Below are positions 1 to 63,425 of a stretch of 63,425 bases of DNA, one piece after another. The position numbers and the translations under genes were made by a program. Origin of the DNA: an uncultured Gemmatimonadota bacterium (GTDB lineage Bacteria; Blakebacterota; Blakebacteria; Blakebacterales; Blakebacteraceae); contig CAZNUA010000020.1 of the NCBI GenBank assembly GCA_964576115.1, positions 1-63,425 on the forward strand. The letters run 5' to 3'. Under the pieces are notes generated by a model. It saw only the letters and a list, made by a program, of their open reading frames with translations. It was not told the DNA's origin and did no database searches. Positions within the stretch are counted from its first letter, which is position 1. The number at the start of each line of letters is the position of its first letter.

Positions 1-135
1 CTACCCGCTGGCCGACGGCGTCCTGGCTGCCCCTATCTGCACGCTCTGGGCCTGATATAGGTAGGGCACACTATCCCGCGCCCTGATCCGCATCATGCGG
101 ATGATCCATGTGAAGGGATGGAACCCCAGGATTGC

Positions 136-223
136 TGGCGGAGGGGGAGGGATTCGAACCCCCGGTAGCCGAAGCTACAACGGTTTTCGAGACCGCCCCT
201 TTCAACCACTCAGGCACCCCTCC
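136..223 (-). tRNA. tRNA-Ser (anticodon CGA)
   Basis: Reverse complement GGAGGGGTGCCTGAGTGGTTGAAAGGGGCGGTCTCGAAAACCGTTGTAGCTTCGGCTACCGGGGGTTCGAATCCCTCCCCCTCCGCCA: cloverleaf, long variable arm, GTTCGAATC T-loop, encoded CCA. Confidence 0.97.
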
Positions 224-348
224 GCGAAACTCAGATATCAGCCAATGAGGTCTCGCTAAGGTGCGCATACCGTTGCGTCGTCGTCAACTCCTTATGCCCG
301 AGTATCGCCGCCGTCTGTGGCAGCGACGCCCCGGCCATGACGAGCCAG

Positions 349-378
349 CTAGTGTCATGTCACGTGACAGGGCACTAG
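349..378. repeat. 30-bp imperfect palindromic element with CTAG ends (copy 1)
   Basis: CTAGTGTCATGTCACGTGACAGGGCACTAG; near-identical inverted copy at 16081-16108. Confidence 0.7.
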
Positions 379-439
379 GGCAAGCATGACGAAGGGTACT
401 TGCATACCCGCCCCCGGACTTTCCTGGAAGGGAGCAGAT

Positions 440-3181
440 CTACTCCTCAGTCATCACCTCAATCGGTGATATCTTCATGACTCGCTTCGCGGGAACGTAC
501 GCAGCGCCGAGGCACACCAGCATCAATAGACCAAGAACACCGAGATAGATCGTCGGATCTGAAATCTCGACGCCGAACAGGAAGTGTTTGATCAGCTTTG
601 TTGCCCAGGAAGCGACCGCCAGACCCACAGCGGCTCCAATCGCGGCACTCAACATGCTGTCGCTCAGGACAAGGCGGATCAGCCCCCGCGCTCCCGCTCC
701 CAGAGCCATGCGAATTCCCATTTCTTTGGTCCGAGCCGCAACGCTCCGGACCGTAATGCCGAAAATGCCAACTGCGGACAACAGCGTTGCGAGTGCTGCG
801 AACGTCAACATGAGCACCGTACGGAACCGGTCGTCGGATTCGGAATCCCTCACCAATGCCGGGAGTGTTGTCGGGTTACCGATCCAGATGGTGGGATCGA
901 CCTGTCGGATCGCTTCTCTCAGCGAACGTAGTACCGTCGCAGGCTCGCCGACCGTCTGCACGACAAGCGTCAGCTTTTGATCAGGTTCACGAGGATACTG
1001 CGTCGCCGGGAAGTAGAATGTGGGTTCCGCCTCCGAACCCAGCGCCTGTTTCCTCACGTCACCTACAACACCAACGATAGTCACCGGTTCGCCTTGCGCA
1101 TTCCAGTATGTTGCCGTTGCTCCGAGGGGCGACTCGCCGTGCCAGTACAACTCGGCCAGACCTTCGCTGATAAGCATGACCCGCGGGCTCCCCGGTCCGT
1201 CCGACGCGGTGAACAAGCGGCCGCTCTTGAGCGGAATTTCCATCACTTCATGGTAGGTCGGCAGTACGTGGCGGATATAATGAGTCGCGCCGACAGTTTG
1301 ACCGCCGATGTCGAGGCGTATTGTACTGGTCCAGGTTCCGCCACCGAACGGTACATAATCGGCACTCGTAACCGCCTGAACGCCGTCAACGCTCTCTGCA
1401 GCCGTCATAACTTCACCGAACATGCGTTCTGTCCAGCGCGACACCGATTCGGTGTCGTCTGGTCGGGGAGCGCTTTCTTGAGGAAACAAAACCTCAACGC
1501 TCGCCAATCTGTTCGCGCTGAAACCGGGATCTACGGTGAGAAGTTCGAGCATACTTCGTGCAAACAGTCCGCCCGCCAGCAATAACACGAAGGTCAGTGC
1601 CACCTGAATGGAGACCACACCATTCTGAATTCTCCGACCGCCCCGACCGGGACTCTGCCCACGTAACCTGAGCGCTTTGCCGAAAGAGCGGCCTCCCAGA
1701 GCAGATATCGGGGCAAGACTAAACAAAAGGCCGGTTGTGATGCCTGCGGCAGTGGTGAAGAGCAACACTCGTACACTCAGTGTCACCTCCTCCAGACGCG
1801 GTAATGGCGGAGCCACCGACAAGAGTGCCTCTTTGACCAACCAGGCCAGCAGCAAGCCCAATGCCGCCCCCGTCAGTCCCAGCAGTACATTCTCGGTGAG
1901 CAGTTGGCGGACAACCCGTCCTCGTCCCGCACCGAGAGCGTAGCGAACCGTGACCTCATGGCACCTGTTCGTGGCCTCCCCGACCAGAAGCCCGGCTATG
2001 TTCACGCATGCGATTATCAGGAGAATCCCCGCCGCTCCAAGAAGCAGAAGCAGCGGCGTTGTGAATCCCTTCGTCACGAAGTCTTTCCTGGATTCCACCC
2101 GGGCCAACTGATTCTCCGGACCGCGCGTCAGCAACCCCTGGATTTGGGTTCTCGCCTGGTCGACGCTGATTCCGGGAGCGAGCCGGGCCAACAGCTCGTA
2201 GTCATTCGAATTGTGGGAATCCTGCCGTAAGGGTAACCACACACCGCGAAGGCCGGCGTCCACTTCGCCACCTTTCTGATGGGTGCGGATCAGGTCGCTG
2301 CTGATGCGAAGATCCGCCGGCAATACCCCAACGACGTCGTACGGGATCCCGCCGAGCAGAAGCGTTTCGCCAAGTACGTGCGGATCTCTGCCAAAGCGTC
2401 GACTCCACATCTCGTAGCTCAGGAGTACAACGGGCGAACCCTCCTGTTCCGCAATCGGCGGCACCTCTTCGGGCATGAAGGTGCGACCCAGTACGGGTTG
2501 AACGCCGAGCAGATCAAACAGATTCGCGCTGGCCCTGCCCACGGAGAGCCGCTCAGGTTCCCCCTGGCCTGTGAACATGAGGTCGACACTCGTGAAGGCG
2601 GCGACGTCACTCAACGTCGTCGCGTGTGTTTTTACGTTCTGGTAATCGACCCACGGGAAAGCAATGTGGTCCCAGACATAGTCCAGACCTTCCACGCCGC
2701 GCCAGTTGGGCCAGGCTTTCCACACACTGACGAGTCTTTCGGGATCCCTGTACGGCAAGTCACGTATCAACACAGCATCGACGATGCTGAAGATTGCGGT
2801 CGTGCCGCCGATGCCCAATCCAAGCGTGAGAACGGCAATGACCGTAAAGAGGCGTCGCTTGCACAGCATTCTCAGGCCATACTGCAGATCCTGAATGATG
2901 AATCCAGCCGATTGCCTGACCCGTTCAGTGATTGAGGGGCGAGGTTCCCGGAATCCTTGTGGCAGTGCTGCAGGCTTCCGCCAGAGGTACCGGCGTGCTA
3001 TCAGATACACACGACCCCAGTACCACATCGCGGGTGGGATGCGGCTGCCGGTTTCCAGGTACTCCTGGTACTCCTCCCGCATATCACCAACAATGCTCTC
3101 CCCCACGATTCCCGATGGCAGCAACCACCTGAGCAGCCGCTCCGGTAATCTCGGCGGCCTGGTAGAGGTCGCGTCATTCAT
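440..3181 (-). CDS. ADOP-family duplicated ABC permease (MacB/FtsX-like)
   Basis: TLGLGIGGTTAIFS, LLIIACVNIA, EMGIRMALGA, PAKRVMKISP motifs; ATG at 3181 overlaps the end of the upstream PadR gene. Confidence 0.92.
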   Translation of the reverse strand: MNDATSTRPPRLPERLLRWLLPSGIVGESIVGDMREEYQEYLETGSRIPPAMWYWGRVYLIARRYLWRKPAALPQGFREPRPSITERVRQSAGFIIQDLQYGLRMLCKRRLFTVIAVLTLGLGIGGTTAIFSIVDAVLIRDLPYRDPERLVSVWKAWPNWRGVEGLDYVWDHIAFPWVDYQNVKTHATTLSDVAAFTSVDLMFTGQGEPERLSVGRASANLFDLLGVQPVLGRTFMPEEVPPIAEQEGSPVVLLSYEMWSRRFGRDPHVLGETLLLGGIPYDVVGVLPADLRISSDLIRTHQKGGEVDAGLRGVWLPLRQDSHNSNDYELLARLAPGISVDQARTQIQGLLTRGPENQLARVESRKDFVTKGFTTPLLLLLGAAGILLIIACVNIAGLLVGEATNRCHEVTVRYALGAGRGRVVRQLLTENVLLGLTGAALGLLLAWLVKEALLSVAPPLPRLEEVTLSVRVLLFTTAAGITTGLLFSLAPISALGGRSFGKALRLRGQSPGRGGRRIQNGVVSIQVALTFVLLLAGGLFARSMLELLTVDPGFSANRLASVEVLFPQESAPRPDDTESVSRWTERMFGEVMTAAESVDGVQAVTSADYVPFGGGTWTSTIRLDIGGQTVGATHYIRHVLPTYHEVMEIPLKSGRLFTASDGPGSPRVMLISEGLAELYWHGESPLGATATYWNAQGEPVTIVGVVGDVRKQALGSEAEPTFYFPATQYPREPDQKLTLVVQTVGEPATVLRSLREAIRQVDPTIWIGNPTTLPALVRDSESDDRFRTVLMLTFAALATLLSAVGIFGITVRSVAARTKEMGIRMALGAGARGLIRLVLSDSMLSAAIGAAVGLAVASWATKLIKHFLFGVEISDPTIYLGVLGLLMLVCLGAAYVPAKRVMKISPIEVMTEE

Positions 3182-3515
3182 TCGGCGCGCTCCCGAGCAC
3201 GGGCTCCAGACCATCCCAGAGCTTGAAGAACGTGGCGCGCGCAGCCTGCAGTGCTTGCACCCCTGCTGTTGTGACGTGGAACAGGCGGCGTCGATGCCCT
3301 CCCCGCCCCGGGATCGGTGCTTCTGTTTCCCACTTCACCAGACCCTTCGTCTCCAACCGGTCGAGCGTCTTGTACAGCGCCCCCCGGTCAACTTTACGGC
3401 CTGCTCTCTGGTCAAGTTCCCTGATGACTGAAAGCGCAAAGGCCTCTTCACCGGCCTGCAGTATGGCCAGAAGGACCATTTGCTCAAATTCGCCGAGAAA
3501 TTTCGATTGCGGCAT
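3174..3515 (-). CDS. PadR family transcriptional regulator
   Basis: LGEFEQMVLLAIL...GALYKTLDRLETKGLV...RRLFHVT; coupled to the ADOP gene. Confidence 0.93.
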   Translation of the reverse strand: MPQSKFLGEFEQMVLLAILQAGEEAFALSVIRELDQRAGRKVDRGALYKTLDRLETKGLVKWETEAPIPGRGGHRRRLFHVTTAGVQALQAARATFFKLWDGLEPVLGSAPNE

Positions 3516-3532
3516 TATTCAACCTCACTGAG

Positions 3533-3562
3533 TACAATGTCTACATCGATGAGGACATTGTA
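3533..3562. promoter_or_regulatory. Palindromic candidate PadR operator
   Basis: TACAATGTC-TA-CATCGATG-AG-GACATTGTA directly upstream of the padR start. Confidence 0.6.
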
Positions 3563-3692
3563 AGCATCGATATTGCGAGTGTCAAGTTTGGGTATGATAT
3601 GCCCAACCTGAATTCAGGTGTGCTCCGTCATCCAGGCACCCGGGAAGGCATCCTGTCCAATCACACGTGAGTAACTCGTGGATAGACCAATC

Positions 3693-4904
3693 TCACACTC
3701 CTGAACCATTCAATACTGCCGGGATGATATAGGTGGCCATCAGTTGGGCGGGAGAGCGGAAGGCCGGATCGTCATAGGCTCCCCCGGTGAACACAGCCAC
3801 GAGGTCCAGGTCGGGCACGACGATGATCTGCTGTTCTCCCCACCCGGCCGCGAAATACGTCTCAATCGGACCATCGGGTGTCATGTAGGTGAGCATCCAC
3901 CATCCGTAACCGTAGCCATCCGCCCAGCCGTACGAGAACGAGGACCGGGAGCTGACCGACTCTGCAACCCACGAATTCGAGAGCAGCTGTTCATCTCCCC
4001 ACCGGCCCTCCCTGAGAAAGAGCTCTCCGATCCTGGCCATATCGCGGGGCGTGAGCCAGAGCCCGCCTGAGGCGAAAACCACCTCGGAATTGAGCCGGGA
4101 CCAGTAGTACTCGCTGATACCGAGCGGTTCGAAGAGCCACTCTTCGGTGAAACTGTCGAGCTCCTGTCCGGTCACGAGTTCGACGACCTTCCCGAGGACA
4201 TTGGTACAGCCGCTGTTGTAGTGAAAGAGAGTTCCCGCGGGAGCTTCCATGGTCTTGTCAAAGATGTATCGTATCGGATCAGAATTATGGAATAACTGGT
4301 ACACGTCGTTGGCGGGATTGTCATAGTACACCGTGTGTTCATCCCACGGCAGGCCGGAGCGCATGGTGATCATATGCTCGAGCGTAATTTCTTCCCGGCC
4401 ATCGGTCGCCAGGTCAGAGAGTCCCGGGAAGAATGAGAGAACGGGAGTCTGCAGATCCAGGAGCCCCCGATCACACGCCAGACCGACCGCGATGGCCGTC
4501 ACGCTTTTGGTAACCGATGCCTGATAGTGCAGGGTTTCACGCGTGAACTCGGTGGGTTCGTAGCTTCCCGGGCTGAGCCACCTCTCTCCAGCGAAGTACT
4601 CTTCGAATACCAGCACGCCGTTCCGAACCAGCAGGATGGCATGGATCCGGTGGTTCTGATTCGCCTGAATCCGGTCCATCATCTGTATGAGCGGGACTGA
4701 ATCCACTCCCACGCTGATAAGGGAGCCGGTAGGCCAGTCACCAGCGATCTGATCAGGCAGGGAGTACTGATATCCGGTCGCGACCGGCGGCACCTGGTAT
4801 CCGACATCGTCGAGAGCGGTGTTGCACCCCGTGACCAGGTTGATCACTAGCAGAAGAGGAAAAGAAAGATTCATCGGTGCACGCATCTTTCGTTTGATAT
4901 TCAT
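3693..4904 (-). CDS. Serine hydrolase, beta-lactamase class C-like family, probable lipoprotein
   Basis: SVTK (SxxK), FHYNSG, LFEPLGI, GYGYGWW motifs; VTGC lipobox-like; GAGG RBS. Confidence 0.9.
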   Translation of the reverse strand: MNIKRKMRAPMNLSFPLLLVINLVTGCNTALDDVGYQVPPVATGYQYSLPDQIAGDWPTGSLISVGVDSVPLIQMMDRIQANQNHRIHAILLVRNGVLVFEEYFAGERWLSPGSYEPTEFTRETLHYQASVTKSVTAIAVGLACDRGLLDLQTPVLSFFPGLSDLATDGREEITLEHMITMRSGLPWDEHTVYYDNPANDVYQLFHNSDPIRYIFDKTMEAPAGTLFHYNSGCTNVLGKVVELVTGQELDSFTEEWLFEPLGISEYYWSRLNSEVVFASGGLWLTPRDMARIGELFLREGRWGDEQLLSNSWVAESVSSRSSFSYGWADGYGYGWWMLTYMTPDGPIETYFAAGWGEQQIIVVPDLDLVAVFTGGAYDDPAFRSPAQLMATYIIPAVLNGSGV

Positions 4905-5055
4905 AGTACCTCTTTTTACATCTCAGATCCCTGATGATCTGTACATCAGCCCAGCAGGGTGTGAGACTCGCATTACCTTCATTAGATATTAACGATACAG
5001 GTATCAATACTATATATAAGAAAAGGGGACCAAGAAACCACCGGTCATCTCGCTG

Positions 5056-5262
5056 GTGCATACCATCCTGCGTGACACCGCTGAACCGATGGATGTCGCC
5101 GCCATGATGAAGGTCCTGAAGGAATGCAGAATCGAGAATATCAAGGAAGCAACAGTTCGCACGGCCTTGGTCCGATTGGCAGAACAACCGGGTGTCAGGC
5201 GGGTTGAACGTGGCATTTATCAGATCGAAGAGAATCAATTCGAAGAGAATCAATCCCCATAA
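5056..5262 (+). pseudogene. Small winged-helix-like ORF or remnant
   Basis: 68 aa, ATVRTALVRL...VRRVERGIYQ resembles a wHTH C-terminus; in-frame stop at 5017 just upstream, no clear RBS. Confidence 0.3.
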
Positions 5263-5402
5263 ACGTGACCGCACCGGGGAGTGAACCGGGTGGCACGGGT
5301 GACGTTACAGCCGGGAACTGTCTCTTTACAGAGATCATAAAGACCGGGGCAGGTCGAGGTAACCCGTCTCGAGACCATAGAGAGGATTTCTCAGGCAACT
5401 TA

Positions 5403-5425
5403 TACACCTAAACTACGTAGGTGTA
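5403..5425. promoter_or_regulatory. Palindromic candidate PadR operator
   Basis: TACACCTA-AACTACG-TAGGTGTA upstream of padR. Confidence 0.55.
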
Positions 5426-5478
5426 AACTGTGTAGGGTTGTATCACCTGCTCTATGTCATGACTGACGGTTCAGATCG

Positions 5479-5829
5479 ATGAGAAAGGGAGATGTTATGG
5501 GACGGAGCAGACTCTATGTCGGCACCTTGGAGCTGATGGTGCTCCAGACCCTGAAGTGGGGGCCTATGCACGGTTACGCGGTCGGGCAGTGGATCGCCGA
5601 GCAGAGCGGCGGCACGCTGGACGTGGAAGAAGGGGCTCTTTACCCGGCTTTGCACCGGCTCGAGAACCGGGGGCTGGTCGAATCGGAATGGGGTACGACC
5701 GAGAGCAATCGCCAGGCCAAGTTTTACCGGCTCACCCGCAAGGGCAGCCGGCACCTGGACACCGAAGCCGCCCGCTGGCACGAACACGCCCGCGCGGTGA
5801 GCGCCGTGCTGGCCAGCTCTCGGGAGTAG
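5479..5829 (+). CDS. PadR family regulator (acidobacterial type)
   Basis: GTLELMVLQTL, HGYAV, EEGALYPALHRLE, NRQAKFYRLT; true start may be ATG at 5497. Confidence 0.94.
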   Translation: MRKGDVMGRSRLYVGTLELMVLQTLKWGPMHGYAVGQWIAEQSGGTLDVEEGALYPALHRLENRGLVESEWGTTESNRQAKFYRLTRKGSRHLDTEAARWHEHARAVSAVLASSRE

Positions 5830-5832
5830 ACC

Positions 5833-8586
5833 ATGGCCCGCCTGCCCCGATTCAGACGCCGTTTCCGATCGAGCGACTTCAACCCGGCTCCCGAGCGGGA
5901 TGTCGCCGACGAACTCTCGTTTCACCTGACACAGAAGATCGAGGATCTCATGGCCGAAGGTCTTTCACGAGATGAGGCCGAAAGGCAGGCCCGCGCATCC
6001 TTTGGCGATCATCAACAGATTGAAGAGGAATGCACCGGCTATACCCGCACCCGAACCCGCCGATGGATCGTGCAGACGATATTCCGAGATTTCACCCGTG
6101 ACATCCGGCTGGCTCTGCGGGGCCTGCGCCGGGTGCCCGGTTTCACCCTGGCTGCGGTGCTCATCCTGGCTCTGGGTCTGGGAGCGAATATCACCACCTT
6201 CTCGGCCCTCAAAATCGCCGTTCTCACTCCCCCACCTTTTCCCGAGGCCGAACGGCTGGTGAATGTGGACCTGACCCGGGCCGCCGAGGGCGGGTCGCGC
6301 ACCTCCCGCTGGGCCTACCCCTATCTGCAGACCTTCGTCGACTGGCCCGACCGCCTCATCGATCCCGTGGCGGGTTACCGGCAGCGCACGGCCACCCTGA
6401 CCGGTTTCGGTCCGGCCAGCCAGTTGTCGATCGAGATCGTTTCGCCCGACTACTTCCGGGTCGTCGGGCAGCCCCTGGTTCTGGGACGCGGCTTTGTTCC
6501 CGAAGAAGCCGATCCGGCACAACCGCACCGGACCGTCGTCGTATCTACTGCCTTCTGGCACGGCAGGATGGGAAGCGATCCCGATGCCTGCGGACGGGAG
6601 ATCACCCTGAACGGAGATGGCTACCGGGTTGTCGGCGTAGCTCCAACAGGATTCACCGGTTTTTCGGGTGAGGCGACACTGTGGCTGCCCCTGGGTGCGT
6701 ATGCCGAGTTCCAGCCGGGCGTACTGGAACAATCCTACAATCACGTCACCTGGGTGGTGGGACGCCTGCGTCCCGGCGCCACGCTGGCGGCGGCCGAGGC
6801 CCAGATGGAGGTCGTCGGTCAGGCTATCGCCACCGAGTGGCCGCGCGACGATTTCTACGGGGCGGGCGTGCGTTCATTTTCAGAGGCCTGGCAGAATCCC
6901 GAAGCCCGGACCGCTGCAGTCATTCTGGCTCTGGCCTCCGGACTGGTCTTGCTCGTGGCCTGTGCCAACCTGGCCGGTCTGCTGTATACCCGGGCCCGCA
7001 AACAGGTCCACGAAGGGGCGATCAGGCGCGCTCTCGGAGCCTCCCGGTGGCACCTCATCCGGCTGCAGCTGACAGAGAGCGGCGTCATCGCCCTGTTCGG
7101 CGGTCTGGCTGGACTTGGTCTGTCTGTGTGGGGCATGCATCTGCTGGCTGCGGCCTGGCCGGATCACTTCCTGCAGGGAGCCAACTCGGGCCTGCAGGTC
7201 ATCAATACCGATCATCTGGCGCTCGATGCCGGGGTGATCGGATTCGCCCTGCTCCTCTCCCTGGGTTCCGCCTTGCTGGTCGGTCTCATCCCGGCCCTGC
7301 GCCAGTCTTCTATCCGGTTGACCGACCGCCTCAAAGAGGGTGCCGGTGCGACCAGACACCGCCGCGGCCGCCTCGGGATCAATCCCCAGGCGGCCCTTGT
7401 GGGCGGGCAGATCGCCCTGGCCCTGCTGCTTTTAGTGGGAGTCGGTCTGATGGGCCTGACGGTCGGTCGCCTGCTGGGTGTGGATGAAGGCTTTCGGACC
7501 GAGCGGCTGCTCTGCTTCGATCTCTCGGCCCCGCAGAGCCTCCCTCGCATGGATCCGACCGACGAAGCCACCTGGCGCGCGCATATCACCCTGTCCTCTC
7601 AGTTCGATGACCGTGTCCAGCAACGCCTATCGGCCCGGCCCGAGATCGAGGACATCACCTTCGCCTCCGCCTCGGTCCTGTGGGGGTTCAACGCCGTTCT
7701 CGGCGTGTATGTCCCCGACGATCCCTCCGATCCACCACGGCAGGCGAGCATCGGCATCGTGCCGGTGGCCGACAATTACTTCGAATTGATGGACATCCCC
7801 GTTCTCAACGGTCGTGGTTTCATGCCTTCCGACGGGCTCAACGGAACCTGTGTTGCGGTTCTGAATCAAGCCGCCGCCGACCTGCTCTTCCCCGAGCAGG
7901 ATCCCGTCGGCCGGAGGATAGCCTCCGGATTCTCTTTGCCCGGCCGGGAAACGGCCGAAGTCGTCGGGGTGGTGGGAGATGTCATGTACACCTCGCCCAC
8001 CCAGGACCGCTGGCCGGTCGCCTACTACTCTCTGCGCGAGCGCCGCTTCGGCTCCTTCGCGGTCGTGCGGACCACGGGCGATCCCCGCCGGCACGTCCAC
8101 CTGATTCAGGAAGAGCTGTTCACCCTGGATCCCACCGTGGCCATGAGCAATATCGCCACGCTTGATGAACTCATGACCCGCTCGGTGGGGGACCGCGGTT
8201 TGATCTTCTGGCTGCTCCTCATCTTTTCCTCTGTCACGGTTCTCCTGGCAGCCATCGGCACCTGGGGGGTGGTGGCCTATGCGGTCACCGACCGGCAGCG
8301 GGAACTGGGCCTGCGGATCGCCCTGGGCGCGCAGGGCGGACGAGTTCTGGCCAGGGTTCTGCGTCAGAGTCTTCTCGCTGCCCTGACGGGGTTGTTCATC
8401 GGTCTGCTCGGCGCCTGGGCGGGCAGTCGCGTGCTCGAGGCTTTCCTCTGGAATACGAGTGCCCACGACCCGCGGATCTTCCTCGGTGCCGGAGGGCTCC
8501 TGCTGGTCGTGGTGCTGCTGGCCAGCTACCTGCCTGCCCGGCGGGTGTTGCGCATCGACCCGGTCAAAGCCCTGCGGGCGGAGTAG
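5833..8586 (+). CDS. ADOP-family duplicated ABC permease
   Basis: N-terminal permease prefix domain (DELSFHL), LVACANLA, RELGLRIALGA, LPARRVLRIDP. Confidence 0.93.
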   Translation: MARLPRFRRRFRSSDFNPAPERDVADELSFHLTQKIEDLMAEGLSRDEAERQARASFGDHQQIEEECTGYTRTRTRRWIVQTIFRDFTRDIRLALRGLRRVPGFTLAAVLILALGLGANITTFSALKIAVLTPPPFPEAERLVNVDLTRAAEGGSRTSRWAYPYLQTFVDWPDRLIDPVAGYRQRTATLTGFGPASQLSIEIVSPDYFRVVGQPLVLGRGFVPEEADPAQPHRTVVVSTAFWHGRMGSDPDACGREITLNGDGYRVVGVAPTGFTGFSGEATLWLPLGAYAEFQPGVLEQSYNHVTWVVGRLRPGATLAAAEAQMEVVGQAIATEWPRDDFYGAGVRSFSEAWQNPEARTAAVILALASGLVLLVACANLAGLLYTRARKQVHEGAIRRALGASRWHLIRLQLTESGVIALFGGLAGLGLSVWGMHLLAAAWPDHFLQGANSGLQVINTDHLALDAGVIGFALLLSLGSALLVGLIPALRQSSIRLTDRLKEGAGATRHRRGRLGINPQAALVGGQIALALLLLVGVGLMGLTVGRLLGVDEGFRTERLLCFDLSAPQSLPRMDPTDEATWRAHITLSSQFDDRVQQRLSARPEIEDITFASASVLWGFNAVLGVYVPDDPSDPPRQASIGIVPVADNYFELMDIPVLNGRGFMPSDGLNGTCVAVLNQAAADLLFPEQDPVGRRIASGFSLPGRETAEVVGVVGDVMYTSPTQDRWPVAYYSLRERRFGSFAVVRTTGDPRRHVHLIQEELFTLDPTVAMSNIATLDELMTRSVGDRGLIFWLLLIFSSVTVLLAAIGTWGVVAYAVTDRQRELGLRIALGAQGGRVLARVLRQSLLAALTGLFIGLLGAWAGSRVLEAFLWNTSAHDPRIFLGAGGLLLVVVLLASYLPARRVLRIDPVKALRAE

Positions 8587-8653
8587 AGCACGTGGGTATC
8601 GGAACCAAACCGAACTGCGTCGAGATTATCGGCGAGCCCGAAGGAGTCGCATA

Positions 8654-11362
8654 GTGGCCCGAGTCCCGTTCTTCAAACGCCGTTTCCGCTCGACTGATTT
8701 CCATCCGGCCCCCGAGCGCGATGTCAGTGACGAAATCGCCTTTCACCTGGCACAGAAGGTCGAGGATCTGATCGCCTCGGGGCTTTCACCCGAGGAGGCC
8801 GAACGCCGGGCCCGCGAGCTCTTCGGGAACCAGGAGCGAGTGCAGGATGAGTGCACCGGTTATACCCGCACCCGGGCCCGCCGGCGCACGCTCGGCACAC
8901 TTTTCGAGGACGTCGGCCAGGACCTGCGCTTTACGCTGCGCACCCTGCGCCGGCGGCCGCTTTTCACCGTCATCATCGTCCTGACCCTCGGTCTGGGTAT
9001 CGGCATTTCGACCGCGATGTACAGCGTGATCGAGGGGGTGCTGCTCTACCGGCTTCCCTTCACCGAACCCGATGAAATCGTCAATGTCTTCCGGGCGTTC
9101 CCTGAGTGGCGGGACATGGAAGCCCTGCAGCAGTACTGGGATCGAATCCCCATCGAGTATGAGCAATACCGGAACTGGGAGGAGAGGAACACGCTGTTTG
9201 CCGGCATCGGGGTGCATCGGATCCGGCGGATGATCCTCACCGGTCGGGGTGACACCCGTGAGATCGCGGTCGGCGTGGCCAGTACCTCCCTCTTGCCCGT
9301 GCTCGGTGTCGAACCCGTGCTCGGGCGCCTCTTCCAGCCCGACGAAGAGGGCTTTGCGGACGGTACCGGTGCCCCGGTGGCCCTGGTGAGCCATGAGATG
9401 TGGCGGGACGCGTTCGGCGCCGATCCGGAGGTGGTGGGCAAGAGCCTGCAGCTGAATGACCGGCAGTTCGAGGTCATCGGGGTGCTGCCACGCCACTTCC
9501 GGCTGCGCTGGATGGGTCAGTCCCACGCCGGGGAAGTCGACACCGGTGTTCGGGATATCTGGATACCCCTCGGCTCCTCCGGATTGAGTCTCACCGGAGG
9601 CAGCTGGGAAGCGATCGGACGGCTCAGCACCGATATCCCCCGTGAAGCCGCAATCGCCGAAACCGGACAGATCCTGCTGGGCGAAACCGATCCCGGGGAG
9701 AGGTATGTCAGGATCGTTCCCCGCAAAGAAGCTGAAACAGAGGGTTTGACCACCCCCCTGGTCCTGCTCTTTGCCGCCACGGCCCTGCTGATGCTGATCG
9801 CCTGCATCAATGTCGCCACACTGTACCTGAGCGAACTGTACAGCCGTCAGAAAGAGCTCATCACCCGGGCTATGCTGGGGGCGGGCCGGCGCCGGATCGT
9901 GAGGCAGATGCTCACCGAGAGCCTCGCACTGGGCCTGCTGGGGAGCCTGGCGGGATTCATCATCGCGGTCGCCGCCACCCGCCTCTTCGTAGCGCTGGCA
10001 CCGTCGATTCCACAGATCGGGATGGTCGGTCTCAATGCCCGGGTGCTGACGTACATGGTTCTCGCCGGTCTGGTGACCGGACTCGTCTTCGGGACCGCTC
10101 CGGCGCTGCTGCAGGCCCACACGTCGTCCGCAGCAGCGCTGCGATCGTACGCGCACACCGCGACGGTGCGAGGGCGCAGGTTCCAGCAGGTGGTTCTCCT
10201 GCTTCAGGTTGCCTTCACGGTGGTATTGCTCATCTCCGGCGGTCTGCTGACACGGAGTTATTCAGGCCTGATGTCGGTCGATCCGGGCTTCAATCCCCGT
10301 CATCTCGCGACGCTGCATATCACCTTCCCTCACGATCGCGATACCGCCAGTAGCGAGGCCTGGACGCTCTGTCAGGAGATCATGCACCGCACGCGATCCC
10401 TGCCCGGCGTCACGGCAATCAGTACGACCAACTGCATCCCCTTCCCGGGGAAACAAAACCTCAATACCACGCCACTGTACCTGAGTGATCCCGACACGAA
10501 GAGTGGCTATCGAAGCGTCAGGACAACTGAATACCGGATCGCTCCCGGGTATTTTGGAACCCTGGAGCTGCCTCTGCTGGCCGGCCGGGCGATCGCGGAA
10601 CAGGATGGTCCCGAAGCGTCTCCGGTGTGCGTCATCAACGAAAGCCTGGCCCGCCGCAACTGGGGCGATACCTCCCCAGTAGGCGATCAGGTGGCGTACT
10701 GGGGCGGAAGAATGACGATCGTCGGGGTCATCGGGGACGCCCGGCGGGAGGCCCTCGATGAAGCGATCGAGCCGACCATGTACGTACCTCTGGCCCAGAG
10801 GCTGGAGGAGCTGGAGGAGAACAGTGACGTCTACCTGATGGTCCGCACCGCCGGAGACACCCGGGCTGTCATCCCCGCCGTCCGTGAGTCCATCCGATCG
10901 ATCGATGATGATATTCTCGTCGAGGCCGCAACGCCGATGACAGCCTATATCGCCGATTCCACCCGCGAGGAACGTTTCCGCACCTTCCTGATGGGATCCT
11001 TCGCCCTCATGGCACTGCTGCTCGCGCTGGCCGGCATTTTCGGGGTCACCGCCCGGGCGGTGGCCTCGCGCAGCACCGAACTCGGAATCCGCCTGGCCCT
11101 TGGAGCCCGCCACCAGAGTCTCATCGGATCCTCGGTGCGGCAGAATCTGAAGCTCTTCCTGCTCGGCCTGGGGTGCGGCCTGGGACTCTCGCTCTGGACA
11201 ACCCGCTTTCTCTCCGGATTCCTGTTCGAGATCACGGTGCTGGACCCGGCCACCTGGGTCATCGTGGCCCTGCTCTTCCTGCTCGTCTGCCTGCTGGCCA
11301 GTTATCTGCCCGCCCGGCGGGTGCTGCGGATCGATCCGGTCGCAGCCCTGCGGGCGGAGTAA
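8654..11362 (+). CDS. ADOP-family duplicated ABC permease
   Basis: Same motifs; GTG start at 8654 after AAGGAG, matching the N-terminus of the preceding paralog. Confidence 0.92.
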   Translation: MARVPFFKRRFRSTDFHPAPERDVSDEIAFHLAQKVEDLIASGLSPEEAERRARELFGNQERVQDECTGYTRTRARRRTLGTLFEDVGQDLRFTLRTLRRRPLFTVIIVLTLGLGIGISTAMYSVIEGVLLYRLPFTEPDEIVNVFRAFPEWRDMEALQQYWDRIPIEYEQYRNWEERNTLFAGIGVHRIRRMILTGRGDTREIAVGVASTSLLPVLGVEPVLGRLFQPDEEGFADGTGAPVALVSHEMWRDAFGADPEVVGKSLQLNDRQFEVIGVLPRHFRLRWMGQSHAGEVDTGVRDIWIPLGSSGLSLTGGSWEAIGRLSTDIPREAAIAETGQILLGETDPGERYVRIVPRKEAETEGLTTPLVLLFAATALLMLIACINVATLYLSELYSRQKELITRAMLGAGRRRIVRQMLTESLALGLLGSLAGFIIAVAATRLFVALAPSIPQIGMVGLNARVLTYMVLAGLVTGLVFGTAPALLQAHTSSAAALRSYAHTATVRGRRFQQVVLLLQVAFTVVLLISGGLLTRSYSGLMSVDPGFNPRHLATLHITFPHDRDTASSEAWTLCQEIMHRTRSLPGVTAISTTNCIPFPGKQNLNTTPLYLSDPDTKSGYRSVRTTEYRIAPGYFGTLELPLLAGRAIAEQDGPEASPVCVINESLARRNWGDTSPVGDQVAYWGGRMTIVGVIGDARREALDEAIEPTMYVPLAQRLEELEENSDVYLMVRTAGDTRAVIPAVRESIRSIDDDILVEAATPMTAYIADSTREERFRTFLMGSFALMALLLALAGIFGVTARAVASRSTELGIRLALGARHQSLIGSSVRQNLKLFLLGLGCGLGLSLWTTRFLSGFLFEITVLDPATWVIVALLFLLVCLLASYLPARRVLRIDPVAALRAE

Positions 11363-11536
11363 GCCGATAGTGGAGTCGACTGATAGTGGGGTGGGCCGAT
11401 AAAAGACACGGCGCCGGTTCGATATTCCCGACTTCCTGACTGACTGCGGTTACTACGTACACCATCCCGCGAATATGATGACATTCAAGCGCTGATATAA
11501 TCCGACCAGTTGCAGTCTGTTCTGAAAAATCTGAAA

Positions 11537-11554
11537 CTACGAAACTTTTCGCAG
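11537..11554. promoter_or_regulatory. Imperfect palindrome, candidate PadR operator
   Basis: CTACGAAA-CT-TTTCGCAG upstream of padR. Confidence 0.4.
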
Positions 11555-11591
11555 AACCCGTCGTTATATATCATTGAAAGAAGGAAATATC

Positions 11592-11930
11592 ATGGCACGA
11601 TCCTATCTGGGCGAATTCGAACACCTGATCCTGCTCTCGATCATGCGGCTGGGCGATGACGCCTACGGGGTCACGATCCGGCGGGAGATCGAGCGGCATA
11701 CGGGCCGATCGGTGTCTCTGGGGGCCATCTATCCCGCTCTGGATCGGCTCGAGGAAAAGGGCTTCATCGACTCCCATGTCGGCGAACCGACGCCGACGCG
11801 CGGCGGGCGGGCCAAGCGCTACCTCCAGCTGACACCTGAAGGCCTCGACATGCTGGTGAGAACCCGCGTGATCATCCAGTCCTTCTGGGAAGGCTTCGAG
11901 CCTTCTTCAGAGACGGGGATGTCGTCATGA
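11592..11930 (+). CDS. PadR family transcriptional regulator
   Basis: LGEFEHLILLSI, AYGVTI, GAIYPALDRLEEKG, RGGRAKRY; AAGGA RBS before ATG 11592. Confidence 0.94.
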   Translation: MARSYLGEFEHLILLSIMRLGDDAYGVTIRREIERHTGRSVSLGAIYPALDRLEEKGFIDSHVGEPTPTRGGRAKRYLQLTPEGLDMLVRTRVIIQSFWEGFEPSSETGMSS

Positions 11931-11955
11931 GAACGGGGATAACGGGGATATCGTC

Positions 11956-14694
11956 ATGAGCGGGAGAAACCGGAAAGTACAGCCGATCCCTCCCCGGGTA
12001 CCGCGCTGGCTGGCGGCACTGCTGCCGGTCCGCCACCGGTCGTGGATCGTGGGTGATCTGATCGAGGAGTATGAGTCTTTCATCCTCCCCGAGAGAGGTC
12101 CCCGTCGAGCCCGGATCTGGTTCTGGACTCATTTCGCCAGGAGTGTCGTGACGAACAGGAGCGCACAAATGAAGAAGAGAATACGAAGAGATCGATCGAC
12201 TGATCATTCCGCGGAGGTTCAACGCACCGGACGCGCGTTCGCGGAATCCCTCCTGACCGATATCCGCTTCACCTTCCGGCAGATCCTCAAGAATCCCGGC
12301 TTCGGTCTCGTGATCGTGTTCACCCTGACCCTCGGGATCGGCGTGAACACACTCTGCTTCAGTATGGTCGAGTCGATCCTTCTGCGCCCCCTGCCTTTCC
12401 CCGATCCCGACCGCCTCGCCCGCGTGTCACTGCTCATGCCGCTGAACCCGGCCAGCGGGAGTGCTGAGCCGGGGAAGATGGTCTGGTCGTATCCGAAATA
12501 CCGCCTGCTCCGCGAATCCCAGCAGATATTCGAAACAACCACTACCTACTACCGGAGCAATATGATCCTTTCAGAAATGGGGGAACCGGGGAGGTTTGAG
12601 GGCGAAATCGTCGGGGACGAGTACTTTTCGATCCTCGGCATCGTACCGGAGTACGGGCGTGACTTCGCGACTGAAGTCGACGGGGATCATTCAAGGGACC
12701 AGGTCATCATTCTGGGGCACGATCTGTGGGAGCGGCACTTCGGTGGTGATCCGGACATTCTCGGGCAATCGGTCCTGCTGGATTCCATACCATTCACTGT
12801 CGTCGGAATCCTGCCGAAGGGCTTCCGCGGCCTGCACACCTCGGCGGACTTCTGGATTCCACAACGGTCACAGCCTGTGAGAGAAATATCCTACTGGCAC
12901 CAGTACCACGTCATCGCCCGTCTCCGCCCCGACGTGACCTGGGAGGGGGCGCAGGCGGCCATGACCGTACTCGGTGAGCGGATCGAAGCCGCGTATCCGT
13001 CAGATGAGCCGTGGGGTGCAACGCTCGAACCGCTCAACGAATACCGCTTCAAACCCGACACCCGCACCATGATCCTGGTCCTGTTCGCGATCACCGGTTT
13101 CGTGCTGCTGCTGACCTGTGTGAACATCGCCAACCTGCTGCTCAGCCGATCGATGTCACGGCAGTCGGAGCTGGCTGTCAGGACCTCGCTGGGCGCCGGT
13201 CGGGGACGCCTCTTCCGGCAGACACTCACGGAGAGTCTCACCCTTTCCGTACTGGGCGGCGTTGCCGGACTCCTTCTGTCGGGGGTGGGTCTCCTGGTTC
13301 TGAGAAACAGCGATATCTTCGGACGAGTGGGTCTGAAGGGCATCGAGATCGTCACATTCAAGGCTATGTCCCTGAATACGAGCGTCCTGATCTTCACCCT
13401 GGTTATCACGGTTCTGACCGGAGTGCTCTTCGGTCTCCTGCCCGCCCTGTGGGTCTCCCGGATGAACATCGCATCCGCATTGCGTGCCCGGGGACGGCGT
13501 GTGGCCGGAACAGGCCGGGTGCTCAGATCGGGGAGCCAGGGTGTCCTGATTTTCCTCGAATCGGCTCTCTCTCTGGTCCTGCTCGCTGGTGCCGGTCTCC
13601 TGATACGAACCCTCATCCAGCTGGCGGTGATTGATCTCGGTTTCGATCCCCAACGCCTGCTCGCCGCCGAGATCTCACTATCCCGGCAGGAATACAATGC
13701 CTCGGCGGTGGAGCGGTTCCAGGCGCAGATCATCGAGCGGGCGTCTGGATACTCTCTGAGCGAATCGGTTGCCTTCTGTGAAAACGCACCGTTCACCGGC
13801 GGTACCAGGCAATCACGCGTTTTCGAGGCGGGTGACCGGCAATTCGATGGTGAATCGGGATTGCTCGTCGAATGGAACAGCGTCAGTACCGAGTACTTCC
13901 GCACCCTGGATATTCCGGTCCTGCAGGGACGGTCGTTCTCTTCAACAGACTGGGCCGGGGCACCGCCCGTGGCGATCCTGAGTCAGGAGGCTGCGAATCA
14001 TCTCTGGCCCGATGAGAACTGCATCGGCAAGACGATCTCGATACGCGGTCTCGAGTCGGCCGAGATCATCGGCATCGTCGGCGATATCCGGCGTGATCGC
14101 ATCGAGGATTCGTCCGACCCGGTCGTGTACGCACACCTGCTACAGTCTCCCCGGCAATCCGGATTCCTGCTCGCCCGCTCACATACCCGGGCGGTCGACC
14201 TGGCGCCGGCGATCAGGGCCGCGATCCACGAACTCGATCCGAATCTGCCGCTCACCACGCTTGGTCCGATGACGGACCTGATCGCGGACGAGACCTGGTC
14301 GGTGCGGTCCATGACGCTGCTGCTCTCGATCCTGACGCTGGTGGTCCTCGGCCTTGCTTCGATTGGATTGTACGGGGTCGTCTCCGGCATCATCAGACAG
14401 CGCACTCGTGAGCTGGGCATCCGCATCGCTCTGGGCGCTTCCCGGCACGAGGTCATCCGTTCCGTCATGGGATGGCCCCTGCTGTTGTCGGCTCTGGGCG
14501 TACTCGCCGGAATCGCCCTTTCAACCGTCTGCACCCGGGTTCTGGTCTCCCTGCTTTACGGCGTGCCGGCGGTTGATCCGGTCACCTTGATCTGTGCGGC
14601 CGCGATCCTCCTGGCAACTGCCGTTCTCTCGGGATTCCTGCCCGTTCGCCGGGTGTTGCGGATCGATCCTATCGAGACCCTGCGGACGGAATAA
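11956..14694 (+). CDS. ADOP-family duplicated ABC permease
   Basis: TLTLGIGVNT, LTCVNIANLLL, RELGIRIALGA, RRVLRIDPIETLR. Confidence 0.93.
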   Translation: MSGRNRKVQPIPPRVPRWLAALLPVRHRSWIVGDLIEEYESFILPERGPRRARIWFWTHFARSVVTNRSAQMKKRIRRDRSTDHSAEVQRTGRAFAESLLTDIRFTFRQILKNPGFGLVIVFTLTLGIGVNTLCFSMVESILLRPLPFPDPDRLARVSLLMPLNPASGSAEPGKMVWSYPKYRLLRESQQIFETTTTYYRSNMILSEMGEPGRFEGEIVGDEYFSILGIVPEYGRDFATEVDGDHSRDQVIILGHDLWERHFGGDPDILGQSVLLDSIPFTVVGILPKGFRGLHTSADFWIPQRSQPVREISYWHQYHVIARLRPDVTWEGAQAAMTVLGERIEAAYPSDEPWGATLEPLNEYRFKPDTRTMILVLFAITGFVLLLTCVNIANLLLSRSMSRQSELAVRTSLGAGRGRLFRQTLTESLTLSVLGGVAGLLLSGVGLLVLRNSDIFGRVGLKGIEIVTFKAMSLNTSVLIFTLVITVLTGVLFGLLPALWVSRMNIASALRARGRRVAGTGRVLRSGSQGVLIFLESALSLVLLAGAGLLIRTLIQLAVIDLGFDPQRLLAAEISLSRQEYNASAVERFQAQIIERASGYSLSESVAFCENAPFTGGTRQSRVFEAGDRQFDGESGLLVEWNSVSTEYFRTLDIPVLQGRSFSSTDWAGAPPVAILSQEAANHLWPDENCIGKTISIRGLESAEIIGIVGDIRRDRIEDSSDPVVYAHLLQSPRQSGFLLARSHTRAVDLAPAIRAAIHELDPNLPLTTLGPMTDLIADETWSVRSMTLLLSILTLVVLGLASIGLYGVVSGIIRQRTRELGIRIALGASRHEVIRSVMGWPLLLSALGVLAGIALSTVCTRVLVSLLYGVPAVDPVTLICAAAILLATAVLSGFLPVRRVLRIDPIETLRTE

Positions 14695-14775
14695 GCGGAA
14701 GGCGGTCCTGTGCCCTCCGCCATCACCCTCCCACACACGTTCGCAGGTTGCCCTTTGCGGGCGCCAGGGACCAAC

Positions 14776-15969
14776 TCACGGCCAGATGACCGAATAGCGT
14801 CGAGCCGTATTCGATTCGACCGCATCGAGGATCCAGAGGTCCCCGAATGGATCGAAAATAATGACACTCGCCCGCCCGTCGACAGGTACGGCTGCCTGCA
14901 GATCGCCATCGGTACCGTAGATCTCGAGCCTGAGCACGCCTTCCCACTCACCCTCGGACTCAGCAACTTCACTCGCCTCCTGATCGAGCAGGCGGGTGAG
15001 CACCCAGAGACGGCCCTCGGGATCAAAGGCTGCACTAAGAGAGATTTTATCGGCTTTCGGAACCCAGCGTTCGACGGCTGTACTGCCGTCTGCAGAGACA
15101 CTGTGCTCGAGTTCGAGCGTCGCTTCTTTGGGCAGGAAAGCAGTCTCCCGGGTGATCACCATCTCAAGTTCCCCGGTTCGGTAATCATACAGTGTGATCT
15201 CGGGGGAGTAGGTGTAGACCACGGCTACCGTTCCGTCCGGCCGGTAGGCCAGACTGATCCGGTTGAGCAGAACTGCCACGCGGAAATCATCGTTTTCGAT
15301 CAGCTCACACCACGAGCGGAGGATATCTCCCTCGGCGTTGACGACCTCCACCAGATCGAGCAGAGAATCGCCCGTGGGCGAGTCGCCCTGCAGAAGGACA
15401 CCATAGTTCCGCAGGACATCACGATTCGTGGCCCGCAGATATTCGCCGGGAACGGTCGGCGACATACCGGGGCGGCCCGGAATCACGGTGCCTTCGTACA
15501 TTTCCAAGCGCTCACTGCGCAGGAACTCGCCGGCGAGAGAGAAAAAGGATCGGCGCAGATTTCGATTGTCAATGACGACCACTTCTCCCGCCTCGTTCAG
15601 AAAGGCATCGGCAAGGCTGACGATCTCGCCCGGTCCCGAGCCCTGCGAACCGATCCGGAGTAAAAAAGCGCCTTCGCGGTCATAGACATGAACAGCGAAG
15701 TTGCCTCGATCGGGTACATAGAGGTTGCCCTCGGGATCAAAGAACATGGTGTGAGGTCGATAGAGCATCGCTCCCTCCGGTCCTTCCACCCCCGCCGCGG
15801 CAACCTCCCGAAGCCGGGGTTGGCGGTGGTGTACAGGCCGGAATCCATTTTCCACCCGGGGCACCTCCTGAGCAGCCAATCCCGGTGTTGTGAGGGGCGC
15901 AACGGCACAAGAGAGGATCAGACTGAATCCGATCCGATGCACGAGTGTACGAGCAGTTACACAGATCAT
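14776..15969 (-). CDS. 6-bladed beta-propeller (NHL-like) exported protein
   Basis: DPEGNLYVPD, IGSQGSGPGEI motifs, signal-peptide-like N-terminus; start uncertain (ORF open to 16029). Confidence 0.8.
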   Translation of the reverse strand: MICVTARTLVHRIGFSLILSCAVAPLTTPGLAAQEVPRVENGFRPVHHRQPRLREVAAAGVEGPEGAMLYRPHTMFFDPEGNLYVPDRGNFAVHVYDREGAFLLRIGSQGSGPGEIVSLADAFLNEAGEVVVIDNRNLRRSFFSLAGEFLRSERLEMYEGTVIPGRPGMSPTVPGEYLRATNRDVLRNYGVLLQGDSPTGDSLLDLVEVVNAEGDILRSWCELIENDDFRVAVLLNRISLAYRPDGTVAVVYTYSPEITLYDYRTGELEMVITRETAFLPKEATLELEHSVSADGSTAVERWVPKADKISLSAAFDPEGRLWVLTRLLDQEASEVAESEGEWEGVLRLEIYGTDGDLQAAVPVDGRASVIIFDPFGDLWILDAVESNTARRYSVIWP

Positions 15970-16080
15970 GGGGATTGATTCTCCTGTAAGAATGGCACGG
16001 TACAACGAAACCACTTGCATATTATTCAATAAAACGCCTACTGCTATTCGGTTCAGGAGATTCGATCTGGAATGAGTGTC

Positions 16081-16108
16081 AGCGCCCTGTCACGTGATAT
16101 GACACTAG
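16081..16108. repeat. Inverted copy 2 of the CTAG-ended palindromic element
   Basis: Reverse complement CTAGTGTCATATCACGTGACAGGGCGCT matches 349-376 at 26/28; its CTAG overlaps the TAG stop of the upstream gene. Confidence 0.7.
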
Positions 16109-17268
16109 CGTGAGATCCGGTACCTGATGAAGGTGATCTCACCTGCCTCGGACACGAGACAGTAGTGAAAGCAGCCGTCGCGGACGGGCGCGCCCAGGAT
16201 CGGGAAACGTCCCTCCCCCTCGAGGGTCACTTCCCCCAGGAGGGTGCCGTCGGTTGCGAAGGCGTCATAGTACCGATAGCGGAAGCGCTCCTCCTGCTCC
16301 TCCTCTCTGAAAGCATGCACGAGCAGATTGCCCTCGGAATCGGCGATGATCAGGTCGAAGGCCGGCATGAAGCGGGGCCACTCGGTGTGGCGCACGATAT
16401 AGGGCGGCGCCCCCTCCTGAACCACTCCCCCCTGCGACCACACGATCCCGGCCAGCCACTGCTCGCGGTCGCTCTCGGTCACCCGCACCCGCGGCCGGTC
16501 GTACGAAAAGGAGGAGATGAGTCCGTCGTCCACATCGTGGATCTCGATCCGGTACTCCTCGCCGAAACCCAGGGCAATCCGCCCGTCGGGCAGCAGCGCC
16601 CACTGCAGGCTGGGTGCGAACGGCCGGGGGATACCCCGGTTACCCTCCGGCAGCCACTTGCTGACCTGCGCGGCCCGCTCGTGGATCGTACGGATGTACT
16701 CCATCTCAGGGGAATAGAGCCGGAGCATTTCGAGCTCCATCTCGCGCGGATTATCGGGGTGGCTCTTGTGACTGTGCAGGATGATACGCCCGTCGGGCAG
16801 AGCCTGGAGGCGGTTGGGCCAGCCTTCGGCGCCGCGGTCGAGGGGACGGGTGTGCAGAAGTTCCCCGTCGAGAGTGAGGATGCAGAAGCGGGTGTTACCC
16901 ATATCCCAGACGACGAGTCGGTTGTTCGAGATAGTGGTGAAGTAGGGGGTGGTGAAATCGGCCGGTCCCGAACCGCTCCGGCCGATGGTGCGCTGGAAGA
17001 TGCCGTCGGATCCGAAGACCTTGATATGATCGGCATCAAAATCCGCAAAGTAGATATTCCCGTCGGCATCGACCGAGGTCGACCACGACTGCTCGAAGCC
17101 CACGAAATAGACTTCGTCGGGCAGGTCGGTATCGGTCACCTCGAACTCGGGCACCAGGCGGATCGTACCGCTACGGTAGAAATCGGCCAGTGAGTCCTGA
17201 GCCGTTGCTCGTCCCGGGGTGACGAGAAGAAGGGCAAGGACGAAATGAGACAGGTGCCGGGCCGGCAT
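16105..17268 (-). CDS. 6-bladed beta-propeller exported protein
   Basis: DADGNIYFAD, IGRSGSGPADF, DSEGNLLV; signal peptide ending ATA-Q. Confidence 0.82.
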   Translation of the reverse strand: MPARHLSHFVLALLLVTPGRATAQDSLADFYRSGTIRLVPEFEVTDTDLPDEVYFVGFEQSWSTSVDADGNIYFADFDADHIKVFGSDGIFQRTIGRSGSGPADFTTPYFTTISNNRLVVWDMGNTRFCILTLDGELLHTRPLDRGAEGWPNRLQALPDGRIILHSHKSHPDNPREMELEMLRLYSPEMEYIRTIHERAAQVSKWLPEGNRGIPRPFAPSLQWALLPDGRIALGFGEEYRIEIHDVDDGLISSFSYDRPRVRVTESDREQWLAGIVWSQGGVVQEGAPPYIVRHTEWPRFMPAFDLIIADSEGNLLVHAFREEEQEERFRYRYYDAFATDGTLLGEVTLEGEGRFPILGAPVRDGCFHYCLVSEAGEITFIRYRISR

Positions 17269-17556
17269 GGGGACCTCTTTTTTCAATAAATGAGCTGCAC
17301 TGTGTGATGATTTCCGAACACTTCTGAATACGTCCGCTCTGCCGCGTGGTTCCGCGCCCGCTGCCGGTTAATCGTCCGGGCTTCCTCTGTGAAAAGACCT
17401 TCCTGCTGGGTTTTCACCCGGCAGCCGGGGGCGTAGTGTCTGAAGTGCAGGCAGGGATGTTCCTACCTGGACGTTCCTGTATTTCTCTGGTAAAGTATTA
17501 TGCCTTTTTTTCGCTGCACGCGGAATGCACGTCCACCCGGATCGGGGACAAAACCG

Positions 17557-19470
17557 GTGGAAGCTCAGGCCTTTCTGGTCGAATTCGCCCGGGCAGTGCA
17601 GCGGTGGGGGATGTACCCGGCCGGTCACCCCGCCGTTGTGTCGATGGCCGAGTCCGTCACGGCCCAGGCGGGCGAATATCTGGCCGCCCACCCCTCTCTC
17701 TCGATCCGCATCGATAGCAACCACCTGACCGTCGAAGATGTCGAAACCGATCCCGAGCAGGCTCTTTTTCGCGGTCTCTCCCGCCGGCTCTACCGGCATT
17801 TTCTTTACAACCTGACCTTCGAACGGGGGTTGCAAGCCACCGAACTGACCGACTTCATATCGGCCGTGTCGGTCTCGCCCGGCCCCCTGGCCGAACCGCT
17901 CGGCAATGCCGGCAAGGACCTGGACGGCCGCTGGCCGCATATCCGTATCGAACTGATCCCCTTTGAATCGCTCGCCCTGGCCCGGGAGTGTCCCGAGGAT
18001 GACGACACCTACTGGGCCGGCGAAGCCGAGTCGCAGGCAGCGCTCGCACAGGCTCAGCAACAGCTCGCCGATCTCAACCTGCCCAAGCTCTCGGAAGTAC
18101 TGCGCGGGGCCGATACGAGCGACCCCGGCGCACTGCATGAAGGTATCTCCCGCCTGGTCCTGGACATGGAGCCCGGCACCTTGCAGCGGTTGATGCTCAG
18201 TCTGCCCGATTCGTACCGGCGAAGCGCCGCCCAGACGGCGGTGGAGCAATCGATCCAGGAAATCATCGAAGCCGCCGATGAGGGCCAGGGAGGTAACGCC
18301 AGCCAGGCCCTGCTACGGTTGCTGGTCAAACTGGCCCTGCTGACCGAGACTGACGAGGAATGCCCCGAGACCGATGAGGAATCGGACGCCATGCTGGCCG
18401 CCCTGCTGCAGCGGATGGGATCAGGCTGGGATATCGAGGATCCGAACCCTCAGGAATACGAGGAAACGCTCCGCAGTTTCGACCGGACTGCCCGGGAGTT
18501 TGCCGGCGATATCGAGTGGGAAGACGACCCCGATAACGAGCGGATCGTCCAGATCAGTCTCGAGATCGACGAAACCGCCCCTCCCACCCTCAAGGCAACG
18601 GCCAATCTGATCAGTGGGGGCCGTACCGGGGGACTGATGGACATCCTGGACAATTCCCCCGAAAATACTACTGCCACCGAAGCGCTCTGGAAGCGGGTCG
18701 ACCGCCGGGAAACCGTCAACCATCTGCTGAACTACCGGCCGGTCGATTATCCGACCCTGGACCGGATGATCGCCCGGATCTGGCTGGAATCGGCCGGACC
18801 GATGCTCGACAGCCTGCTCGAAAGTGAATCGCGCTCCGAGCGTTTCACCCTTCTCGAACTGTTGAGCCGGATCGGGCCCGAGCTCGGGCCCCTGATCGTG
18901 GAGCGCCTCGACGACTCCCGCTGGTACCGGACCCGGAATCTGCTGACTCTCATCGGATGCCTGCCCGACCTGCCCGAGGGATTCTCACTGGTTCCTTACC
19001 TGGAGCATTCCGAACCGCGGGTACGCCGTGAAGCTTTCGCGATCGCCCTGAATCGGGCGCAGGGCCGTGTGCAGGCCATCCTGCGCGCCCTCGATGACGA
19101 CGATCACCTGGTCGTCGAGAGGGCTCTGGAAAGCTCCCGCCGGTCCTGCCCGGCTGAAGCGGTACCTTTCATCATCACCCTGATCCACAATCCCGACACC
19201 TACACCCGCCTCAGAATCCTGGGCATCCGGGCACTGGCCGGCAGCCGCTCGCGTCAGTGCTACGACGCTCTGCTCTCCCTGGTTCAGGTACGCAAGTTTC
19301 TCTTCTGGAACGGTCTGGCTCCGAAGTCGGCTATCATGCTCGAAGCCCTGGCCGTGATCTCCCGTTCGTGGCGGTCCGAACCGCAGGCACGATCCCTTCT
19401 GGCGGAAGCCCTGCGTTCGCCCGATTCCCAGATCCGGGCCGTGGCCCGCCCACCGGAGGACTACTCGTGA
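17557..19470 (+). CDS. HEAT-repeat protein
   Basis: N-terminal MYPAGHP domain; C-terminal HEAT-like units (LDDSRWYRTRN, HSEPRVRREA, ALDDDDHLV, SPDSQIRAVA); start uncertain. Confidence 0.78.
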   Translation: MEAQAFLVEFARAVQRWGMYPAGHPAVVSMAESVTAQAGEYLAAHPSLSIRIDSNHLTVEDVETDPEQALFRGLSRRLYRHFLYNLTFERGLQATELTDFISAVSVSPGPLAEPLGNAGKDLDGRWPHIRIELIPFESLALARECPEDDDTYWAGEAESQAALAQAQQQLADLNLPKLSEVLRGADTSDPGALHEGISRLVLDMEPGTLQRLMLSLPDSYRRSAAQTAVEQSIQEIIEAADEGQGGNASQALLRLLVKLALLTETDEECPETDEESDAMLAALLQRMGSGWDIEDPNPQEYEETLRSFDRTAREFAGDIEWEDDPDNERIVQISLEIDETAPPTLKATANLISGGRTGGLMDILDNSPENTTATEALWKRVDRRETVNHLLNYRPVDYPTLDRMIARIWLESAGPMLDSLLESESRSERFTLLELLSRIGPELGPLIVERLDDSRWYRTRNLLTLIGCLPDLPEGFSLVPYLEHSEPRVRREAFAIALNRAQGRVQAILRALDDDDHLVVERALESSRRSCPAEAVPFIITLIHNPDTYTRLRILGIRALAGSRSRQCYDALLSLVQVRKFLFWNGLAPKSAIMLEALAVISRSWRSEPQARSLLAEALRSPDSQIRAVARPPEDYS

Positions 19471-20684
19471 ACCCGGCGGTCACATTCCTGAACCGACTGG
19501 CGAACGCCTTCTCGGTCATGGCCCTGTATTCAGAGGGGCACCCGGCACGCGAGCGCGCTCTCGAGGAGGCCGCCGACTCTCTGCAGACTCTGTTGCAGAC
19601 CGATCCCGAGCCGACGTTCAGTTTTCTCGAAGAGGATGTCATCTACCGCGACCGGCCGCTGCCGGAGATGAGGAACTGGACCCTGGGCCGGCATCTGGCC
19701 CGGCGCAGCATCGAGCGGCTCGAGGTCAGTCTCGGGGTGGACAGGCGCGAATTCCGCGCCTTCCTCGAGGAAGCGGCTCGTCAGTTGAGCCGCCCCCCCG
19801 ACGCGCTGGCCGCCGATCCGATCCGGTTCCCGCATCTGAGCTTCGGGCGTCTCGAAACCGGCGAAGGGACCGGCGAAGAGGTTACCCCTTTCGATCTCGA
19901 GGCCGAGTCCTCAAAAGTCGAGATGCTCGAGGAAGATGCACTCATCAAGGGTCGCGTCTCGGCGGTTCTGGCCCGGGCGGTCGTACAGACCCTCTCGACC
20001 GCCATGCGCTACACCCGCAAGGTAGTGGTCCCGCTCCTCTCACTGAAAGACGTTGATCAGTACAGCACCATCCACTCGATGAACACCTCGATGCTGGCGA
20101 TGGCGGTGGGCGAGTTCCTGCGCCTGCCCGCACCCCGGATCCGGCTGATCGGCGAGGCCGCCCTGCTGCACGATATGGGCAAGGTGACGATCCCCGACGA
20201 GATCCTCAACAAGCCGGGAAAGCCGACTGACGAGGAGTGGGAAATCATCAGGCGACACCCGGTCGAAGGCGCCCGCATCCTGCTGCGTTCCGGCGGCGAC
20301 CTGGAACTGGCGGTGATCGCGGCCTACGAACACCATCTCAAATGGAACGGGGAAGGATACCCTCAACCACATTATCCCCGCCGGCCCCACCGGATCGCCC
20401 AGCTCGTTCAGCTCTGCGATACCTATGACGCCATGCGCACCCAGCGTCCCCACCAGGGTTCGATCCCGCACGACCGGATCATGGAGGTTCTCAAGACCGG
20501 AGTCGGGACCGATTTCAATCCCGCCCTGACCCGCGTCTTCCTGCAGATGATGCAGCGGTGGTCATCCCAGATCGTGGAAGTGGGCGGAACGGATCGGGAA
20601 GAACGACCGCAACCGGCGCCGGATCCGGAACCCTCTCCCCGACCACAGGAATCCCCCGGACCGGCTTCGGATCTGTTGCTCTGA
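19467..20684 (+). CDS. HD-GYP domain protein (putative cyclic-dinucleotide phosphodiesterase)
   Basis: HS...LLHDMGK...ILNKPGK...HPVEGA...EHHLKWNGEGYP...DTYDAM; GTGA overlap with the HEAT gene. Confidence 0.9.
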   Translation: MNPAVTFLNRLANAFSVMALYSEGHPARERALEEAADSLQTLLQTDPEPTFSFLEEDVIYRDRPLPEMRNWTLGRHLARRSIERLEVSLGVDRREFRAFLEEAARQLSRPPDALAADPIRFPHLSFGRLETGEGTGEEVTPFDLEAESSKVEMLEEDALIKGRVSAVLARAVVQTLSTAMRYTRKVVVPLLSLKDVDQYSTIHSMNTSMLAMAVGEFLRLPAPRIRLIGEAALLHDMGKVTIPDEILNKPGKPTDEEWEIIRRHPVEGARILLRSGGDLELAVIAAYEHHLKWNGEGYPQPHYPRRPHRIAQLVQLCDTYDAMRTQRPHQGSIPHDRIMEVLKTGVGTDFNPALTRVFLQMMQRWSSQIVEVGGTDREERPQPAPDPEPSPRPQESPGPASDLLL

Positions 20685-20716
20685 GTTTAATCCGGTATTG
20701 GTGCGAAACGGCGTAC

Positions 20717-22600
20717 TCAGCTCTCGGGCGTGGCGGCAAGCACCTGTTCCAGCGTGGTCATCCCCTCGGCGGCCTTCTGCAATCCGTCGCTGCGCAGTGA
20801 TGTGCTGACGCCCTGTTTGCGAAGATAGTTCCGGATCTCCTCGCCCGACGCCCGCCCGAGAACCATCCGGTGGATCTCTTCATCGGGGACCAGCAATTCG
20901 AAGATCCCGATGCGCCCGCTGTAGCCGGTGTTCTGGCAGGACCGGCATCCATGGGCGTTGTAGAGAACCGTACCGGCGGGCAGACCCAGACGTTCCAGCA
21001 GTTCGGCGGGCGGTTCGTACTGCTCGCGGCAGCGCATACAGAGCTTGCGGAGCAGGCGCTGGGCCAGGATCCCGATGATGGTCGAGGAGAGCAGGTAGGG
21101 TTCGATCCCCATATCCATCAAACGCGTGTAGGCGGTCGCGGCCTCGTTGGTGTGCAGGGTCGAAAACACGAGGTGGCCGGTCAGGGCCGCCTGGATTGCC
21201 ATCTCGCAGGTTTCCCGGTCCCGCATCTCCCCCACCATGATGACATCGGGATCCTGGCGCAGAATGGCCCGCAATCCGTCGGCAAACGCGAAGCCGGCCC
21301 GCGGATTGATTTGCGCCTGGCTGATACCGTCGAGGTAGAACTCGACCGGGTCTTCCATCGTGACGATGTTCCGGGCGATATCATCGATGCGCTGCAGAGC
21401 GCAGTACAGGGTCGAACTCTTCCCGCTGCCCGTCGGTCCGGTCACCAGGATGATCCCGTTGGGCTGCCGGATGAGCTCATCGAATCCTATCAGCATATCG
21501 GGCGTGAACCCGAGGTCACCGATCTCCAGCTTGCCCGAATCGGGATCGAGAATCCGCATAACGACTTTCTCGTTGACACCCCGGTTGCGGGTAATGGTGG
21601 GAAAGGAGGAGACCCGGATGTCGATCATCCGGCCCTCGTGACGCACCTGGAAACGGCCGTCTTGAGGCCGGCGCCGCTCGGCGATATCCATGCCCGCCAT
21701 AATTTTGAGTCGCGAGGTAATCTGGGCCCGCAGGGGAAGCGGGATTGGATTGCGTTCAACCAATATGCCGTCGATCCGGTAGCGGAGTCGCACGTGGTTG
21801 ATCAGCGGTTCGATATGGATATCCGAAGCCCGTTCCACGATCGCCTGGGTCACGATGGCATTGACCACTTTGACGACCTGGGCGCCATCCTCGGCCGTCA
21901 GTTTCTCGGATTCTTCCACCTCCCGGACGACATCGAGCTCCTGATGGTTCATATCTTCCAGAAGCTCTGTCATCTCGGCTACATGAGAAGCATAGGTGCG
22001 TTCGATAGCTGCCTGGATGCTTTTTTCCGAAGCTATCACCGGCTCGATCTCCTTGCCGGTTTTGAACTTCAGGATATCGAGCACCCGCAGGTTGGAGGGA
22101 TTGGCCATGGCCACGGTGAGGATCCCGTTGGTCTCGTACAGCGGCATTACCCTGTGCTGCCGGGCCATTGCTTCGGGCAGAATTTTCACCAGCCTCTGAT
22201 CGAAACTGAAGTGGTCCAGGACGACATGCTGGATATCGAGCTGGGCTGCGAGGACATCTACCAGCTTTTCATCCGGTATGAATCCGAGCTTGATGAGGCA
22301 GCGGCCGAGCCGTTCGTCCGAGCGGGCCTGTTCCTGGAGTCCCTCCTCGAGCTGTTCGGCGGTGATCAGTTCCTGGTCGATGAGGATTTCACCCAGCGGC
22401 TTACGCTGGCTGATCTGGATCTGTTCGCCCAGTACACTGGTCAGATCGTCCTGACTGATATGCCCGAGATTGACCAGCACGGTTCCCAGACTGGTACCGG
22501 TACGGCGATGCTCTTCCAGTCCCTGGGCAAGCTGCCGATTGGTAATGAGATCCTGAGCGATCAGAATCTCCCCCAGTTTTTTCCAGCGTCGTTGTTCCAT
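20717..22600 (-). CDS. PilB/GspE family secretion ATPase with duplicated MshEN-like N-terminus
   Basis: ASDIHIEP, GPTGSGKSST Walker A, EDPVE, LRQDPDVIMVGE, STLHTN, CxxC zinc motifs. Confidence 0.93.
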   Translation of the reverse strand: MEQRRWKKLGEILIAQDLITNRQLAQGLEEHRRTGTSLGTVLVNLGHISQDDLTSVLGEQIQISQRKPLGEILIDQELITAEQLEEGLQEQARSDERLGRCLIKLGFIPDEKLVDVLAAQLDIQHVVLDHFSFDQRLVKILPEAMARQHRVMPLYETNGILTVAMANPSNLRVLDILKFKTGKEIEPVIASEKSIQAAIERTYASHVAEMTELLEDMNHQELDVVREVEESEKLTAEDGAQVVKVVNAIVTQAIVERASDIHIEPLINHVRLRYRIDGILVERNPIPLPLRAQITSRLKIMAGMDIAERRRPQDGRFQVRHEGRMIDIRVSSFPTITRNRGVNEKVVMRILDPDSGKLEIGDLGFTPDMLIGFDELIRQPNGIILVTGPTGSGKSSTLYCALQRIDDIARNIVTMEDPVEFYLDGISQAQINPRAGFAFADGLRAILRQDPDVIMVGEMRDRETCEMAIQAALTGHLVFSTLHTNEAATAYTRLMDMGIEPYLLSSTIIGILAQRLLRKLCMRCREQYEPPAELLERLGLPAGTVLYNAHGCRSCQNTGYSGRIGIFELLVPDEEIHRMVLGRASGEEIRNYLRKQGVSTSLRSDGLQKAAEGMTTLEQVLAATPES

Positions 22601-22753
22601 TGACCCCTCGATGCCTGCCGGAATGGGTATTCTTCTTCCCGCAGCGGATACCCTGCCTCCCACAGCGGATATCCGTCGACCGGAATGTACTCCCGTCAGC
22701 CGGAAGATGTTACGCCTTCCCGTATTCGGTGGTAAACCTCGAAAACGGAGGGA

Positions 22754-23227
22754 CTAGATTTCGCCGGTATAGGCCAGGGTGAAGAAACGATTGATGCCGG
22801 CACAGACCTCGACAAAGGGCGTGAGGCGGGTGAGTCGGGGCTGATAGCGTACGACCAGGTGCGCGGTCAGCAGATTGTAGGTGTACTTGTTGTATTCCCG
22901 TGTCGCAGTCTCATACTCTGGCAGACTCTGGCTGGGGTCTGACCCGAACCTGTTCATCGCCACCCGGGCTCCAAGACTGAAGCCGGTCCCGCGCAGCAGC
23001 CAGGCACCGTAGAACGAGGCTCCCCAGGTCTTCCGTTCGAGTTCGGTTCCCAAAGCGCCGATCGGAGTGCCATTCTCGACGGTGAGTTGGAACTCGGCCC
23101 CATGTTGGCCGCGAGCGCTGACCGGAAGACTCAGGGTTAATCCCAGGCAGTAGAGACCGGTGATGACGGCCGTCCGCACCGTCCCTGCGTTCAGTGCCGA
23201 CGATCCGGGTACCAGAATGCTGTTCAT
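22754..23227 (-). CDS. Hypothetical outer-membrane beta-barrel-like protein, probably truncated; in frame with upstream HEPN ORF
   Basis: Own GGAGG RBS and ATG (MNSILV), signal-like segment, alternating aromatic strands, LTPFVEVCAG; abrupt end. Confidence 0.45.
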   Translation of the reverse strand: MNSILVPGSSALNAGTVRTAVITGLYCLGLTLSLPVSARGQHGAEFQLTVENGTPIGALGTELERKTWGASFYGAWLLRGTGFSLGARVAMNRFGSDPSQSLPEYETATREYNKYTYNLLTAHLVVRYQPRLTRLTPFVEVCAGINRFFTLAYTGEI

Positions 23228-23299
23228 GACGCGTTCCTCCTGCCGCCCCTCTCTGGTGATCCCCTCTCTGCGCCGGGCACGAACATCATGGATACCTCT

Positions 23300-23641
23300 T
23301 CTATTCTGAACGTTCTGAAGTTCCTGCAGGATCTCCCTGATCTGTGGGAGCCGGTTTCTGATCACATCCCAGACGATTTCGTCATCCACCCCGAAATAAT
23401 CGTGGATCAGATGATCGCGCATCTTCGCCATGAGGGCCCATTCGATCCCGGGAGCCTGCGATCTGATCTCATCGGGTACCCGTCTGGCCGCCTCGCCGAT
23501 GATGGTCAGACTGCACACGCTGGCCCTGGTCAGCACGTCATCGGCGATGAAGCCGGCCTCGGTCAGCTTGGTGCACTGCTGTTCGAGGAAGACGATCTCC
23601 CGGAGAATATGCTCGATATACGCTCTACCCGAGATCGGCAT
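23300..23641 (-). CDS. HEPN/DUF86 (HepT-like) ribonuclease toxin; no stop before the next gene, 3' boundary approximate
   Basis: IIGEAARRVP, IEW, MRDHLIHDYFGVD (RX4HXY), IVWDVI. Confidence 0.85.
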
Positions 23642-24233
23642 ACTCGGCCTCCTCGAGGATCGCCGGTCCGAGCGGCGGGGTGAGGGATTGCGGTGTCACG
23701 AGTTCGACCCGCCGCCCGAAGAGTTCTTCGAGCCAGGCAGCGAGGGTCATGAACCGATCGAAGGTTTTTTCTCCCGGCCGGAAGACAGCCAGCAGGTCGA
23801 GGTCGCTGGCTGCTGTCGCCTGTCCGGTTTGTAGGGAGCCGAAGAGTCCGATCCTCTCGATCCCGAGCGCCCGCAGGACCGAACGATGCCGGTGCAAGGT
23901 CGAGAGAATGGACTCGCGCGTGAGCGCATTCGCTGCCGTCTGGACGGGACCGGTCTCAAGAGCGGCTCTCAGGGGCTCTCTCACCCCGTTCGCAATCGGT
24001 TCGGGCGTGGGGTAGCCCTCCGAACCCCCAGACCTCATTCCGAGGGCGCGGGCGGCAAGTTCGTTTACGATTTCGGAGATCGAGCTGTCCCTGCGGGCGG
24101 CCTCCAGGCGCAGTTGGGCGTGAACGTCAGGCTCGAAGTAGATCGTGGCCCGTTTTGATTTGCGCAGGGCAAAGGAGCGATCCTCGAGCCGAACGGGTTT
24201 CTTTCCCTGTGCTTGGCCAGTTGGCATCAACAT
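23625..24233 (-). CDS. MNT nucleotidyltransferase antitoxin with N-terminal ribbon-helix-helix domain
   Basis: KRATIYFEPDVHAQLRLEAA..SISEIV (RHH); GLFGS...SDLDLL (GSX10DXD); LFGRRVELVT; AGGAGG RBS. Confidence 0.85.
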   Translation of the reverse strand: MLMPTGQAQGKKPVRLEDRSFALRKSKRATIYFEPDVHAQLRLEAARRDSSISEIVNELAARALGMRSGGSEGYPTPEPIANGVREPLRAALETGPVQTAANALTRESILSTLHRHRSVLRALGIERIGLFGSLQTGQATAASDLDLLAVFRPGEKTFDRFMTLAAWLEELFGRRVELVTPQSLTPPLGPAILEEAEYADLG

Positions 24234-24342
24234 GCCTCCTGTCACGGGTACCGCGATTATCCCGTTAACTCTGTCAGGTTGCGTTTCTGCTGCTTCCTGG
24301 TTCGCTCGTTTTGCCGTTCTGCAATCTCTGTACGAGCAATAA

Positions 24343-24374
24343 TAACGTTATAACGTTATAACGTCATTACGTCA
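24343..24374. promoter_or_regulatory. Four tandem 8-bp units, candidate RHH operator
   Basis: TAACGTTA TAACGTTA TAACGTCA TTACGTCA in an AT-rich patch upstream of the RHH-MNT gene. Confidence 0.6.
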
Positions 24375-24500
24375 GAGCGGGTGAGCGACACCTTTTCCCA
24401 CCGCGCTGCGTATCACGGACTGCGCCGAACCGGCCGTCCGGTGCCACACCCGTATAGGATCCCGGCCTGGTGGGGAGCCGGATAACATCAGGAGTCTCCC

Positions 24501-26042
24501 ATGTATTGCCTTTCCCTGCGTCTGGTATGCGTCTGCCTTTTTCTCGTCACTCTTCGCTCACTCCTGTCGGCGCAGAGCGAGGCCCAGTCGCCCGAGTCGC
24601 TCCCGACCCGGACCATTTCGCCTGTCCCCGATCTCTATGCTGCTGCAGAAGAAGCCGTCACCGGGCCCGAGGATCACTCCCTGGCCGCCCGGGCCGTCTA
24701 TACCGTGCGCAACGACGGCGAGGAACCGCTGCACATTCTTTCACTCTATCTGCGCCACCCCCTGCGCTTTACCGAAGTGACCGTGGGAGACCGCCCTGCC
24801 CGGGGCCGAATGTCACCCGGCACCCTGGGCGGCCTGCCCGCGGCCCGGCTCGAACTGGAACTTGTCACTCCCCTCCCACCGGGTCAGAGCCGGCAGATCG
24901 CTTACGCCTGGACGACCTCCTACGCCCGCCACCCCTTCGGCCGCAAGCCGATCGGTTTCGCCCCCGAGCGGGGCTTTATTCTGTGCGAGTCGGGCTGGTA
25001 CCCGCACACCTCGACCACTTTCAGCATGTTCAGCTACCAGATGGAGATCGCCGCTCCCCCCGGCTGCCTGGCCCTGACCTCGGGCGAGCTCGCCGACCGG
25101 CGGTCTTCCGCTACAGGTGAGGTTTTCTCCTATGACTGCGCGATCCCGAGTCTGCCCTACCTGGTCTGGGGCCGCTACCGGATCAGCACCGCCGAAATCG
25201 GTGGTGCCCGGGTCGAGATCTGGACGCCCTCTTCGGGCGCGATCGAACCCGAACCGATGCGGGCCTGCCTGGCCGAGGTTCTCGCTCTCTACGACCGGCT
25301 CCTGCCTCCCACGGTCGTGACCGGACACCGGATCGTGGCTGTCACCCGTTTCGGCGGGTACGGGCCGGCCGGCACCCTGCTGCTGCAGGACACCTATTTC
25401 GACCCCGAGGCCCTGACCCGGGCCGAGAGTGTCGACCTGGTAGCCCACGAACTGGCCCACAGCTGGGTCAACGCGATCGCCCGTCCGGCGGGCGACCTCA
25501 TGCTCAGCCTCTCGGAGGGGATCGCCACCTTCTTCGGCGCCCGGGCGGTCGAGGAGGTCGTGGGTTCCGAGGCAGCCCGAGAGATCTGGGCCGGGCGCCG
25601 TGACGAATATCAGCCCCTGTTCAGGCGTACGGTGGCCCCCATCGAGCTGACCGAGCGGATCCAGCACGCCGACAACGCCATGTTCCGGGCTGTGACCTAC
25701 ACGAAGAGCTGTTTCTTTCTCCGCGAGATGGAAACCCTGCTCGGGGAAGAGGCTTTCTTCGCCGCCCTACACGCAGCTCTCGAGGACCACCGGGGCGGAG
25801 AATTCACCTTCGACGATCTCGCCGCCGCCCTGGCCCGGACGGGCGGCGAGGAAGTGCGGGAGTGCTACCGGCGGTATGCAGAGGAACGTGATCTGCCCGA
25901 TTATGTCGTGCTCCCCACCGCCGACGAGCCCGGAACCGGCTCGCTGGTGCTGGAGAACCGGGGCGCCCCCTGCCCCGTGCCGGTCCGGGTCGTGGGCTGC
26001 GAGGCCGACGTCTGGAAGATCGTGATCTTCAGCATCAACTGA
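24501..26042 (+). CDS. M1 family zinc aminopeptidase, exported
   Basis: AHELAHSW...SEGIATF (HEXXH plus distal E), YTKS, signal peptide, AGGAG RBS. Confidence 0.85.
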   Translation: MYCLSLRLVCVCLFLVTLRSLLSAQSEAQSPESLPTRTISPVPDLYAAAEEAVTGPEDHSLAARAVYTVRNDGEEPLHILSLYLRHPLRFTEVTVGDRPARGRMSPGTLGGLPAARLELELVTPLPPGQSRQIAYAWTTSYARHPFGRKPIGFAPERGFILCESGWYPHTSTTFSMFSYQMEIAAPPGCLALTSGELADRRSSATGEVFSYDCAIPSLPYLVWGRYRISTAEIGGARVEIWTPSSGAIEPEPMRACLAEVLALYDRLLPPTVVTGHRIVAVTRFGGYGPAGTLLLQDTYFDPEALTRAESVDLVAHELAHSWVNAIARPAGDLMLSLSEGIATFFGARAVEEVVGSEAAREIWAGRRDEYQPLFRRTVAPIELTERIQHADNAMFRAVTYTKSCFFLREMETLLGEEAFFAALHAALEDHRGGEFTFDDLAAALARTGGEEVRECYRRYAEERDLPDYVVLPTADEPGTGSLVLENRGAPCPVPVRVVGCEADVWKIVIFSIN

Positions 26043-26106
26043 ACTCGGCGCAGCTGTCCACGGAGGATTCGATACCGCCCGCAATGTGCGGTATGATGGG
26101 GCGGCT

Positions 26107-27618
26107 ATGGCCAAGACAAAACGCACCCGTCGCGTCACCCGCCCCACGGTGGTCTTCGTGGCTTCCGAAGCCTATCCCTACTGCAAGACCGGGGGACTGG
26201 CCGATGTCACCGGGGCTCTCGGCCGCGAGCTGGTCGAGTTGGGCTGCCGGGTTCTGCTCATCCTGCCCAAGTACTACCAGATCCCCGAGGAGATGATCCG
26301 CCCGACCTCACGGGTCATCAGGGTTCCGGTCGGCCACCACCCGGTGCAGGCCCGCATCTGGGAAGGGCGCGCGGTGCGGGGGGTCGAAACGTACCTGCTC
26401 GACATCCCCGCTTTCTATGACCGGGCCTCGCTCTACGGCGAGAAGGGCCAGGATTATGCCGACAACTGCGCCCGCTTCGCGGCCCTGAGCCGGGGCGCGC
26501 TCGAACTGGTCAAAAAACTGCGCATCCGGCCCCACATCATGCACGCCCATGACTGGCAAACCGCCTTGGTGCCCCTGTACCTGAAGAGTCTCTATCGGCG
26601 CGATCCCCACTTCGCCGGCACCCGTTCGGTCTTCACCATTCACAACCTCTCTTACCAGGGGCGCTTCGAACTCGATGCCTTCGCCCAGACCGGTCTGCCG
26701 AAAACCTACCTTTCGCCCCGCTACCTCGAGTACTTCGGGGAACTGCGCCTGCTCAAGGGAGGTCTTGTCGCAGCCGACTGGATCACGACCGTGAGTCCGA
26801 CCTACGAAAAAGAGATCCGGACCGAAGCCTTCGGGTGCGGTCTGGACGGGGTGATCCGCAGCCGGGCTGCCAACCTGACCGGTATCCTGAACGGTATCGA
26901 CGTCACCGAATGGGATCCGACCCGGGACGAGTTGATCCCCGCCCGCTACTCGACTGACGATCTGCACGGCAAGAGTGTGTGCAAGCGGGCCCTGCAGCGC
27001 GAGATGGGTCTGCGTCCCGAAACCGGGCGGCCCCTGATCGGCCTGATGAGCCGGCTGGTGGAACAGAAGGGGATCGCCCAGGCGGTCGCCACCATCCCCT
27101 GGCTGGCCGAGGCGGGTGCTGCTGTCGCCGTGCTGGGAGAGGGCGATCCGGCCTATGAGCTCGAAATCTCCCGGCTGGCTACCCGCTGGCCCGACCGCAT
27201 CGCCATTCGCATCGGCTACAACAACGAGCTGGCCCACCTGATGCAGGCCGGGATCGACTACCTGATCATGCCTTCGATCTTCGAGCCCTGCGGGTTGGTC
27301 CAGATGTATGCCCTGCGGTACGGCTCGATCCCGGTGGTGCGGGGCGTAGGCGGTCTGGCCGACACGGTCACCGATTACACCGCCGAACCAGACCGGGGTA
27401 CCGGTTTTATTTTCCACTCGGCCGCACCCGGTTCGCTACAGGCGGCCGTACACCGGGCCATGAGTGTCTACCGCCACCGGCGGATCTGGCCCGGCCTGCG
27501 CCGGCGGGGCATGCGGCAGGACTTCAGCTGGCGTCCCTCGGCCGAGCGCTACCTCGACCTCTACCGGCAGGTGGTCATGGCCCCCCGCACCCCGATCAAA
27601 CGGAATTCTTCGGACTGA
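26107..27618 (+). CDS. glgA: Glycogen synthase
   Basis: KTGGLADV, HAHDWQT, TIHNL, GILNGID, SRLVEQKG, FEPCGL, GGLADTV. Confidence 0.96.
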   Translation: MAKTKRTRRVTRPTVVFVASEAYPYCKTGGLADVTGALGRELVELGCRVLLILPKYYQIPEEMIRPTSRVIRVPVGHHPVQARIWEGRAVRGVETYLLDIPAFYDRASLYGEKGQDYADNCARFAALSRGALELVKKLRIRPHIMHAHDWQTALVPLYLKSLYRRDPHFAGTRSVFTIHNLSYQGRFELDAFAQTGLPKTYLSPRYLEYFGELRLLKGGLVAADWITTVSPTYEKEIRTEAFGCGLDGVIRSRAANLTGILNGIDVTEWDPTRDELIPARYSTDDLHGKSVCKRALQREMGLRPETGRPLIGLMSRLVEQKGIAQAVATIPWLAEAGAAVAVLGEGDPAYELEISRLATRWPDRIAIRIGYNNELAHLMQAGIDYLIMPSIFEPCGLVQMYALRYGSIPVVRGVGGLADTVTDYTAEPDRGTGFIFHSAAPGSLQAAVHRAMSVYRHRRIWPGLRRRGMRQDFSWRPSAERYLDLYRQVVMAPRTPIKRNSSD

Positions 27619-27699
27619 GCCCGCTCGTCGGTCCCGACCCGCGAGCCCGGTTCGAAAATCCCCCTCATCCAGCGGGAAACAAGACGTCTGCGGATGGCA

Positions 27700-29148
27700 T
27701 CACCCGGGAAAGCGGTCGAGGTTGGGGCGCACCCGGCGCTCCCAGATAGTGCGACCCGAGCCCCGTTCGGGATCGTTGCTGATGACCTCATCCAGCAGAC
27801 GCAGGAAGTCTTCCTCCAGATCGGCGCCCAGGTGGGCTGAGGCCAGCTGGATCACCCGTGCGGCGTACTGCAGGATCTGCACCGTCTCGATATCGCCGGG
27901 ATCGTCGAAAAACCAGCCGCAGCTGGTGTACATGAGCATGGCGTAGTGTTCCATCTCGAGCAGAGACAGTCCGGGCCGGGCCAGCTCGGGCTCCAGACCG
28001 GGAGCGGCGTGCTCAGACAGCAGACGACCGACCCTCGCCTCGCCGGGATCGAGAATGAGGTCGATGTAGTCGTCCCTGGCCGCCCACGGATCGGCGAAGA
28101 AGGCTGCCGCCTGTGACTCGAAACGTCCGGCGGTCTCATCCCGCAGCCAGTCCAGAGCCCGGCGCAGGGGCCCCCGCCAGGACTGACTCCAGCCCGGTTC
28201 GCGTCCCCCGGCACAACCGCAGTCGCTGCGCCACCGCTCCACCCCGTGCGGGCAGCTCCAGGAGGTGTTCTCGGCAATCTGTACGTCCCGTTGGGGGGGG
28301 TGGCGCTCGAGCAGGGCGGCATACACCGTGAGCTGGTGATCGGGGCTGGCCTCGATCGCGTCCAGGGCGGCTGCCAGCGCCTCGACCCCGCCCCGCTTGT
28401 GGTGCCCGAAGGTTTCCCCATCGGTGGCCAGGTGGACCAGACAGGGTTCGTCCCCGGCTCCGGCGGGATGTTCGGTCGCGGCCCGTGCCGCGGCGGCGAA
28501 GAGGAAGTCGGTGAAGCGCCCCGGGCTCGAGAGCACGTTCCCGAAGGAGACCTCCCGCCCGAGCCGGTCATCGTAGAAGAAGAGCGCCATCTCCCGTCCC
28601 CCGGGCAGTTGAACCCGGTACGGCACGGTAGTATCGATCCGGGCGGCCCGGGCCTGATGGGGCGCCAGGATCGTGAAACGGATACCCTCTTCGGCCGCGA
28701 TCGCCAGGCTTTCTGCATCCACGGCCGTCTCGGGCAGCCAGAGTCCTTCGGGGGCGCGGCTGTAGCGGTGTGAGAACTCCCGTATGCCCCAGACGATCTG
28801 GGTCCGTTTGTCACGGGTGTTGGCCAGGGGCAGGATCAGGTGGCTGTAGGCCTGGGCGATGGCCGGATCGTGGCCGCCGAAGCGCTCGGCCCCCCTCCGG
28901 TCGGCCTCGACGAGCTGTGCTGCGAGCCCGGGCCGGGCGCGCTCGAGCCAGGCCATCAGGGTCGGACCGACATTGTAGCTCAACCGCGAGTAATTGCCGG
29001 CCGCTGCGTTGGGCTCGTAGCACTCCTCGGCGATACGCTCGTTCCAGTCGTGCCACGGCGCCGCCGAGGGCTGGGTCTCGATCTCTCCCAGCCACGGGTT
29101 CTCGCGGGGTGGCTGGTAGAAGTGGGCGTGGATGCAGAGGTGGATCAT
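27700..29148 (-). CDS. GH57-type glycoside hydrolase (DUF3536-associated family, short form)
   Basis: HAHFYQPPRENPW, WLPETAVD, ATDGETFGHH, SWSCPHGVERW, MYTSCGWFFDD. Confidence 0.88.
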   Translation of the reverse strand: MIHLCIHAHFYQPPRENPWLGEIETQPSAAPWHDWNERIAEECYEPNAAAGNYSRLSYNVGPTLMAWLERARPGLAAQLVEADRRGAERFGGHDPAIAQAYSHLILPLANTRDKRTQIVWGIREFSHRYSRAPEGLWLPETAVDAESLAIAAEEGIRFTILAPHQARAARIDTTVPYRVQLPGGREMALFFYDDRLGREVSFGNVLSSPGRFTDFLFAAAARAATEHPAGAGDEPCLVHLATDGETFGHHKRGGVEALAAALDAIEASPDHQLTVYAALLERHPPQRDVQIAENTSWSCPHGVERWRSDCGCAGGREPGWSQSWRGPLRRALDWLRDETAGRFESQAAAFFADPWAARDDYIDLILDPGEARVGRLLSEHAAPGLEPELARPGLSLLEMEHYAMLMYTSCGWFFDDPGDIETVQILQYAARVIQLASAHLGADLEEDFLRLLDEVISNDPERGSGRTIWERRVRPNLDRFPG

Positions 29149-31052
29149 CGCAGGATCCGGATCGAGCGCGGGGGTAGATCGAGCACGAGCGAGTCATCGA
29201 ACCGGCCGGCGATCACGGCTTCGGCCTGCCGGCTCGCGGGCCCGTCGGGATCAGAACCGCCAAACCGGGCTTCTTCGCTCGAGAGCAGTTCGGTCCACTC
29301 CCCGCCGTGCGGCAGTCCGAGGCGGTAGCCGCGGTGGGAGCGGGACGAGAAGTTGGCCGCCACCACCACCGGTTCGATTCCCTCGCCTCCCGAGCGGATC
29401 CAGCTCAGCACGCCGCGCTCGGCATCGTCGGCCACGATCCACTCCAGGCCGTCGGCCTCGCAGTCGCGCCGGTAGAGAGCCGGTTCGTCCCGGTAGACCC
29501 GGCCCAGAGCGGTTATCCATTCCCGGATACCGGCGTGGCGGGGCTCCTCGAGCAGCTCCCAGGGCAGCTCGGCGTCGTGGTTCCACTCGTTTTCGGGAGC
29601 CAGCTCGCTACCCATGAAAAGCAGCTTCTTGCCCGGCAGGGTGTACAGGTATCCCAGCAGCAGGCGCAGGTCGGCGAACCGCTCGGCCTCCGAACCCTGC
29701 ATCCTGCCCAGCAGCGAGCCTTTGCCGTAGACTACCTCGTCGTGCGAGAGGGGCAGGACGTAGTTCTCGCCGGCGGCGTACAGGCTCCGGAAGGTGAGTT
29801 CGTTGTAGTGAGCGGGGCGTGACTCGACCGGGCGGGTGAAGTACGCCAGGGTGTCGTTCATCCAGCCCATGTCCCATTTGAAGCCGAAACCCAGCCCCCC
29901 GCTCCAGACGGGACGAGAAACACCCGGCCAGGCGGTCGATTCCTCGGCGATGGTCATGGTGTCGGGGAACTCGCGGTACACCGTCTCGTTGAGCAGCTGG
30001 ATGAATTCCACCGCCTCGAGATTCTCGTTGCCCCCCTCGGGATTGGGTTCCCATTCCCCCTCGCCGCGGCTGTAATCGAGATAGAGCATCGAAGCCACGG
30101 CGTCGACCCGTAGAGCGTCGATGTGGTAGCGGTCGAGCCAGAACGCCGCGCTCGAGAGCAGGAAGGAACGCACCTCGGGCCGGCCGTAATCGAAGATCAG
30201 ACTGGTCCAGTCGGGGTGATACCCGCGGCGCGGGTCGGGATGCTCGTAGAGAGCCTGACCGTCGAAACGGGCCAGGGCGTAGTCGTCGGCCGGAAAGTGC
30301 GAGGGCACCCAGTCTAGGACGACCCCGATCCCGGCCCGATGAAGCTCGTCCACCAGGTACGCGAAATCCTCCGGCGGACCGTGGCGGGCGGTGGGTGCGA
30401 AGTAGGCGGTGCACTGATAGCCCCACGAACCGTAAAAGGGGTGTTCTGCGATCGGCAGGAACTCGACGTGGGTGAAACCGAGGGCACGCACGTGCTCGAC
30501 CAGAAGAGGGGCCAGCTCGCGCCAGCTCAGGAAGCCGCCATCGGGAGCGCGCCGCCACGAACCGGGATGCACCTCGTAGATCGCGATCGGGGCGTCGCGG
30601 GTGTTGCGCTGAGCCCGCCCGGCCATCCACTCGGCGTCGCGCCACTCGTACCCGGCGGCTGCAATCACCGATGCCGAACCGGGGGGTTCCTCGGCCGCCC
30701 GGGCGAAGGGATCGGCTTTTTCGCGCTTTCCCCCACGGCGCCCGGTCCGGAGGTGGTACTTGTAGAGATCCCCCGGTCCGGCTCCGGCTACCCAGCCCTC
30801 CCAGATGTCCGTCCCCCGCCGCCGGTTCAGCGGAGCGCGCCGGGAGTCCCAGTCATTGAAACTGCCCATGACCCCGACCCGCCTGGCCCGCGGAGCCCAG
30901 AGCGCGAAGCGGGTGCCGGGCTCACCCCCGGGACCGGGTGCGAGGTGAGCCCCGAGCAGTTCGTAAAGCCGGGCGTGGCGACCGGCACGAAAAACCCTGA
31001 GATCCTCGGCGGTAATGGGTGAGGCGTTTCTGTCCCGGGAAGCCGAACTCAT
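29145..31052 (-). CDS. glgB: 1,4-alpha-glucan branching enzyme (GH13)
   Basis: YEVHPGSW, SWGYQ, DWVPSHF, LRVDAVASMLY, AEEST, LSHDEVV. Confidence 0.96.
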   Translation of the reverse strand: MSSASRDRNASPITAEDLRVFRAGRHARLYELLGAHLAPGPGGEPGTRFALWAPRARRVGVMGSFNDWDSRRAPLNRRRGTDIWEGWVAGAGPGDLYKYHLRTGRRGGKREKADPFARAAEEPPGSASVIAAAGYEWRDAEWMAGRAQRNTRDAPIAIYEVHPGSWRRAPDGGFLSWRELAPLLVEHVRALGFTHVEFLPIAEHPFYGSWGYQCTAYFAPTARHGPPEDFAYLVDELHRAGIGVVLDWVPSHFPADDYALARFDGQALYEHPDPRRGYHPDWTSLIFDYGRPEVRSFLLSSAAFWLDRYHIDALRVDAVASMLYLDYSRGEGEWEPNPEGGNENLEAVEFIQLLNETVYREFPDTMTIAEESTAWPGVSRPVWSGGLGFGFKWDMGWMNDTLAYFTRPVESRPAHYNELTFRSLYAAGENYVLPLSHDEVVYGKGSLLGRMQGSEAERFADLRLLLGYLYTLPGKKLLFMGSELAPENEWNHDAELPWELLEEPRHAGIREWITALGRVYRDEPALYRRDCEADGLEWIVADDAERGVLSWIRSGGEGIEPVVVAANFSSRSHRGYRLGLPHGGEWTELLSSEEARFGGSDPDGPASRQAEAVIAGRFDDSLVLDLPPRSIRILR

Positions 31053-31058
31053 GACCGA

Positions 31059-33374
31059 TCAGTTCTTCCCTTTCTGCTTCGGCTTGTTTTTCTGCGATTG
31101 CTTTATCGCCCCGTTCGACTGCTTCGTCTTCGGGCGATCGCCTGGTTGCGGCGTCATCTTTTCCCCGCGCCGCAGGACATCGATCTCACCGAGTACCGTA
31201 CACACCTCGGGCAGGGTCGTGAACTCCTCGAAGCTGTAGCTGCTCCGACGGCGCCAGTTGGGCAGCTCCGGACCCGTTCCGGGCACGTTCTGCGACCGCC
31301 GCTCGAGCCAGAGATCCTCGAGGGAGACCATCATCAGCCTGGCTTTCGATCCGGCCAGCCAGCGCTGGCAGGCCTGCATGACGGCTGCGAGTCGTTTCTC
31401 GCCCTGTCCGAGCAGAACCTCGCTGTCGAGCAGGCCCTCCTTCCTGAGCCAGAGTTCGAGTGTTTCCCGGGCGGCGGCCCGCGCGCGGGTGATCTCGAGA
31501 GCTGCGGTCTCATCGAGGTGGCCGAGGTCGGCCAGCCGGCCGGTATCCTCGTCGTGCCAGAAGGCCGCGAAAGAGGGCATGTCGTGGGTATTCAGGGCCG
31601 CCAGGGAAACCGGTTCGGGCTCGGGCAGCGCCCGTTCGGAATCGGAGCCCAGCTCGCTCTGGACAATGTACATCCGGTGCAGTCCGTGACGCCGCATGCG
31701 GGTGCGAACCGAGCGCGGCACCGTGCCCAGGTCCTCACCCACAATCCCGGCTCCGGCCCGGTCGGCTTCGAGGAGCAGGAGCGCGGACAGCTCGTCGGCC
31801 CGGTTCTTGACATAGGCTCCGTCGGTGGCCGGGTACCCCTCCGGGATCCAGTAGAGACGGGTGAGCCCCATGATATGGTCGAAGCGTAACAGCGGAGCGT
31901 AGCGCAGGTGAGTGCGCAGGGCCGAACGGGTATAGCCGTACCCGTCAGCCCGTTCGCGTTCCGGTACGAGCGGGGGGAACCCCCAGTTCTGTCCCTGCCG
32001 GAAGAAGGTGTCGGGCGGAGCTCCGACCCCGATCCCATCCGCGAAGAGGTCGCGATAGCGCCAGACATCGAAGCTGTCGGGGGGCACACCGACGGGATAA
32101 TCGAGGTAGAGGGCGGCTCCGGCTGCGGTTCCGGCTGCAGCCAGGTTCTCGAGCTGGCCGGCCAGCCGGTACTGCACATAGAGATGGTAGCGGTATGCTT
32201 TGTCAGGTACGTCACGGTTCGGAATTTCGCCGGCGGCCGCCTCGGCCGGCCAGTTCGGCCACGGCCGGCCGTAGCCTTCGGCGGCAGCCCGGAAGCGGGC
32301 GTAGTCGTCGGCCCCGGGCAGGAAGGCGGCCCGGCGCTCCGCGGGCCCGGTGTCAAAGAAGCAGTCCGCCATGAGTTCGAGCACATGACGCTTGAGGGCC
32401 ATGACCTCGCCCTGGTGGGGTGCCTCGTGGGCGGAGAGTTTTGCGAGCTCCTGGGTAAAGGCGGTCGAAGACATCAGTTCCCTGGCCGTGAGGCAGAGAT
32501 CGAGTTCGGGCAGGCGGCGCAGGTCGAGATAGACCTCGTTGAAAAACAGTCGGCTGGCCGGGGCATAGGGAGCGGGTGTCTCGTGCGGGGCGTGACAGGC
32601 AGCCAGCAGGGGCAGAGTGCCGACGAAAGAACCGCCGAGCGCGGCGGTCCACTCGAGCAGGCGCTCCAGGTCGCCGAGGTCGCCGATCCCCACACTCTCG
32701 TGCGAGTGCAGGGAATAGAGCGGCATGAAAACTCCCCAGCGGCTATCGGTGTCAGCCCCACGCTCCTTTCTGCCGCCGGGTACCAGAAGGGATTCCAGAC
32801 GTTCGGGGGCAACGATCACCAGTGACTCTGCCTGCCGTCCGGCATGTTCGATCCGCAACCGGTAGTATCCGGTTTCGAGCCCCTCGGGCAGGCCGAAAGC
32901 GACCGCCGCGATCCGGCGCCGCCCGAGCCGGGTCGTGCCTAGAGAACGCAGTGCCGACGGAGCACCGTCCCACTCCAGGCACAGATCCCGATCCCTCACC
33001 GCCCGATCCGCCGCCTGTTCTTCGGCTTCCTGTCCCGTCTCCGCTCGTGTTTGCGCCTCCGGTTCCCGGCTCAGGGTGACCCGCATGAGCTGCTCGGCCT
33101 CGGACGGATCGAAACGTATCACCGCTGCCGCCTGGCGCCCTCGCCAGGCCACCGTGACCGGTTCGCAGAACCGGGCAACGATTTCTTCGATCCGGTTTCC
33201 GATCGCGGCAGGCACATCGTCCAAACCCTCTACCGGCGCCCCGAGTGCCCGCATGATCGCCAGGGTGGCTTCGGGCGAGGTGCGGTGGTGAGTGCCGAAG
33301 ACGTCGTACCAGGCCGTCCGAACCCCGTAGAGATGGGCGAGCCGGAGCAGATCGTCGCGGGGGGTCTCGGACAT
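31059..33374 (-). CDS. malQ: 4-alpha-glucanotransferase (GH77)
   Basis: YLDYPVG, GAPPD..GQNWG, RFDHIMG, GEDLG, NTHDMP, QNVPGT..NWR. Confidence 0.94.
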   Translation of the reverse strand: MSETPRDDLLRLAHLYGVRTAWYDVFGTHHRTSPEATLAIMRALGAPVEGLDDVPAAIGNRIEEIVARFCEPVTVAWRGRQAAAVIRFDPSEAEQLMRVTLSREPEAQTRAETGQEAEEQAADRAVRDRDLCLEWDGAPSALRSLGTTRLGRRRIAAVAFGLPEGLETGYYRLRIEHAGRQAESLVIVAPERLESLLVPGGRKERGADTDSRWGVFMPLYSLHSHESVGIGDLGDLERLLEWTAALGGSFVGTLPLLAACHAPHETPAPYAPASRLFFNEVYLDLRRLPELDLCLTARELMSSTAFTQELAKLSAHEAPHQGEVMALKRHVLELMADCFFDTGPAERRAAFLPGADDYARFRAAAEGYGRPWPNWPAEAAAGEIPNRDVPDKAYRYHLYVQYRLAGQLENLAAAGTAAGAALYLDYPVGVPPDSFDVWRYRDLFADGIGVGAPPDTFFRQGQNWGFPPLVPERERADGYGYTRSALRTHLRYAPLLRFDHIMGLTRLYWIPEGYPATDGAYVKNRADELSALLLLEADRAGAGIVGEDLGTVPRSVRTRMRRHGLHRMYIVQSELGSDSERALPEPEPVSLAALNTHDMPSFAAFWHDEDTGRLADLGHLDETAALEITRARAAARETLELWLRKEGLLDSEVLLGQGEKRLAAVMQACQRWLAGSKARLMMVSLEDLWLERRSQNVPGTGPELPNWRRRSSYSFEEFTTLPEVCTVLGEIDVLRRGEKMTPQPGDRPKTKQSNGAIKQSQKNKPKQKGKN

Positions 33375-33381
33375 GCCCGTC

Positions 33382-35535
33382 TCAGGCGGTCGAGGCCGGA
33401 TCGTAGTAGCGTTCGACGTAATCGGTGAGCATCCGGCGGGCACTGAAATCGGCCCCGGCGGTGCGGACGGCCTCTTTCATGACCTCGACCCAGCTCTCCG
33501 GCACACCCCGCTCGTTCCGGTCGTAGTAGAGGGGAATGATGGTCGTTTCCAGAATATCGTACAGCGCCTCGGCATCGGCGGTATCCTGCTCAGCGGCCGC
33601 GGGCGAATGCTCCTCGATGAATTCCTCCAGGGTCGGCTCGCTGCCGATCGGCCAGCCGTTGCCGCCATGGTAACCCTCGAGCCACCAGCCATCGAGAGTG
33701 GACAGGTTCGGCACGCCGTTCAGAGCCGCTTTCTGACCGCTGGTACCGCTGGCTTCCATCGGCGGGCGGGGATTGTTGAGCCACAGATCTACCCCGCTCA
33801 CGAGGTAGTGGGCCAGGTGCAGATCGTAGTCCTCGGCAAACGCGATCCGTCCGGCCAGGGCGGGATCCAGAGCCAGTTCGTACACCTGACGAATCAAAGC
33901 CTGCCCGTGCTCGTCGCGGGGGTGAGCCTTGCCGGCGAAGATCATCTGCACCGGCCGGTCGATATCGAGCATGAGCCGGCGCAGACGCCCGATATCGCTG
34001 AAAATCAGATTGGCCCTCTTGTAGGTGGCGAAGCGCCGGGCGAATCCGATCGTCAGGACGTCGGGATCGAGCAGCACGCCGGCCGAAACCACCTGAACCG
34101 CCGCCAGGTCGCCCTCCATCCAGGCACTGCGAACCCGCTCGCGCAGGATGATCTGCAGGCGGGTTTTTCGCTCGAGGTGAGCCTGCCACACCTCTTCGGC
34201 GGGGATGTCGAGAACCAGGTCCCAGAGGGTGCGTTCGTGGTGGCGTCCGATCCAGCCTGAGCCCAGGTGACGATTGAAAAGCCGCCTGAAGGGGGGCGTG
34301 AGCCAGGTGGGTACGTGCACCCCGTTGGTGACGTGTTCGATCGGCACCTCGGTTTCATCCCGATCGGGCCAGAGGCCCTGCCACATCCGTCGAGCCACCT
34401 CGCCATGCCGGCGGCTGACCCCGTTACAGCGTCCCGTTGTGCGCAGGGCCAGGGCCGCCATGCTGAACAGGCGTCCGTCATGGCCGGGTTCGGCGGCCAG
34501 TGCGAAGACCTCGTCGGGATCCATGCCGGCGTGATCCATGAAGTAACCGAGGGCTGCGAGAGCCAGTTCGCGGTCGAAGCGGTCGTGCCCGGCCGCCACG
34601 GGGGTGTGGGTGGTAAAGAGCGCATTGTGCTGCAGCTGCTGCACAGCCGAGGAAAAAGAGAGCCCCTGTTCGATCATCTCATACAATCGTTCGAGCGAGA
34701 GGAAAGCCGTGTGTCCCTCGTTCAGGTGCCAGTACGAGGGCTCGATTCCGAGCGCGCGCAGCACCCGCACCCCGCCGATCCCGAGGATCATCTCCTGCCG
34801 GATGCGCATCCGGTCGTCACCCGAATACAGCTGGGCCGTCAATTCCCGATCTTCTGCGCTGTTGCCGTTGACATCGGTATCGAGCAGGTAGACCGGCACG
34901 CACCCCAGGTCGATCCGCCAGGCCCCGACATGCACCAGGCGGTCCTCGACCCTGATCATGGCCAGATGCTCGTCGCCGTTGCCGGGGTTGACCCAGCAGA
35001 GTGGCAGCGAATCGGGACCAAAGGTTTCGGCGATGGCTTGCTGCGAACCATCGGCGCGCAGGCGCTGATGGAAGTACCCCTTCTGGTAGAGCAGTCCCAC
35101 CCCGACCAGGGGAACCCCCAGGTCGCTCGCTTCCCGGCAGTGATCGCCGGCCAGCACCCCCAGGCCCCCCGAATACATCGGCACGGAAGCGTGCAGGCCG
35201 AACTCGGCACAGAAGTACGCCACCGGGTTGTCGGGGCTCAGATCGCCCGTGAAGGGGGACCGCCGGTGCGGCCCGGTCAGGTTCTCATCGAAACGAGCCA
35301 TGAGATCGTCGAAACGGCGCAGAAAGGTGGCACTACCTGATACATCTTCGAGCCGCTCCGGTTCGACCTGGCGCAGCAGAGCCACCGGGTTGTAGTCGGT
35401 GTTGCGCCAGAGCAGCGGATCGATCAATCGGAAGAGCTCGCTCGCCGAGGCGTGCCAGCTCCACCACAGGTTGTGGGCCAGTTCCCAGAGCCGGCTCAGC
35501 CGCTCGGGCAGATGGTCGGGAGGCGTTGTCAGCAT
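33382..35535 (-). CDS. glgP: Alpha-glucan (glycogen) phosphorylase
   Basis: NLWWSW, YSGGLGVLAGDH, HLNEGH, ARRFATYKRA, EASGTSGQKAA. Confidence 0.95.
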   Translation of the reverse strand: MLTTPPDHLPERLSRLWELAHNLWWSWHASASELFRLIDPLLWRNTDYNPVALLRQVEPERLEDVSGSATFLRRFDDLMARFDENLTGPHRRSPFTGDLSPDNPVAYFCAEFGLHASVPMYSGGLGVLAGDHCREASDLGVPLVGVGLLYQKGYFHQRLRADGSQQAIAETFGPDSLPLCWVNPGNGDEHLAMIRVEDRLVHVGAWRIDLGCVPVYLLDTDVNGNSAEDRELTAQLYSGDDRMRIRQEMILGIGGVRVLRALGIEPSYWHLNEGHTAFLSLERLYEMIEQGLSFSSAVQQLQHNALFTTHTPVAAGHDRFDRELALAALGYFMDHAGMDPDEVFALAAEPGHDGRLFSMAALALRTTGRCNGVSRRHGEVARRMWQGLWPDRDETEVPIEHVTNGVHVPTWLTPPFRRLFNRHLGSGWIGRHHERTLWDLVLDIPAEEVWQAHLERKTRLQIILRERVRSAWMEGDLAAVQVVSAGVLLDPDVLTIGFARRFATYKRANLIFSDIGRLRRLMLDIDRPVQMIFAGKAHPRDEHGQALIRQVYELALDPALAGRIAFAEDYDLHLAHYLVSGVDLWLNNPRPPMEASGTSGQKAALNGVPNLSTLDGWWLEGYHGGNGWPIGSEPTLEEFIEEHSPAAAEQDTADAEALYDILETTIIPLYYDRNERGVPESWVEVMKEAVRTAGADFSARRMLTDYVERYYDPASTA

Positions 35536-35845
35536 TGCAGGCACATCCTCATGACGACGGAGATCATCATCCCCGGACCGGTGCAGACCGGTCCACAACA
35601 TTCGGCACTGACAGATTCTACATATATCACCTGCGGGCCCGACAGATCGTCCTCCGGACCGGAGAAGGTGAGTATGCTGTTCGGGATGTGCTCCAGTTTC
35701 ACCTCGTTTTGCTTTATGATATACCCTGTTCCCGCCAGGGTTGCGAGCGAACCTGTACCGCGCCGCGAAGCAGACCCGCCGGTAACAAGATCGATTCCGG
35801 TATGATCACGAGTGGGCTGAGAGATATGATCAGCTGAGGGAGGCA

Positions 35846-36244
35846 ATGAGTATGAGCGACCTGGAACCGATCTTCACCCCCGAGGCGCCCCCTCCCGGTG
35901 GGCACTATTCGCAAGCCGTCGTTCACAACGGTCTGGTCTGGATCTCGGGACTCCTGCCCGTCGATCCCACGACGGGCGAGCGGAAATACGGTGAGGTCGA
36001 GGAGCAGATGAACCGGATCCTGAACAATCTCGAGGACATCCTTCTCATCGCCGGTTCAGTTCCCGACCGGGTTTTGCGCACGACCGTCTATGTGACCGAT
36101 GTCGAGCTATGGGACCGGGTCAATGCCGTCTACGCCGCCTATTTCGGAGACCACCGTCCGGCCCGTACGGTCGTTCCGGTGCCCGAGCTGCACTACGGCT
36201 TCGCGATCGAGATGGACGCCGTGGCGGCGGTCTCGCCGACCTGA
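35846..36244 (+). CDS. RidA/YjgF family protein
   Basis: GHYSQAV, ISG.LP, VNAVYA.YF..HRPART, IEMDAVA. Confidence 0.93.
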   Translation: MSMSDLEPIFTPEAPPPGGHYSQAVVHNGLVWISGLLPVDPTTGERKYGEVEEQMNRILNNLEDILLIAGSVPDRVLRTTVYVTDVELWDRVNAVYAAYFGDHRPARTVVPVPELHYGFAIEMDAVAAVSPT

Positions 36245-36320
36245 TCAGGTATCACCGCAGAGCCGAAGTGTCCCTTGGTTGAAGGGTTCCAAGCACTTCG
36301 GTATCTTAAGGTATGGTGTC

Positions 36321-36494
36321 CCGGGGGTCACTTTCACGCAAGCATGGCAGAACCGCCTTACCGTCGCCTATCACGACCAGGAGTTCTTCATCCTCGCGAA
36401 AGAGGATCTCATCGCCTCGAAGAAGGCTTCCGGGCGGGAGGTGGACCTGGAGGATGTGCGTCTGCTGGAACTGAAGCAGAGTGAGGATCGGTGA
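36321..36494 (+). pseudogene. C-terminal fragment of a nucleotidyltransferase-like protein
   Basis: PGVTFTQAW...EDLIASKKASGREVDLEDVRLL resembles a nucleotidyltransferase C-terminus; no N-terminal catalytic part or start. Confidence 0.5.
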
Positions 36495-36574
36495 AGACTG
36501 TCACAGGAGCTTTCACGCTCAAGCGGACGAGAAGACATATCCGGCCTATCCATGTACATGCGAGTGTGGGGTCA

Positions 36575-37843
36575 ATGATCTCAAAAACACGGCCTTGTGA
36601 TCTCACCCACTGGCTGGTCCTCGCCCTCATGCTTACAACCTGCACCTCCCGGGCGGGGACCGACGGGCACACCTTCACGGTTACAGCGGAAAGGGGGGTT
36701 CCGGCCGCCGTGACCACCGGAGGGCCGAAATACCACGGCGAACTCTTCACCTGCGAGAAGGAGCTGGTGCTCGACACCGGGCAGAGCGAGGACGCCCTGC
36801 TCTATCGGCCGGTGCAGTTCACGGCCGACGAAGCGGGCACCATGTACATCAACGACATCGGACTCGGTTGCGTGCTGGTCTTCGACGCCGGGGGACGGTA
36901 TTCCCACCGGATCGGCCGGCAGGGTTTCGGACCGGGAGAGGCGTCGTACTGGGATATCCAGTTGATCCGCGACGGCGTCATCCAGATCTACGGGATCAAG
37001 GAACGGCGGACCACCCGCTTTACGACCAACGGTGAACTTCTCGACGTCACCAGCTTCTCTCCCGACATCGATCTGCTGGGCAATGACGGTCTGATCGTCC
37101 TGGGAGAGGAACGTCGGCTGGTCCTGACCACGGCCGGCGGCGGGCTCAGCAAGGACGAACCGGATCAGACCCATGGGCAGTGGGGGGCGATCGTCTACGA
37201 TGCGCAGTGGGATATCGTGGCCGAGGTGTACACACCGAGGACGTCCGTGGCGGCCATGGTCCCGATCAGCATGGCTGAAAAGTCGTGGTACGCCGACGTA
37301 CCCCTGGGCTTCGGTCCCCAACCGCTGGTGCTCTATCACCCCCGGCACGGGATCGTGCTCAGCCTGAGCGCCGAGCCCGAACTGCAACTCTACGACCTCA
37401 CCGGACAGCTGAAACGCACGATCCGCATCGCCACCGAACCCGAGCCTGTGACTGCGGTCGATCGGGAGCGGGCCCGTCAGGCCCTGCTCGAAGGGGTGGA
37501 AGAGGTCGATCCCGAGACCCGCCCGATGATGGAGCTGATGGCCGAGGCCGTGGTCTGCGCCGATGAGAAGGCCTTCTGGGGCCGGGTCGAGATCGACCGC
37601 GAAGGCTTCTTCTGGCTCGATCTGACCCTGTATCCCGAAACGGAGACGGCCGGGGAGCACACCTTCATGGTCCTGAGCCCCGAGGGGGAGTACCTGGGCA
37701 CGACCACCCGGCCCGCCCGGCCCGGATCATCGATCGTGGGGGGACGGCTGTACATCCTGGAGGAGAATATCGAAACTGGCGAGATCCTGCCGACGGTCTA
37801 CCGCCTCGAACCGGTCGCACCGGGGTTTACCTACCCTGAGTGA
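36575..37843 (+). CDS. 6-bladed beta-propeller protein, probable lipoprotein
   Basis: HTFTVTAERGV..TTGGPKY, IGRQGFGPGE, DREGFFWL, SPEGEYLG; start uncertain. Confidence 0.8.
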   Translation: MISKTRPCDLTHWLVLALMLTTCTSRAGTDGHTFTVTAERGVPAAVTTGGPKYHGELFTCEKELVLDTGQSEDALLYRPVQFTADEAGTMYINDIGLGCVLVFDAGGRYSHRIGRQGFGPGEASYWDIQLIRDGVIQIYGIKERRTTRFTTNGELLDVTSFSPDIDLLGNDGLIVLGEERRLVLTTAGGGLSKDEPDQTHGQWGAIVYDAQWDIVAEVYTPRTSVAAMVPISMAEKSWYADVPLGFGPQPLVLYHPRHGIVLSLSAEPELQLYDLTGQLKRTIRIATEPEPVTAVDRERARQALLEGVEEVDPETRPMMELMAEAVVCADEKAFWGRVEIDREGFFWLDLTLYPETETAGEHTFMVLSPEGEYLGTTTRPARPGSSIVGGRLYILEENIETGEILPTVYRLEPVAPGFTYPE

Positions 37844-39122
37844 TTCTCTCGTCCCGGAGCGTATCGACCGCCCGCGCTGACTTTCTGCGTTTTCTCCCTC
37901 CTGGCCGGGCGACCTCGGGATCCCTCACGGCTTCGACCCCGGTCATATACCCGCGGCTGAAGAAGACGGTGTGCCGGCCCAGACACCTGATCGTGAAAAC
38001 CCTCTCCCGGAAGAAGACCTGTCTGACGTCCAGCAGGGTCGTCTCCTGTAATCCCCCTTCTTCCCAGCGGAAGCAGACGTCGCCGATCTCGAGCTGGCCG
38101 ATCGTGCCCAGGCTCGTGGCGGTGCGGGCGCTCAGGTCCGGATCGAGAGCGCACCAACCCTTTTTTTTGACCCGGAAGGGATGATCGCAGGTGGCGTACA
38201 GGGTGCCGTCAGAGAAGCGTAGCAGCCGCAGGTGATCGTTGACCGGCGACCAGATCGTCATGACGGTATCGACCACAGGCTCTCCCGTCTCGAGATCGTA
38301 ACTCATCACCCGATCGCCCGGCCGGATATCCTCGACCACCGATTGAGAACCATCGGCCATCAGTATTGGGGTGTCTCCGGCCAGGCACGATGACATATCG
38401 AAATCCTTGAACAGCTGATACAGCGCATAATCACAGCACAGCCCGAGGGCCGTCCCGATGAGAGTCATACCGAAAGACTGAACGCAGCGTACCCGCTTGA
38501 TCTCGGCAAGAGGGATGACGAGATCCTCAGATCTCCGATGCAGGAGAAGACAGAGAAAGCCCTGGTTACCTGGTTCCATGAGTTCCTGAAGCGTGTCACG
38601 GTCGAGGCGGCTGCCGTTCCGGCCCTGAAGGAGCGCAATCTGATCCATCGGGACGAACCCGGGCTGACCCGGATTCCGGTTCAGAATGCAGCACAGCCGC
38701 TGCTCTCCGTCCACCCGGCGGAACCGGAAACCCCCGAAAACACCATCCACCCGATCGCCGGAGGTCGTCATGATCCAGACGGGTTCGGCACGGGAAGGCA
38801 GTCGCATCAGGATCGGTTCCCACTTTTGCGACAGTGACGGAGGAAATCGATCGGGCGGATCCTTCCGCACCGTCAGACCCGAGTACCTCCCCCTGACTAC
38901 CCGGTCATCTCGGCCGGTAACAACGACTTTCTTTCCGACCGGCAGGGCGGTGATTTCCCACTCCCGGCACGGTTCCTCGCTGCTCATCGAGTCGATCGCG
39001 AGCCCGGATCCCAGTCCGATGAGAGTGCATCCAGTGACGCTGACCGAGAGGCCTAGAACGAGCAGGAACAGAAAGAAAGAGGAAGAATATAAGCGTCTTC
39101 CGGGCTGTTCATGGAGGATCAT
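37827..39122 (-). CDS. Putative lipoprotein with C-terminal Hint (intein-like) domain
   Basis: VTGC lipobox; CLAGDTPILMADG block A, TCDHPF block B; block G lacks HN. Confidence 0.8.
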   Translation of the reverse strand: MILHEQPGRRLYSSSFFLFLLVLGLSVSVTGCTLIGLGSGLAIDSMSSEEPCREWEITALPVGKKVVVTGRDDRVVRGRYSGLTVRKDPPDRFPPSLSQKWEPILMRLPSRAEPVWIMTTSGDRVDGVFGGFRFRRVDGEQRLCCILNRNPGQPGFVPMDQIALLQGRNGSRLDRDTLQELMEPGNQGFLCLLLHRRSEDLVIPLAEIKRVRCVQSFGMTLIGTALGLCCDYALYQLFKDFDMSSCLAGDTPILMADGSQSVVEDIRPGDRVMSYDLETGEPVVDTVMTIWSPVNDHLRLLRFSDGTLYATCDHPFRVKKKGWCALDPDLSARTATSLGTIGQLEIGDVCFRWEEGGLQETTLLDVRQVFFRERVFTIRCLGRHTVFFSRGYMTGVEAVRDPEVARPGGRKRRKSARAVDTLRDERITQGR

Positions 39123-39227
39123 GGCAACTCAATCTGATCCCTGAAAGTACAGGGATGTCACGTGATTGTACTGGATAGTTCCGAGAATGCAACCGGATCG
39201 ACTCAGCGACCAACTCGAGGTGCCACG

Positions 39228-39458
39228 CTACTTCACTGATGGTGAGATAAATAAATCCAGGAGATAGGAGAAGTGCACGGCGGTATGCGTATAGCGCACA
39301 CCGGAATCCAATCGTGTCAGGAACAGACTCCGCAAGGAAACACCAAAACTGCTCCGTCTGGTGAATCGCCACTCTTTACCGAACAGCACCTGAACACCGA
39401 GCCCGAGAGACTTATCAGCGTCGATGAATCCTCCGTCTGAACGGACGTCTTCCTTCAC
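39228..39458 (-). pseudogene. Beta-barrel-like fragment, probable split C-terminus of the upstream gene
   Basis: GLGVQVLFGKEW, FGVSL strand patterns; overlaps stop of 39455..40126. Confidence 0.35.
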
Positions 39459-40126
39459 CCTACCGGCAAGCCAATGATGACTACAAAAGAGCCTAGAGTT
39501 GAAGACCTGCTGAAAGCGGCCAGTCCCAGGCCGGCATGGATATGGATGTATCGGCCTGCATGAGCTGTACTCAGTGTTATCGTAGTCGTCCGGCCTTCCT
39601 GAACAGCGATGGCGAGAGCCCGAATGATCCTTCCCGTTCCAAGTTGGTAAAGATCTTCAAGGCTGTTTGCATCACTCTCAACTGTCTGCTCTACCCTGGC
39701 TGTTTCAACATCTACGAGACGTAAATGGAGGGAATACAACTCACCAATCCTGGTTACACTTCCCGTAACCATTTTTTGCACTCCCAGAATCCGACCGACC
39801 TGGAGAACACATTCCTCGGTCGTGCAGGCGCCCGAATATTGAAAGCCCTGCTCTTCAAGAATCGTCACCATACGTTCCCGTTCAACGACGGTGAAAATCG
39901 GCTCCTCAATCATCCGTGCCCGGAGGCGCTCGGTCATGGCCTGAGCATCCCCCCGATCCAGGTTGATCGCACCCAATTCGAGCACTGCAACGTAGACCGG
40001 TTCCTGTCGCAGAAGAGATGGATTCGGGGATGATAATTTCTCTGACAGATTATGAACTTCCTCGCCCTGAATTGGAGCAACCGACAGGACGTGAAGAAGG
40101 CATACCAAGAAAAGGAGTGTTCTCAT
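39455..40126 (-). CDS. CsgG/HfaB-like exported protein
   Basis: Signal peptide; VAVLEL, TVVERERM..ILEEQGFQ.SG.C, VGRILGV, GSVTRIG, LRLVDVET. Confidence 0.75.
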   Translation of the reverse strand: MRTLLFLVCLLHVLSVAPIQGEEVHNLSEKLSSPNPSLLRQEPVYVAVLELGAINLDRGDAQAMTERLRARMIEEPIFTVVERERMVTILEEQGFQYSGACTTEECVLQVGRILGVQKMVTGSVTRIGELYSLHLRLVDVETARVEQTVESDANSLEDLYQLGTGRIIRALAIAVQEGRTTTITLSTAHAGRYIHIHAGLGLAAFSRSSTLGSFVVIIGLPVG

Positions 40127-40213
40127 ACTGAAACCTCTATGTCGAGTGATAGGGACACAATCCTTGAGGATGCACTACTTCGAAGTGAATCCTGTCTCGA
40201 ATCCCCGCCAACA

Positions 40214-40783
40214 CTATCTGCGAACCGTGATTGTCCTGACGCGCTCGCCCGCATCGAGCGGGTAACCGATCACCTCACCTTCCCATCGCACCTCAGAACC
40301 GGTGTATTCGATATGCCCTGTCGCTGTGTGGTTGCGGGTGATCCTGATTCCGGTCGCCTCACCCTCGAGTGGACCGATCAAAACACCCTTGCGGCGTTTC
40401 CATTTCCGGAACGAGCCTTCGATCGAAATAAGAAATCTCTCCTGGTAACTGCTCAGGGGTGTGCTTTCGGTGGTTTCCTCAGAGGGCAGATCCAGTTCGA
40501 TATTCCGCCGGGAGAGAGAATATCCGAACGGCAGGGATTCGCGCTCTTCCTCCCTCCATCCCTGCTGCCACCAGACTCCCCGCTCGAAATCGACCGTGAT
40601 CTCAACTTTACCGCCCGGCCAGAATGAAGCGGGTTTAAAAATAATCTCAAACTCCATGATCCCGGAGATCGTCAGGGAATGCGGCGGGAACAGGCGGTTC
40701 CACAGGCTGTGTCTGCTGTGTAACAGGCTGCATCCGGAAAGAAGGAGCGGCAGAAGCAGAATGAGGTGAAGGGACTTTTTCAT
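40214..40783 (-). CDS. Hypothetical lipoprotein
   Basis: MKK-hydrophobic-LSGC lipobox; no recognised domain. Confidence 0.55.
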   Translation of the reverse strand: MKKSLHLILLLPLLLSGCSLLHSRHSLWNRLFPPHSLTISGIMEFEIIFKPASFWPGGKVEITVDFERGVWWQQGWREEERESLPFGYSLSRRNIELDLPSEETTESTPLSSYQERFLISIEGSFRKWKRRKGVLIGPLEGEATGIRITRNHTATGHIEYTGSEVRWEGEVIGYPLDAGERVRTITVRR

Positions 40784-40906
40784 AGGTAGCACCTGCCCAT
40801 TGCATCGAGGAACAATATCCATCCAGAGACCAGGGCAGATATCAGTGTGAGGGAATAGAGCTATCCTGTCCAGCTATTCAATGTCGGCCTGAGAGAAACC
40901 CCTTAC

Positions 40907-41251
40907 TCACTGACCGAAGGCGTCGACCGCCTCGTCCACCTCCTCATAGACTTTCAGGATCGAATCGAAGCTCACGATATCGAAGACTTTCTGCACAAAG
41001 GGCTGGGCTGCGGCGCAGTAGAGATCGCCCCCCTCGCTGCGCAGGCGGTGCACCAGCCGGATCAGGATACTCAGTCCTCCCGAAGACATGTAGTCCACCC
41101 CCGAGAGATCGAGGACGATCTTCCGGCACTCGCCGAGGTTCTCGATCATGTGGTCATAGGCCGTGGGGGCTTCGACCGCATCGAGCCGACCGTTGAGGTG
41201 GTAGACGCCGATATCGGGATCGAATTCGGAGCGGTTGATCTCAAGAGCCAT
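40907..41251 (-). CDS. STAS domain anti-anti-sigma factor
   Basis: GRLDA, VLDLSGVDYMSSGGL (phosphoacceptor Ser), VQKVFDI. Confidence 0.92.
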   Translation of the reverse strand: MALEINRSEFDPDIGVYHLNGRLDAVEAPTAYDHMIENLGECRKIVLDLSGVDYMSSGGLSILIRLVHRLRSEGGDLYCAAAQPFVQKVFDIVSFDSILKVYEEVDEAVDAFGQ

Positions 41252-41603
41252 CGGTGTTTCCTCCCAGCGCCTGCACTGCTTCGTCAACGGTTTCGTAAAG
41301 GTCGAGCACGGTGTTAAGCATGAGCGTAGTGAAGAGTTGCGTGATTTTCTCGTTCGCAGATGCCAGAGCGAAGCGCCCGCCCGCTTCCAGACATTCGGTC
41401 CGACAACCCATCAGGGTTCCGATTCCTGAAGAGTTGAGCCAGGGCACGTTCGAGAGATCGATGACGATATGATTGAGTCCTTCTGCCAGAACGAGCTGTA
41501 CCGAATGATGGACTTCTTCGTTGAGGCTGCCCTCCATGAGCGCACCCCGTGGGGCGAATACGAAAACATCGCCATGGCGAGTGGTTGGGACCAGTTCTGT
41601 CAT
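41241..41603 (-). CDS. STAS domain anti-anti-sigma factor
   Basis: IDLSNVPWLNSSGIGTL, GGRFALA; overlaps next STAS gene. Confidence 0.9.
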   Translation of the reverse strand: MTELVPTTRHGDVFVFAPRGALMEGSLNEEVHHSVQLVLAEGLNHIVIDLSNVPWLNSSGIGTLMGCRTECLEAGGRFALASANEKITQLFTTLMLNTVLDLYETVDEAVQALGGNTDGS

Positions 41604-41663
41604 CGGACCCTCACCCCCCCTTCTTGACAGTGAAAAGCACCCGCCGATACGATACAAGATGTT

Positions 41664-43574
41664 ATGTCATCAGAACTTGAGCAGGTTCCCGAACCGTCGC
41701 GCCGAATTTACGAGCTGACGGCACTGTACGAGATCAGTCGGATCCTGCTCGCTTCCCCCACTCCCGAACAACTGGCCTTCGATGCCCTGACGGCCTCGAT
41801 GGGGCTGACCGGTTCGCAGTGGGGGATCATGTGGCGGGCCGGAGCCCCACCGGGAACCCTGCATCACCTGCGCAGCTGCGGCCGCCCCGCCCCCGCTGAA
41901 TCTCTCTTTACTCTTCCCCCGGAGTGGGTCGATCTCCTGACCGACCGGCAACAACCGGTTATTCTGGCCGATGGCCCCGAAAGGGCCGGAACCGGAGTCG
42001 CGGCCCGCGGCCGGGAACCTCCGGCTTCGCTGGCCGGAATCGGAGCCGAGATGCTGTTGCCGCTCTCCGAACGCGGCTCCTTTCTCGGGCTGATGGCCCT
42101 GGGCCCCAACCCGCTCGGTCGCGCTCCCGATCCCTTCCTCTCAGATCTGCTCGCTTCAGTAGCGCAACTCATTGCCATCGCGCTCGGTCGACAGAGCCGC
42201 ACTCCCGAAGCCGCTCTCGAACAGGTTCCGCCCACCATCCAGGCCTGGCGTCGACAGTACCCGATCTTAGGTGAGATCGTGGGGGAAAGCCAGTCGGTTC
42301 TCGATCTCTACGAACACCTCACGACGGTGGCTGCTTCCTCCTGTACGGTCCTGCTCGAAGGCGAAACCGGCTGCGGTAAAGAACTGGCGGCTCGGGTCCT
42401 GCACGGCCTCAGCCCTCGCCACGACGGCCCATTTATCGAGGTCGACTGCGGCGCCATACCCGAAAACCTGATCGAATCCGAACTCTTCGGGCACGAGAAG
42501 GGGGCCTTTACCGGCGCCGCCAGCTCACGCCGCGGCGTTTTTGCCCTGGCCGACGGCGGTACCCTCTTTCTCGACGAGGTGGCCAATCTGCCGCTGAAAA
42601 CCCAGAATCGCCTGCTGCGCGTGTTGCAGGAGCGCCGCTTCCGCCCCGTCGGAGGGGAAGAAAGTCTCGATGTCGACGTGCGCGTTGTGGCGGCCTCGAA
42701 CCGGAGTCTGCGCGAAGCGGTGCGCGAGGGCACTTTCCGCGAGGATCTTTTCTACCGGCTCTACGTCTACCCCATCCGGATCCCGCCCCTGCGCGACCGG
42801 CGGGATGACATCCCCGGCCTGATCGCCTTTTACCTGGAAAAATGCGCCCGCGACAACGATCTGCCGGTGCCGCTGCTGCCCGAGGAATTCGTCGAGCATC
42901 TGGTCCAGCACGATTTCCCCGGTAACGTGCGCGAGCTGAGGCATCTGGTCGAACGCTCCCTGCTTCGCTCCACCGGCCGGGAGTATCTGAGCCTGGAAGC
43001 GCTCGAAGAAGCCTTGAGCCGCACTCCGGCTGCAGCTCCCGATCCGACCGAGATCGTTCCCGACGAAGAGATTCCCGAACCGGTGCCTGCGGTCGAAACC
43101 GAACCCGAAACCGTATCCGGGCCGGATGGCACAGTCGAGTGGCCCGGCAGGGCCGGTGTGGAACGCGGCGTCTGGGTAGTGGATGAACTGCGCCGGCAGC
43201 GCTTCAACGTCAAGGCTACCGCCGAACGGCTGACCGCTCTGGCTCACGCCCGACCCGACAATCCGCCTCCCCTGACCGACCGCAGCAGCCTGACCTACTA
43301 CTTCCAGGTCGAATGTTTCCGTCACTACCTCGAACAGGGCGGTAACCTGAACCAGGCAGCGAATGCGATCGTGGGCGACGCGATCCGGTTTACCGATACC
43401 GTGCGCCGGCGCATGGCCGGTTACCTGGACTCGGCCGCCCTTGTCCTGGCCGACTGCAACAGCGAAACCGAAGCCCGCGAGGTGCTGCGCAGCAAGTTCC
43501 TGAAGCTGCCCGAAGATTACCTGACGGTGCTCGATCGCCTGGCCGAGCACCTCTGGGCGCTCAAAGACACGTAA
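41664..43574 (+). CDS. Sigma-54-dependent activator (GAF, AAA+, extended C-terminal HTH region)
   Basis: [50 protein letters not shown]-terminal GAF-like domain. Confidence 0.94.
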
Positions 43575-43641
43575 GGTTTACAACGATCCGCCACGGGCGT
43601 CCCTGGTCCCGGGCCGTCCCGCATGCGAGGAGGTTTCCCTG

Positions 43642-44643
43642 GTGTTCCGATCCCGATCCCCGCGATCTGTTGTCGTCGCGTTCGTACTCGCCCTTCTGCT
43701 CATGCCCCTGTTCGCGGGTTGCGGCAGCAGTGATGGACCGAAGGTGATTGATCAGACCGAGATTAAACGGCTCGAAGTCTACGATCCCGCTCTCGACACC
43801 TGGACCACTCTGGCCCCCATGATCACCCCCCGCAGCACTGCCGCGGCAGCCGTAATCGACGGCAAACTCTACGTCGTGGGCGGCCGGGATTCGCGCCGGG
43901 GGGTCGGTGCCATGAAGACCCTCGAGATCTACGATCCCGCTACCAACTCGTGGGCGAGTGGAGCCAACATGCTCACTGCCCGGTGGGGGCCTGCGGCGGT
44001 GGCTTTCAACGGGGAACTGTGGGTCATGGGCGGAGCCCTGACAGCCGACACCTTTTACGATGTGGTCGAGATCTACACTCCCGGTACTGATACGTGGCGT
44101 ACCGGCGAGGCAATGGACGTAGCCCGCTACCGCCCGGCGGTGGGGCTGGTCGACGGCCGGATCTACGTAGCCGGCGGTATGAGCACCGGGGGAACCGACA
44201 TCGACGACTTCGAGATCTGGGATCCGAACTACAACCAGTGGCTGACGACCGACGAGATGCCGGTGGCCCGCGGACAGGCCGCCTACGGTGTGTGGGGTGA
44301 CACCCTCTACGTCGCCGGCGGATTTCGCTGGCTCAGTGACAACCAGAAGACCACTCTCGACCGGTTCGACGCCTATGCCGACGGTCCCCGCTGGATGACC
44401 GGTCTGGCGGCCATGTCCCCGGCCCGGGCCGAAACAGCTTCGGGGATGATCAACGGCAAACTCTACGTCGTGGGCGGCATCACCGAGACAACTACGATCA
44501 CCTTCCACGACCGCCTCGACATCTACGACGTCGCCACCGATTCCTGGACCTCGGGCGCGGCTTCGGACACCCTGCGGGCCGAGGCCGCAGCGGGCGTGAT
44601 CAACGGCAAGCTCTACGTGGTCGGGGGTTACAACGGAGGGTAG
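43642..44643 (+). CDS. Kelch-repeat lipoprotein
   Basis: FAGC lipobox; six GG-containing Kelch blades (GKLYVVGG...YDP...W); AGGAGG RBS. Confidence 0.92.
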   Translation: MFRSRSPRSVVVAFVLALLLMPLFAGCGSSDGPKVIDQTEIKRLEVYDPALDTWTTLAPMITPRSTAAAAVIDGKLYVVGGRDSRRGVGAMKTLEIYDPATNSWASGANMLTARWGPAAVAFNGELWVMGGALTADTFYDVVEIYTPGTDTWRTGEAMDVARYRPAVGLVDGRIYVAGGMSTGGTDIDDFEIWDPNYNQWLTTDEMPVARGQAAYGVWGDTLYVAGGFRWLSDNQKTTLDRFDAYADGPRWMTGLAAMSPARAETASGMINGKLYVVGGITETTTITFHDRLDIYDVATDSWTSGAASDTLRAEAAAGVINGKLYVVGGYNGG

Positions 44644-44764
44644 CCAACAGCAACCAGACGAGCGAACGAGAAGTGCCGGCAGTTTGGCTGCCGTCCACCC
44701 CATCAGACAGAAAGTCGGGAAAGAAAAGACCTGTAAATCCAGAGGCCTGCAAGGAGGCCCACCG

Positions 44765-45766
44765 ATGGCTCACAGCCGACCTGTTCATATCGGACGTGAG
44801 AAGCCGCTCTTCGCCCTGTTCATCCTGCTCTTGATCCTTCCGGGGTGTCCCGATGGCAATCCCCCCGAGAACACCGAAATCAGCCGTCTGGAAGTCTACG
44901 ATCCCGCCCTCGATGAGTGGCAGACAATGACGCACATGGTCGAGCCGCGCAGCACCGCCGCGGCGGCCGTGATCGAGGGCAAACTCTATGTTGTCGGCGG
45001 TCGTGACATGAAGCGCGGCATCGGCTCGATGAACGTGCTCGAAATCTACGATCCCGCCACCGATTCCTGGACACATGGGGCGAACATGCCGACGAAACGA
45101 TGGGGCCCCGCCGCAGTGAACTTCAAAGACGAGCTGTGGGTCATGGGCGGAGCGCTCGCCTTCGATATTTACTACGACATCGTGGAAATCTATAACCCCG
45201 CCACCGATTCCTGGCGTACCGGCGAGGCGATGGACGTAGGCCGCTACAGACCCACGGTCGGGGTCATCAACGGCCGGATTTTCGTGGCTGGCGGCATGAG
45301 TGCCGGGGGAACCGACGTCGACGCCTTCGAGATCTGGGATCCGACCTACAACCAGTGGCTGACGACCGACGATATGCCAGTGGCCCGCGGGCAGGCCGCC
45401 TACGGGGTCTGGGGTGACACCCTCTATGTTGCCGGGGGCTTCCGGTGGCTCAGTGCGACCGAGAAAGAAACTCTCGATCGGTTCGATACCTATAGCGACG
45501 GTATCGGATGGCGGACAGGTCTGGCGGACATGCTGCTGGCCCGTGGTGAGACCGCCTCGGGGATGATCAACGGCAAGCTTTACGTTGTGGGCGGTATCAC
45601 CGAGACCGAAGAGAGTATGGTGTTCCACGACCGGCTCGATATCTATGACGTCGCCACCGATACGTGGACCACAGGCGCGCCGTCGGACACCCTGCGAGCC
45701 GAGGCTGCGGCTGGAGTCATCAATGGCAAGCTCTACGTCGTGGGGGGATATAACAGGAAGTGGTAA
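44765..45766 (+). CDS. Kelch-repeat lipoprotein (tandem paralog)
   Basis: LPGC lipobox; six Kelch blades colinear with the preceding gene; AGGAGG RBS. Confidence 0.92.
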   Translation: MAHSRPVHIGREKPLFALFILLLILPGCPDGNPPENTEISRLEVYDPALDEWQTMTHMVEPRSTAAAAVIEGKLYVVGGRDMKRGIGSMNVLEIYDPATDSWTHGANMPTKRWGPAAVNFKDELWVMGGALAFDIYYDIVEIYNPATDSWRTGEAMDVGRYRPTVGVINGRIFVAGGMSAGGTDVDAFEIWDPTYNQWLTTDDMPVARGQAAYGVWGDTLYVAGGFRWLSATEKETLDRFDTYSDGIGWRTGLADMLLARGETASGMINGKLYVVGGITETEESMVFHDRLDIYDVATDTWTTGAPSDTLRAEAAAGVINGKLYVVGGYNRKW

Positions 45767-45822
45767 AACCCGGGTTCGGGAGATCCCGGGGCGATGGACG
45801 ACAAAGAAAGGACTGACGGGTC

Positions 45823-47487
45823 ATGTCCCAGAGAAGAACCTTTCCTTCTCGCCTGATAGCGGTCGCAGTGGCCGGCATGGCGCTCTCGGCGGGTTTCGCA
45901 GCGGGTCCCCGTTCCCTGAAGGCCCAGGCGGCCGAAGAACAGATGCCCGCCCTATTCACCCGGTCCGAGGCGGGGGTGGTTCTCACCCTGCAGGACGCAG
46001 TGCAGTTGGCGCTGGATGAGTCCTTCGACCTCTACCGCCTGCAGGAAAAGTACCTGCAGTTGAACTACGGTCTGGAGACAGCCCGTCGGAGCCTGCGCAC
46101 CCGGGTGCTATTTTCTTCGATCCTGCCCCGGATCCAGGAGGGCTTCAAGAATTACCTCTACACCGACTTCGCGGGGACAATCAGTCTGAGCCCCTTCGAC
46201 GAGGCTATCCGCCAGGCCGCGGCCGGGATTTCGATCGTCCAGCCTCTGATCACCAACGGCCGGATCAGCCTGAACACCAGGTTGACCGCCTATCAGCGTT
46301 CGATGAAGAAACTGCCCCGCGGCACAACAGCCAACCTGCGTTACGTCATGCCGCGGGTGGCCCTTGAGTACAGCCAACCGCTGTTTCAGTACAATGACGT
46401 CAGGGGCCAGCTCGAGTCGGCCACTCTCGATCTCGAGGCTCTGCAGCTCAGCTACACCGAGGTCGAACTGGCCCGGATCAACGAGATCAGCGAGGCCTTT
46501 TTCCGGCTTTATGCCGCCCAGCATCTTCAGCAGATCGAAGCCGACACATGGCTGCAGCTGCAGCAGGCCCTGGCCGCGACCGAGCGCAAATACGAACTCG
46601 GTATGGTCTCCGAACTCGAAAAACTCGGTCTGGAGGTGGAGTTCCGCAACGCCCGTGACCGGCTCCTGCAGGCCGCCCACGATCTGGAAGCCGAACAACT
46701 GGCGTTCAAGCGGGCGGTCGGGATCGATGTCACCGAATCAATCTGGGTCTCTACACGGGATGACTTCACCCCCATTGCGGTCGAAGTCGATCGCGCAGTC
46801 AGGCTGGCTTTGGAGAACCGCAGTGACGTGCGGCAGGCCCGGATCGAGGTCGAGAAGACCGACCTGGAGATACGCCGGGTGGTGAGTTGGGGGCGGCCCG
46901 ACCTTCAGTTCAACCTGGCCTATGACGTGTCGGGCAACTCCACTATCGGGGAGTCGCTGCTCGGCCGCAGTGATCCATGGGGCGATCATCTCTCGGCCGG
47001 ATTCAAGGGTGACAACTCCCTGGCCAGCACCAACGTGAGCCTGACCCTGAACGTTCCCCTTTTCGACTGGCGCACCAATGATTCCCGGGTCCAGAGGCTC
47101 ATGTCCGAACGCCGGGTTCTCGAACGCGAGACGTTTGAAGCCGAGGCCGAACTGCGTCGGCAGGTACTCGAGCGGATCGACGGACTCGAGAGCGCCATGG
47201 AGCGTACAGGCCTGCAGGCACAGAACCGCACAGCAGCACGGGCCGGCTACGAGATCAGCCTCGAACTCTTCGAGAAAGGAGAGATCACCTACACCGAGAT
47301 GCTGTTCGCGCAGAACCGTTTCCTGCAAACCGAACAGATGTATTCAGCGGCGACGATCGACTACGAAATGGCCAAGGCACGTCTGCGCGAGATTACCCTG
47401 TGGGACTGGGAGACCGGGCAACCGGTGCGGCAGCAGACAACGCCGCCCGAACCCTTCGGACGGCGCCGGGAAACGGGCGGCAGATAG
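45823..47487 (+). CDS. TolC family outer membrane efflux protein
   Basis: LTLQDAVQLAL, YSQPLF, KYELGMVSELE, ALENRSD, LTLNVPLFDW, FEKGEIT. Confidence 0.88.
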   Translation: MSQRRTFPSRLIAVAVAGMALSAGFAAGPRSLKAQAAEEQMPALFTRSEAGVVLTLQDAVQLALDESFDLYRLQEKYLQLNYGLETARRSLRTRVLFSSILPRIQEGFKNYLYTDFAGTISLSPFDEAIRQAAAGISIVQPLITNGRISLNTRLTAYQRSMKKLPRGTTANLRYVMPRVALEYSQPLFQYNDVRGQLESATLDLEALQLSYTEVELARINEISEAFFRLYAAQHLQQIEADTWLQLQQALAATERKYELGMVSELEKLGLEVEFRNARDRLLQAAHDLEAEQLAFKRAVGIDVTESIWVSTRDDFTPIAVEVDRAVRLALENRSDVRQARIEVEKTDLEIRRVVSWGRPDLQFNLAYDVSGNSTIGESLLGRSDPWGDHLSAGFKGDNSLASTNVSLTLNVPLFDWRTNDSRVQRLMSERRVLERETFEAEAELRRQVLERIDGLESAMERTGLQAQNRTAARAGYEISLELFEKGEITYTEMLFAQNRFLQTEQMYSAATIDYEMAKARLREITLWDWETGQPVRQQTTPPEPFGRRRETGGR

Positions 47488-47633
47488 GTGTCCGGACCGG
47501 GCAGAAAAAGTGAGCGGGAGCACCCGGCCGTGACCTGCCTGGCACCCCCGCTCGATATGACCGCACCCTGGTCTCTGGAGGTCGGACCCTGCGTTTCGGG
47601 TTCAGAATCCGCAGGTGACGGTCAGAACCGCTG

Positions 47634-48134
47634 CTACTCCTGCAGCTCCTCGCCCATCGGGGCCCGGCGCGGAGCTTCCTTCTCCTGCAGTTCCTCGCCC
47701 ATCGGGGCCCGTCGCGGAGCTTCCTTCTCCTGCAGCTCCTCACCCATCGGCGCCCGTCGCGGAGCTTCCTTCTCCTGGAGCTCCTCACCCATCGGCGCCC
47801 GTCGCGGAGCTTCCTTCTCCTGGAGCTCCTCACCCATCGGCGCCCGTCGCGGAGCTTCCTTCTCCTGCAGCTCCTCACCCAGCGGGGCTCGACGCGGAGC
47901 TTCCTTCTCCTGCAGTTCCTCACCGATCGGCGCCCGGCGCGGAGCTTCCTTCTCCTGCAGCTCTTCGCCTACCGGGGCCCGGCGCGGGGCCTCCTTCTCC
48001 TGCAGTTCCTCACCGACGGGAGCCCGTCGGGGTGCTTCCTTCTCCTGGAGCTCCTCGCCCATCGGAGCCCGGCGCGGAGCTTCCTTCTCTTCCAGTTCCT
48101 GGTCCTTGTGGACCGGCTTGCGCGGCTCGTCCAT
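47634..48134 (-). CDS. Tandem-repeat peptide, 10 x 15 aa; candidate multicore precursor
   Basis: 11-aa head, ten (Q/E)EL(E/Q)EKEAPRRAP[MVIL]G units, terminal EELQE; AAGGGGG RBS; sigma-54 promoter upstream; mostly synonymous differences between DNA units. Confidence 0.85.
   Translation of the reverse strand: MDEPRKPVHKDQELEEKEAPRRAPMGEELQEKEAPRRAPVGEELQEKEAPRRAPVGEELQEKEAPRRAPIGEELQEKEAPRRAPLGEELQEKEAPRRAPMGEELQEKEAPRRAPMGEELQEKEAPRRAPMGEELQEKEAPRRAPMGEELQEKEAPRRAPMGEELQE
47637..48101. repeat. 45-bp coding tandem repeat, about 10.3 copies
   Basis: Unit GGAGCTTCCTTCTCCTGCAGCTCCTCRCCCATCGGSGCCCGKCGC with scattered variation; no spacers. Confidence 0.97.
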
Positions 48135-48180
48135 TGTAATACCCCCTTATGGCGTATGTGGGACTCGCACCCGAAACAAC

Positions 48181-48195
48181 GCAATCATTGTGCCA
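48181..48195 (-). promoter_or_regulatory. Sigma-54 (-24/-12) promoter of the repeat-peptide gene
   Basis: Minus strand TGGCAC-AATGA-TTGC, exact GG-N10-GC spacing, 46 bp upstream of the ATG. Confidence 0.85.
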
Positions 48196-48331
48196 GTCTG
48201 TCAGGAGCAATTCCCGATAGCGCCTGAAGTCGCTGCTGGCGGGCCTCGAGGCCCGATCCCGGGCCTTCCCTCCGGGTCTGTATCCGGACTCCGCCGAATG
48301 TGGATAACTCCCGATGGTGAGGAATTCGTGC

Positions 48332-48371
48332 CTGAGTGTGGAATTCCAGTACGCACTGAGTGTGGAATTCC
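48332..48371. promoter_or_regulatory. Direct repeats, candidate upstream activator sequences
   Basis: CTGAGTGTGGAATTCC at 48332 and 48356 (24-bp period), with degenerate copies near 48299-48328. Confidence 0.55.
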
Positions 48372-48392
48372 CCTTCCCGGAGCCGTTCGGCC

Positions 48393-49865
48393 GTGAAACG
48401 GTACGAGCTGCAGCTCGACGCGGGATCGGAGACCCTGGGCGAGGTCATGACCTTCATGCGATCATCCCTGGGCGGTCATCTCAAGGCCGGGGTGATGCTC
48501 ACGGTCGAACTGGTCGTCGAGGAACTGGTCACCAACGTTCTCAAACACGGCTATACCGAACACGGCGGACCGGTCCGGGTCGAGTTCCAGATTGCCGGGG
48601 ACTACTGCCTCTTTATTCTCGCCGATCGGGCTCCGACCTTCGATCCCACCCGCCTCACCGGTCTGCCGGCCGACCGCACCGAGGGCGGTCGAGGGCTGCC
48701 GCTGGTGCGCGAACTCGTCGGCGAACTGCGTTACGAACGCACTCTGGAGGGCTGGAATATCACCACCTGCACCTTCGCTTTCCCCGCTGCAGCCACCGAC
48801 GACTGCAGTCAGACCGCATCGGTCGAGCTCCCCTCTCCACTCGATGCCCCGAATCTGAAACCCGGCGTGACACTGACGACTCTCAAAGAAGGAGCGGTTC
48901 TGGTCGAAGGCCCCGGTCTGGACAGCTGGATCACCGATGAGGGCACAGCCACCGTACTCGAGGTCTGTGACGGGCGTCCGTCCGAGGAGATCGCCGCCGG
49001 GCTCAACGAACGTTTCAACTGGGGCCTGAGCGGGGCCGACGTGCGCAGTCTGCTCGAACGTTGGGCCACATGGGGCTATCTCGAAGGCACGCCGACGCGC
49101 TCCGAACGCCTCGTGCGGGCCGATCCCGCTCCCCTGCTCAGAATTCTGCGCCCTCTCACGCGCCTCTACGGCCGCCGCTCCACCGCCCTCGCAGCGGGCC
49201 TGCTGGCCGCGGCCGCACTGGTTCTGACCGTGGTACACGGCCCCCGCGTTCTGGCTGCCTACGGCCAGATCGCCCGGCTGCACTCGGTGTGGGGAGCGGC
49301 TCTGGTCATCCTCGGGTACTACCTGGGGTACTCGGTCACGGCTTTCTTCCACGAGCTCGGGCACGCCCTGGCCGTATACCGGCATGGCGGCGAGGTGCCC
49401 GAGATCGGCATCAGGAGGAACTTCAATTTCTTCGTCCTGGCCAACCGGGATATCCTCCTGACACCCGCCGACCGCATCTGGTACTATGCGGGCGGACTGC
49501 TCAGTGACACGGTGTGGTGGTTCGGTGCGTGGGTGTGGTGGCTGGCGGCGCCCGGCCCTCTGCCGCTGTTCCTGCTGGTCCCGCAGACCGTTTATTTCCT
49601 GCTCTACGCCTGGGCTCCGTCGGGGTACAGCGACGCGGCCCTGGTACTGCGCGAAGCGGTCGGCTGGACACCGCTTTCGAGGATCCGACGGGGTACCGAC
49701 TGGTCGAAGCGGTGGAAAGAAGCCCCCGGCGCCCAGCGCGCGCTCGAGATCGCGCGCCTGACCCTGGGAGCAGCTCTGATCGTCTTCATCGCCGTCCACG
49801 ATCTCTACCTCATCGCCCTCTACATCATCTACCGTCTGCTCAGAAAGGGGCTGAACCGGTTGTGA
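48393..49865 (+). CDS. Fusion: RsbW-like HATPase, PqqD/RRE-like domain, M50-like membrane metalloprotease
   Basis: EELVTNVLKHGY, DRAPTFDP, EGGRGL; EVCDGRPSEEIAAGL...LLERWATWGYL; FFHELGHA, YAGG, multiple TM helices. Confidence 0.75.
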   Translation: MKRYELQLDAGSETLGEVMTFMRSSLGGHLKAGVMLTVELVVEELVTNVLKHGYTEHGGPVRVEFQIAGDYCLFILADRAPTFDPTRLTGLPADRTEGGRGLPLVRELVGELRYERTLEGWNITTCTFAFPAAATDDCSQTASVELPSPLDAPNLKPGVTLTTLKEGAVLVEGPGLDSWITDEGTATVLEVCDGRPSEEIAAGLNERFNWGLSGADVRSLLERWATWGYLEGTPTRSERLVRADPAPLLRILRPLTRLYGRRSTALAAGLLAAAALVLTVVHGPRVLAAYGQIARLHSVWGAALVILGYYLGYSVTAFFHELGHALAVYRHGGEVPEIGIRRNFNFFVLANRDILLTPADRIWYYAGGLLSDTVWWFGAWVWWLAAPGPLPLFLLVPQTVYFLLYAWAPSGYSDAALVLREAVGWTPLSRIRRGTDWSKRWKEAPGAQRALEIARLTLGAALIVFIAVHDLYLIALYIIYRLLRKGLNRL

Positions 49866-50821
49866 TGCGTCGAAACGAAACGAGTTCCCAGACTCTGAAG
49901 CTGCTTGCGTCGGGCGCGGTGGTTGCGCTCCTCGCGTTCGTCACGGCGGGGATCGTGAGCGGCTGCGGCGGGCAGGCACCGGAGCAGACCGGGGAGGCTG
50001 CCGCAGCCGCCGAAGCGGAACAGGTGCCGGCCAATGCCGGTCGGCGCCTGCAACCCGAGGTGCCCCACTCCCCGACCCGGCGCCCCTCGCATGAGACCGT
50101 TCCGGACCGCGGCGGGATTCGGACCGCCGGGGGCGGCGAGCGCACTTTCACCACCGTGCTCACCTCCCGCCGGGCCGTGACGGTCCTGAGCCGCATCGCC
50201 GGCACGGTCACCGCACTCGAGGTTGAAGAGGGTGACCGGGTGCGGGGTGGCGGCGTGCTGGCGCGCCTCGACGACCGCTCCCGGCAGATCGCCCGCGACC
50301 GGGCCGCCGCCGAAGCCCGGCGCACCCGGGCCCTCTATGAGCGCAACCGCGAGGCCTTCGCCTCGAATACTGCGGTCCGGGTGGTGTCGGCACTCGAACT
50401 CGAGGTCTCCGAGGCCGAATACCTCAAGGCGCAGGCCGATTCGGCCCTGGCCGAACTCGAGTTGAGCTACACCCGCATCACCGCCCCCTTCGCCGGGGTG
50501 GTGACCGAACGCTTCATCGACGCGGGAGAGTGGATCGCGGCCCGGGAGGATCTGTTTACCGTGGCCGAGCTGGGCCGCCTCTGGGCGGTCTTTATCGTAC
50601 CGCCCGAAGTCGACGCCGACCTGCAGTCAGGGCAGATCGTGGCCCTGCGGATCGGCAACGGCGAGATCACCCTCGACGCCGACGGGCGCCTGGTGCGCAC
50701 CAGCCCCGTGCTCGATCCGGCCAGCGGGGGGGTGAAGATCACGATCGAGATCACCAACTCCCAGAGCCTGTACAAACCGGGTATGACCGCCACCATCGAT
50801 TTCGGCGCGCCCGGAGGCTGA
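49865..50821 (+). CDS. Efflux membrane fusion protein (periplasmic adaptor)
   Basis: SRIAGTV..VEEGDRV..G.VLARLD, ITAPFAGVV, PGM; VSGC possible lipobox; TGATG overlap. Confidence 0.88.
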   Translation: MRRNETSSQTLKLLASGAVVALLAFVTAGIVSGCGGQAPEQTGEAAAAAEAEQVPANAGRRLQPEVPHSPTRRPSHETVPDRGGIRTAGGGERTFTTVLTSRRAVTVLSRIAGTVTALEVEEGDRVRGGGVLARLDDRSRQIARDRAAAEARRTRALYERNREAFASNTAVRVVSALELEVSEAEYLKAQADSALAELELSYTRITAPFAGVVTERFIDAGEWIAAREDLFTVAELGRLWAVFIVPPEVDADLQSGQIVALRIGNGEITLDADGRLVRTSPVLDPASGGVKITIEITNSQSLYKPGMTATIDFGAPGG

Positions 50822-50834
50822 GGACTCATCAGCC

Positions 50835-52892
50835 GTGGCCGAGGTCCCCGACTACCCGAGACTGCGCGAGGACATCACCTTCTCGCGGGTGGTGATGCGC
50901 GGCGAGGAAACCTTCATCGCCAAGGACCCGGTCCGGCGCAAGTACATGCAGTTCGACCGGCTGGGGCGGCGCATCTGCGAGCTCTGCAACGGCCGCAACT
51001 CCCTTGCGGACATGGTCGAGCAGCTGGGGCGCGATTTCCCCGAGTGGGATTTCGATCTCGAGTACGTGACCGAGTACGTCGAGCACCTGATCGACATGCG
51101 CCTGATCTTCCGCGACCGGATGGAATACAACGTCCTGATGATGGAAAAGGTCCGGCGCGAGCGCGAGCACCACAACACCCTGCTTCACATGACCTTCCCG
51201 GCCGTGGACCCGCACAAGTTCTTCGCCTGGCTGATGGACCGCCTGCGCTGGATAGCCTCGAAACCCTTCATGATCTTCTACTGGGTTTTCGTGATCGGCT
51301 CCTACGCCGTGCTCGTCGGCAATCTCGAGGAAACCTGGGCGGGGCTGTCTGGTTTTTACATCTTCACCGGCTGGTCGCTGGGCGAGATCGTCGGTCTATA
51401 TCTCGTCATTCTGCTGATCATGGTCATCCACGAGTTCGGCCACGGAATGACCTGCGTGTATTACGGCGGGGAAGTACATCAGATGGGCTTCCTGCTCATC
51501 TACCTGATCAACCCCGCCCTCTACTGCAACGTGTCCGACTCCTACCGCTTCCCCCGCAAGCTGCACCGGCTGATGGTGGTCTACGGGGGACCGCTGGTGG
51601 AGATGTTCATCGGGGCCGCCTTCGTCTATGTCTGGTGGCTCTCGGATCCGAAGCTGCTGATCCACGACTTCGCCTTCAAGATCGTGATCTTCTCCTCGAT
51701 CTCGGCCTGGATCTTCAACATGAATCCCCTGCTCAAATACGACGGGTACTACATCCTGAGCGAGATGGTCGACATCCCCAACCTGCGCAAGCGGGCCTTC
51801 GGCTATCTGGGTTTTGTCTGGAAATCGTTCTTCAACCTGCCGGCCGACAAACCCCCCGGCGGCCGGCGCGAGCAGCGTATCTACCTGCTCTATTCGATCG
51901 CCGCTTTCATCTACTCGATCATGATCTTCTCGATCATCTACGGTCTCTTGAAACGCTGGTTCGTAGGGGGACTGGCCGCCTTCGGGTGGATTCTGCTGGT
52001 GGCCACCATGTACCTGATCCTGCGCAGACCGATCGGCAAGGGAGTGGATTTCGTGAAGCTGGCTGCCATGGACCGCTCCGGATTCATCCGGCGCAACATC
52101 CCCGTCGTCATCACCATCCTGGCCCTGCTCCTCGTCCTGCCGGCCGTGATCAGAACCCCGACCGTGGACCGGCGCCTGGCGATCCTGGAACCCTACTACC
52201 AGGTCAACGTCGAAGCCGCGGCGCCGGGGTACGTGCGCGAGCTGACTGTGAATACCGGCGACGATATCGCTGCGGGGCAGGTCCTGGCCCGCATCGAGAG
52301 TACGGTCCTGGAGCGTGAACTGATCGGGGTGCGCCACGAGATCGAGCGCACCCGGGCTCTGGCCGGAGAGGCCTCGTCCCGCGGCGACGCTTCGGCCGTG
52401 AGCGGCTACCGCGCTGAACTGGCCCGCCTGACCGAGAGCGAGGACCTGATTCTGGATCGCCACGAAGCTCTGGAGGTGCGCTCACCCCTCGAAGGCCGGG
52501 TCCTCAATCCCCACGTCTCGGAGGTTGAACACCGCTTCGTGCGCGAGGGTGAGATGCTGATGCAGATCGGGCGGACCGATTCGCTGCGGGTGCGTCTCGA
52601 GATCCCCGAACGGAACATGGCCGACGTCGAACTCGGCTCGCGGGTCAAATTCAAGCCGGCCTCGCGGCCCGGCGAAGTGGTGCGGGGACGGGTGGTGGTG
52701 ATCGATCTGGCCGGTGAAGCGGCCGTCGACGAAGAAGCATTCTACGGAGTTGAGATCGTCATGGATAATTCCGCCCTGGGCCTGGTGCCCGGCCAGCGCG
52801 GCAAGGTGCGCCTCTATGGCAAGAGCCGATCGCTGTGGGGGCAGCTGATCCGCTCCGCCATTCAGACCTTGAGACTGGACTTTTTCATTTGA
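50835..52892 (+). CDS. PqqD/RRE-like, M50 (site-2) zinc metalloprotease, HlyD adaptor fusion
   Basis: PRLREDI...KDP...ELCNGRNSLAD; IHEFGHG, GGPLVE, FNMNPLLKYDGYY; APGYV, VRSPLEGRV, PGQRG. Confidence 0.88.
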   Translation: MAEVPDYPRLREDITFSRVVMRGEETFIAKDPVRRKYMQFDRLGRRICELCNGRNSLADMVEQLGRDFPEWDFDLEYVTEYVEHLIDMRLIFRDRMEYNVLMMEKVRREREHHNTLLHMTFPAVDPHKFFAWLMDRLRWIASKPFMIFYWVFVIGSYAVLVGNLEETWAGLSGFYIFTGWSLGEIVGLYLVILLIMVIHEFGHGMTCVYYGGEVHQMGFLLIYLINPALYCNVSDSYRFPRKLHRLMVVYGGPLVEMFIGAAFVYVWWLSDPKLLIHDFAFKIVIFSSISAWIFNMNPLLKYDGYYILSEMVDIPNLRKRAFGYLGFVWKSFFNLPADKPPGGRREQRIYLLYSIAAFIYSIMIFSIIYGLLKRWFVGGLAAFGWILLVATMYLILRRPIGKGVDFVKLAAMDRSGFIRRNIPVVITILALLLVLPAVIRTPTVDRRLAILEPYYQVNVEAAAPGYVRELTVNTGDDIAAGQVLARIESTVLERELIGVRHEIERTRALAGEASSRGDASAVSGYRAELARLTESEDLILDRHEALEVRSPLEGRVLNPHVSEVEHRFVREGEMLMQIGRTDSLRVRLEIPERNMADVELGSRVKFKPASRPGEVVRGRVVVIDLAGEAAVDEEAFYGVEIVMDNSALGLVPGQRGKVRLYGKSRSLWGQLIRSAIQTLRLDFFI

Positions 52893-52937
52893 GATCGGCT
52901 CTCGAACGCGAGTGTCATTGCGGAATGGTGCCTGAAG

Positions 52938-54848
52938 ATGACCGAGAATAACGAGAACCTGCAACGGGAACTGGACGCCGCCTACCGCCAGCTCGAGCAG
53001 ACGGCCAGCCGGCTGCTCCTGGTCAATCAGGCGGGTATGCTGACGGCCTCGACCCACGACCCGCGCGTCATCGCCCGGGAACTGCTGGCCAGCATCCTCG
53101 ACAGCGTCTTCGCCAGGAGCGGCCTGGTTATCCTGTATTCGCGCGGGGGAGCCGTTTTTGATGTGCTGGCTCACCAGGGGCTCAGCGAGGCCGAGCTCGC
53201 GGCCTTTGAGCAGAGCAACACCGAGGCGACCGCGCTCTGGATCAGCTCGCTGCGCAAAGCCCCGGTGACCCGCGGTGACATCACGGGGGCCGAAGAATGG
53301 GAAGCCGGACTCGATGAGCCGGCCGGGGCGGTCTACATGCCTCTGCTGATCGAGGACGAACTCGTCGGCGCCCTGGTGGTCGGCGACAAGACCACCGCCG
53401 ACGAGTACGACCGGGGCGAAGTGAGCTTCCTGGCCAATCTCGGTCATCACGCCGCCGTGGCTTTGAACCACGCCTCCCTCTACAGCCAGCTTGAGAAGAA
53501 GCTGCGCGACCTCGACACCCTGCTCACCATCAGCCAGGAGATCACCTCCACCCTCGACCTCGACCGGATCCTGAAAACCATCACCACCATGGCCTCGGCG
53601 CTCTCCGAACTGGAATACTGCGCCATCGGCCTGACGCGCGGCGGGCGTCTGAAGATCGACTCGATCGGCGGCACCGAACCCTCCAAGGACGAAAAGGAGT
53701 CGCTGCGCAACCTGATGGAGTTTGTCAGCCTGGCCGGCACCGAAATCTCGGCCACCGCCGCCGAGTTGCCCGAGGGTGAGGGCCGCGACCTGTTCCGCGA
53801 GCACTTCGAGAGTACTGAAACCGGTGGTTTCTGGGGCCTGCCCCTGAAAGACGACCAGGGTGTCATGGGGGCCTACTGCCAGCTGCGGGCCCGCGGTATC
53901 CCCGATGAAGAAGAACAGGAACTGCTGCGCATCCTCGGCAACCAGGCCTCGGTCGCCATCCGCAACGCCGAACTCTACAACCAGGTACCCCTGATCGGTT
54001 TCCTCGAACCCCTGCTCGAAAAACGCCGCAAACTCTGGGAGGCGGGTCGCCGCAAGTGGCGCACGGCCGCAGTCTGGACGGTGGTCGCGGGCGCTCTGCT
54101 GCTGCTCGTGCGCCTGCCCTACCGCACCGGCGGCGACGCGGTGGTCTTCCCCGGCCAGCGCCTGCAGCTGCGCACGCCCGTGGCGGGGATCGTGGATGAG
54201 GTCACCGCTCTGGAAGGCGAGGTGGTCGGCCCCGATCGCCCGGCCGGGCGCATTCTGAGCCTCGAGGCCGAGATGGAATACCGCGACCTGCAGAACGCCC
54301 TGGAGCGGGCCCGGCGCGAGGAAGCTGCCGCGCGCGCTCGCAACGATCTCTTCGCCGCCCAGCTGGCCGAGACCGACCGCGTTTCCCTGACCGCCCAGCT
54401 GACCCTGCTGAGCCGTGAACTCGAGGCCGCCACTATCGCCCCCCCCTTCCCGGCCGTGATCCTCACTCCCCACGTCGAAGAGCGTAAGGGGGACTACCTG
54501 GCTTCGGGCGATACCTTCTGTGAGGTCGGCACCCTCGATTCGCTGCGCATCGAGATCGCTCTGCCCGAGAAGGACTGGCATGCGGTCGAACTGGGCCAGC
54601 CGGTGAAGATGAAGTTCTACGCCTACGCCGAGCGCACCTTCACCGGAACGGTGGACATCCTCGCCCCGGCCGCTCTGCAGCGCAGGGACGACAAGCGGGT
54701 CCTGATCGCCACCGTGCGCATCCCCGCCCCCGAGGGACTGCGTCCCGGCATGAACGGGGTCGGCAAGGTCCGCCTCGGCCGCCGCAGCCTGCTCTGGTTC
54801 GTGGCCCGCCCCTTCGTGCGGTTCGTGTCGCTGCGGTTGTGGTTCTGA
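52938..54848 (+). CDS. GAF-GAF-TM-HlyD membrane fusion protein
   Basis: MPLLIEDELVGAL...AVALNHASLY; LGNQASVAIRNAELY; TM; TPVAGIV, IAPPFPAVI, LRPGMNG. Confidence 0.85.
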   Translation: MTENNENLQRELDAAYRQLEQTASRLLLVNQAGMLTASTHDPRVIARELLASILDSVFARSGLVILYSRGGAVFDVLAHQGLSEAELAAFEQSNTEATALWISSLRKAPVTRGDITGAEEWEAGLDEPAGAVYMPLLIEDELVGALVVGDKTTADEYDRGEVSFLANLGHHAAVALNHASLYSQLEKKLRDLDTLLTISQEITSTLDLDRILKTITTMASALSELEYCAIGLTRGGRLKIDSIGGTEPSKDEKESLRNLMEFVSLAGTEISATAAELPEGEGRDLFREHFESTETGGFWGLPLKDDQGVMGAYCQLRARGIPDEEEQELLRILGNQASVAIRNAELYNQVPLIGFLEPLLEKRRKLWEAGRRKWRTAAVWTVVAGALLLLVRLPYRTGGDAVVFPGQRLQLRTPVAGIVDEVTALEGEVVGPDRPAGRILSLEAEMEYRDLQNALERARREEAAARARNDLFAAQLAETDRVSLTAQLTLLSRELEAATIAPPFPAVILTPHVEERKGDYLASGDTFCEVGTLDSLRIEIALPEKDWHAVELGQPVKMKFYAYAERTFTGTVDILAPAALQRRDDKRVLIATVRIPAPEGLRPGMNGVGKVRLGRRSLLWFVARPFVRFVSLRLWF

Positions 54849-54952
54849 GGCGACAGTAGTTGCAACTGGCGTAGAACTTCATTCCCCGGGGTACGTATAT
54901 CAATACCACACCAGAGCTTATTCCATGACAGACAGATGCATCGGAGAAGAGT

Positions 54953-55846
54953 ATGCGAATCCGGACCTCGAAGGCCCCGATCATCCTTGCCCTGGTCCTC
55001 TTGATCACCACACCGGAAGCAGTCTCGGCCGGCACCGTCCAGGTCGAATCCGAGCCGGATGCAGCCATCATCGACACCCTGATATCGGTCGGCGAGAACC
55101 GTCTTCACTTCCAGATCATCGAGGGCCGCAAGCCGGCCATCCTCCTGGAATCGGGCGGGGGCTACAACCTGGAGCAGTGGATGATGCTGGCCCCGTGGCT
55201 GGCCCGCGAGACCGGAGCGGCAATCATCACCTACGACCGGGCCGGCTTCGGGCAGAGCGACCTGCCCGAGGTCCCGCATGACATGAGACTCGAGGCCGGT
55301 TGGCTCTGGAACGGGCTCGAACAGCTCGGGCTGGACTCAGACCTCGTCCTGGTCGGGCATTCCTTCGGGGGCTGGATGATCCGCCTGGAAGCGAACGAGC
55401 ATCCCGAGGCCGTGCGCGGTATGGTGTTCATCGATCCCTTCACGACCGAGTTCGTCGATCGGCTCGGGGTGGAGTACCTCGATGATCACCCCATGGCGGG
55501 CAGGCTCCCCTTCGACACTTCCGATCCGGCCAGTCTCACGACCCTGCAGCGGGCCCAGGTGCGCATGGTCGGTGACGGGCTGGCGCCGAAGATAGCCATC
55601 ATGCGGGACACGAGGATTCCGGAGGGCATTCCGGTCGAGGTCATCACCTGCGCCCGGCAGTTTCTCCCGAAAGTGGAGGAACATCAGGCCTGGCACACGG
55701 CTCACGAGCATCTGGCGGAGTCGATCCCGGGCGCAGTCCTCATCCCGGCCGAAAACAGCAATCACCTGGTCCCGCTCTTCCAACCCGGCCTCGTCGTCGA
55801 GTCGGTCACCCGCGTCTATGGTCGCATAACCGAATCGGGGAAATAA
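54953..55846 (+). CDS. Exported alpha/beta hydrolase
   Basis: YDRAGFGQS, VLVGHSFGG nucleophile elbow, SNHLVP catalytic His; signal peptide. Confidence 0.9.
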   Translation: MRIRTSKAPIILALVLLITTPEAVSAGTVQVESEPDAAIIDTLISVGENRLHFQIIEGRKPAILLESGGGYNLEQWMMLAPWLARETGAAIITYDRAGFGQSDLPEVPHDMRLEAGWLWNGLEQLGLDSDLVLVGHSFGGWMIRLEANEHPEAVRGMVFIDPFTTEFVDRLGVEYLDDHPMAGRLPFDTSDPASLTTLQRAQVRMVGDGLAPKIAIMRDTRIPEGIPVEVITCARQFLPKVEEHQAWHTAHEHLAESIPGAVLIPAENSNHLVPLFQPGLVVESVTRVYGRITESGK

Positions 55847-55881
55847 CTGACCGTCTAATCCCGAGTGTTCCCGTCTGAGCC

Positions 55882-58605
55882 CTATTCCTCACTCAGGATC
55901 CGGGCCGGTTCGAGTCGCCACAGCCGGCGGGCCGGCAGAAATCCGGCCGCCAGTAACGTCACCAGAACCGTCAGGGGCACGAAGGTCAGGGTCAGGGGAT
56001 CGGTCCCCGGCACTCCGAAGAGATAGCTCTTGAGCAGGCTGCTCCCGGCTACTGCGGCGAGCAGACCGGCCACCAGGCCGATCGCTCCGACCGTCAGGGT
56101 CCGACTCACGACCAGCCGCCGGAGGATCCCTGAATCGGCTCCCAGGGCCATGCGGATGGCCAGTTCGCGAGCCCGCTGAGCGACGGCCCGGGCCACCACG
56201 CCGAAGATTCCCACCGCGGTCAAAATGATCGCCACCAGGCCGAAACAGACCACCATCAGGGCCCGGTAGCGCTGGTCGGTGGCCGTTTCTGCAACGACCC
56301 GGTCCATAATCCGGGCTTCGGCCAGCAGAACCTCCGGAAAGGCACTGCGGGCGGCCGCTTCGAGCTGCGGGATGAGTTCGGCCGGGTCCCCGTTGACGCG
56401 GGCCGTGAGAACCAGCCGAATTCCGTTGAGCCCGGGATTCTGCAGGTAGGGGCGGTAGATGGGGGAGCGGGGTTCGGAATCGAGGCCACCGTAGCGCACG
56501 TCTTCCACCACCCCGACCACGGTGTGCCATTCGGGGACCCGATCGAAACGCAGACGCTGGCCCACCGCCGGGCGGTCGGGCCACAGATCCTCGGCTGTTG
56601 AGCGGGAGACGATCACGACCGGTTCGGCTCCGGGTGCGTCGTCGGGTGTGAAGTACCGGCCGGCCACCAGGGGAATCTCCATGACCTCGTGGTAGTCGGG
56701 CAGAACGATGTCGTAACTCAGGATGGGCAGCTGACTGTTTTCCGGACCTGTGTTCGTCTCGATTTCCACCTCATCGCTCCACAGGCTCATGAGCAGGGGC
56801 ATCGACCAGCTTGCCGTGGCCGCCTGCACCCCGGGCACGGCCTCGATCCGATCGATCATGTCGAGGTAGGCCGCTTCCCGTATCTCGGTATTCAGGCCGC
56901 GGACATCAATGGCGCCTCGCAGAGCGACGAGGTTGTCGGGTTCAAAGCCCATGCTTTCAGATGTCAGGTTCAGGAGCGTCCGGGTGAAGAGCCCCCCGGT
57001 CACGAGCAGAACGACCGTCAGGGCCACTTCGAGTCCGATGACCAGGTTGATCCGCCTCTGCCCGCCCTCGATCAGGCGCTGACCGTGCGTGTGCAGGCCG
57101 GAACGGCCGCGCCGGCGGATGAGTGTCAGAGCGGGCAGCAGGCCGAACCCGATCCCGGCCGAGATCCCCGCCGCGCTCGAGAAGCCCAGCACGGCCAGGT
57201 TCACCCGCACGTTCTCGATGGCCGAGGTGGCCGGGGCGAAGGCCGTCAGGACGCGCGTCGCCCCGAAGGCCAGGATGATACCGACCAGACTGCCGAACAA
57301 CCCGAGGAGCACACTCTCAGTCAGCAGTTGGCGCACGATCCGTGACGTGCCGGCGCCGATGGCGGCCCGGGTGGCGATTTCGGCCCGCCGTCCTTCCGCT
57401 TCGCCCAGGATCAGGGTGGCGACGTTGCCGCAGGCGATCAGCAGCAGGAAGAGGGAGGGTACAGCCAGCAGCAGGAGCCGGGCGGGCAGGCCGGCCACTT
57501 CGAGTTGATCGCGCCGCGCCAGGTGCACCCGGAACTCATCAACGGGCGTATCGCCCCGCACCAGCGCCTCGATCTCGGCCCAGGCCGCTTCCAGACTCAC
57601 CCCCCGCTTGAGCCGGGCCAGGGCCTCGAAACTCCAGCCCGAAGTTGCGGTGTACCAGTTGGAACCGTAGTTGTGCCCGGTCGGGACCCATGCCGGGCGC
57701 TCACCGGTGTCCCGGGGCGAGAGCAGGCCCTGCGTATTCTCGAAGAGATCGGTTGTGAACCTGAATTCGGGGGGCACCACCCCGATGATGGTATAGGGGC
57801 GGTTTTCGATGAGAACCGTGGTGCCGAGCACATTCGGATCGGCCCCGAACCGCTCCCGCCAGAGAGCATCTCCAAGAACCACCACCCGGGTTAATTCAGG
57901 CCCCACCTCCTCGGGCGCAAACCAGCGTCCGAGCTGCGGCTGGATGCCGGCCACGTCAGCCAGCTCGGCCGTGCCCTCCCCGATCATGAAGTTCATCGGA
58001 TCGCCCCGGCCCTGGATCGAACTCCCCGCATAGAAGTAGAGGGCGATGTTCTCCAGACTCGAAGCATGCTTCTTGAGTTCCTGGTACTCGGGGTGGTAGA
58101 GCGACTCGGTCACCCACTCGCCGCGATCGTTCAGGCGTTCGGTCCAGATCGAAACAAGCCGGTCGGCTTCGGGGTAGGGAATGCTGCGCAGCAGGACCGC
58201 GTCGATGATGCTGTAGATGGTTGTGGTGGCGCCGATGCCCAGACCCAGGGTAGCCACGGCGACGAGAGTGAAGAGGGGTTTGCGCCGCAGGGTCCGGAGG
58301 CCGAAGCGGAGGTCGTGGCGGCATGTCTCCGCGAATGAGGCGCGCCCGTGATCGGCCCGGGCAGCCATTGTGAGGAAGAGTTCGGGATCGGGGTGGCGCT
58401 TGATGCGCGGCCAGCGCACGATGAACCCGACGAGCTGGCGCCAGTACCAGCGCCGGGCCTGATACGCACCCGATCGCTCTATCCGGTCGCGGAACATCTC
58501 TTCGAGTTCCGGCCCGCAGGCCTCCATCTTCTTGTGCCGGAGCACGAGGTTCAAAAGAGTGCGGGGGATGCGTGGCGGCCGGATGTTCCGGGTCTGATGT
58601 GTCAT
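55882..58605 (-). CDS. ADOP-family duplicated ABC permease
   Basis: TLGLGIGATTTIYS, LIACGNVA, RELAIRMALGA, LPARR; ATGA coupling to padR. Confidence 0.93.
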   Translation of the reverse strand: MTHQTRNIRPPRIPRTLLNLVLRHKKMEACGPELEEMFRDRIERSGAYQARRWYWRQLVGFIVRWPRIKRHPDPELFLTMAARADHGRASFAETCRHDLRFGLRTLRRKPLFTLVAVATLGLGIGATTTIYSIIDAVLLRSIPYPEADRLVSIWTERLNDRGEWVTESLYHPEYQELKKHASSLENIALYFYAGSSIQGRGDPMNFMIGEGTAELADVAGIQPQLGRWFAPEEVGPELTRVVVLGDALWRERFGADPNVLGTTVLIENRPYTIIGVVPPEFRFTTDLFENTQGLLSPRDTGERPAWVPTGHNYGSNWYTATSGWSFEALARLKRGVSLEAAWAEIEALVRGDTPVDEFRVHLARRDQLEVAGLPARLLLLAVPSLFLLLIACGNVATLILGEAEGRRAEIATRAAIGAGTSRIVRQLLTESVLLGLFGSLVGIILAFGATRVLTAFAPATSAIENVRVNLAVLGFSSAAGISAGIGFGLLPALTLIRRRGRSGLHTHGQRLIEGGQRRINLVIGLEVALTVVLLVTGGLFTRTLLNLTSESMGFEPDNLVALRGAIDVRGLNTEIREAAYLDMIDRIEAVPGVQAATASWSMPLLMSLWSDEVEIETNTGPENSQLPILSYDIVLPDYHEVMEIPLVAGRYFTPDDAPGAEPVVIVSRSTAEDLWPDRPAVGQRLRFDRVPEWHTVVGVVEDVRYGGLDSEPRSPIYRPYLQNPGLNGIRLVLTARVNGDPAELIPQLEAAARSAFPEVLLAEARIMDRVVAETATDQRYRALMVVCFGLVAIILTAVGIFGVVARAVAQRARELAIRMALGADSGILRRLVVSRTLTVGAIGLVAGLLAAVAGSSLLKSYLFGVPGTDPLTLTFVPLTVLVTLLAAGFLPARRLWRLEPARILSEE

Positions 58606-58955
58606 GACCGCGTCCCCTCCAGCGCCTGTTCGAGCTGGGATTCCACCCCGTCCCAGAGGTTGAGATACTGCCGGCGGGACTCGGCCAGGGCCTCGAGGGC
58701 CGGCGGGGTGAGCCTGAAGTAACGCCGGGCGTGACCGCCCTCTTTACCCGGTTCCGCGATCCGGTCTCTGAGAAAGCCCTTCTCCGTGAGGCGCTGCAGG
58801 GCCACGAAAACGGCCGCAGTGGCTACCTCTTTGCCGGTGCGCGATTCCAGTTCGAGCACGATCTCCATGCTGTAGGATTCCGAACCGTGGCGCAGGATGC
58901 AGAGCAGCACCTGATGTTCGAATTCTCCCAGGGTTCGTTTCTTCGCTCTGGCCAT
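58602..58955 (-). CDS. PadR family transcriptional regulator
   Basis: LGEFEHQVLLCIL, ALQRLTEKG, GGHARRYFRLT. Confidence 0.93.
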   Translation of the reverse strand: MARAKKRTLGEFEHQVLLCILRHGSESYSMEIVLELESRTGKEVATAAVFVALQRLTEKGFLRDRIAEPGKEGGHARRYFRLTPPALEALAESRRQYLNLWDGVESQLEQALEGTRS

Positions 58956-58982
58956 GATCGTCTCCCCGTCCTGGCGACACTT

Positions 58983-59001
58983 TGTATAGCAACGTTATAC
59001 A
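58983..59001. promoter_or_regulatory. Palindromic candidate PadR operator
   Basis: TGTATA-GCAACGT-TATACA upstream of padR. Confidence 0.55.
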
Positions 59002-59020
59002 TTAGACGGGGCAAGAACGG

Positions 59021-59135
59021 GATTGGTTGCAGGCAAAGTGATCCGGTTGCAGGAAAAGTAACCCGGTTGTAAGAAAAGTGACCCGGTTGCAGGCAATCTG
59101 ATGCGGCTAGAGAAAATGTGACGCGGATGCAGGTG
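59021..59135. repeat. Degenerate 20-bp tandem repeat, about 6 copies
   Basis: GGTTGCAGG-like cores at 59025, 59045, 59065, 59085, 59105, 59125. Confidence 0.8.
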
Positions 59136-59186
59136 ATTGATATACTGCAACCACTATCAGATCCGCCCACGTTCAGGAGTGTATCG

Positions 59187-60416
59187 ATGCGGATAATGAG
59201 CTTTATCTGCGCTGTCGCTCTGCTGACAGCCTGCGCTCGATCCCCGAGCAGTTCCTCCCACACCTTCCGCGTTTTCACCGAAGACGGAGTCACGATAGCA
59301 CAGACAAGCGGCGGGCCGAAATACGAGGGGGAGCTCTTCACCTACACTCATGTTGCGACGATTCAGCAAGATCCATCGAGACCGGAGAGCCTGCTCCACC
59401 GTCCCGATCCCCACATCGCCATGGATGCTGAAGGCCTGATCTATATCGCCGATACCGGCAACCACCGGATCGCCGTCTTCGACGCGTCGGGCCGTTACCT
59501 CAGGAGCTTCGGCCACCAGGGTGCCGGCCCGGGGGAATTTCGCCGCATGCGGATACTTACTCTCACAGGGGACAGACTCGTTGTCTGGGATGATGCCCTG
59601 CAGCGAACGACCGTATTCACCACAACCGGGGAACTGGTCACCATCTATTCCCACTCCCTGTCCCCCCATGACCGGATCAGCGAGCTTCACTGCCTGAATG
59701 AAGAGACGCTGATTGGCCTGAACCCGCTGCACGGGGATGGCTCGACGAGAGCCTTGGCAGGAATACGGGGTACAATCCTCACCCCGGGCGGCGATACCCT
59801 GGCTGTTATCGAAACCCCGCTCGTGGAATCATCTCAACAGATCTACTCGAGGGAAACCGGCCTCAGGGTCGGAATGTCTATCAATTTTGCCGGTCGGGCC
59901 TGCCTGCTTCCCGTTCCGGCTCGGGGTATCTACATCACGACAGGGATCGAACCGGAGGTTCTCGTCCATGATATTGACGGTTCGCTCCGCCGGATCATCC
60001 GCCTCGATCGGCCCGCCGAACCCGTCACGTCCCGGGACAAACGCTACATCAGGAAACTGATCCGACGGCGCCGGGATGAGACCGAGTCCGAAGCGGGCCG
60101 GGCCCGCGATACAGCCTGGCTCAAGAACCTGCGCCTGCCGACGCACAAGGCCTTCTGGAGCGATATCCGGACCGATGATTGCGGCTACCTCTGGCTGCTC
60201 TATCCAACCCGGGCTCTCACTCTGGAGGATACGGGTCTCGTCTTCCGGGTCATCAGTCCCGCGGGCGAGTACCTCGGGGATACGAAATGGCCGATTCCAG
60301 ACGGTTCTCTTGGCCGCGGGCATCTTTTAACGATCAGGGGGAATGAAGAAACGGGTGAAACGATCCGTGAGGTCTACCGGATCGACTCGAACCAGCAGGG
60401 GTTCGTATATCCGTAG
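59187..60416 (+). CDS. 6-bladed beta-propeller lipoprotein
   Basis: LTAC lipobox; HTFRVFTEDGV..TSGGPKY; IYIADTGNHRI; FGHQGAGPGEF; AGGAG RBS. Confidence 0.85.
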   Translation: MRIMSFICAVALLTACARSPSSSSHTFRVFTEDGVTIAQTSGGPKYEGELFTYTHVATIQQDPSRPESLLHRPDPHIAMDAEGLIYIADTGNHRIAVFDASGRYLRSFGHQGAGPGEFRRMRILTLTGDRLVVWDDALQRTTVFTTTGELVTIYSHSLSPHDRISELHCLNEETLIGLNPLHGDGSTRALAGIRGTILTPGGDTLAVIETPLVESSQQIYSRETGLRVGMSINFAGRACLLPVPARGIYITTGIEPEVLVHDIDGSLRRIIRLDRPAEPVTSRDKRYIRKLIRRRRDETESEAGRARDTAWLKNLRLPTHKAFWSDIRTDDCGYLWLLYPTRALTLEDTGLVFRVISPAGEYLGDTKWPIPDGSLGRGHLLTIRGNEETGETIREVYRIDSNQQGFVYP

Positions 60417-60420
60417 TACG

Positions 60421-61683
60421 TCAGGGCCCGATCGGGTACTCCAGCCCCTCTACAGTTGGTCGTGTGTCATATACGACATACCGATATCCACCGGTTTCCT
60501 CATCGATGTTGCGCCAGAGATAGTGCCCGCGTGAAATACTGCAGATGTGGCCCGGCCAGGTGACCGACCCGAGGTACTCTCCTTCGGGGCTGAAGACCAT
60601 GTATGACCAGAGACCTCGCTCCTCCTCCGGCAGCAGCCAGTTCGTGTGGTAACGGAGCCAGTGAAAGCCTTGATCGTCAACGAGCACACTCTCCCACAGA
60701 CCTTTCTGATCCGGGATGACAGTGTATTGCCAGCTTTCCTCCAAATGATCCTTTGTATCTCCCTCCGCATTCAGAATGCGATCCCGGTAGAATTCCTGGA
60801 TCGCGTTCCTCTCCTCAGTGGAAACCGGGATGGGGTTGAGTCCCAGCCGGTGAACCCGTTTCAGGGTTCCGTCAAAATCATACCAGCGCACCATCGGTTC
60901 CCGGGGATCGGCCATGAGGATACCCCGACCAACATGGATCTGAACACTGGGTGAGCCCGTGAACATCGTTCTCTCATTGATGACTCCCCCTCTTTTCGAG
61001 GGATACGCCGGGAGGGGCAATTCATCAGTCGAGAACGACCGCAGACTGTCACCATCAGCGGAATACAGTACTGCCACCGAACAGAATGTCTGTTCCCGAG
61101 TGCTGTAATTGTGATCTTCATGGAGCAGGTGCACGATCCGACCATCCGGCAGGGGGATGATTGCATTCAGATATCTCATGATCGGGGCCAGGCGCATCCG
61201 GTTGCTCGTACCAGCTCGTGTGAATGATTCGATGTACTGCCCCTCCGTTGTGAAGATCGAAGCGCGGTACTGAAGAGGATCGTAAAGGCCAATGAGACCG
61301 TCCTTCATCCAGCTGGCTCTGATAAAGGAGAATTCCCCCGGGCCTGATCCCTGCCGGCCGAAATCTCTGAGATACGTGCCGTCTCGAGCGAAGACGGCTA
61401 CCCGGCCATCGCCGCTGTCGAAAGCGTAGATCAACCCCTCTTCATCCATCATGAAGGTTGTGGCTCGGTTCAACAGCATTTCGGGGCGCGACTCATCCTG
61501 TTCGAGATCGAAGATTTCCACAAACTCGAAGATCGGTTCGGTGTATTTCGGACCGCCCGAGGATTCTGAGATCGTCACGCCGTTTTCAGTGAAGACCCTG
61601 AAGGAATGGGATGCGACACCCTTCTCAGTCCCGGAACAGGCGACGAAGAAAAGGGTCAGCAGGGGCAGGATGGACCGTTGCAT
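60421..61683 (-). CDS. 6-bladed beta-propeller lipoprotein
   Basis: FVAC lipobox; HSFRVFTENGV..SSGGPKY; FGRQGSGPGEF; SPEGEYLG. Confidence 0.85.
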   Translation of the reverse strand: MQRSILPLLTLFFVACSGTEKGVASHSFRVFTENGVTISESSGGPKYTEPIFEFVEIFDLEQDESRPEMLLNRATTFMMDEEGLIYAFDSGDGRVAVFARDGTYLRDFGRQGSGPGEFSFIRASWMKDGLIGLYDPLQYRASIFTTEGQYIESFTRAGTSNRMRLAPIMRYLNAIIPLPDGRIVHLLHEDHNYSTREQTFCSVAVLYSADGDSLRSFSTDELPLPAYPSKRGGVINERTMFTGSPSVQIHVGRGILMADPREPMVRWYDFDGTLKRVHRLGLNPIPVSTEERNAIQEFYRDRILNAEGDTKDHLEESWQYTVIPDQKGLWESVLVDDQGFHWLRYHTNWLLPEEERGLWSYMVFSPEGEYLGSVTWPGHICSISRGHYLWRNIDEETGGYRYVVYDTRPTVEGLEYPIGP

Positions 61684-61842
61684 AATGCATGCCTCCTGAT
61701 AAGCGAGCCGAGGGGGAAAGCATGATGTTACCAGACAGACGGCCGTCTTTCGAATCCGTTCGTCACAGGTGCCGGATCGAGAGGATTCATCACTGATCCG
61801 CCCGTTCCATGATCGGCAGCGATCGCAACCCCCTCCCGTGTG

Positions 61843-63009
61843 CTATTGCACCTGTGCCTGTACCAGCCATGTCGCCAGAAACGGGTCTATCAAACGGTAT
61901 CTCAGGTGACCGCGATCTCCCTCGGAACGAATGAGGTGTACAGCCACAAGGGCCTGCAACGCTACCTGCATACTGGCGACCGGCAATCCCAGAGAACCGA
62001 CCACTTTCCGTGACAGTAAACCTTCGCCTTTGTGTTCGATAACCGCCTTGAGTGCCTTTTGTTGATTCCGGGTCAGCTGGGTCCAGATCTGGGTGTATGC
62101 CGGATCTTCTTTGGCCACGATCCCCGCTACCGCTGACTGAACAACCCGGGCTGATAGTTCATCGGTCTCACCGGATCGCAGCATCTCCCATATCTCGGCC
62201 GCGAGGCGCTGGACGTTGTAAGGTACCTCCTCAGCGACATCCATGATTTCCGTGATTCCGTCCTGATCAACATCCCATCCGGACTCCGTGAATGCTGTCC
62301 GTAGAAAGGCTGTGAATGCATCACGGGGAACCGGCCCCAGAAATAATCGTGAACCCAGATGGTAAAAGGGGCGGCCGGGATCGGTGGTCATTGCTGTCAA
62401 CAGGCGCGTTGCTGAACCAGCGAATATGTAACTGACATGACGGTGTCGCTGAATGGTCGCCCGCAGTTGCTTCTCTGCGGGAAGTCCGTGATCAACCACA
62501 ATCGACTGAACCTCGTCAAGCATGAGAACCACGGGCCGGTCCATTTTCTGCGCCAGTGATTCAACCGTATCGAGGGCTTCGGTCAAGATCGGTAATTCTT
62601 CCTTCTCCGAAGTATCGATCGTAACCGACAGATTCCCCTGTGCATCGAGTGAGACTTTCGGACGCAGGTGAAGCGCGGCCTCACTCAGAGAGTTGAAAAC
62701 CCTCTCCAGTGGTCCCTTCATGGTACGGGTTACTGAACCCAGGATTGCCTGGGCGAGCAGGGGCAGCGATTCATACTTCTCGACATCGAAACGGAGAACG
62801 GTTACGCCCTCTCTTTCCGCTTCGACAGCACAGGCGTGCAGAAGAGATGTCTTGCCAAACCTGCGCGGGCCGATCAGAAACAACCTGCCGCGGTTTCTGA
62901 TCACTGCTTCCAGTTCTGCAAGTTCTTCTTCGCGATCGACCAGTTCGTCACGAGCCAGTTCGCGTCCATACTCGAAAGGATTGCGACCGGTCTTGTTCAT
63001 CGAGTTCAT
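61843..63009 (-). CDS. AAA+ ATPase (archaeal-ATPase-like) with C-terminal winged helix
   Basis: NPF.YG, VDREEEL, GPRRFGKTS Walker A, LMLDEVQ Walker B, IFAGS, DPFLATW. Confidence 0.88.
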   Translation of the reverse strand: MNSMNKTGRNPFEYGRELARDELVDREEELAELEAVIRNRGRLFLIGPRRFGKTSLLHACAVEAEREGVTVLRFDVEKYESLPLLAQAILGSVTRTMKGPLERVFNSLSEAALHLRPKVSLDAQGNLSVTIDTSEKEELPILTEALDTVESLAQKMDRPVVLMLDEVQSIVVDHGLPAEKQLRATIQRHRHVSYIFAGSATRLLTAMTTDPGRPFYHLGSRLFLGPVPRDAFTAFLRTAFTESGWDVDQDGITEIMDVAEEVPYNVQRLAAEIWEMLRSGETDELSARVVQSAVAGIVAKEDPAYTQIWTQLTRNQQKALKAVIEHKGEGLLSRKVVGSLGLPVASMQVALQALVAVHLIRSEGDRGHLRYRLIDPFLATWLVQAQVQ

Positions 63010-63195
63010 GGATGAGTTCCTCCGATACGGGATCGGGAGTCGATGTACGATATAATGTGTGTATCGTTATGTAAATAACATTATGTATATTATGTAATGA
63101 TAAAACCATAACAATACTTCCCAGCCATCACATTTTCTCAGTCACGCAGAATGGGCCCGTACCAAAGTCCCACAATGGTGTCAGATGCCCATTTC

Positions 63196-63425
63196 TCAGA
63201 TCGTCGCCCCGATCCGTTCCAGGGCACGCATATAGGAAGGCCGGGCTTCGCGCACCCGGGCATCACCCTCATCCAGGTCGGCCGGCGAAAGCCAGGCGAT
63301 ACCGCCGGCGATCTGTTCGATTGAACCGTACCGTTCTGTCCAGCGGATGATGGCGTCGATGAGAGCGCCGGGGTTGTGCTGAGGGATGGAGGGAGGAACG
63401 AGCAGGATACCGGGAAAGGAAATCT
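63196..63425 (-). CDS. 3' end of a gene cut by the window edge, possibly PIN-like (DUF5615)
   Basis: Open frame ISFPGILLVPPSIPQHNPGALIDAIIRW...IGATI-stop, read manually; family guess is weak. Confidence 0.45.
   Translation of the reverse strand, partial: ISFPGILLVPPSIPQHNPGALIDAIIRWTERYGSIEQIAGGIAWLSPADLDEGDARVREARPSYMRALERIGATI

Follow-up and report, generated by a model that had tools for sequence, protein, structure and literature searches.

The window analyzed here, a stretch of 63,425 nucleotides, contains an ORF of 166 amino acids (REP; 47634–48134, minus strand, ATG to TAG) that encodes a 16-residue head followed by ten copies of the unit KEAPRRAPxGEELQE. REP is a real gene, monocistronic and tightly regulated. 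Its product may be a disordered polyprotein, cleaved once per unit and then exported, a reading that commands about half of our confidence, the processing and the export being the parts that we infer. If this reading holds, REP would be, to our knowledge, an unusual bacterial case of a polyprotein-type peptide precursor with ten near-identical units.

Read in the phase KEAPRRAPxGEELQE, REP divides into 16 + 10 × 15 residues with a remainder of zero, so that the ten 15-residue units described in the first-pass annotation are exact once the head is set apart. This head (MDEPRKPVHKDQELEE) is itself a degenerate unit. Tandem Repeats Finder places the array at 47637–48100 (period 45, 10.3 copies, 88% matches, score 674). 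The single hydrophobic residue said to vary from unit to unit was reproduced as M,V,V,I,L,M,M,M,M,M, and unit 1 shows two extra changes (Q for E, E for Q). The frame also ends as had been noted, with TAG in place of the next AAG (GAGGAGCTGCAGGAGTAG vs ...GAGAAGGAA), leaving a C-terminus of ...EELQE.

REP is very hydrophilic, with 48% charged residues, 22 prolines and no threonine. Its highest Kyte–Doolittle mean over 15 residues is –1.47, in agreement with the reported absence of a signal peptide. An AF2 model (pLDDT 50.9, pTM 0.10) was devoid of secondary structure, and the protein is predicted to be intrinsically disordered. When REP was compared with Pfam and NCBIfam no family match was obtained, the best score in the ESM Atlas (0.83) was under the level at which that tool is meaningful, and Rfam gave no match at E ≤ 1 over 47300–48500.

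The DNA of the units differs mostly at synonymous sites, as previously claimed: 16 of the 45 columns are variable and 13 of these 16 are codon position 3 (binomial P = 1.2e-4), the corresponding figure for units 2–10 alone being 12 of 13 (P = 1.7e-5). Pooled over all unit pairs by the Nei–Gojobori method, pS was 0.42 and pN 0.035, a ratio of 0.08. This dN/dS-type comparison upholds the view that selection acts on the peptide and that slippage is not the only force, as does the constancy of the units across genera in which the neighboring protease is down to 55% identity. The pN/pS ratio alone cannot choose the strand, because an antisense frame with the same wobble position scores nearly equal (0.107); what sets the strand is the promoter, together with the orthologues and with the codons at which the frame starts and stops.

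A sigma-54 (–24/–12) promoter, TGGCACAATGATTGCG, lies 61 nt 5' of the REP ATG (48180–48195, minus strand). It shows the features of a sigma-54-dependent gene, namely GG-N10-GC, the consensus TGGCAC-N5-TTGC and a fitting distance, and the chance of such a word is 1.2e-6 per site. The strict form TGGCAC-N5-TTGC was found at –61 or –60 in all seven orthologous loci, the surrounding DNA being divergent. For the REP locus, both rpoN (TIGR02395, 446.6 bits, above the cut-off) and an AAA+ activator are encoded in the genome, and a sigma-70 promoter scan returned none. A Shine-Dalgarno-like AAGGGGG (48142–48148, minus strand) stands 7–8 nt ahead of the ATG; by eye, AAGGGGG, AAGGAGG or AAGGGAG occupies the equivalent position at 7/7 loci.

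Further upstream are probable activator binding sites (48318–48371), consisting of two copies of GGAATTCCACACTCAG and a third, degenerate GAATTCCTCA at a spacing of 21–24 nt. Words resembling GAATTCC[AG]CA occur between –179 and –247 relative to REP at each of the seven loci. Within the genome, a closely spaced GAATTCCRCA pair (24 nt) is unique to REP, the copies on contig C119 being 258 nt apart, and the apparent regulon of the activator is REP alone. The activator is presumably the sigma-54 enhancer-binding protein encoded at 41664–43574 (plus strand; AAA+ domain Sigma54_activat, PF00158, 9.1e-68; receiver domain absent), whose gene adjoins REP in all four related loci with sequence reaching that far (L018, L020, L021, L022). 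About 110 nt past the REP stop there is a terminator-like hairpin with a T-run (47503–47525, minus strand), which is weak (1 found vs 0.9 expected); the orthologues in L018 and L019 are followed, by eye, by a clearer G+C hairpin and T6.

REP and the gene for a fused RRE–protease–HlyD protein are carried by the same seven of ten genomes of the phylum, and REP adjoins the operon of that gene in 7/7. Arrays were present in seven genomes, and three relatives, with 10, 7 and 9 units, are likewise free of any remainder. The block ELEEKEAPRRA is invariant across six orthologues with units of 15, 20 or 21 residues, the variable part being only P-x-G-E (SVFGEEDAPV in two genomes). In all six complete orthologues the start codon and the Shine-Dalgarno sequence are retained, the promoter lies at a constant distance and the stop codon closes the array, while the ends of the opposite-strand frames vary among them.

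A word-indexed protein search with REP yielded a single match (P0001), and an exhaustive HMMER search yielded 83 proteins at E ≤ 0.001. Twelve of the 83 were inspected, and among these only P0002 and P0001 hold the REP unit. The other ten are unrelated periodic repeats, two of them with PRRAPLG or RRAPI words that we took as chance. The words ELxExEAP and EKEAPR were found nowhere else in a six-frame translation of the genome.

The array is real. Contigs from DNA runs of three studies (X1, X3, X4) match the outer units and the flanks on either side without a mismatch. The same contigs end among the nearly identical units at the center (about 47737–47851), where there are only short, deeper pieces; ten is the assembled unit count, and of the earlier description the array itself stands, its exact copy number being provisional. 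One metatranscriptome (RNA run X20) contained short contigs inside the REP ORF, possibly from DNA carry-over. Because they are 90–99% alike with a differing 3' flank, we assigned them to a relative; the flanks of REP were without cover, maybe as a result of divergence. These contigs are the sole RNA evidence for REP and a weak hint.

REP is convergent with a gene for a TolC-like outer-membrane channel (OEP; 45823–47487, plus strand; PF02321, 5.4e-36), which is syntenic in L018, L019 and L020 (3/6 related loci) and not at that place in L021 and L022. A Kelch beta-propeller protein (44684–45766, plus strand) is likewise encoded in L018, L019 and L020 and missing here in L021 and L022; the related locus L017 stops short of both positions.

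The neighboring operon on the plus strand starts with a protein (48393–49865) that combines a HATPase_c_2 domain (PF13581, 2.5e-16), an RRE-like region and an HExxH membrane protease, with a match to NF041824 over residues 194–351 (4.5e-11) and the motif FHELGH. Its mechanical ORF opens at 48360, and the likely start is the GTG at 48393. There follow an HlyD-type periplasmic adaptor (49865–50821, plus strand; TIGR01730, 4.7e-36), a probable lipoprotein (..IVSGC) whose likely start, ATG 49865, overlaps the preceding stop; a single protein made of a putative PqqD-like RRE, an HExxH intramembrane metalloprotease and an HlyD adaptor (50835–52892, plus strand); and a GAF-GAF protein with an HlyD adaptor (52938–54848, plus strand), present in all related loci and in many distant ones. 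The operon encodes three HlyD-type adaptors, one of them fused to an HExxH protease. By Pfam and NCBIfam, the conserved neighbors include no ABC, RND or MFS pump and no modifying enzyme; the Kelch and alpha/beta-hydrolase genes are not in all loci. The alpha/beta-hydrolase (54953–55846) and an ADOP permease were rejected as cluster members, since neither is conserved after the GAF–HlyD gene in four relatives.

The best NCBIfam match of the fusion protein is NF041824 (daptide leader peptidase, 1.5e-51), and it also matches NF058609 (YydH/LiaK, 7.1e-12); NCBIfam names both models as RiPP leader peptidases. Its HExxH is accompanied by a second zinc-ligand motif, N..P....DG, which, together in membrane helices, we take to be the defining motifs of Peptidase M50 (site-2 proteases). 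Residues H199, E200, H203, N297, P298, D303 and G304 are invariant in 34/34 homologues; against Pfam PF02163 the protein scores 23, the cut-off being 27.2. In an AF2 model (pLDDT 83.4), the N-terminal domain is predicted to have three strands and three helices in the order E15–21, E24–31, E36–40, H42–50, H57–67, H75–87, and the RRE-type matches of the protein (PF05402, 0.0062; TIGR03859, 2.6e-4) are both under cut-off. MexA, MacA and AcrA are matches to the C-terminal domain (E 1e-14). A complex prediction for residues 1–440 of this protease (34-row alignment) with residues 1–56 of REP (6 rows) gave 0.00 and 0.00, graded by the tool as no answer, and carries no weight here.

Daptide precursors have a leader motif, ELExMEAP, that is bound by an RRE domain; L-7 and M-4 of the MpaA leader are required for this binding, and the leader is cleaved off by MpaP, an RRE-dependent, RRE-fused intramembrane peptidase (10.1101/2023.03.08.531785). 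Set against the motif as given there, ELEEKEAP agrees at 6/7 specified positions and ELQEKEAP at 5/7, both with K at the essential M-4, so that in sequence the REP word appears to be an imperfect likeness of the daptide leader. It may be convergent, because the daptide peptidase model is matched by each of the 34 homologues, some of which have quite different leaders nearby. When we looked for ELxxxEAP near distant homologues, nothing credible came up in L031, in L032 or among the small ORFs at 80 loci.

These observations bear on how the first-pass annotation had divided the unit. The acidic half may indeed serve as a recognition element, a role to which the invariant ELEEKEAPRRA of the six orthologues, the daptide-like word and the peptidase homologues next door all point. 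The proposed core, APRRAPxG, did not hold up, because the invariant block reaches past the acidic half into APRRA, and the idea of the dibasic RR as a cut site drew support from none of the tests run.

We propose that the sigma-54 promoter, under the neighboring enhancer-binding protein, would drive synthesis of a polyprotein with some ten nearly identical units of 15 residues, every one bearing the recognition word ELxEKEAP. This word would be bound in the cytoplasm by the predicted RRE domains of both neighboring HExxH intramembrane proteases, which would then cleave the chain once per unit, after EAP if daptides are a guide, to give peptides starting RRAP-(M/V/I/L)-G. The peptides could exit through the HlyD-type adaptors, including the protease-fused one, and TolC, and might act, at a guess, as a multi-copy signal or other diffusible peptide. 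Against cutting and export stand the K found where daptides have their essential M-4 and conserved neighbors with neither a modifying enzyme nor an ABC, RND or MFS pump. The roles could also be reversed, with the conserved part of the unit as product and the variable part as spacer.

Comparable gene sets occur in distant bacteria. Scored among 8000 candidates, the protease–adaptor fusion family comprises 427 proteins at E ≤ 1e-10; in species-representative genomes, it accounts for at least 598 of the 600 matched stretches listed. Members carry no annotation beyond "putative peptide zinc metalloprotease" or "HlyD family adaptor", and most of the hosts belong to uncultured phyla of sediment and soil. 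Near distant fusion homologues, mainly of Acidobacteriota, other tandem-repeat or Lys-rich peptides are encoded in an equivalent arrangement, and 25 of 80 distant loci have an activator, a small peptide and then the convergent GAF–HlyD, HlyD and RRE–protease–HlyD set. Just downstream of the fusion gene, tandem-repeat ORFs make up 32 of 1107 mechanical ORFs vs 14 of 8596 elsewhere, and –24/–12 words precede 15 of 24 distant peptides vs 5.2% of random windows. None of the distant peptides matched a curated family above cut-off. The repeats are lineage-specific (EKEAPRRAPMG, GTLAK, GGKNL, KQVGLS, SIGARASGK and others), and in the Acidobacteriota peptides one conserved leader is followed by a variable repeat array.

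A literature search, with most subscription journals outside its reach, found no description of the gene set or the peptide strings. We tentatively suggest a widespread, undescribed module made up of a sigma-54 activator, a gene for a leader-plus-tandem-repeat or Lys-rich peptide, the RRE/site-2-protease/HlyD fusion, the GAF–HlyD protein, a further HlyD and TolC. Such a module, possible rather than probable in our estimation, would chop a ribosomal polyprotein into short peptides, many of each kind, and export them through an adaptor–TolC duct in which the protease replaces an ABC, RND or MFS pump as inner-membrane partner.

Among other explanations, REP might be exported, or brought to the envelope, as an essentially whole protein, with at most its head removed, and supply matrix, ion-binding or surface-coating repeats like repeat-rich type I cargo. 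Three HlyD adaptors beside a TolC, together with the predicted disorder of REP, would suit such a role, and the single leader and variable array of the Acidobacteriota peptides fit one leader cut. However, REP has no separate long leader and holds a recognition-like word in every unit; an ABC exporter, a C-terminal secretion signal and GGxGxD repeats are all absent, and the repeat sequences are wholly different between lineages, which argues against one structural role. We consider export of the intact protein unlikely.

Three periplasmic adaptors and a TolC, kept in synteny, would be left without a role if REP remained cytoplasmic as a regulatory substrate or decoy, its synthesis and HExxH degradation, gated by GAF and HATPase_c_2, forming a timer or feedback with no secretion; nor would a decoy need ten identical units. 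The operon is nevertheless full of signaling domains (GAF-GAF and an RsbW-like HATPase_c_2), the activator appears dedicated to REP, and the cluster is devoid of a pump, so that we rate this option as distinctly improbable and do not dismiss it outright. It is very doubtful that REP is a stress-protective hydrophilic protein of the LEA or hydrophilin kind lying beside the operon by chance: hydrophilicity, a half-charged composition, predicted disorder and tight regulation would agree with this, but the constant adjacency and co-occurrence within the phylum, the analogous peptides in equivalent position in distant phyla and the lack of a Pfam or NCBIfam match all speak against it. That REP is not a gene, being a chance-open frame, the shadow of an opposite-strand product (302-aa ORF, 47488–48396) or an assembly artefact, is scarcely credible, for although none of the six frames is interrupted by a stop within the array, the wobble-sharing antisense frame has its similar pN/pS and contigs break within the repeats, the gene signals persist in the six complete orthologues, where the ends of opposite frames vary, and the array recurs in seven genomes, with mismatch-free ends in the runs of three studies.

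If REP is indeed cut and its units exported, the REP word offers a large family linked to RRE-dependent peptidases a substrate that can be tested directly, and the question arises of how an adaptor–TolC duct works with a protease as inner-membrane partner. Secretion coupled to processing in this way would be of a new kind and would yield diffusible peptides particular to each lineage, whose sequences vary as expected for microbe–microbe signals or weapons. Control by sigma-54 and an activator with an apparent one-gene regulon would allow easy switching in a surrogate host.

Among known systems, daptides offer a protease likeness: the fusion protein best matches the DapP/MpaP model and has a predicted RRE N-terminally fused to a site-2-type protease. 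Since it scores 175.7 bits against an NF041824 equivalog cut-off of 300, it is a homologue and not an equivalog of DapP. Unlike daptide precursors, REP has no C-terminal Thr and no hydrophobic (aliphatic) core, and its word occurs ten times instead of once; the HlyD-fused protease, the sigma-54 control and the Gram-negative-type host with TolC are further differences. The DUF-RRE, decarboxylase, aminotransferase and methyltransferase genes of daptides were not seen, by Pfam and NCBIfam, among 13 + 10 neighbor proteins. The YydF/YydH (LiaK) epipeptide system shares the HExxH membrane peptidase family (NF058609) and a small ribosomal peptide as substrate, whereas the REP locus has neither a radical-SAM epimerase nor an ABC exporter and its putative substrate is a repeat array.

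Cyanobactin PatE is a multi-core RiPP precursor with a few differing cores flanked by recognition sequences and processed by the proteases PatA and PatG. Like multi-core precursors in general, REP has repeated segments with conserved flanking words in one chain, and two proteases are encoded nearby. The REP locus differs in that its cluster lacks known modification enzymes, heterocyclases and macrocyclases included, in its intramembrane metalloproteases instead of subtilisin-like ones, and in its ten near-identical units. Yeast alpha-factor and the fungal ustiloxins (dikaritins) derive from tandem-repeat precursors processed by Kex2 in the eukaryotic secretory pathway; these resemble REP in their many identical short peptides, their acidic and dibasic spacers and a copy number that differs between relatives, and differ from it in that REP has no signal peptide, another protease class and a bacterial context of sigma-54 and TolC.

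As regards export, REP does not qualify as a type I secretion substrate, adaptors and TolC being present at the locus and an ABC ATPase and RTX-type (GGxGxD) repeats absent. In peptidase-containing ABC transporters, proteolysis is coupled to export. Architectural parallels are MacAB–TolC and HlyBD–TolC, given the adaptor fold that matches MexA, MacA and AcrA and the adjacent TolC. Compared with these tripartite exporters, the REP locus has a protease domain as inner-membrane partner in place of an ABC, RND or MFS pump; its three adaptors also differ from one another, and one carries cytoplasmic GAF domains.

The repeat ORF REP (47634–48134, minus strand) runs from ATG to TAG and encodes 166 amino acids. 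Tandem Repeats Finder assigns its array a 45-bp period and 10.3 copies (score 674); in the phase KEAPRRAPxGEELQE, the protein consists of a 16-residue head, MDEPRKPVHKDQELEE, which is a worn unit in its own right, followed by exactly ten units. The first-pass annotation had read the variable residue as M,V,V,I,L,M,M,M,M,M across the units, had placed the TAG at the position expected for the AAG of a further unit, and had proposed selection on the peptide. The first two readings were borne out by the sequence, and constraint among units was confirmed: third codon positions make up 13 of the 16 variable DNA columns (P = 1.2e-4), and the pooled units gave a pN/pS ratio of 0.08 (pN 0.035, pS 0.42; Nei–Gojobori). 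An antisense frame with a common wobble position gave 0.107, so the ratio shows constraint but cannot alone choose the strand.

We compared REP with orthologous loci from six other genomes of this small phylum, which range from members of the genus and of the family to another family within the order; in each, a repeat array adjoins the same operon. A gene on the opposite strand can be dismissed, since frames there are open merely through the repeat and end at varying places among orthologues, whereas the sense start and stop are kept in 6/6 complete orthologues; REP is a real gene on the minus strand. On that strand, a sigma-54 promoter, TGGCACAATGATTGCG, lies 61 nt before the ATG and matches the consensus TGGCAC-N5-TTGC in full, and a Shine-Dalgarno site (AAGGGGG) lies 7–8 nt before it. 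The strict sigma-54 word recurs at –61 or –60 in all seven loci, despite differing surrounding sequence, as does a Shine-Dalgarno site; further upstream, at –179 to –247, each locus has two or three GAATTCC[AG]CA-like words. The sole closely spaced pair of such words in this genome (24 nt apart) is the one upstream of REP. RpoN is encoded in the genome, a sigma-54 activator gene adjoins the locus, and a hairpin with T-run 3' of REP is weak here and, judged by eye, clearer in two relatives. These signals mark REP as a predicted monocistronic gene under sigma-54/activator control. Short contigs of a relative's array in one metatranscriptome give a weak hint of expression.

Nor is the array an assembly artefact, a possibility that the first-pass annotation had raised: both flanks and the outer units recur without mismatch in contigs from three DNA runs, each belonging to a different study. 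These contigs are interrupted in the central, near-identical units, where cover consists of short, higher-depth pieces; the array is real, and the copy number inside about 47737–47851 is provisional. That short-read assemblies break at this repeat is seen in a genome of the same genus (G001), whose array is split over two contigs, the end of C215 and C471. Relatives carry 7, 9 and 10 units: G002 has 7, G008 has nine of KEAPRRAPLGGELEE, and G004 has MTDEPRKPVFKEN.. plus 10 units; the units are 21 aa long in G005 (ELEEKEAPRRASVFGEEDAPV) and 20 aa in G003 (ELEEKEAPRRASVFGDEGGV). The ELEEKEAPRRA block is invariant among orthologues, and the residues after it vary. Some REP units are closest to the similarly placed unit of another genome and others are recent local copies (units 6–8 differ by 0–1 bases), which on sequence grounds indicates an old array maintained through selection, with some local duplication.

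In composition, REP has 48% charged residues and 22 prolines, with no hydrophobic stretch anywhere in the protein. AlphaFold2, run on a shallow six-row alignment, predicted it to be unfolded (pLDDT 50.9, pTM 0.10, no secondary structure). The predicted product of REP is a disordered, ten-unit protein under selection.

REP matched nothing in Pfam, NCBIfam or Atlas. An exhaustive search of 1.84 billion representatives returned 83 proteins at E ≤ 0.001; among 12 of these that we inspected, two metagenome proteins alone contain the unit, which seems almost unknown beyond this phylum. In one of them (P0002, 304 aa), nine REP units ending in EELQE come straight after an MshEN domain (PF05157, 1.1e-09), which in GspE/PilB-type ATPases forms the N-terminal domain; its unit order (M,V,I,V,L,L,M,M,M) is that of the G004 array, and it is either a genuine fusion or a chimeric contig formed at the repeat. 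The other (P0001, 150 aa, on a 741-base contig) has a signal-peptide-like hydrophobic stretch in place of the usual head, then three units; it could be a secreted form or a product of chimeric assembly. Within the phylum, the units of G005 (locus L021, 4243–4593, minus strand) and G003 (L022, 6917–7189, plus strand) read ..EAPRRASVFG.., i.e., R-R-x-S, with Ser where the window has Pro. R-R-x-S is a consensus of basic-residue-directed kinases, and these units adjoin a protease with an RsbW-like HATPase_c_2 domain (Ser kinase type).

Divergent from REP is a four-gene operon (Pfam, NCBIfam) encoding, in order, one protein with a HATPase_c_2 domain, an RRE-like region and an HExxH membrane protease; a lipoprotein-type HlyD adaptor; a single fusion protein (50835–52892, plus strand) with an N-terminal PqqD/RRE-like domain, an HExxH intramembrane protease and a C-terminal HlyD adaptor; and a GAF-GAF-HlyD protein. 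Against NCBIfam, the fusion protein scores best with the daptide leader peptidase (1.5e-51, under the equivalog cut-off) and next best with the YydH/LiaK epipeptide peptidase. All 34 of 34 homologues share an unchanged HExxH and N..P....DG. The AlphaFold2 model of the fusion protein (pLDDT 83.4) opens with three strands and three helices, and its C-terminal part matches MexA, MacA and AcrA. TolC-like and Kelch genes lie on the other side of REP here and in three relatives, while in L021 and L022 REP stands directly between activator and operon; L017 (G001) ends inside the array at a contig end, and this comparison covers the other loci. The conserved gene set around REP includes no ABC, RND or MFS pump. 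REP and the fusion protein share their distribution among ten genomes of the phylum: both were found in seven and neither in the other three, which are 63%, 85% and 96% complete. This is weak support for a link because the genomes are kin. From gene order, REP is fixedly associated with predicted RRE-bearing intramembrane metalloproteases, HlyD adaptors and, usually, TolC.

Elsewhere in the window, an ADOP-family duplicated MacB-like permease (55882–58605, minus strand; TIGR03434, 1.2e-219) has no ATPase gene beside it and is not conserved beside the REP cluster in relatives. A 431-aa ORF with weak Hint/PT-HINT/AXH matches, all under cut-off (37827–39122, minus strand), adjoins a CsgG-like lipoprotein ORF (39455–40126, minus strand; PF03783, 1.3e-10) in a stretch of lower G+C (0.57 vs about 0.65). 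Three ORFs show NHL/six-bladed beta-propeller (DUF5128) matches, at 36491–37843 (plus), 59118–60416 (plus) and 60421–61683 (minus), the second just after a 20-bp × 3.5 tandem repeat (59025–59093).

A scan of species-representative genomes with the fusion-protein alignment matched at least 600 stretches, 598 of which encode a relative. The best 80 of these at least 600 come mostly from Acidobacteriota and Planctomycetota, with some Zixibacteria, Verrucomicrobia, Oligoflexia and others. In 25 of these best 80, genes for GAF-HlyD, HlyD and RRE-protease-HlyD share a strand in that order and a sigma-54 activator gene comes next, convergent with them, and we looked for a small ORF between the last two, choosing by repeat score and by eye. 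It comprises a conserved leader and short tandem repeats in 11/25 loci, and a peptide without strong periodicity in another 11, nine being short and Lys-rich (23–53 aa) and two (L063 and L100) longer, with a family A-type leader; in 3/25 no convincing small ORF was seen. Under a strict leader search, 14 of the best 80 loci yielded peptides of two leader families: M-x-IQKKSLI..NL..KKAI, followed by GTLAK, GGKNL, KQVGLS, AGVAK, GRA or 13-aa units, and M-x(1-2)-EVKIKLTDAQKAKIKEATGK..PEIRVE, followed by SIGARASGK, KAPLKANM or ASVKASMRRAAPK units. At one further locus, L039, 12-aa units contain RKAPL, close to RRAPM of REP. Tandem-repeat ORFs are over-represented in the 1.8 kb following the fusion gene (32/1107 mechanical ORFs vs 14/8596 elsewhere, counts that include several frames over one array), occurring there in 13 of the best 80 loci and elsewhere in 7. 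A –24/–12 word (GG-N8-YTGC) lies 35–110 nt before 15/24 peptides, vs 5.2% of random 75-nt windows. Six of the peptides exceeded no Pfam or NCBIfam cut-off, their relatives in the protein collection are nameless or 'hypothetical', and a literature search, with most subscription journals outside its reach, found nothing on them. REP appears to be one lineage's version of this broader unannotated module.

Seven Acidobacteriota peptides, each with one of two conserved leaders, carry up to about 14 tandem units (SIGARASGK, KAPLKANM, GTLAK, GGKNL, KQVGLS, AAKAPAMAKKSPL). Each lies on the minus strand between the sigma-54 activator and RRE-protease-HlyD genes (L040 11107–11628, L057 10043–10627, L091 10190–10495, L097 10181–10486, L114 10044–10292, L071 10206–10511, L107 10045–10383). 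At one Pirellulales locus, a histone-H1-like Lys/Ala-rich ORF (MAKKKAAKKKAAKKKAAKK...; L060 2602–3156, minus strand) lies 3' of the fusion-gene homologue and may or may not share this theme.

As described in the daptide preprint (10.1101/2023.03.08.531785), that class came to light via RRE domains joined to an intramembrane site-2 protease, precursors encoded nearby share the conserved leader motif ELExMEAP, residues L-7 and M-4 of the precursor MpaA are required for RRE-dependent processing, and the RRE-dependent intramembrane peptidase MpaP takes off the leader. The invariant block of REP starts ELEEKEAP (ELQEKEAP in most units here), agreeing with the motif at 6 or 5 of its 7 specified residues, and K stands where the motif has M; a six-frame translation revealed this word nowhere else in the genome. 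The likeness favors the earlier proposal that each unit contains a recognition element, and by analogy suggests a cut after EAP. The first interpretation is partly supported, directly for the constraint on units and by this analogy for the recognition element. RRE domains would bind ELxEKEAP in each unit, neighbouring proteases would cut at each unit, and the released peptides could exit via an adaptor–TolC duct, many copies per precursor giving a higher yield of a small diffusible peptide. The resemblance could instead be convergent, since the daptide peptidase model matches 34/34 fusion-protein homologues whatever peptide adjoins, and no ELxxxEAP word was found near the homologues in the best 80 of at least 600 loci. 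REP is not itself a daptide: daptides have a C-terminal Thr, an aliphatic core and modifying genes, whereas REP and its neighbours lack all three. REP is most aptly regarded as a new form of RRE-dependent peptide processing, in which the precursor is multi-copy, unmodified as far as the genes show, and tied to a protease–adaptor fusion.
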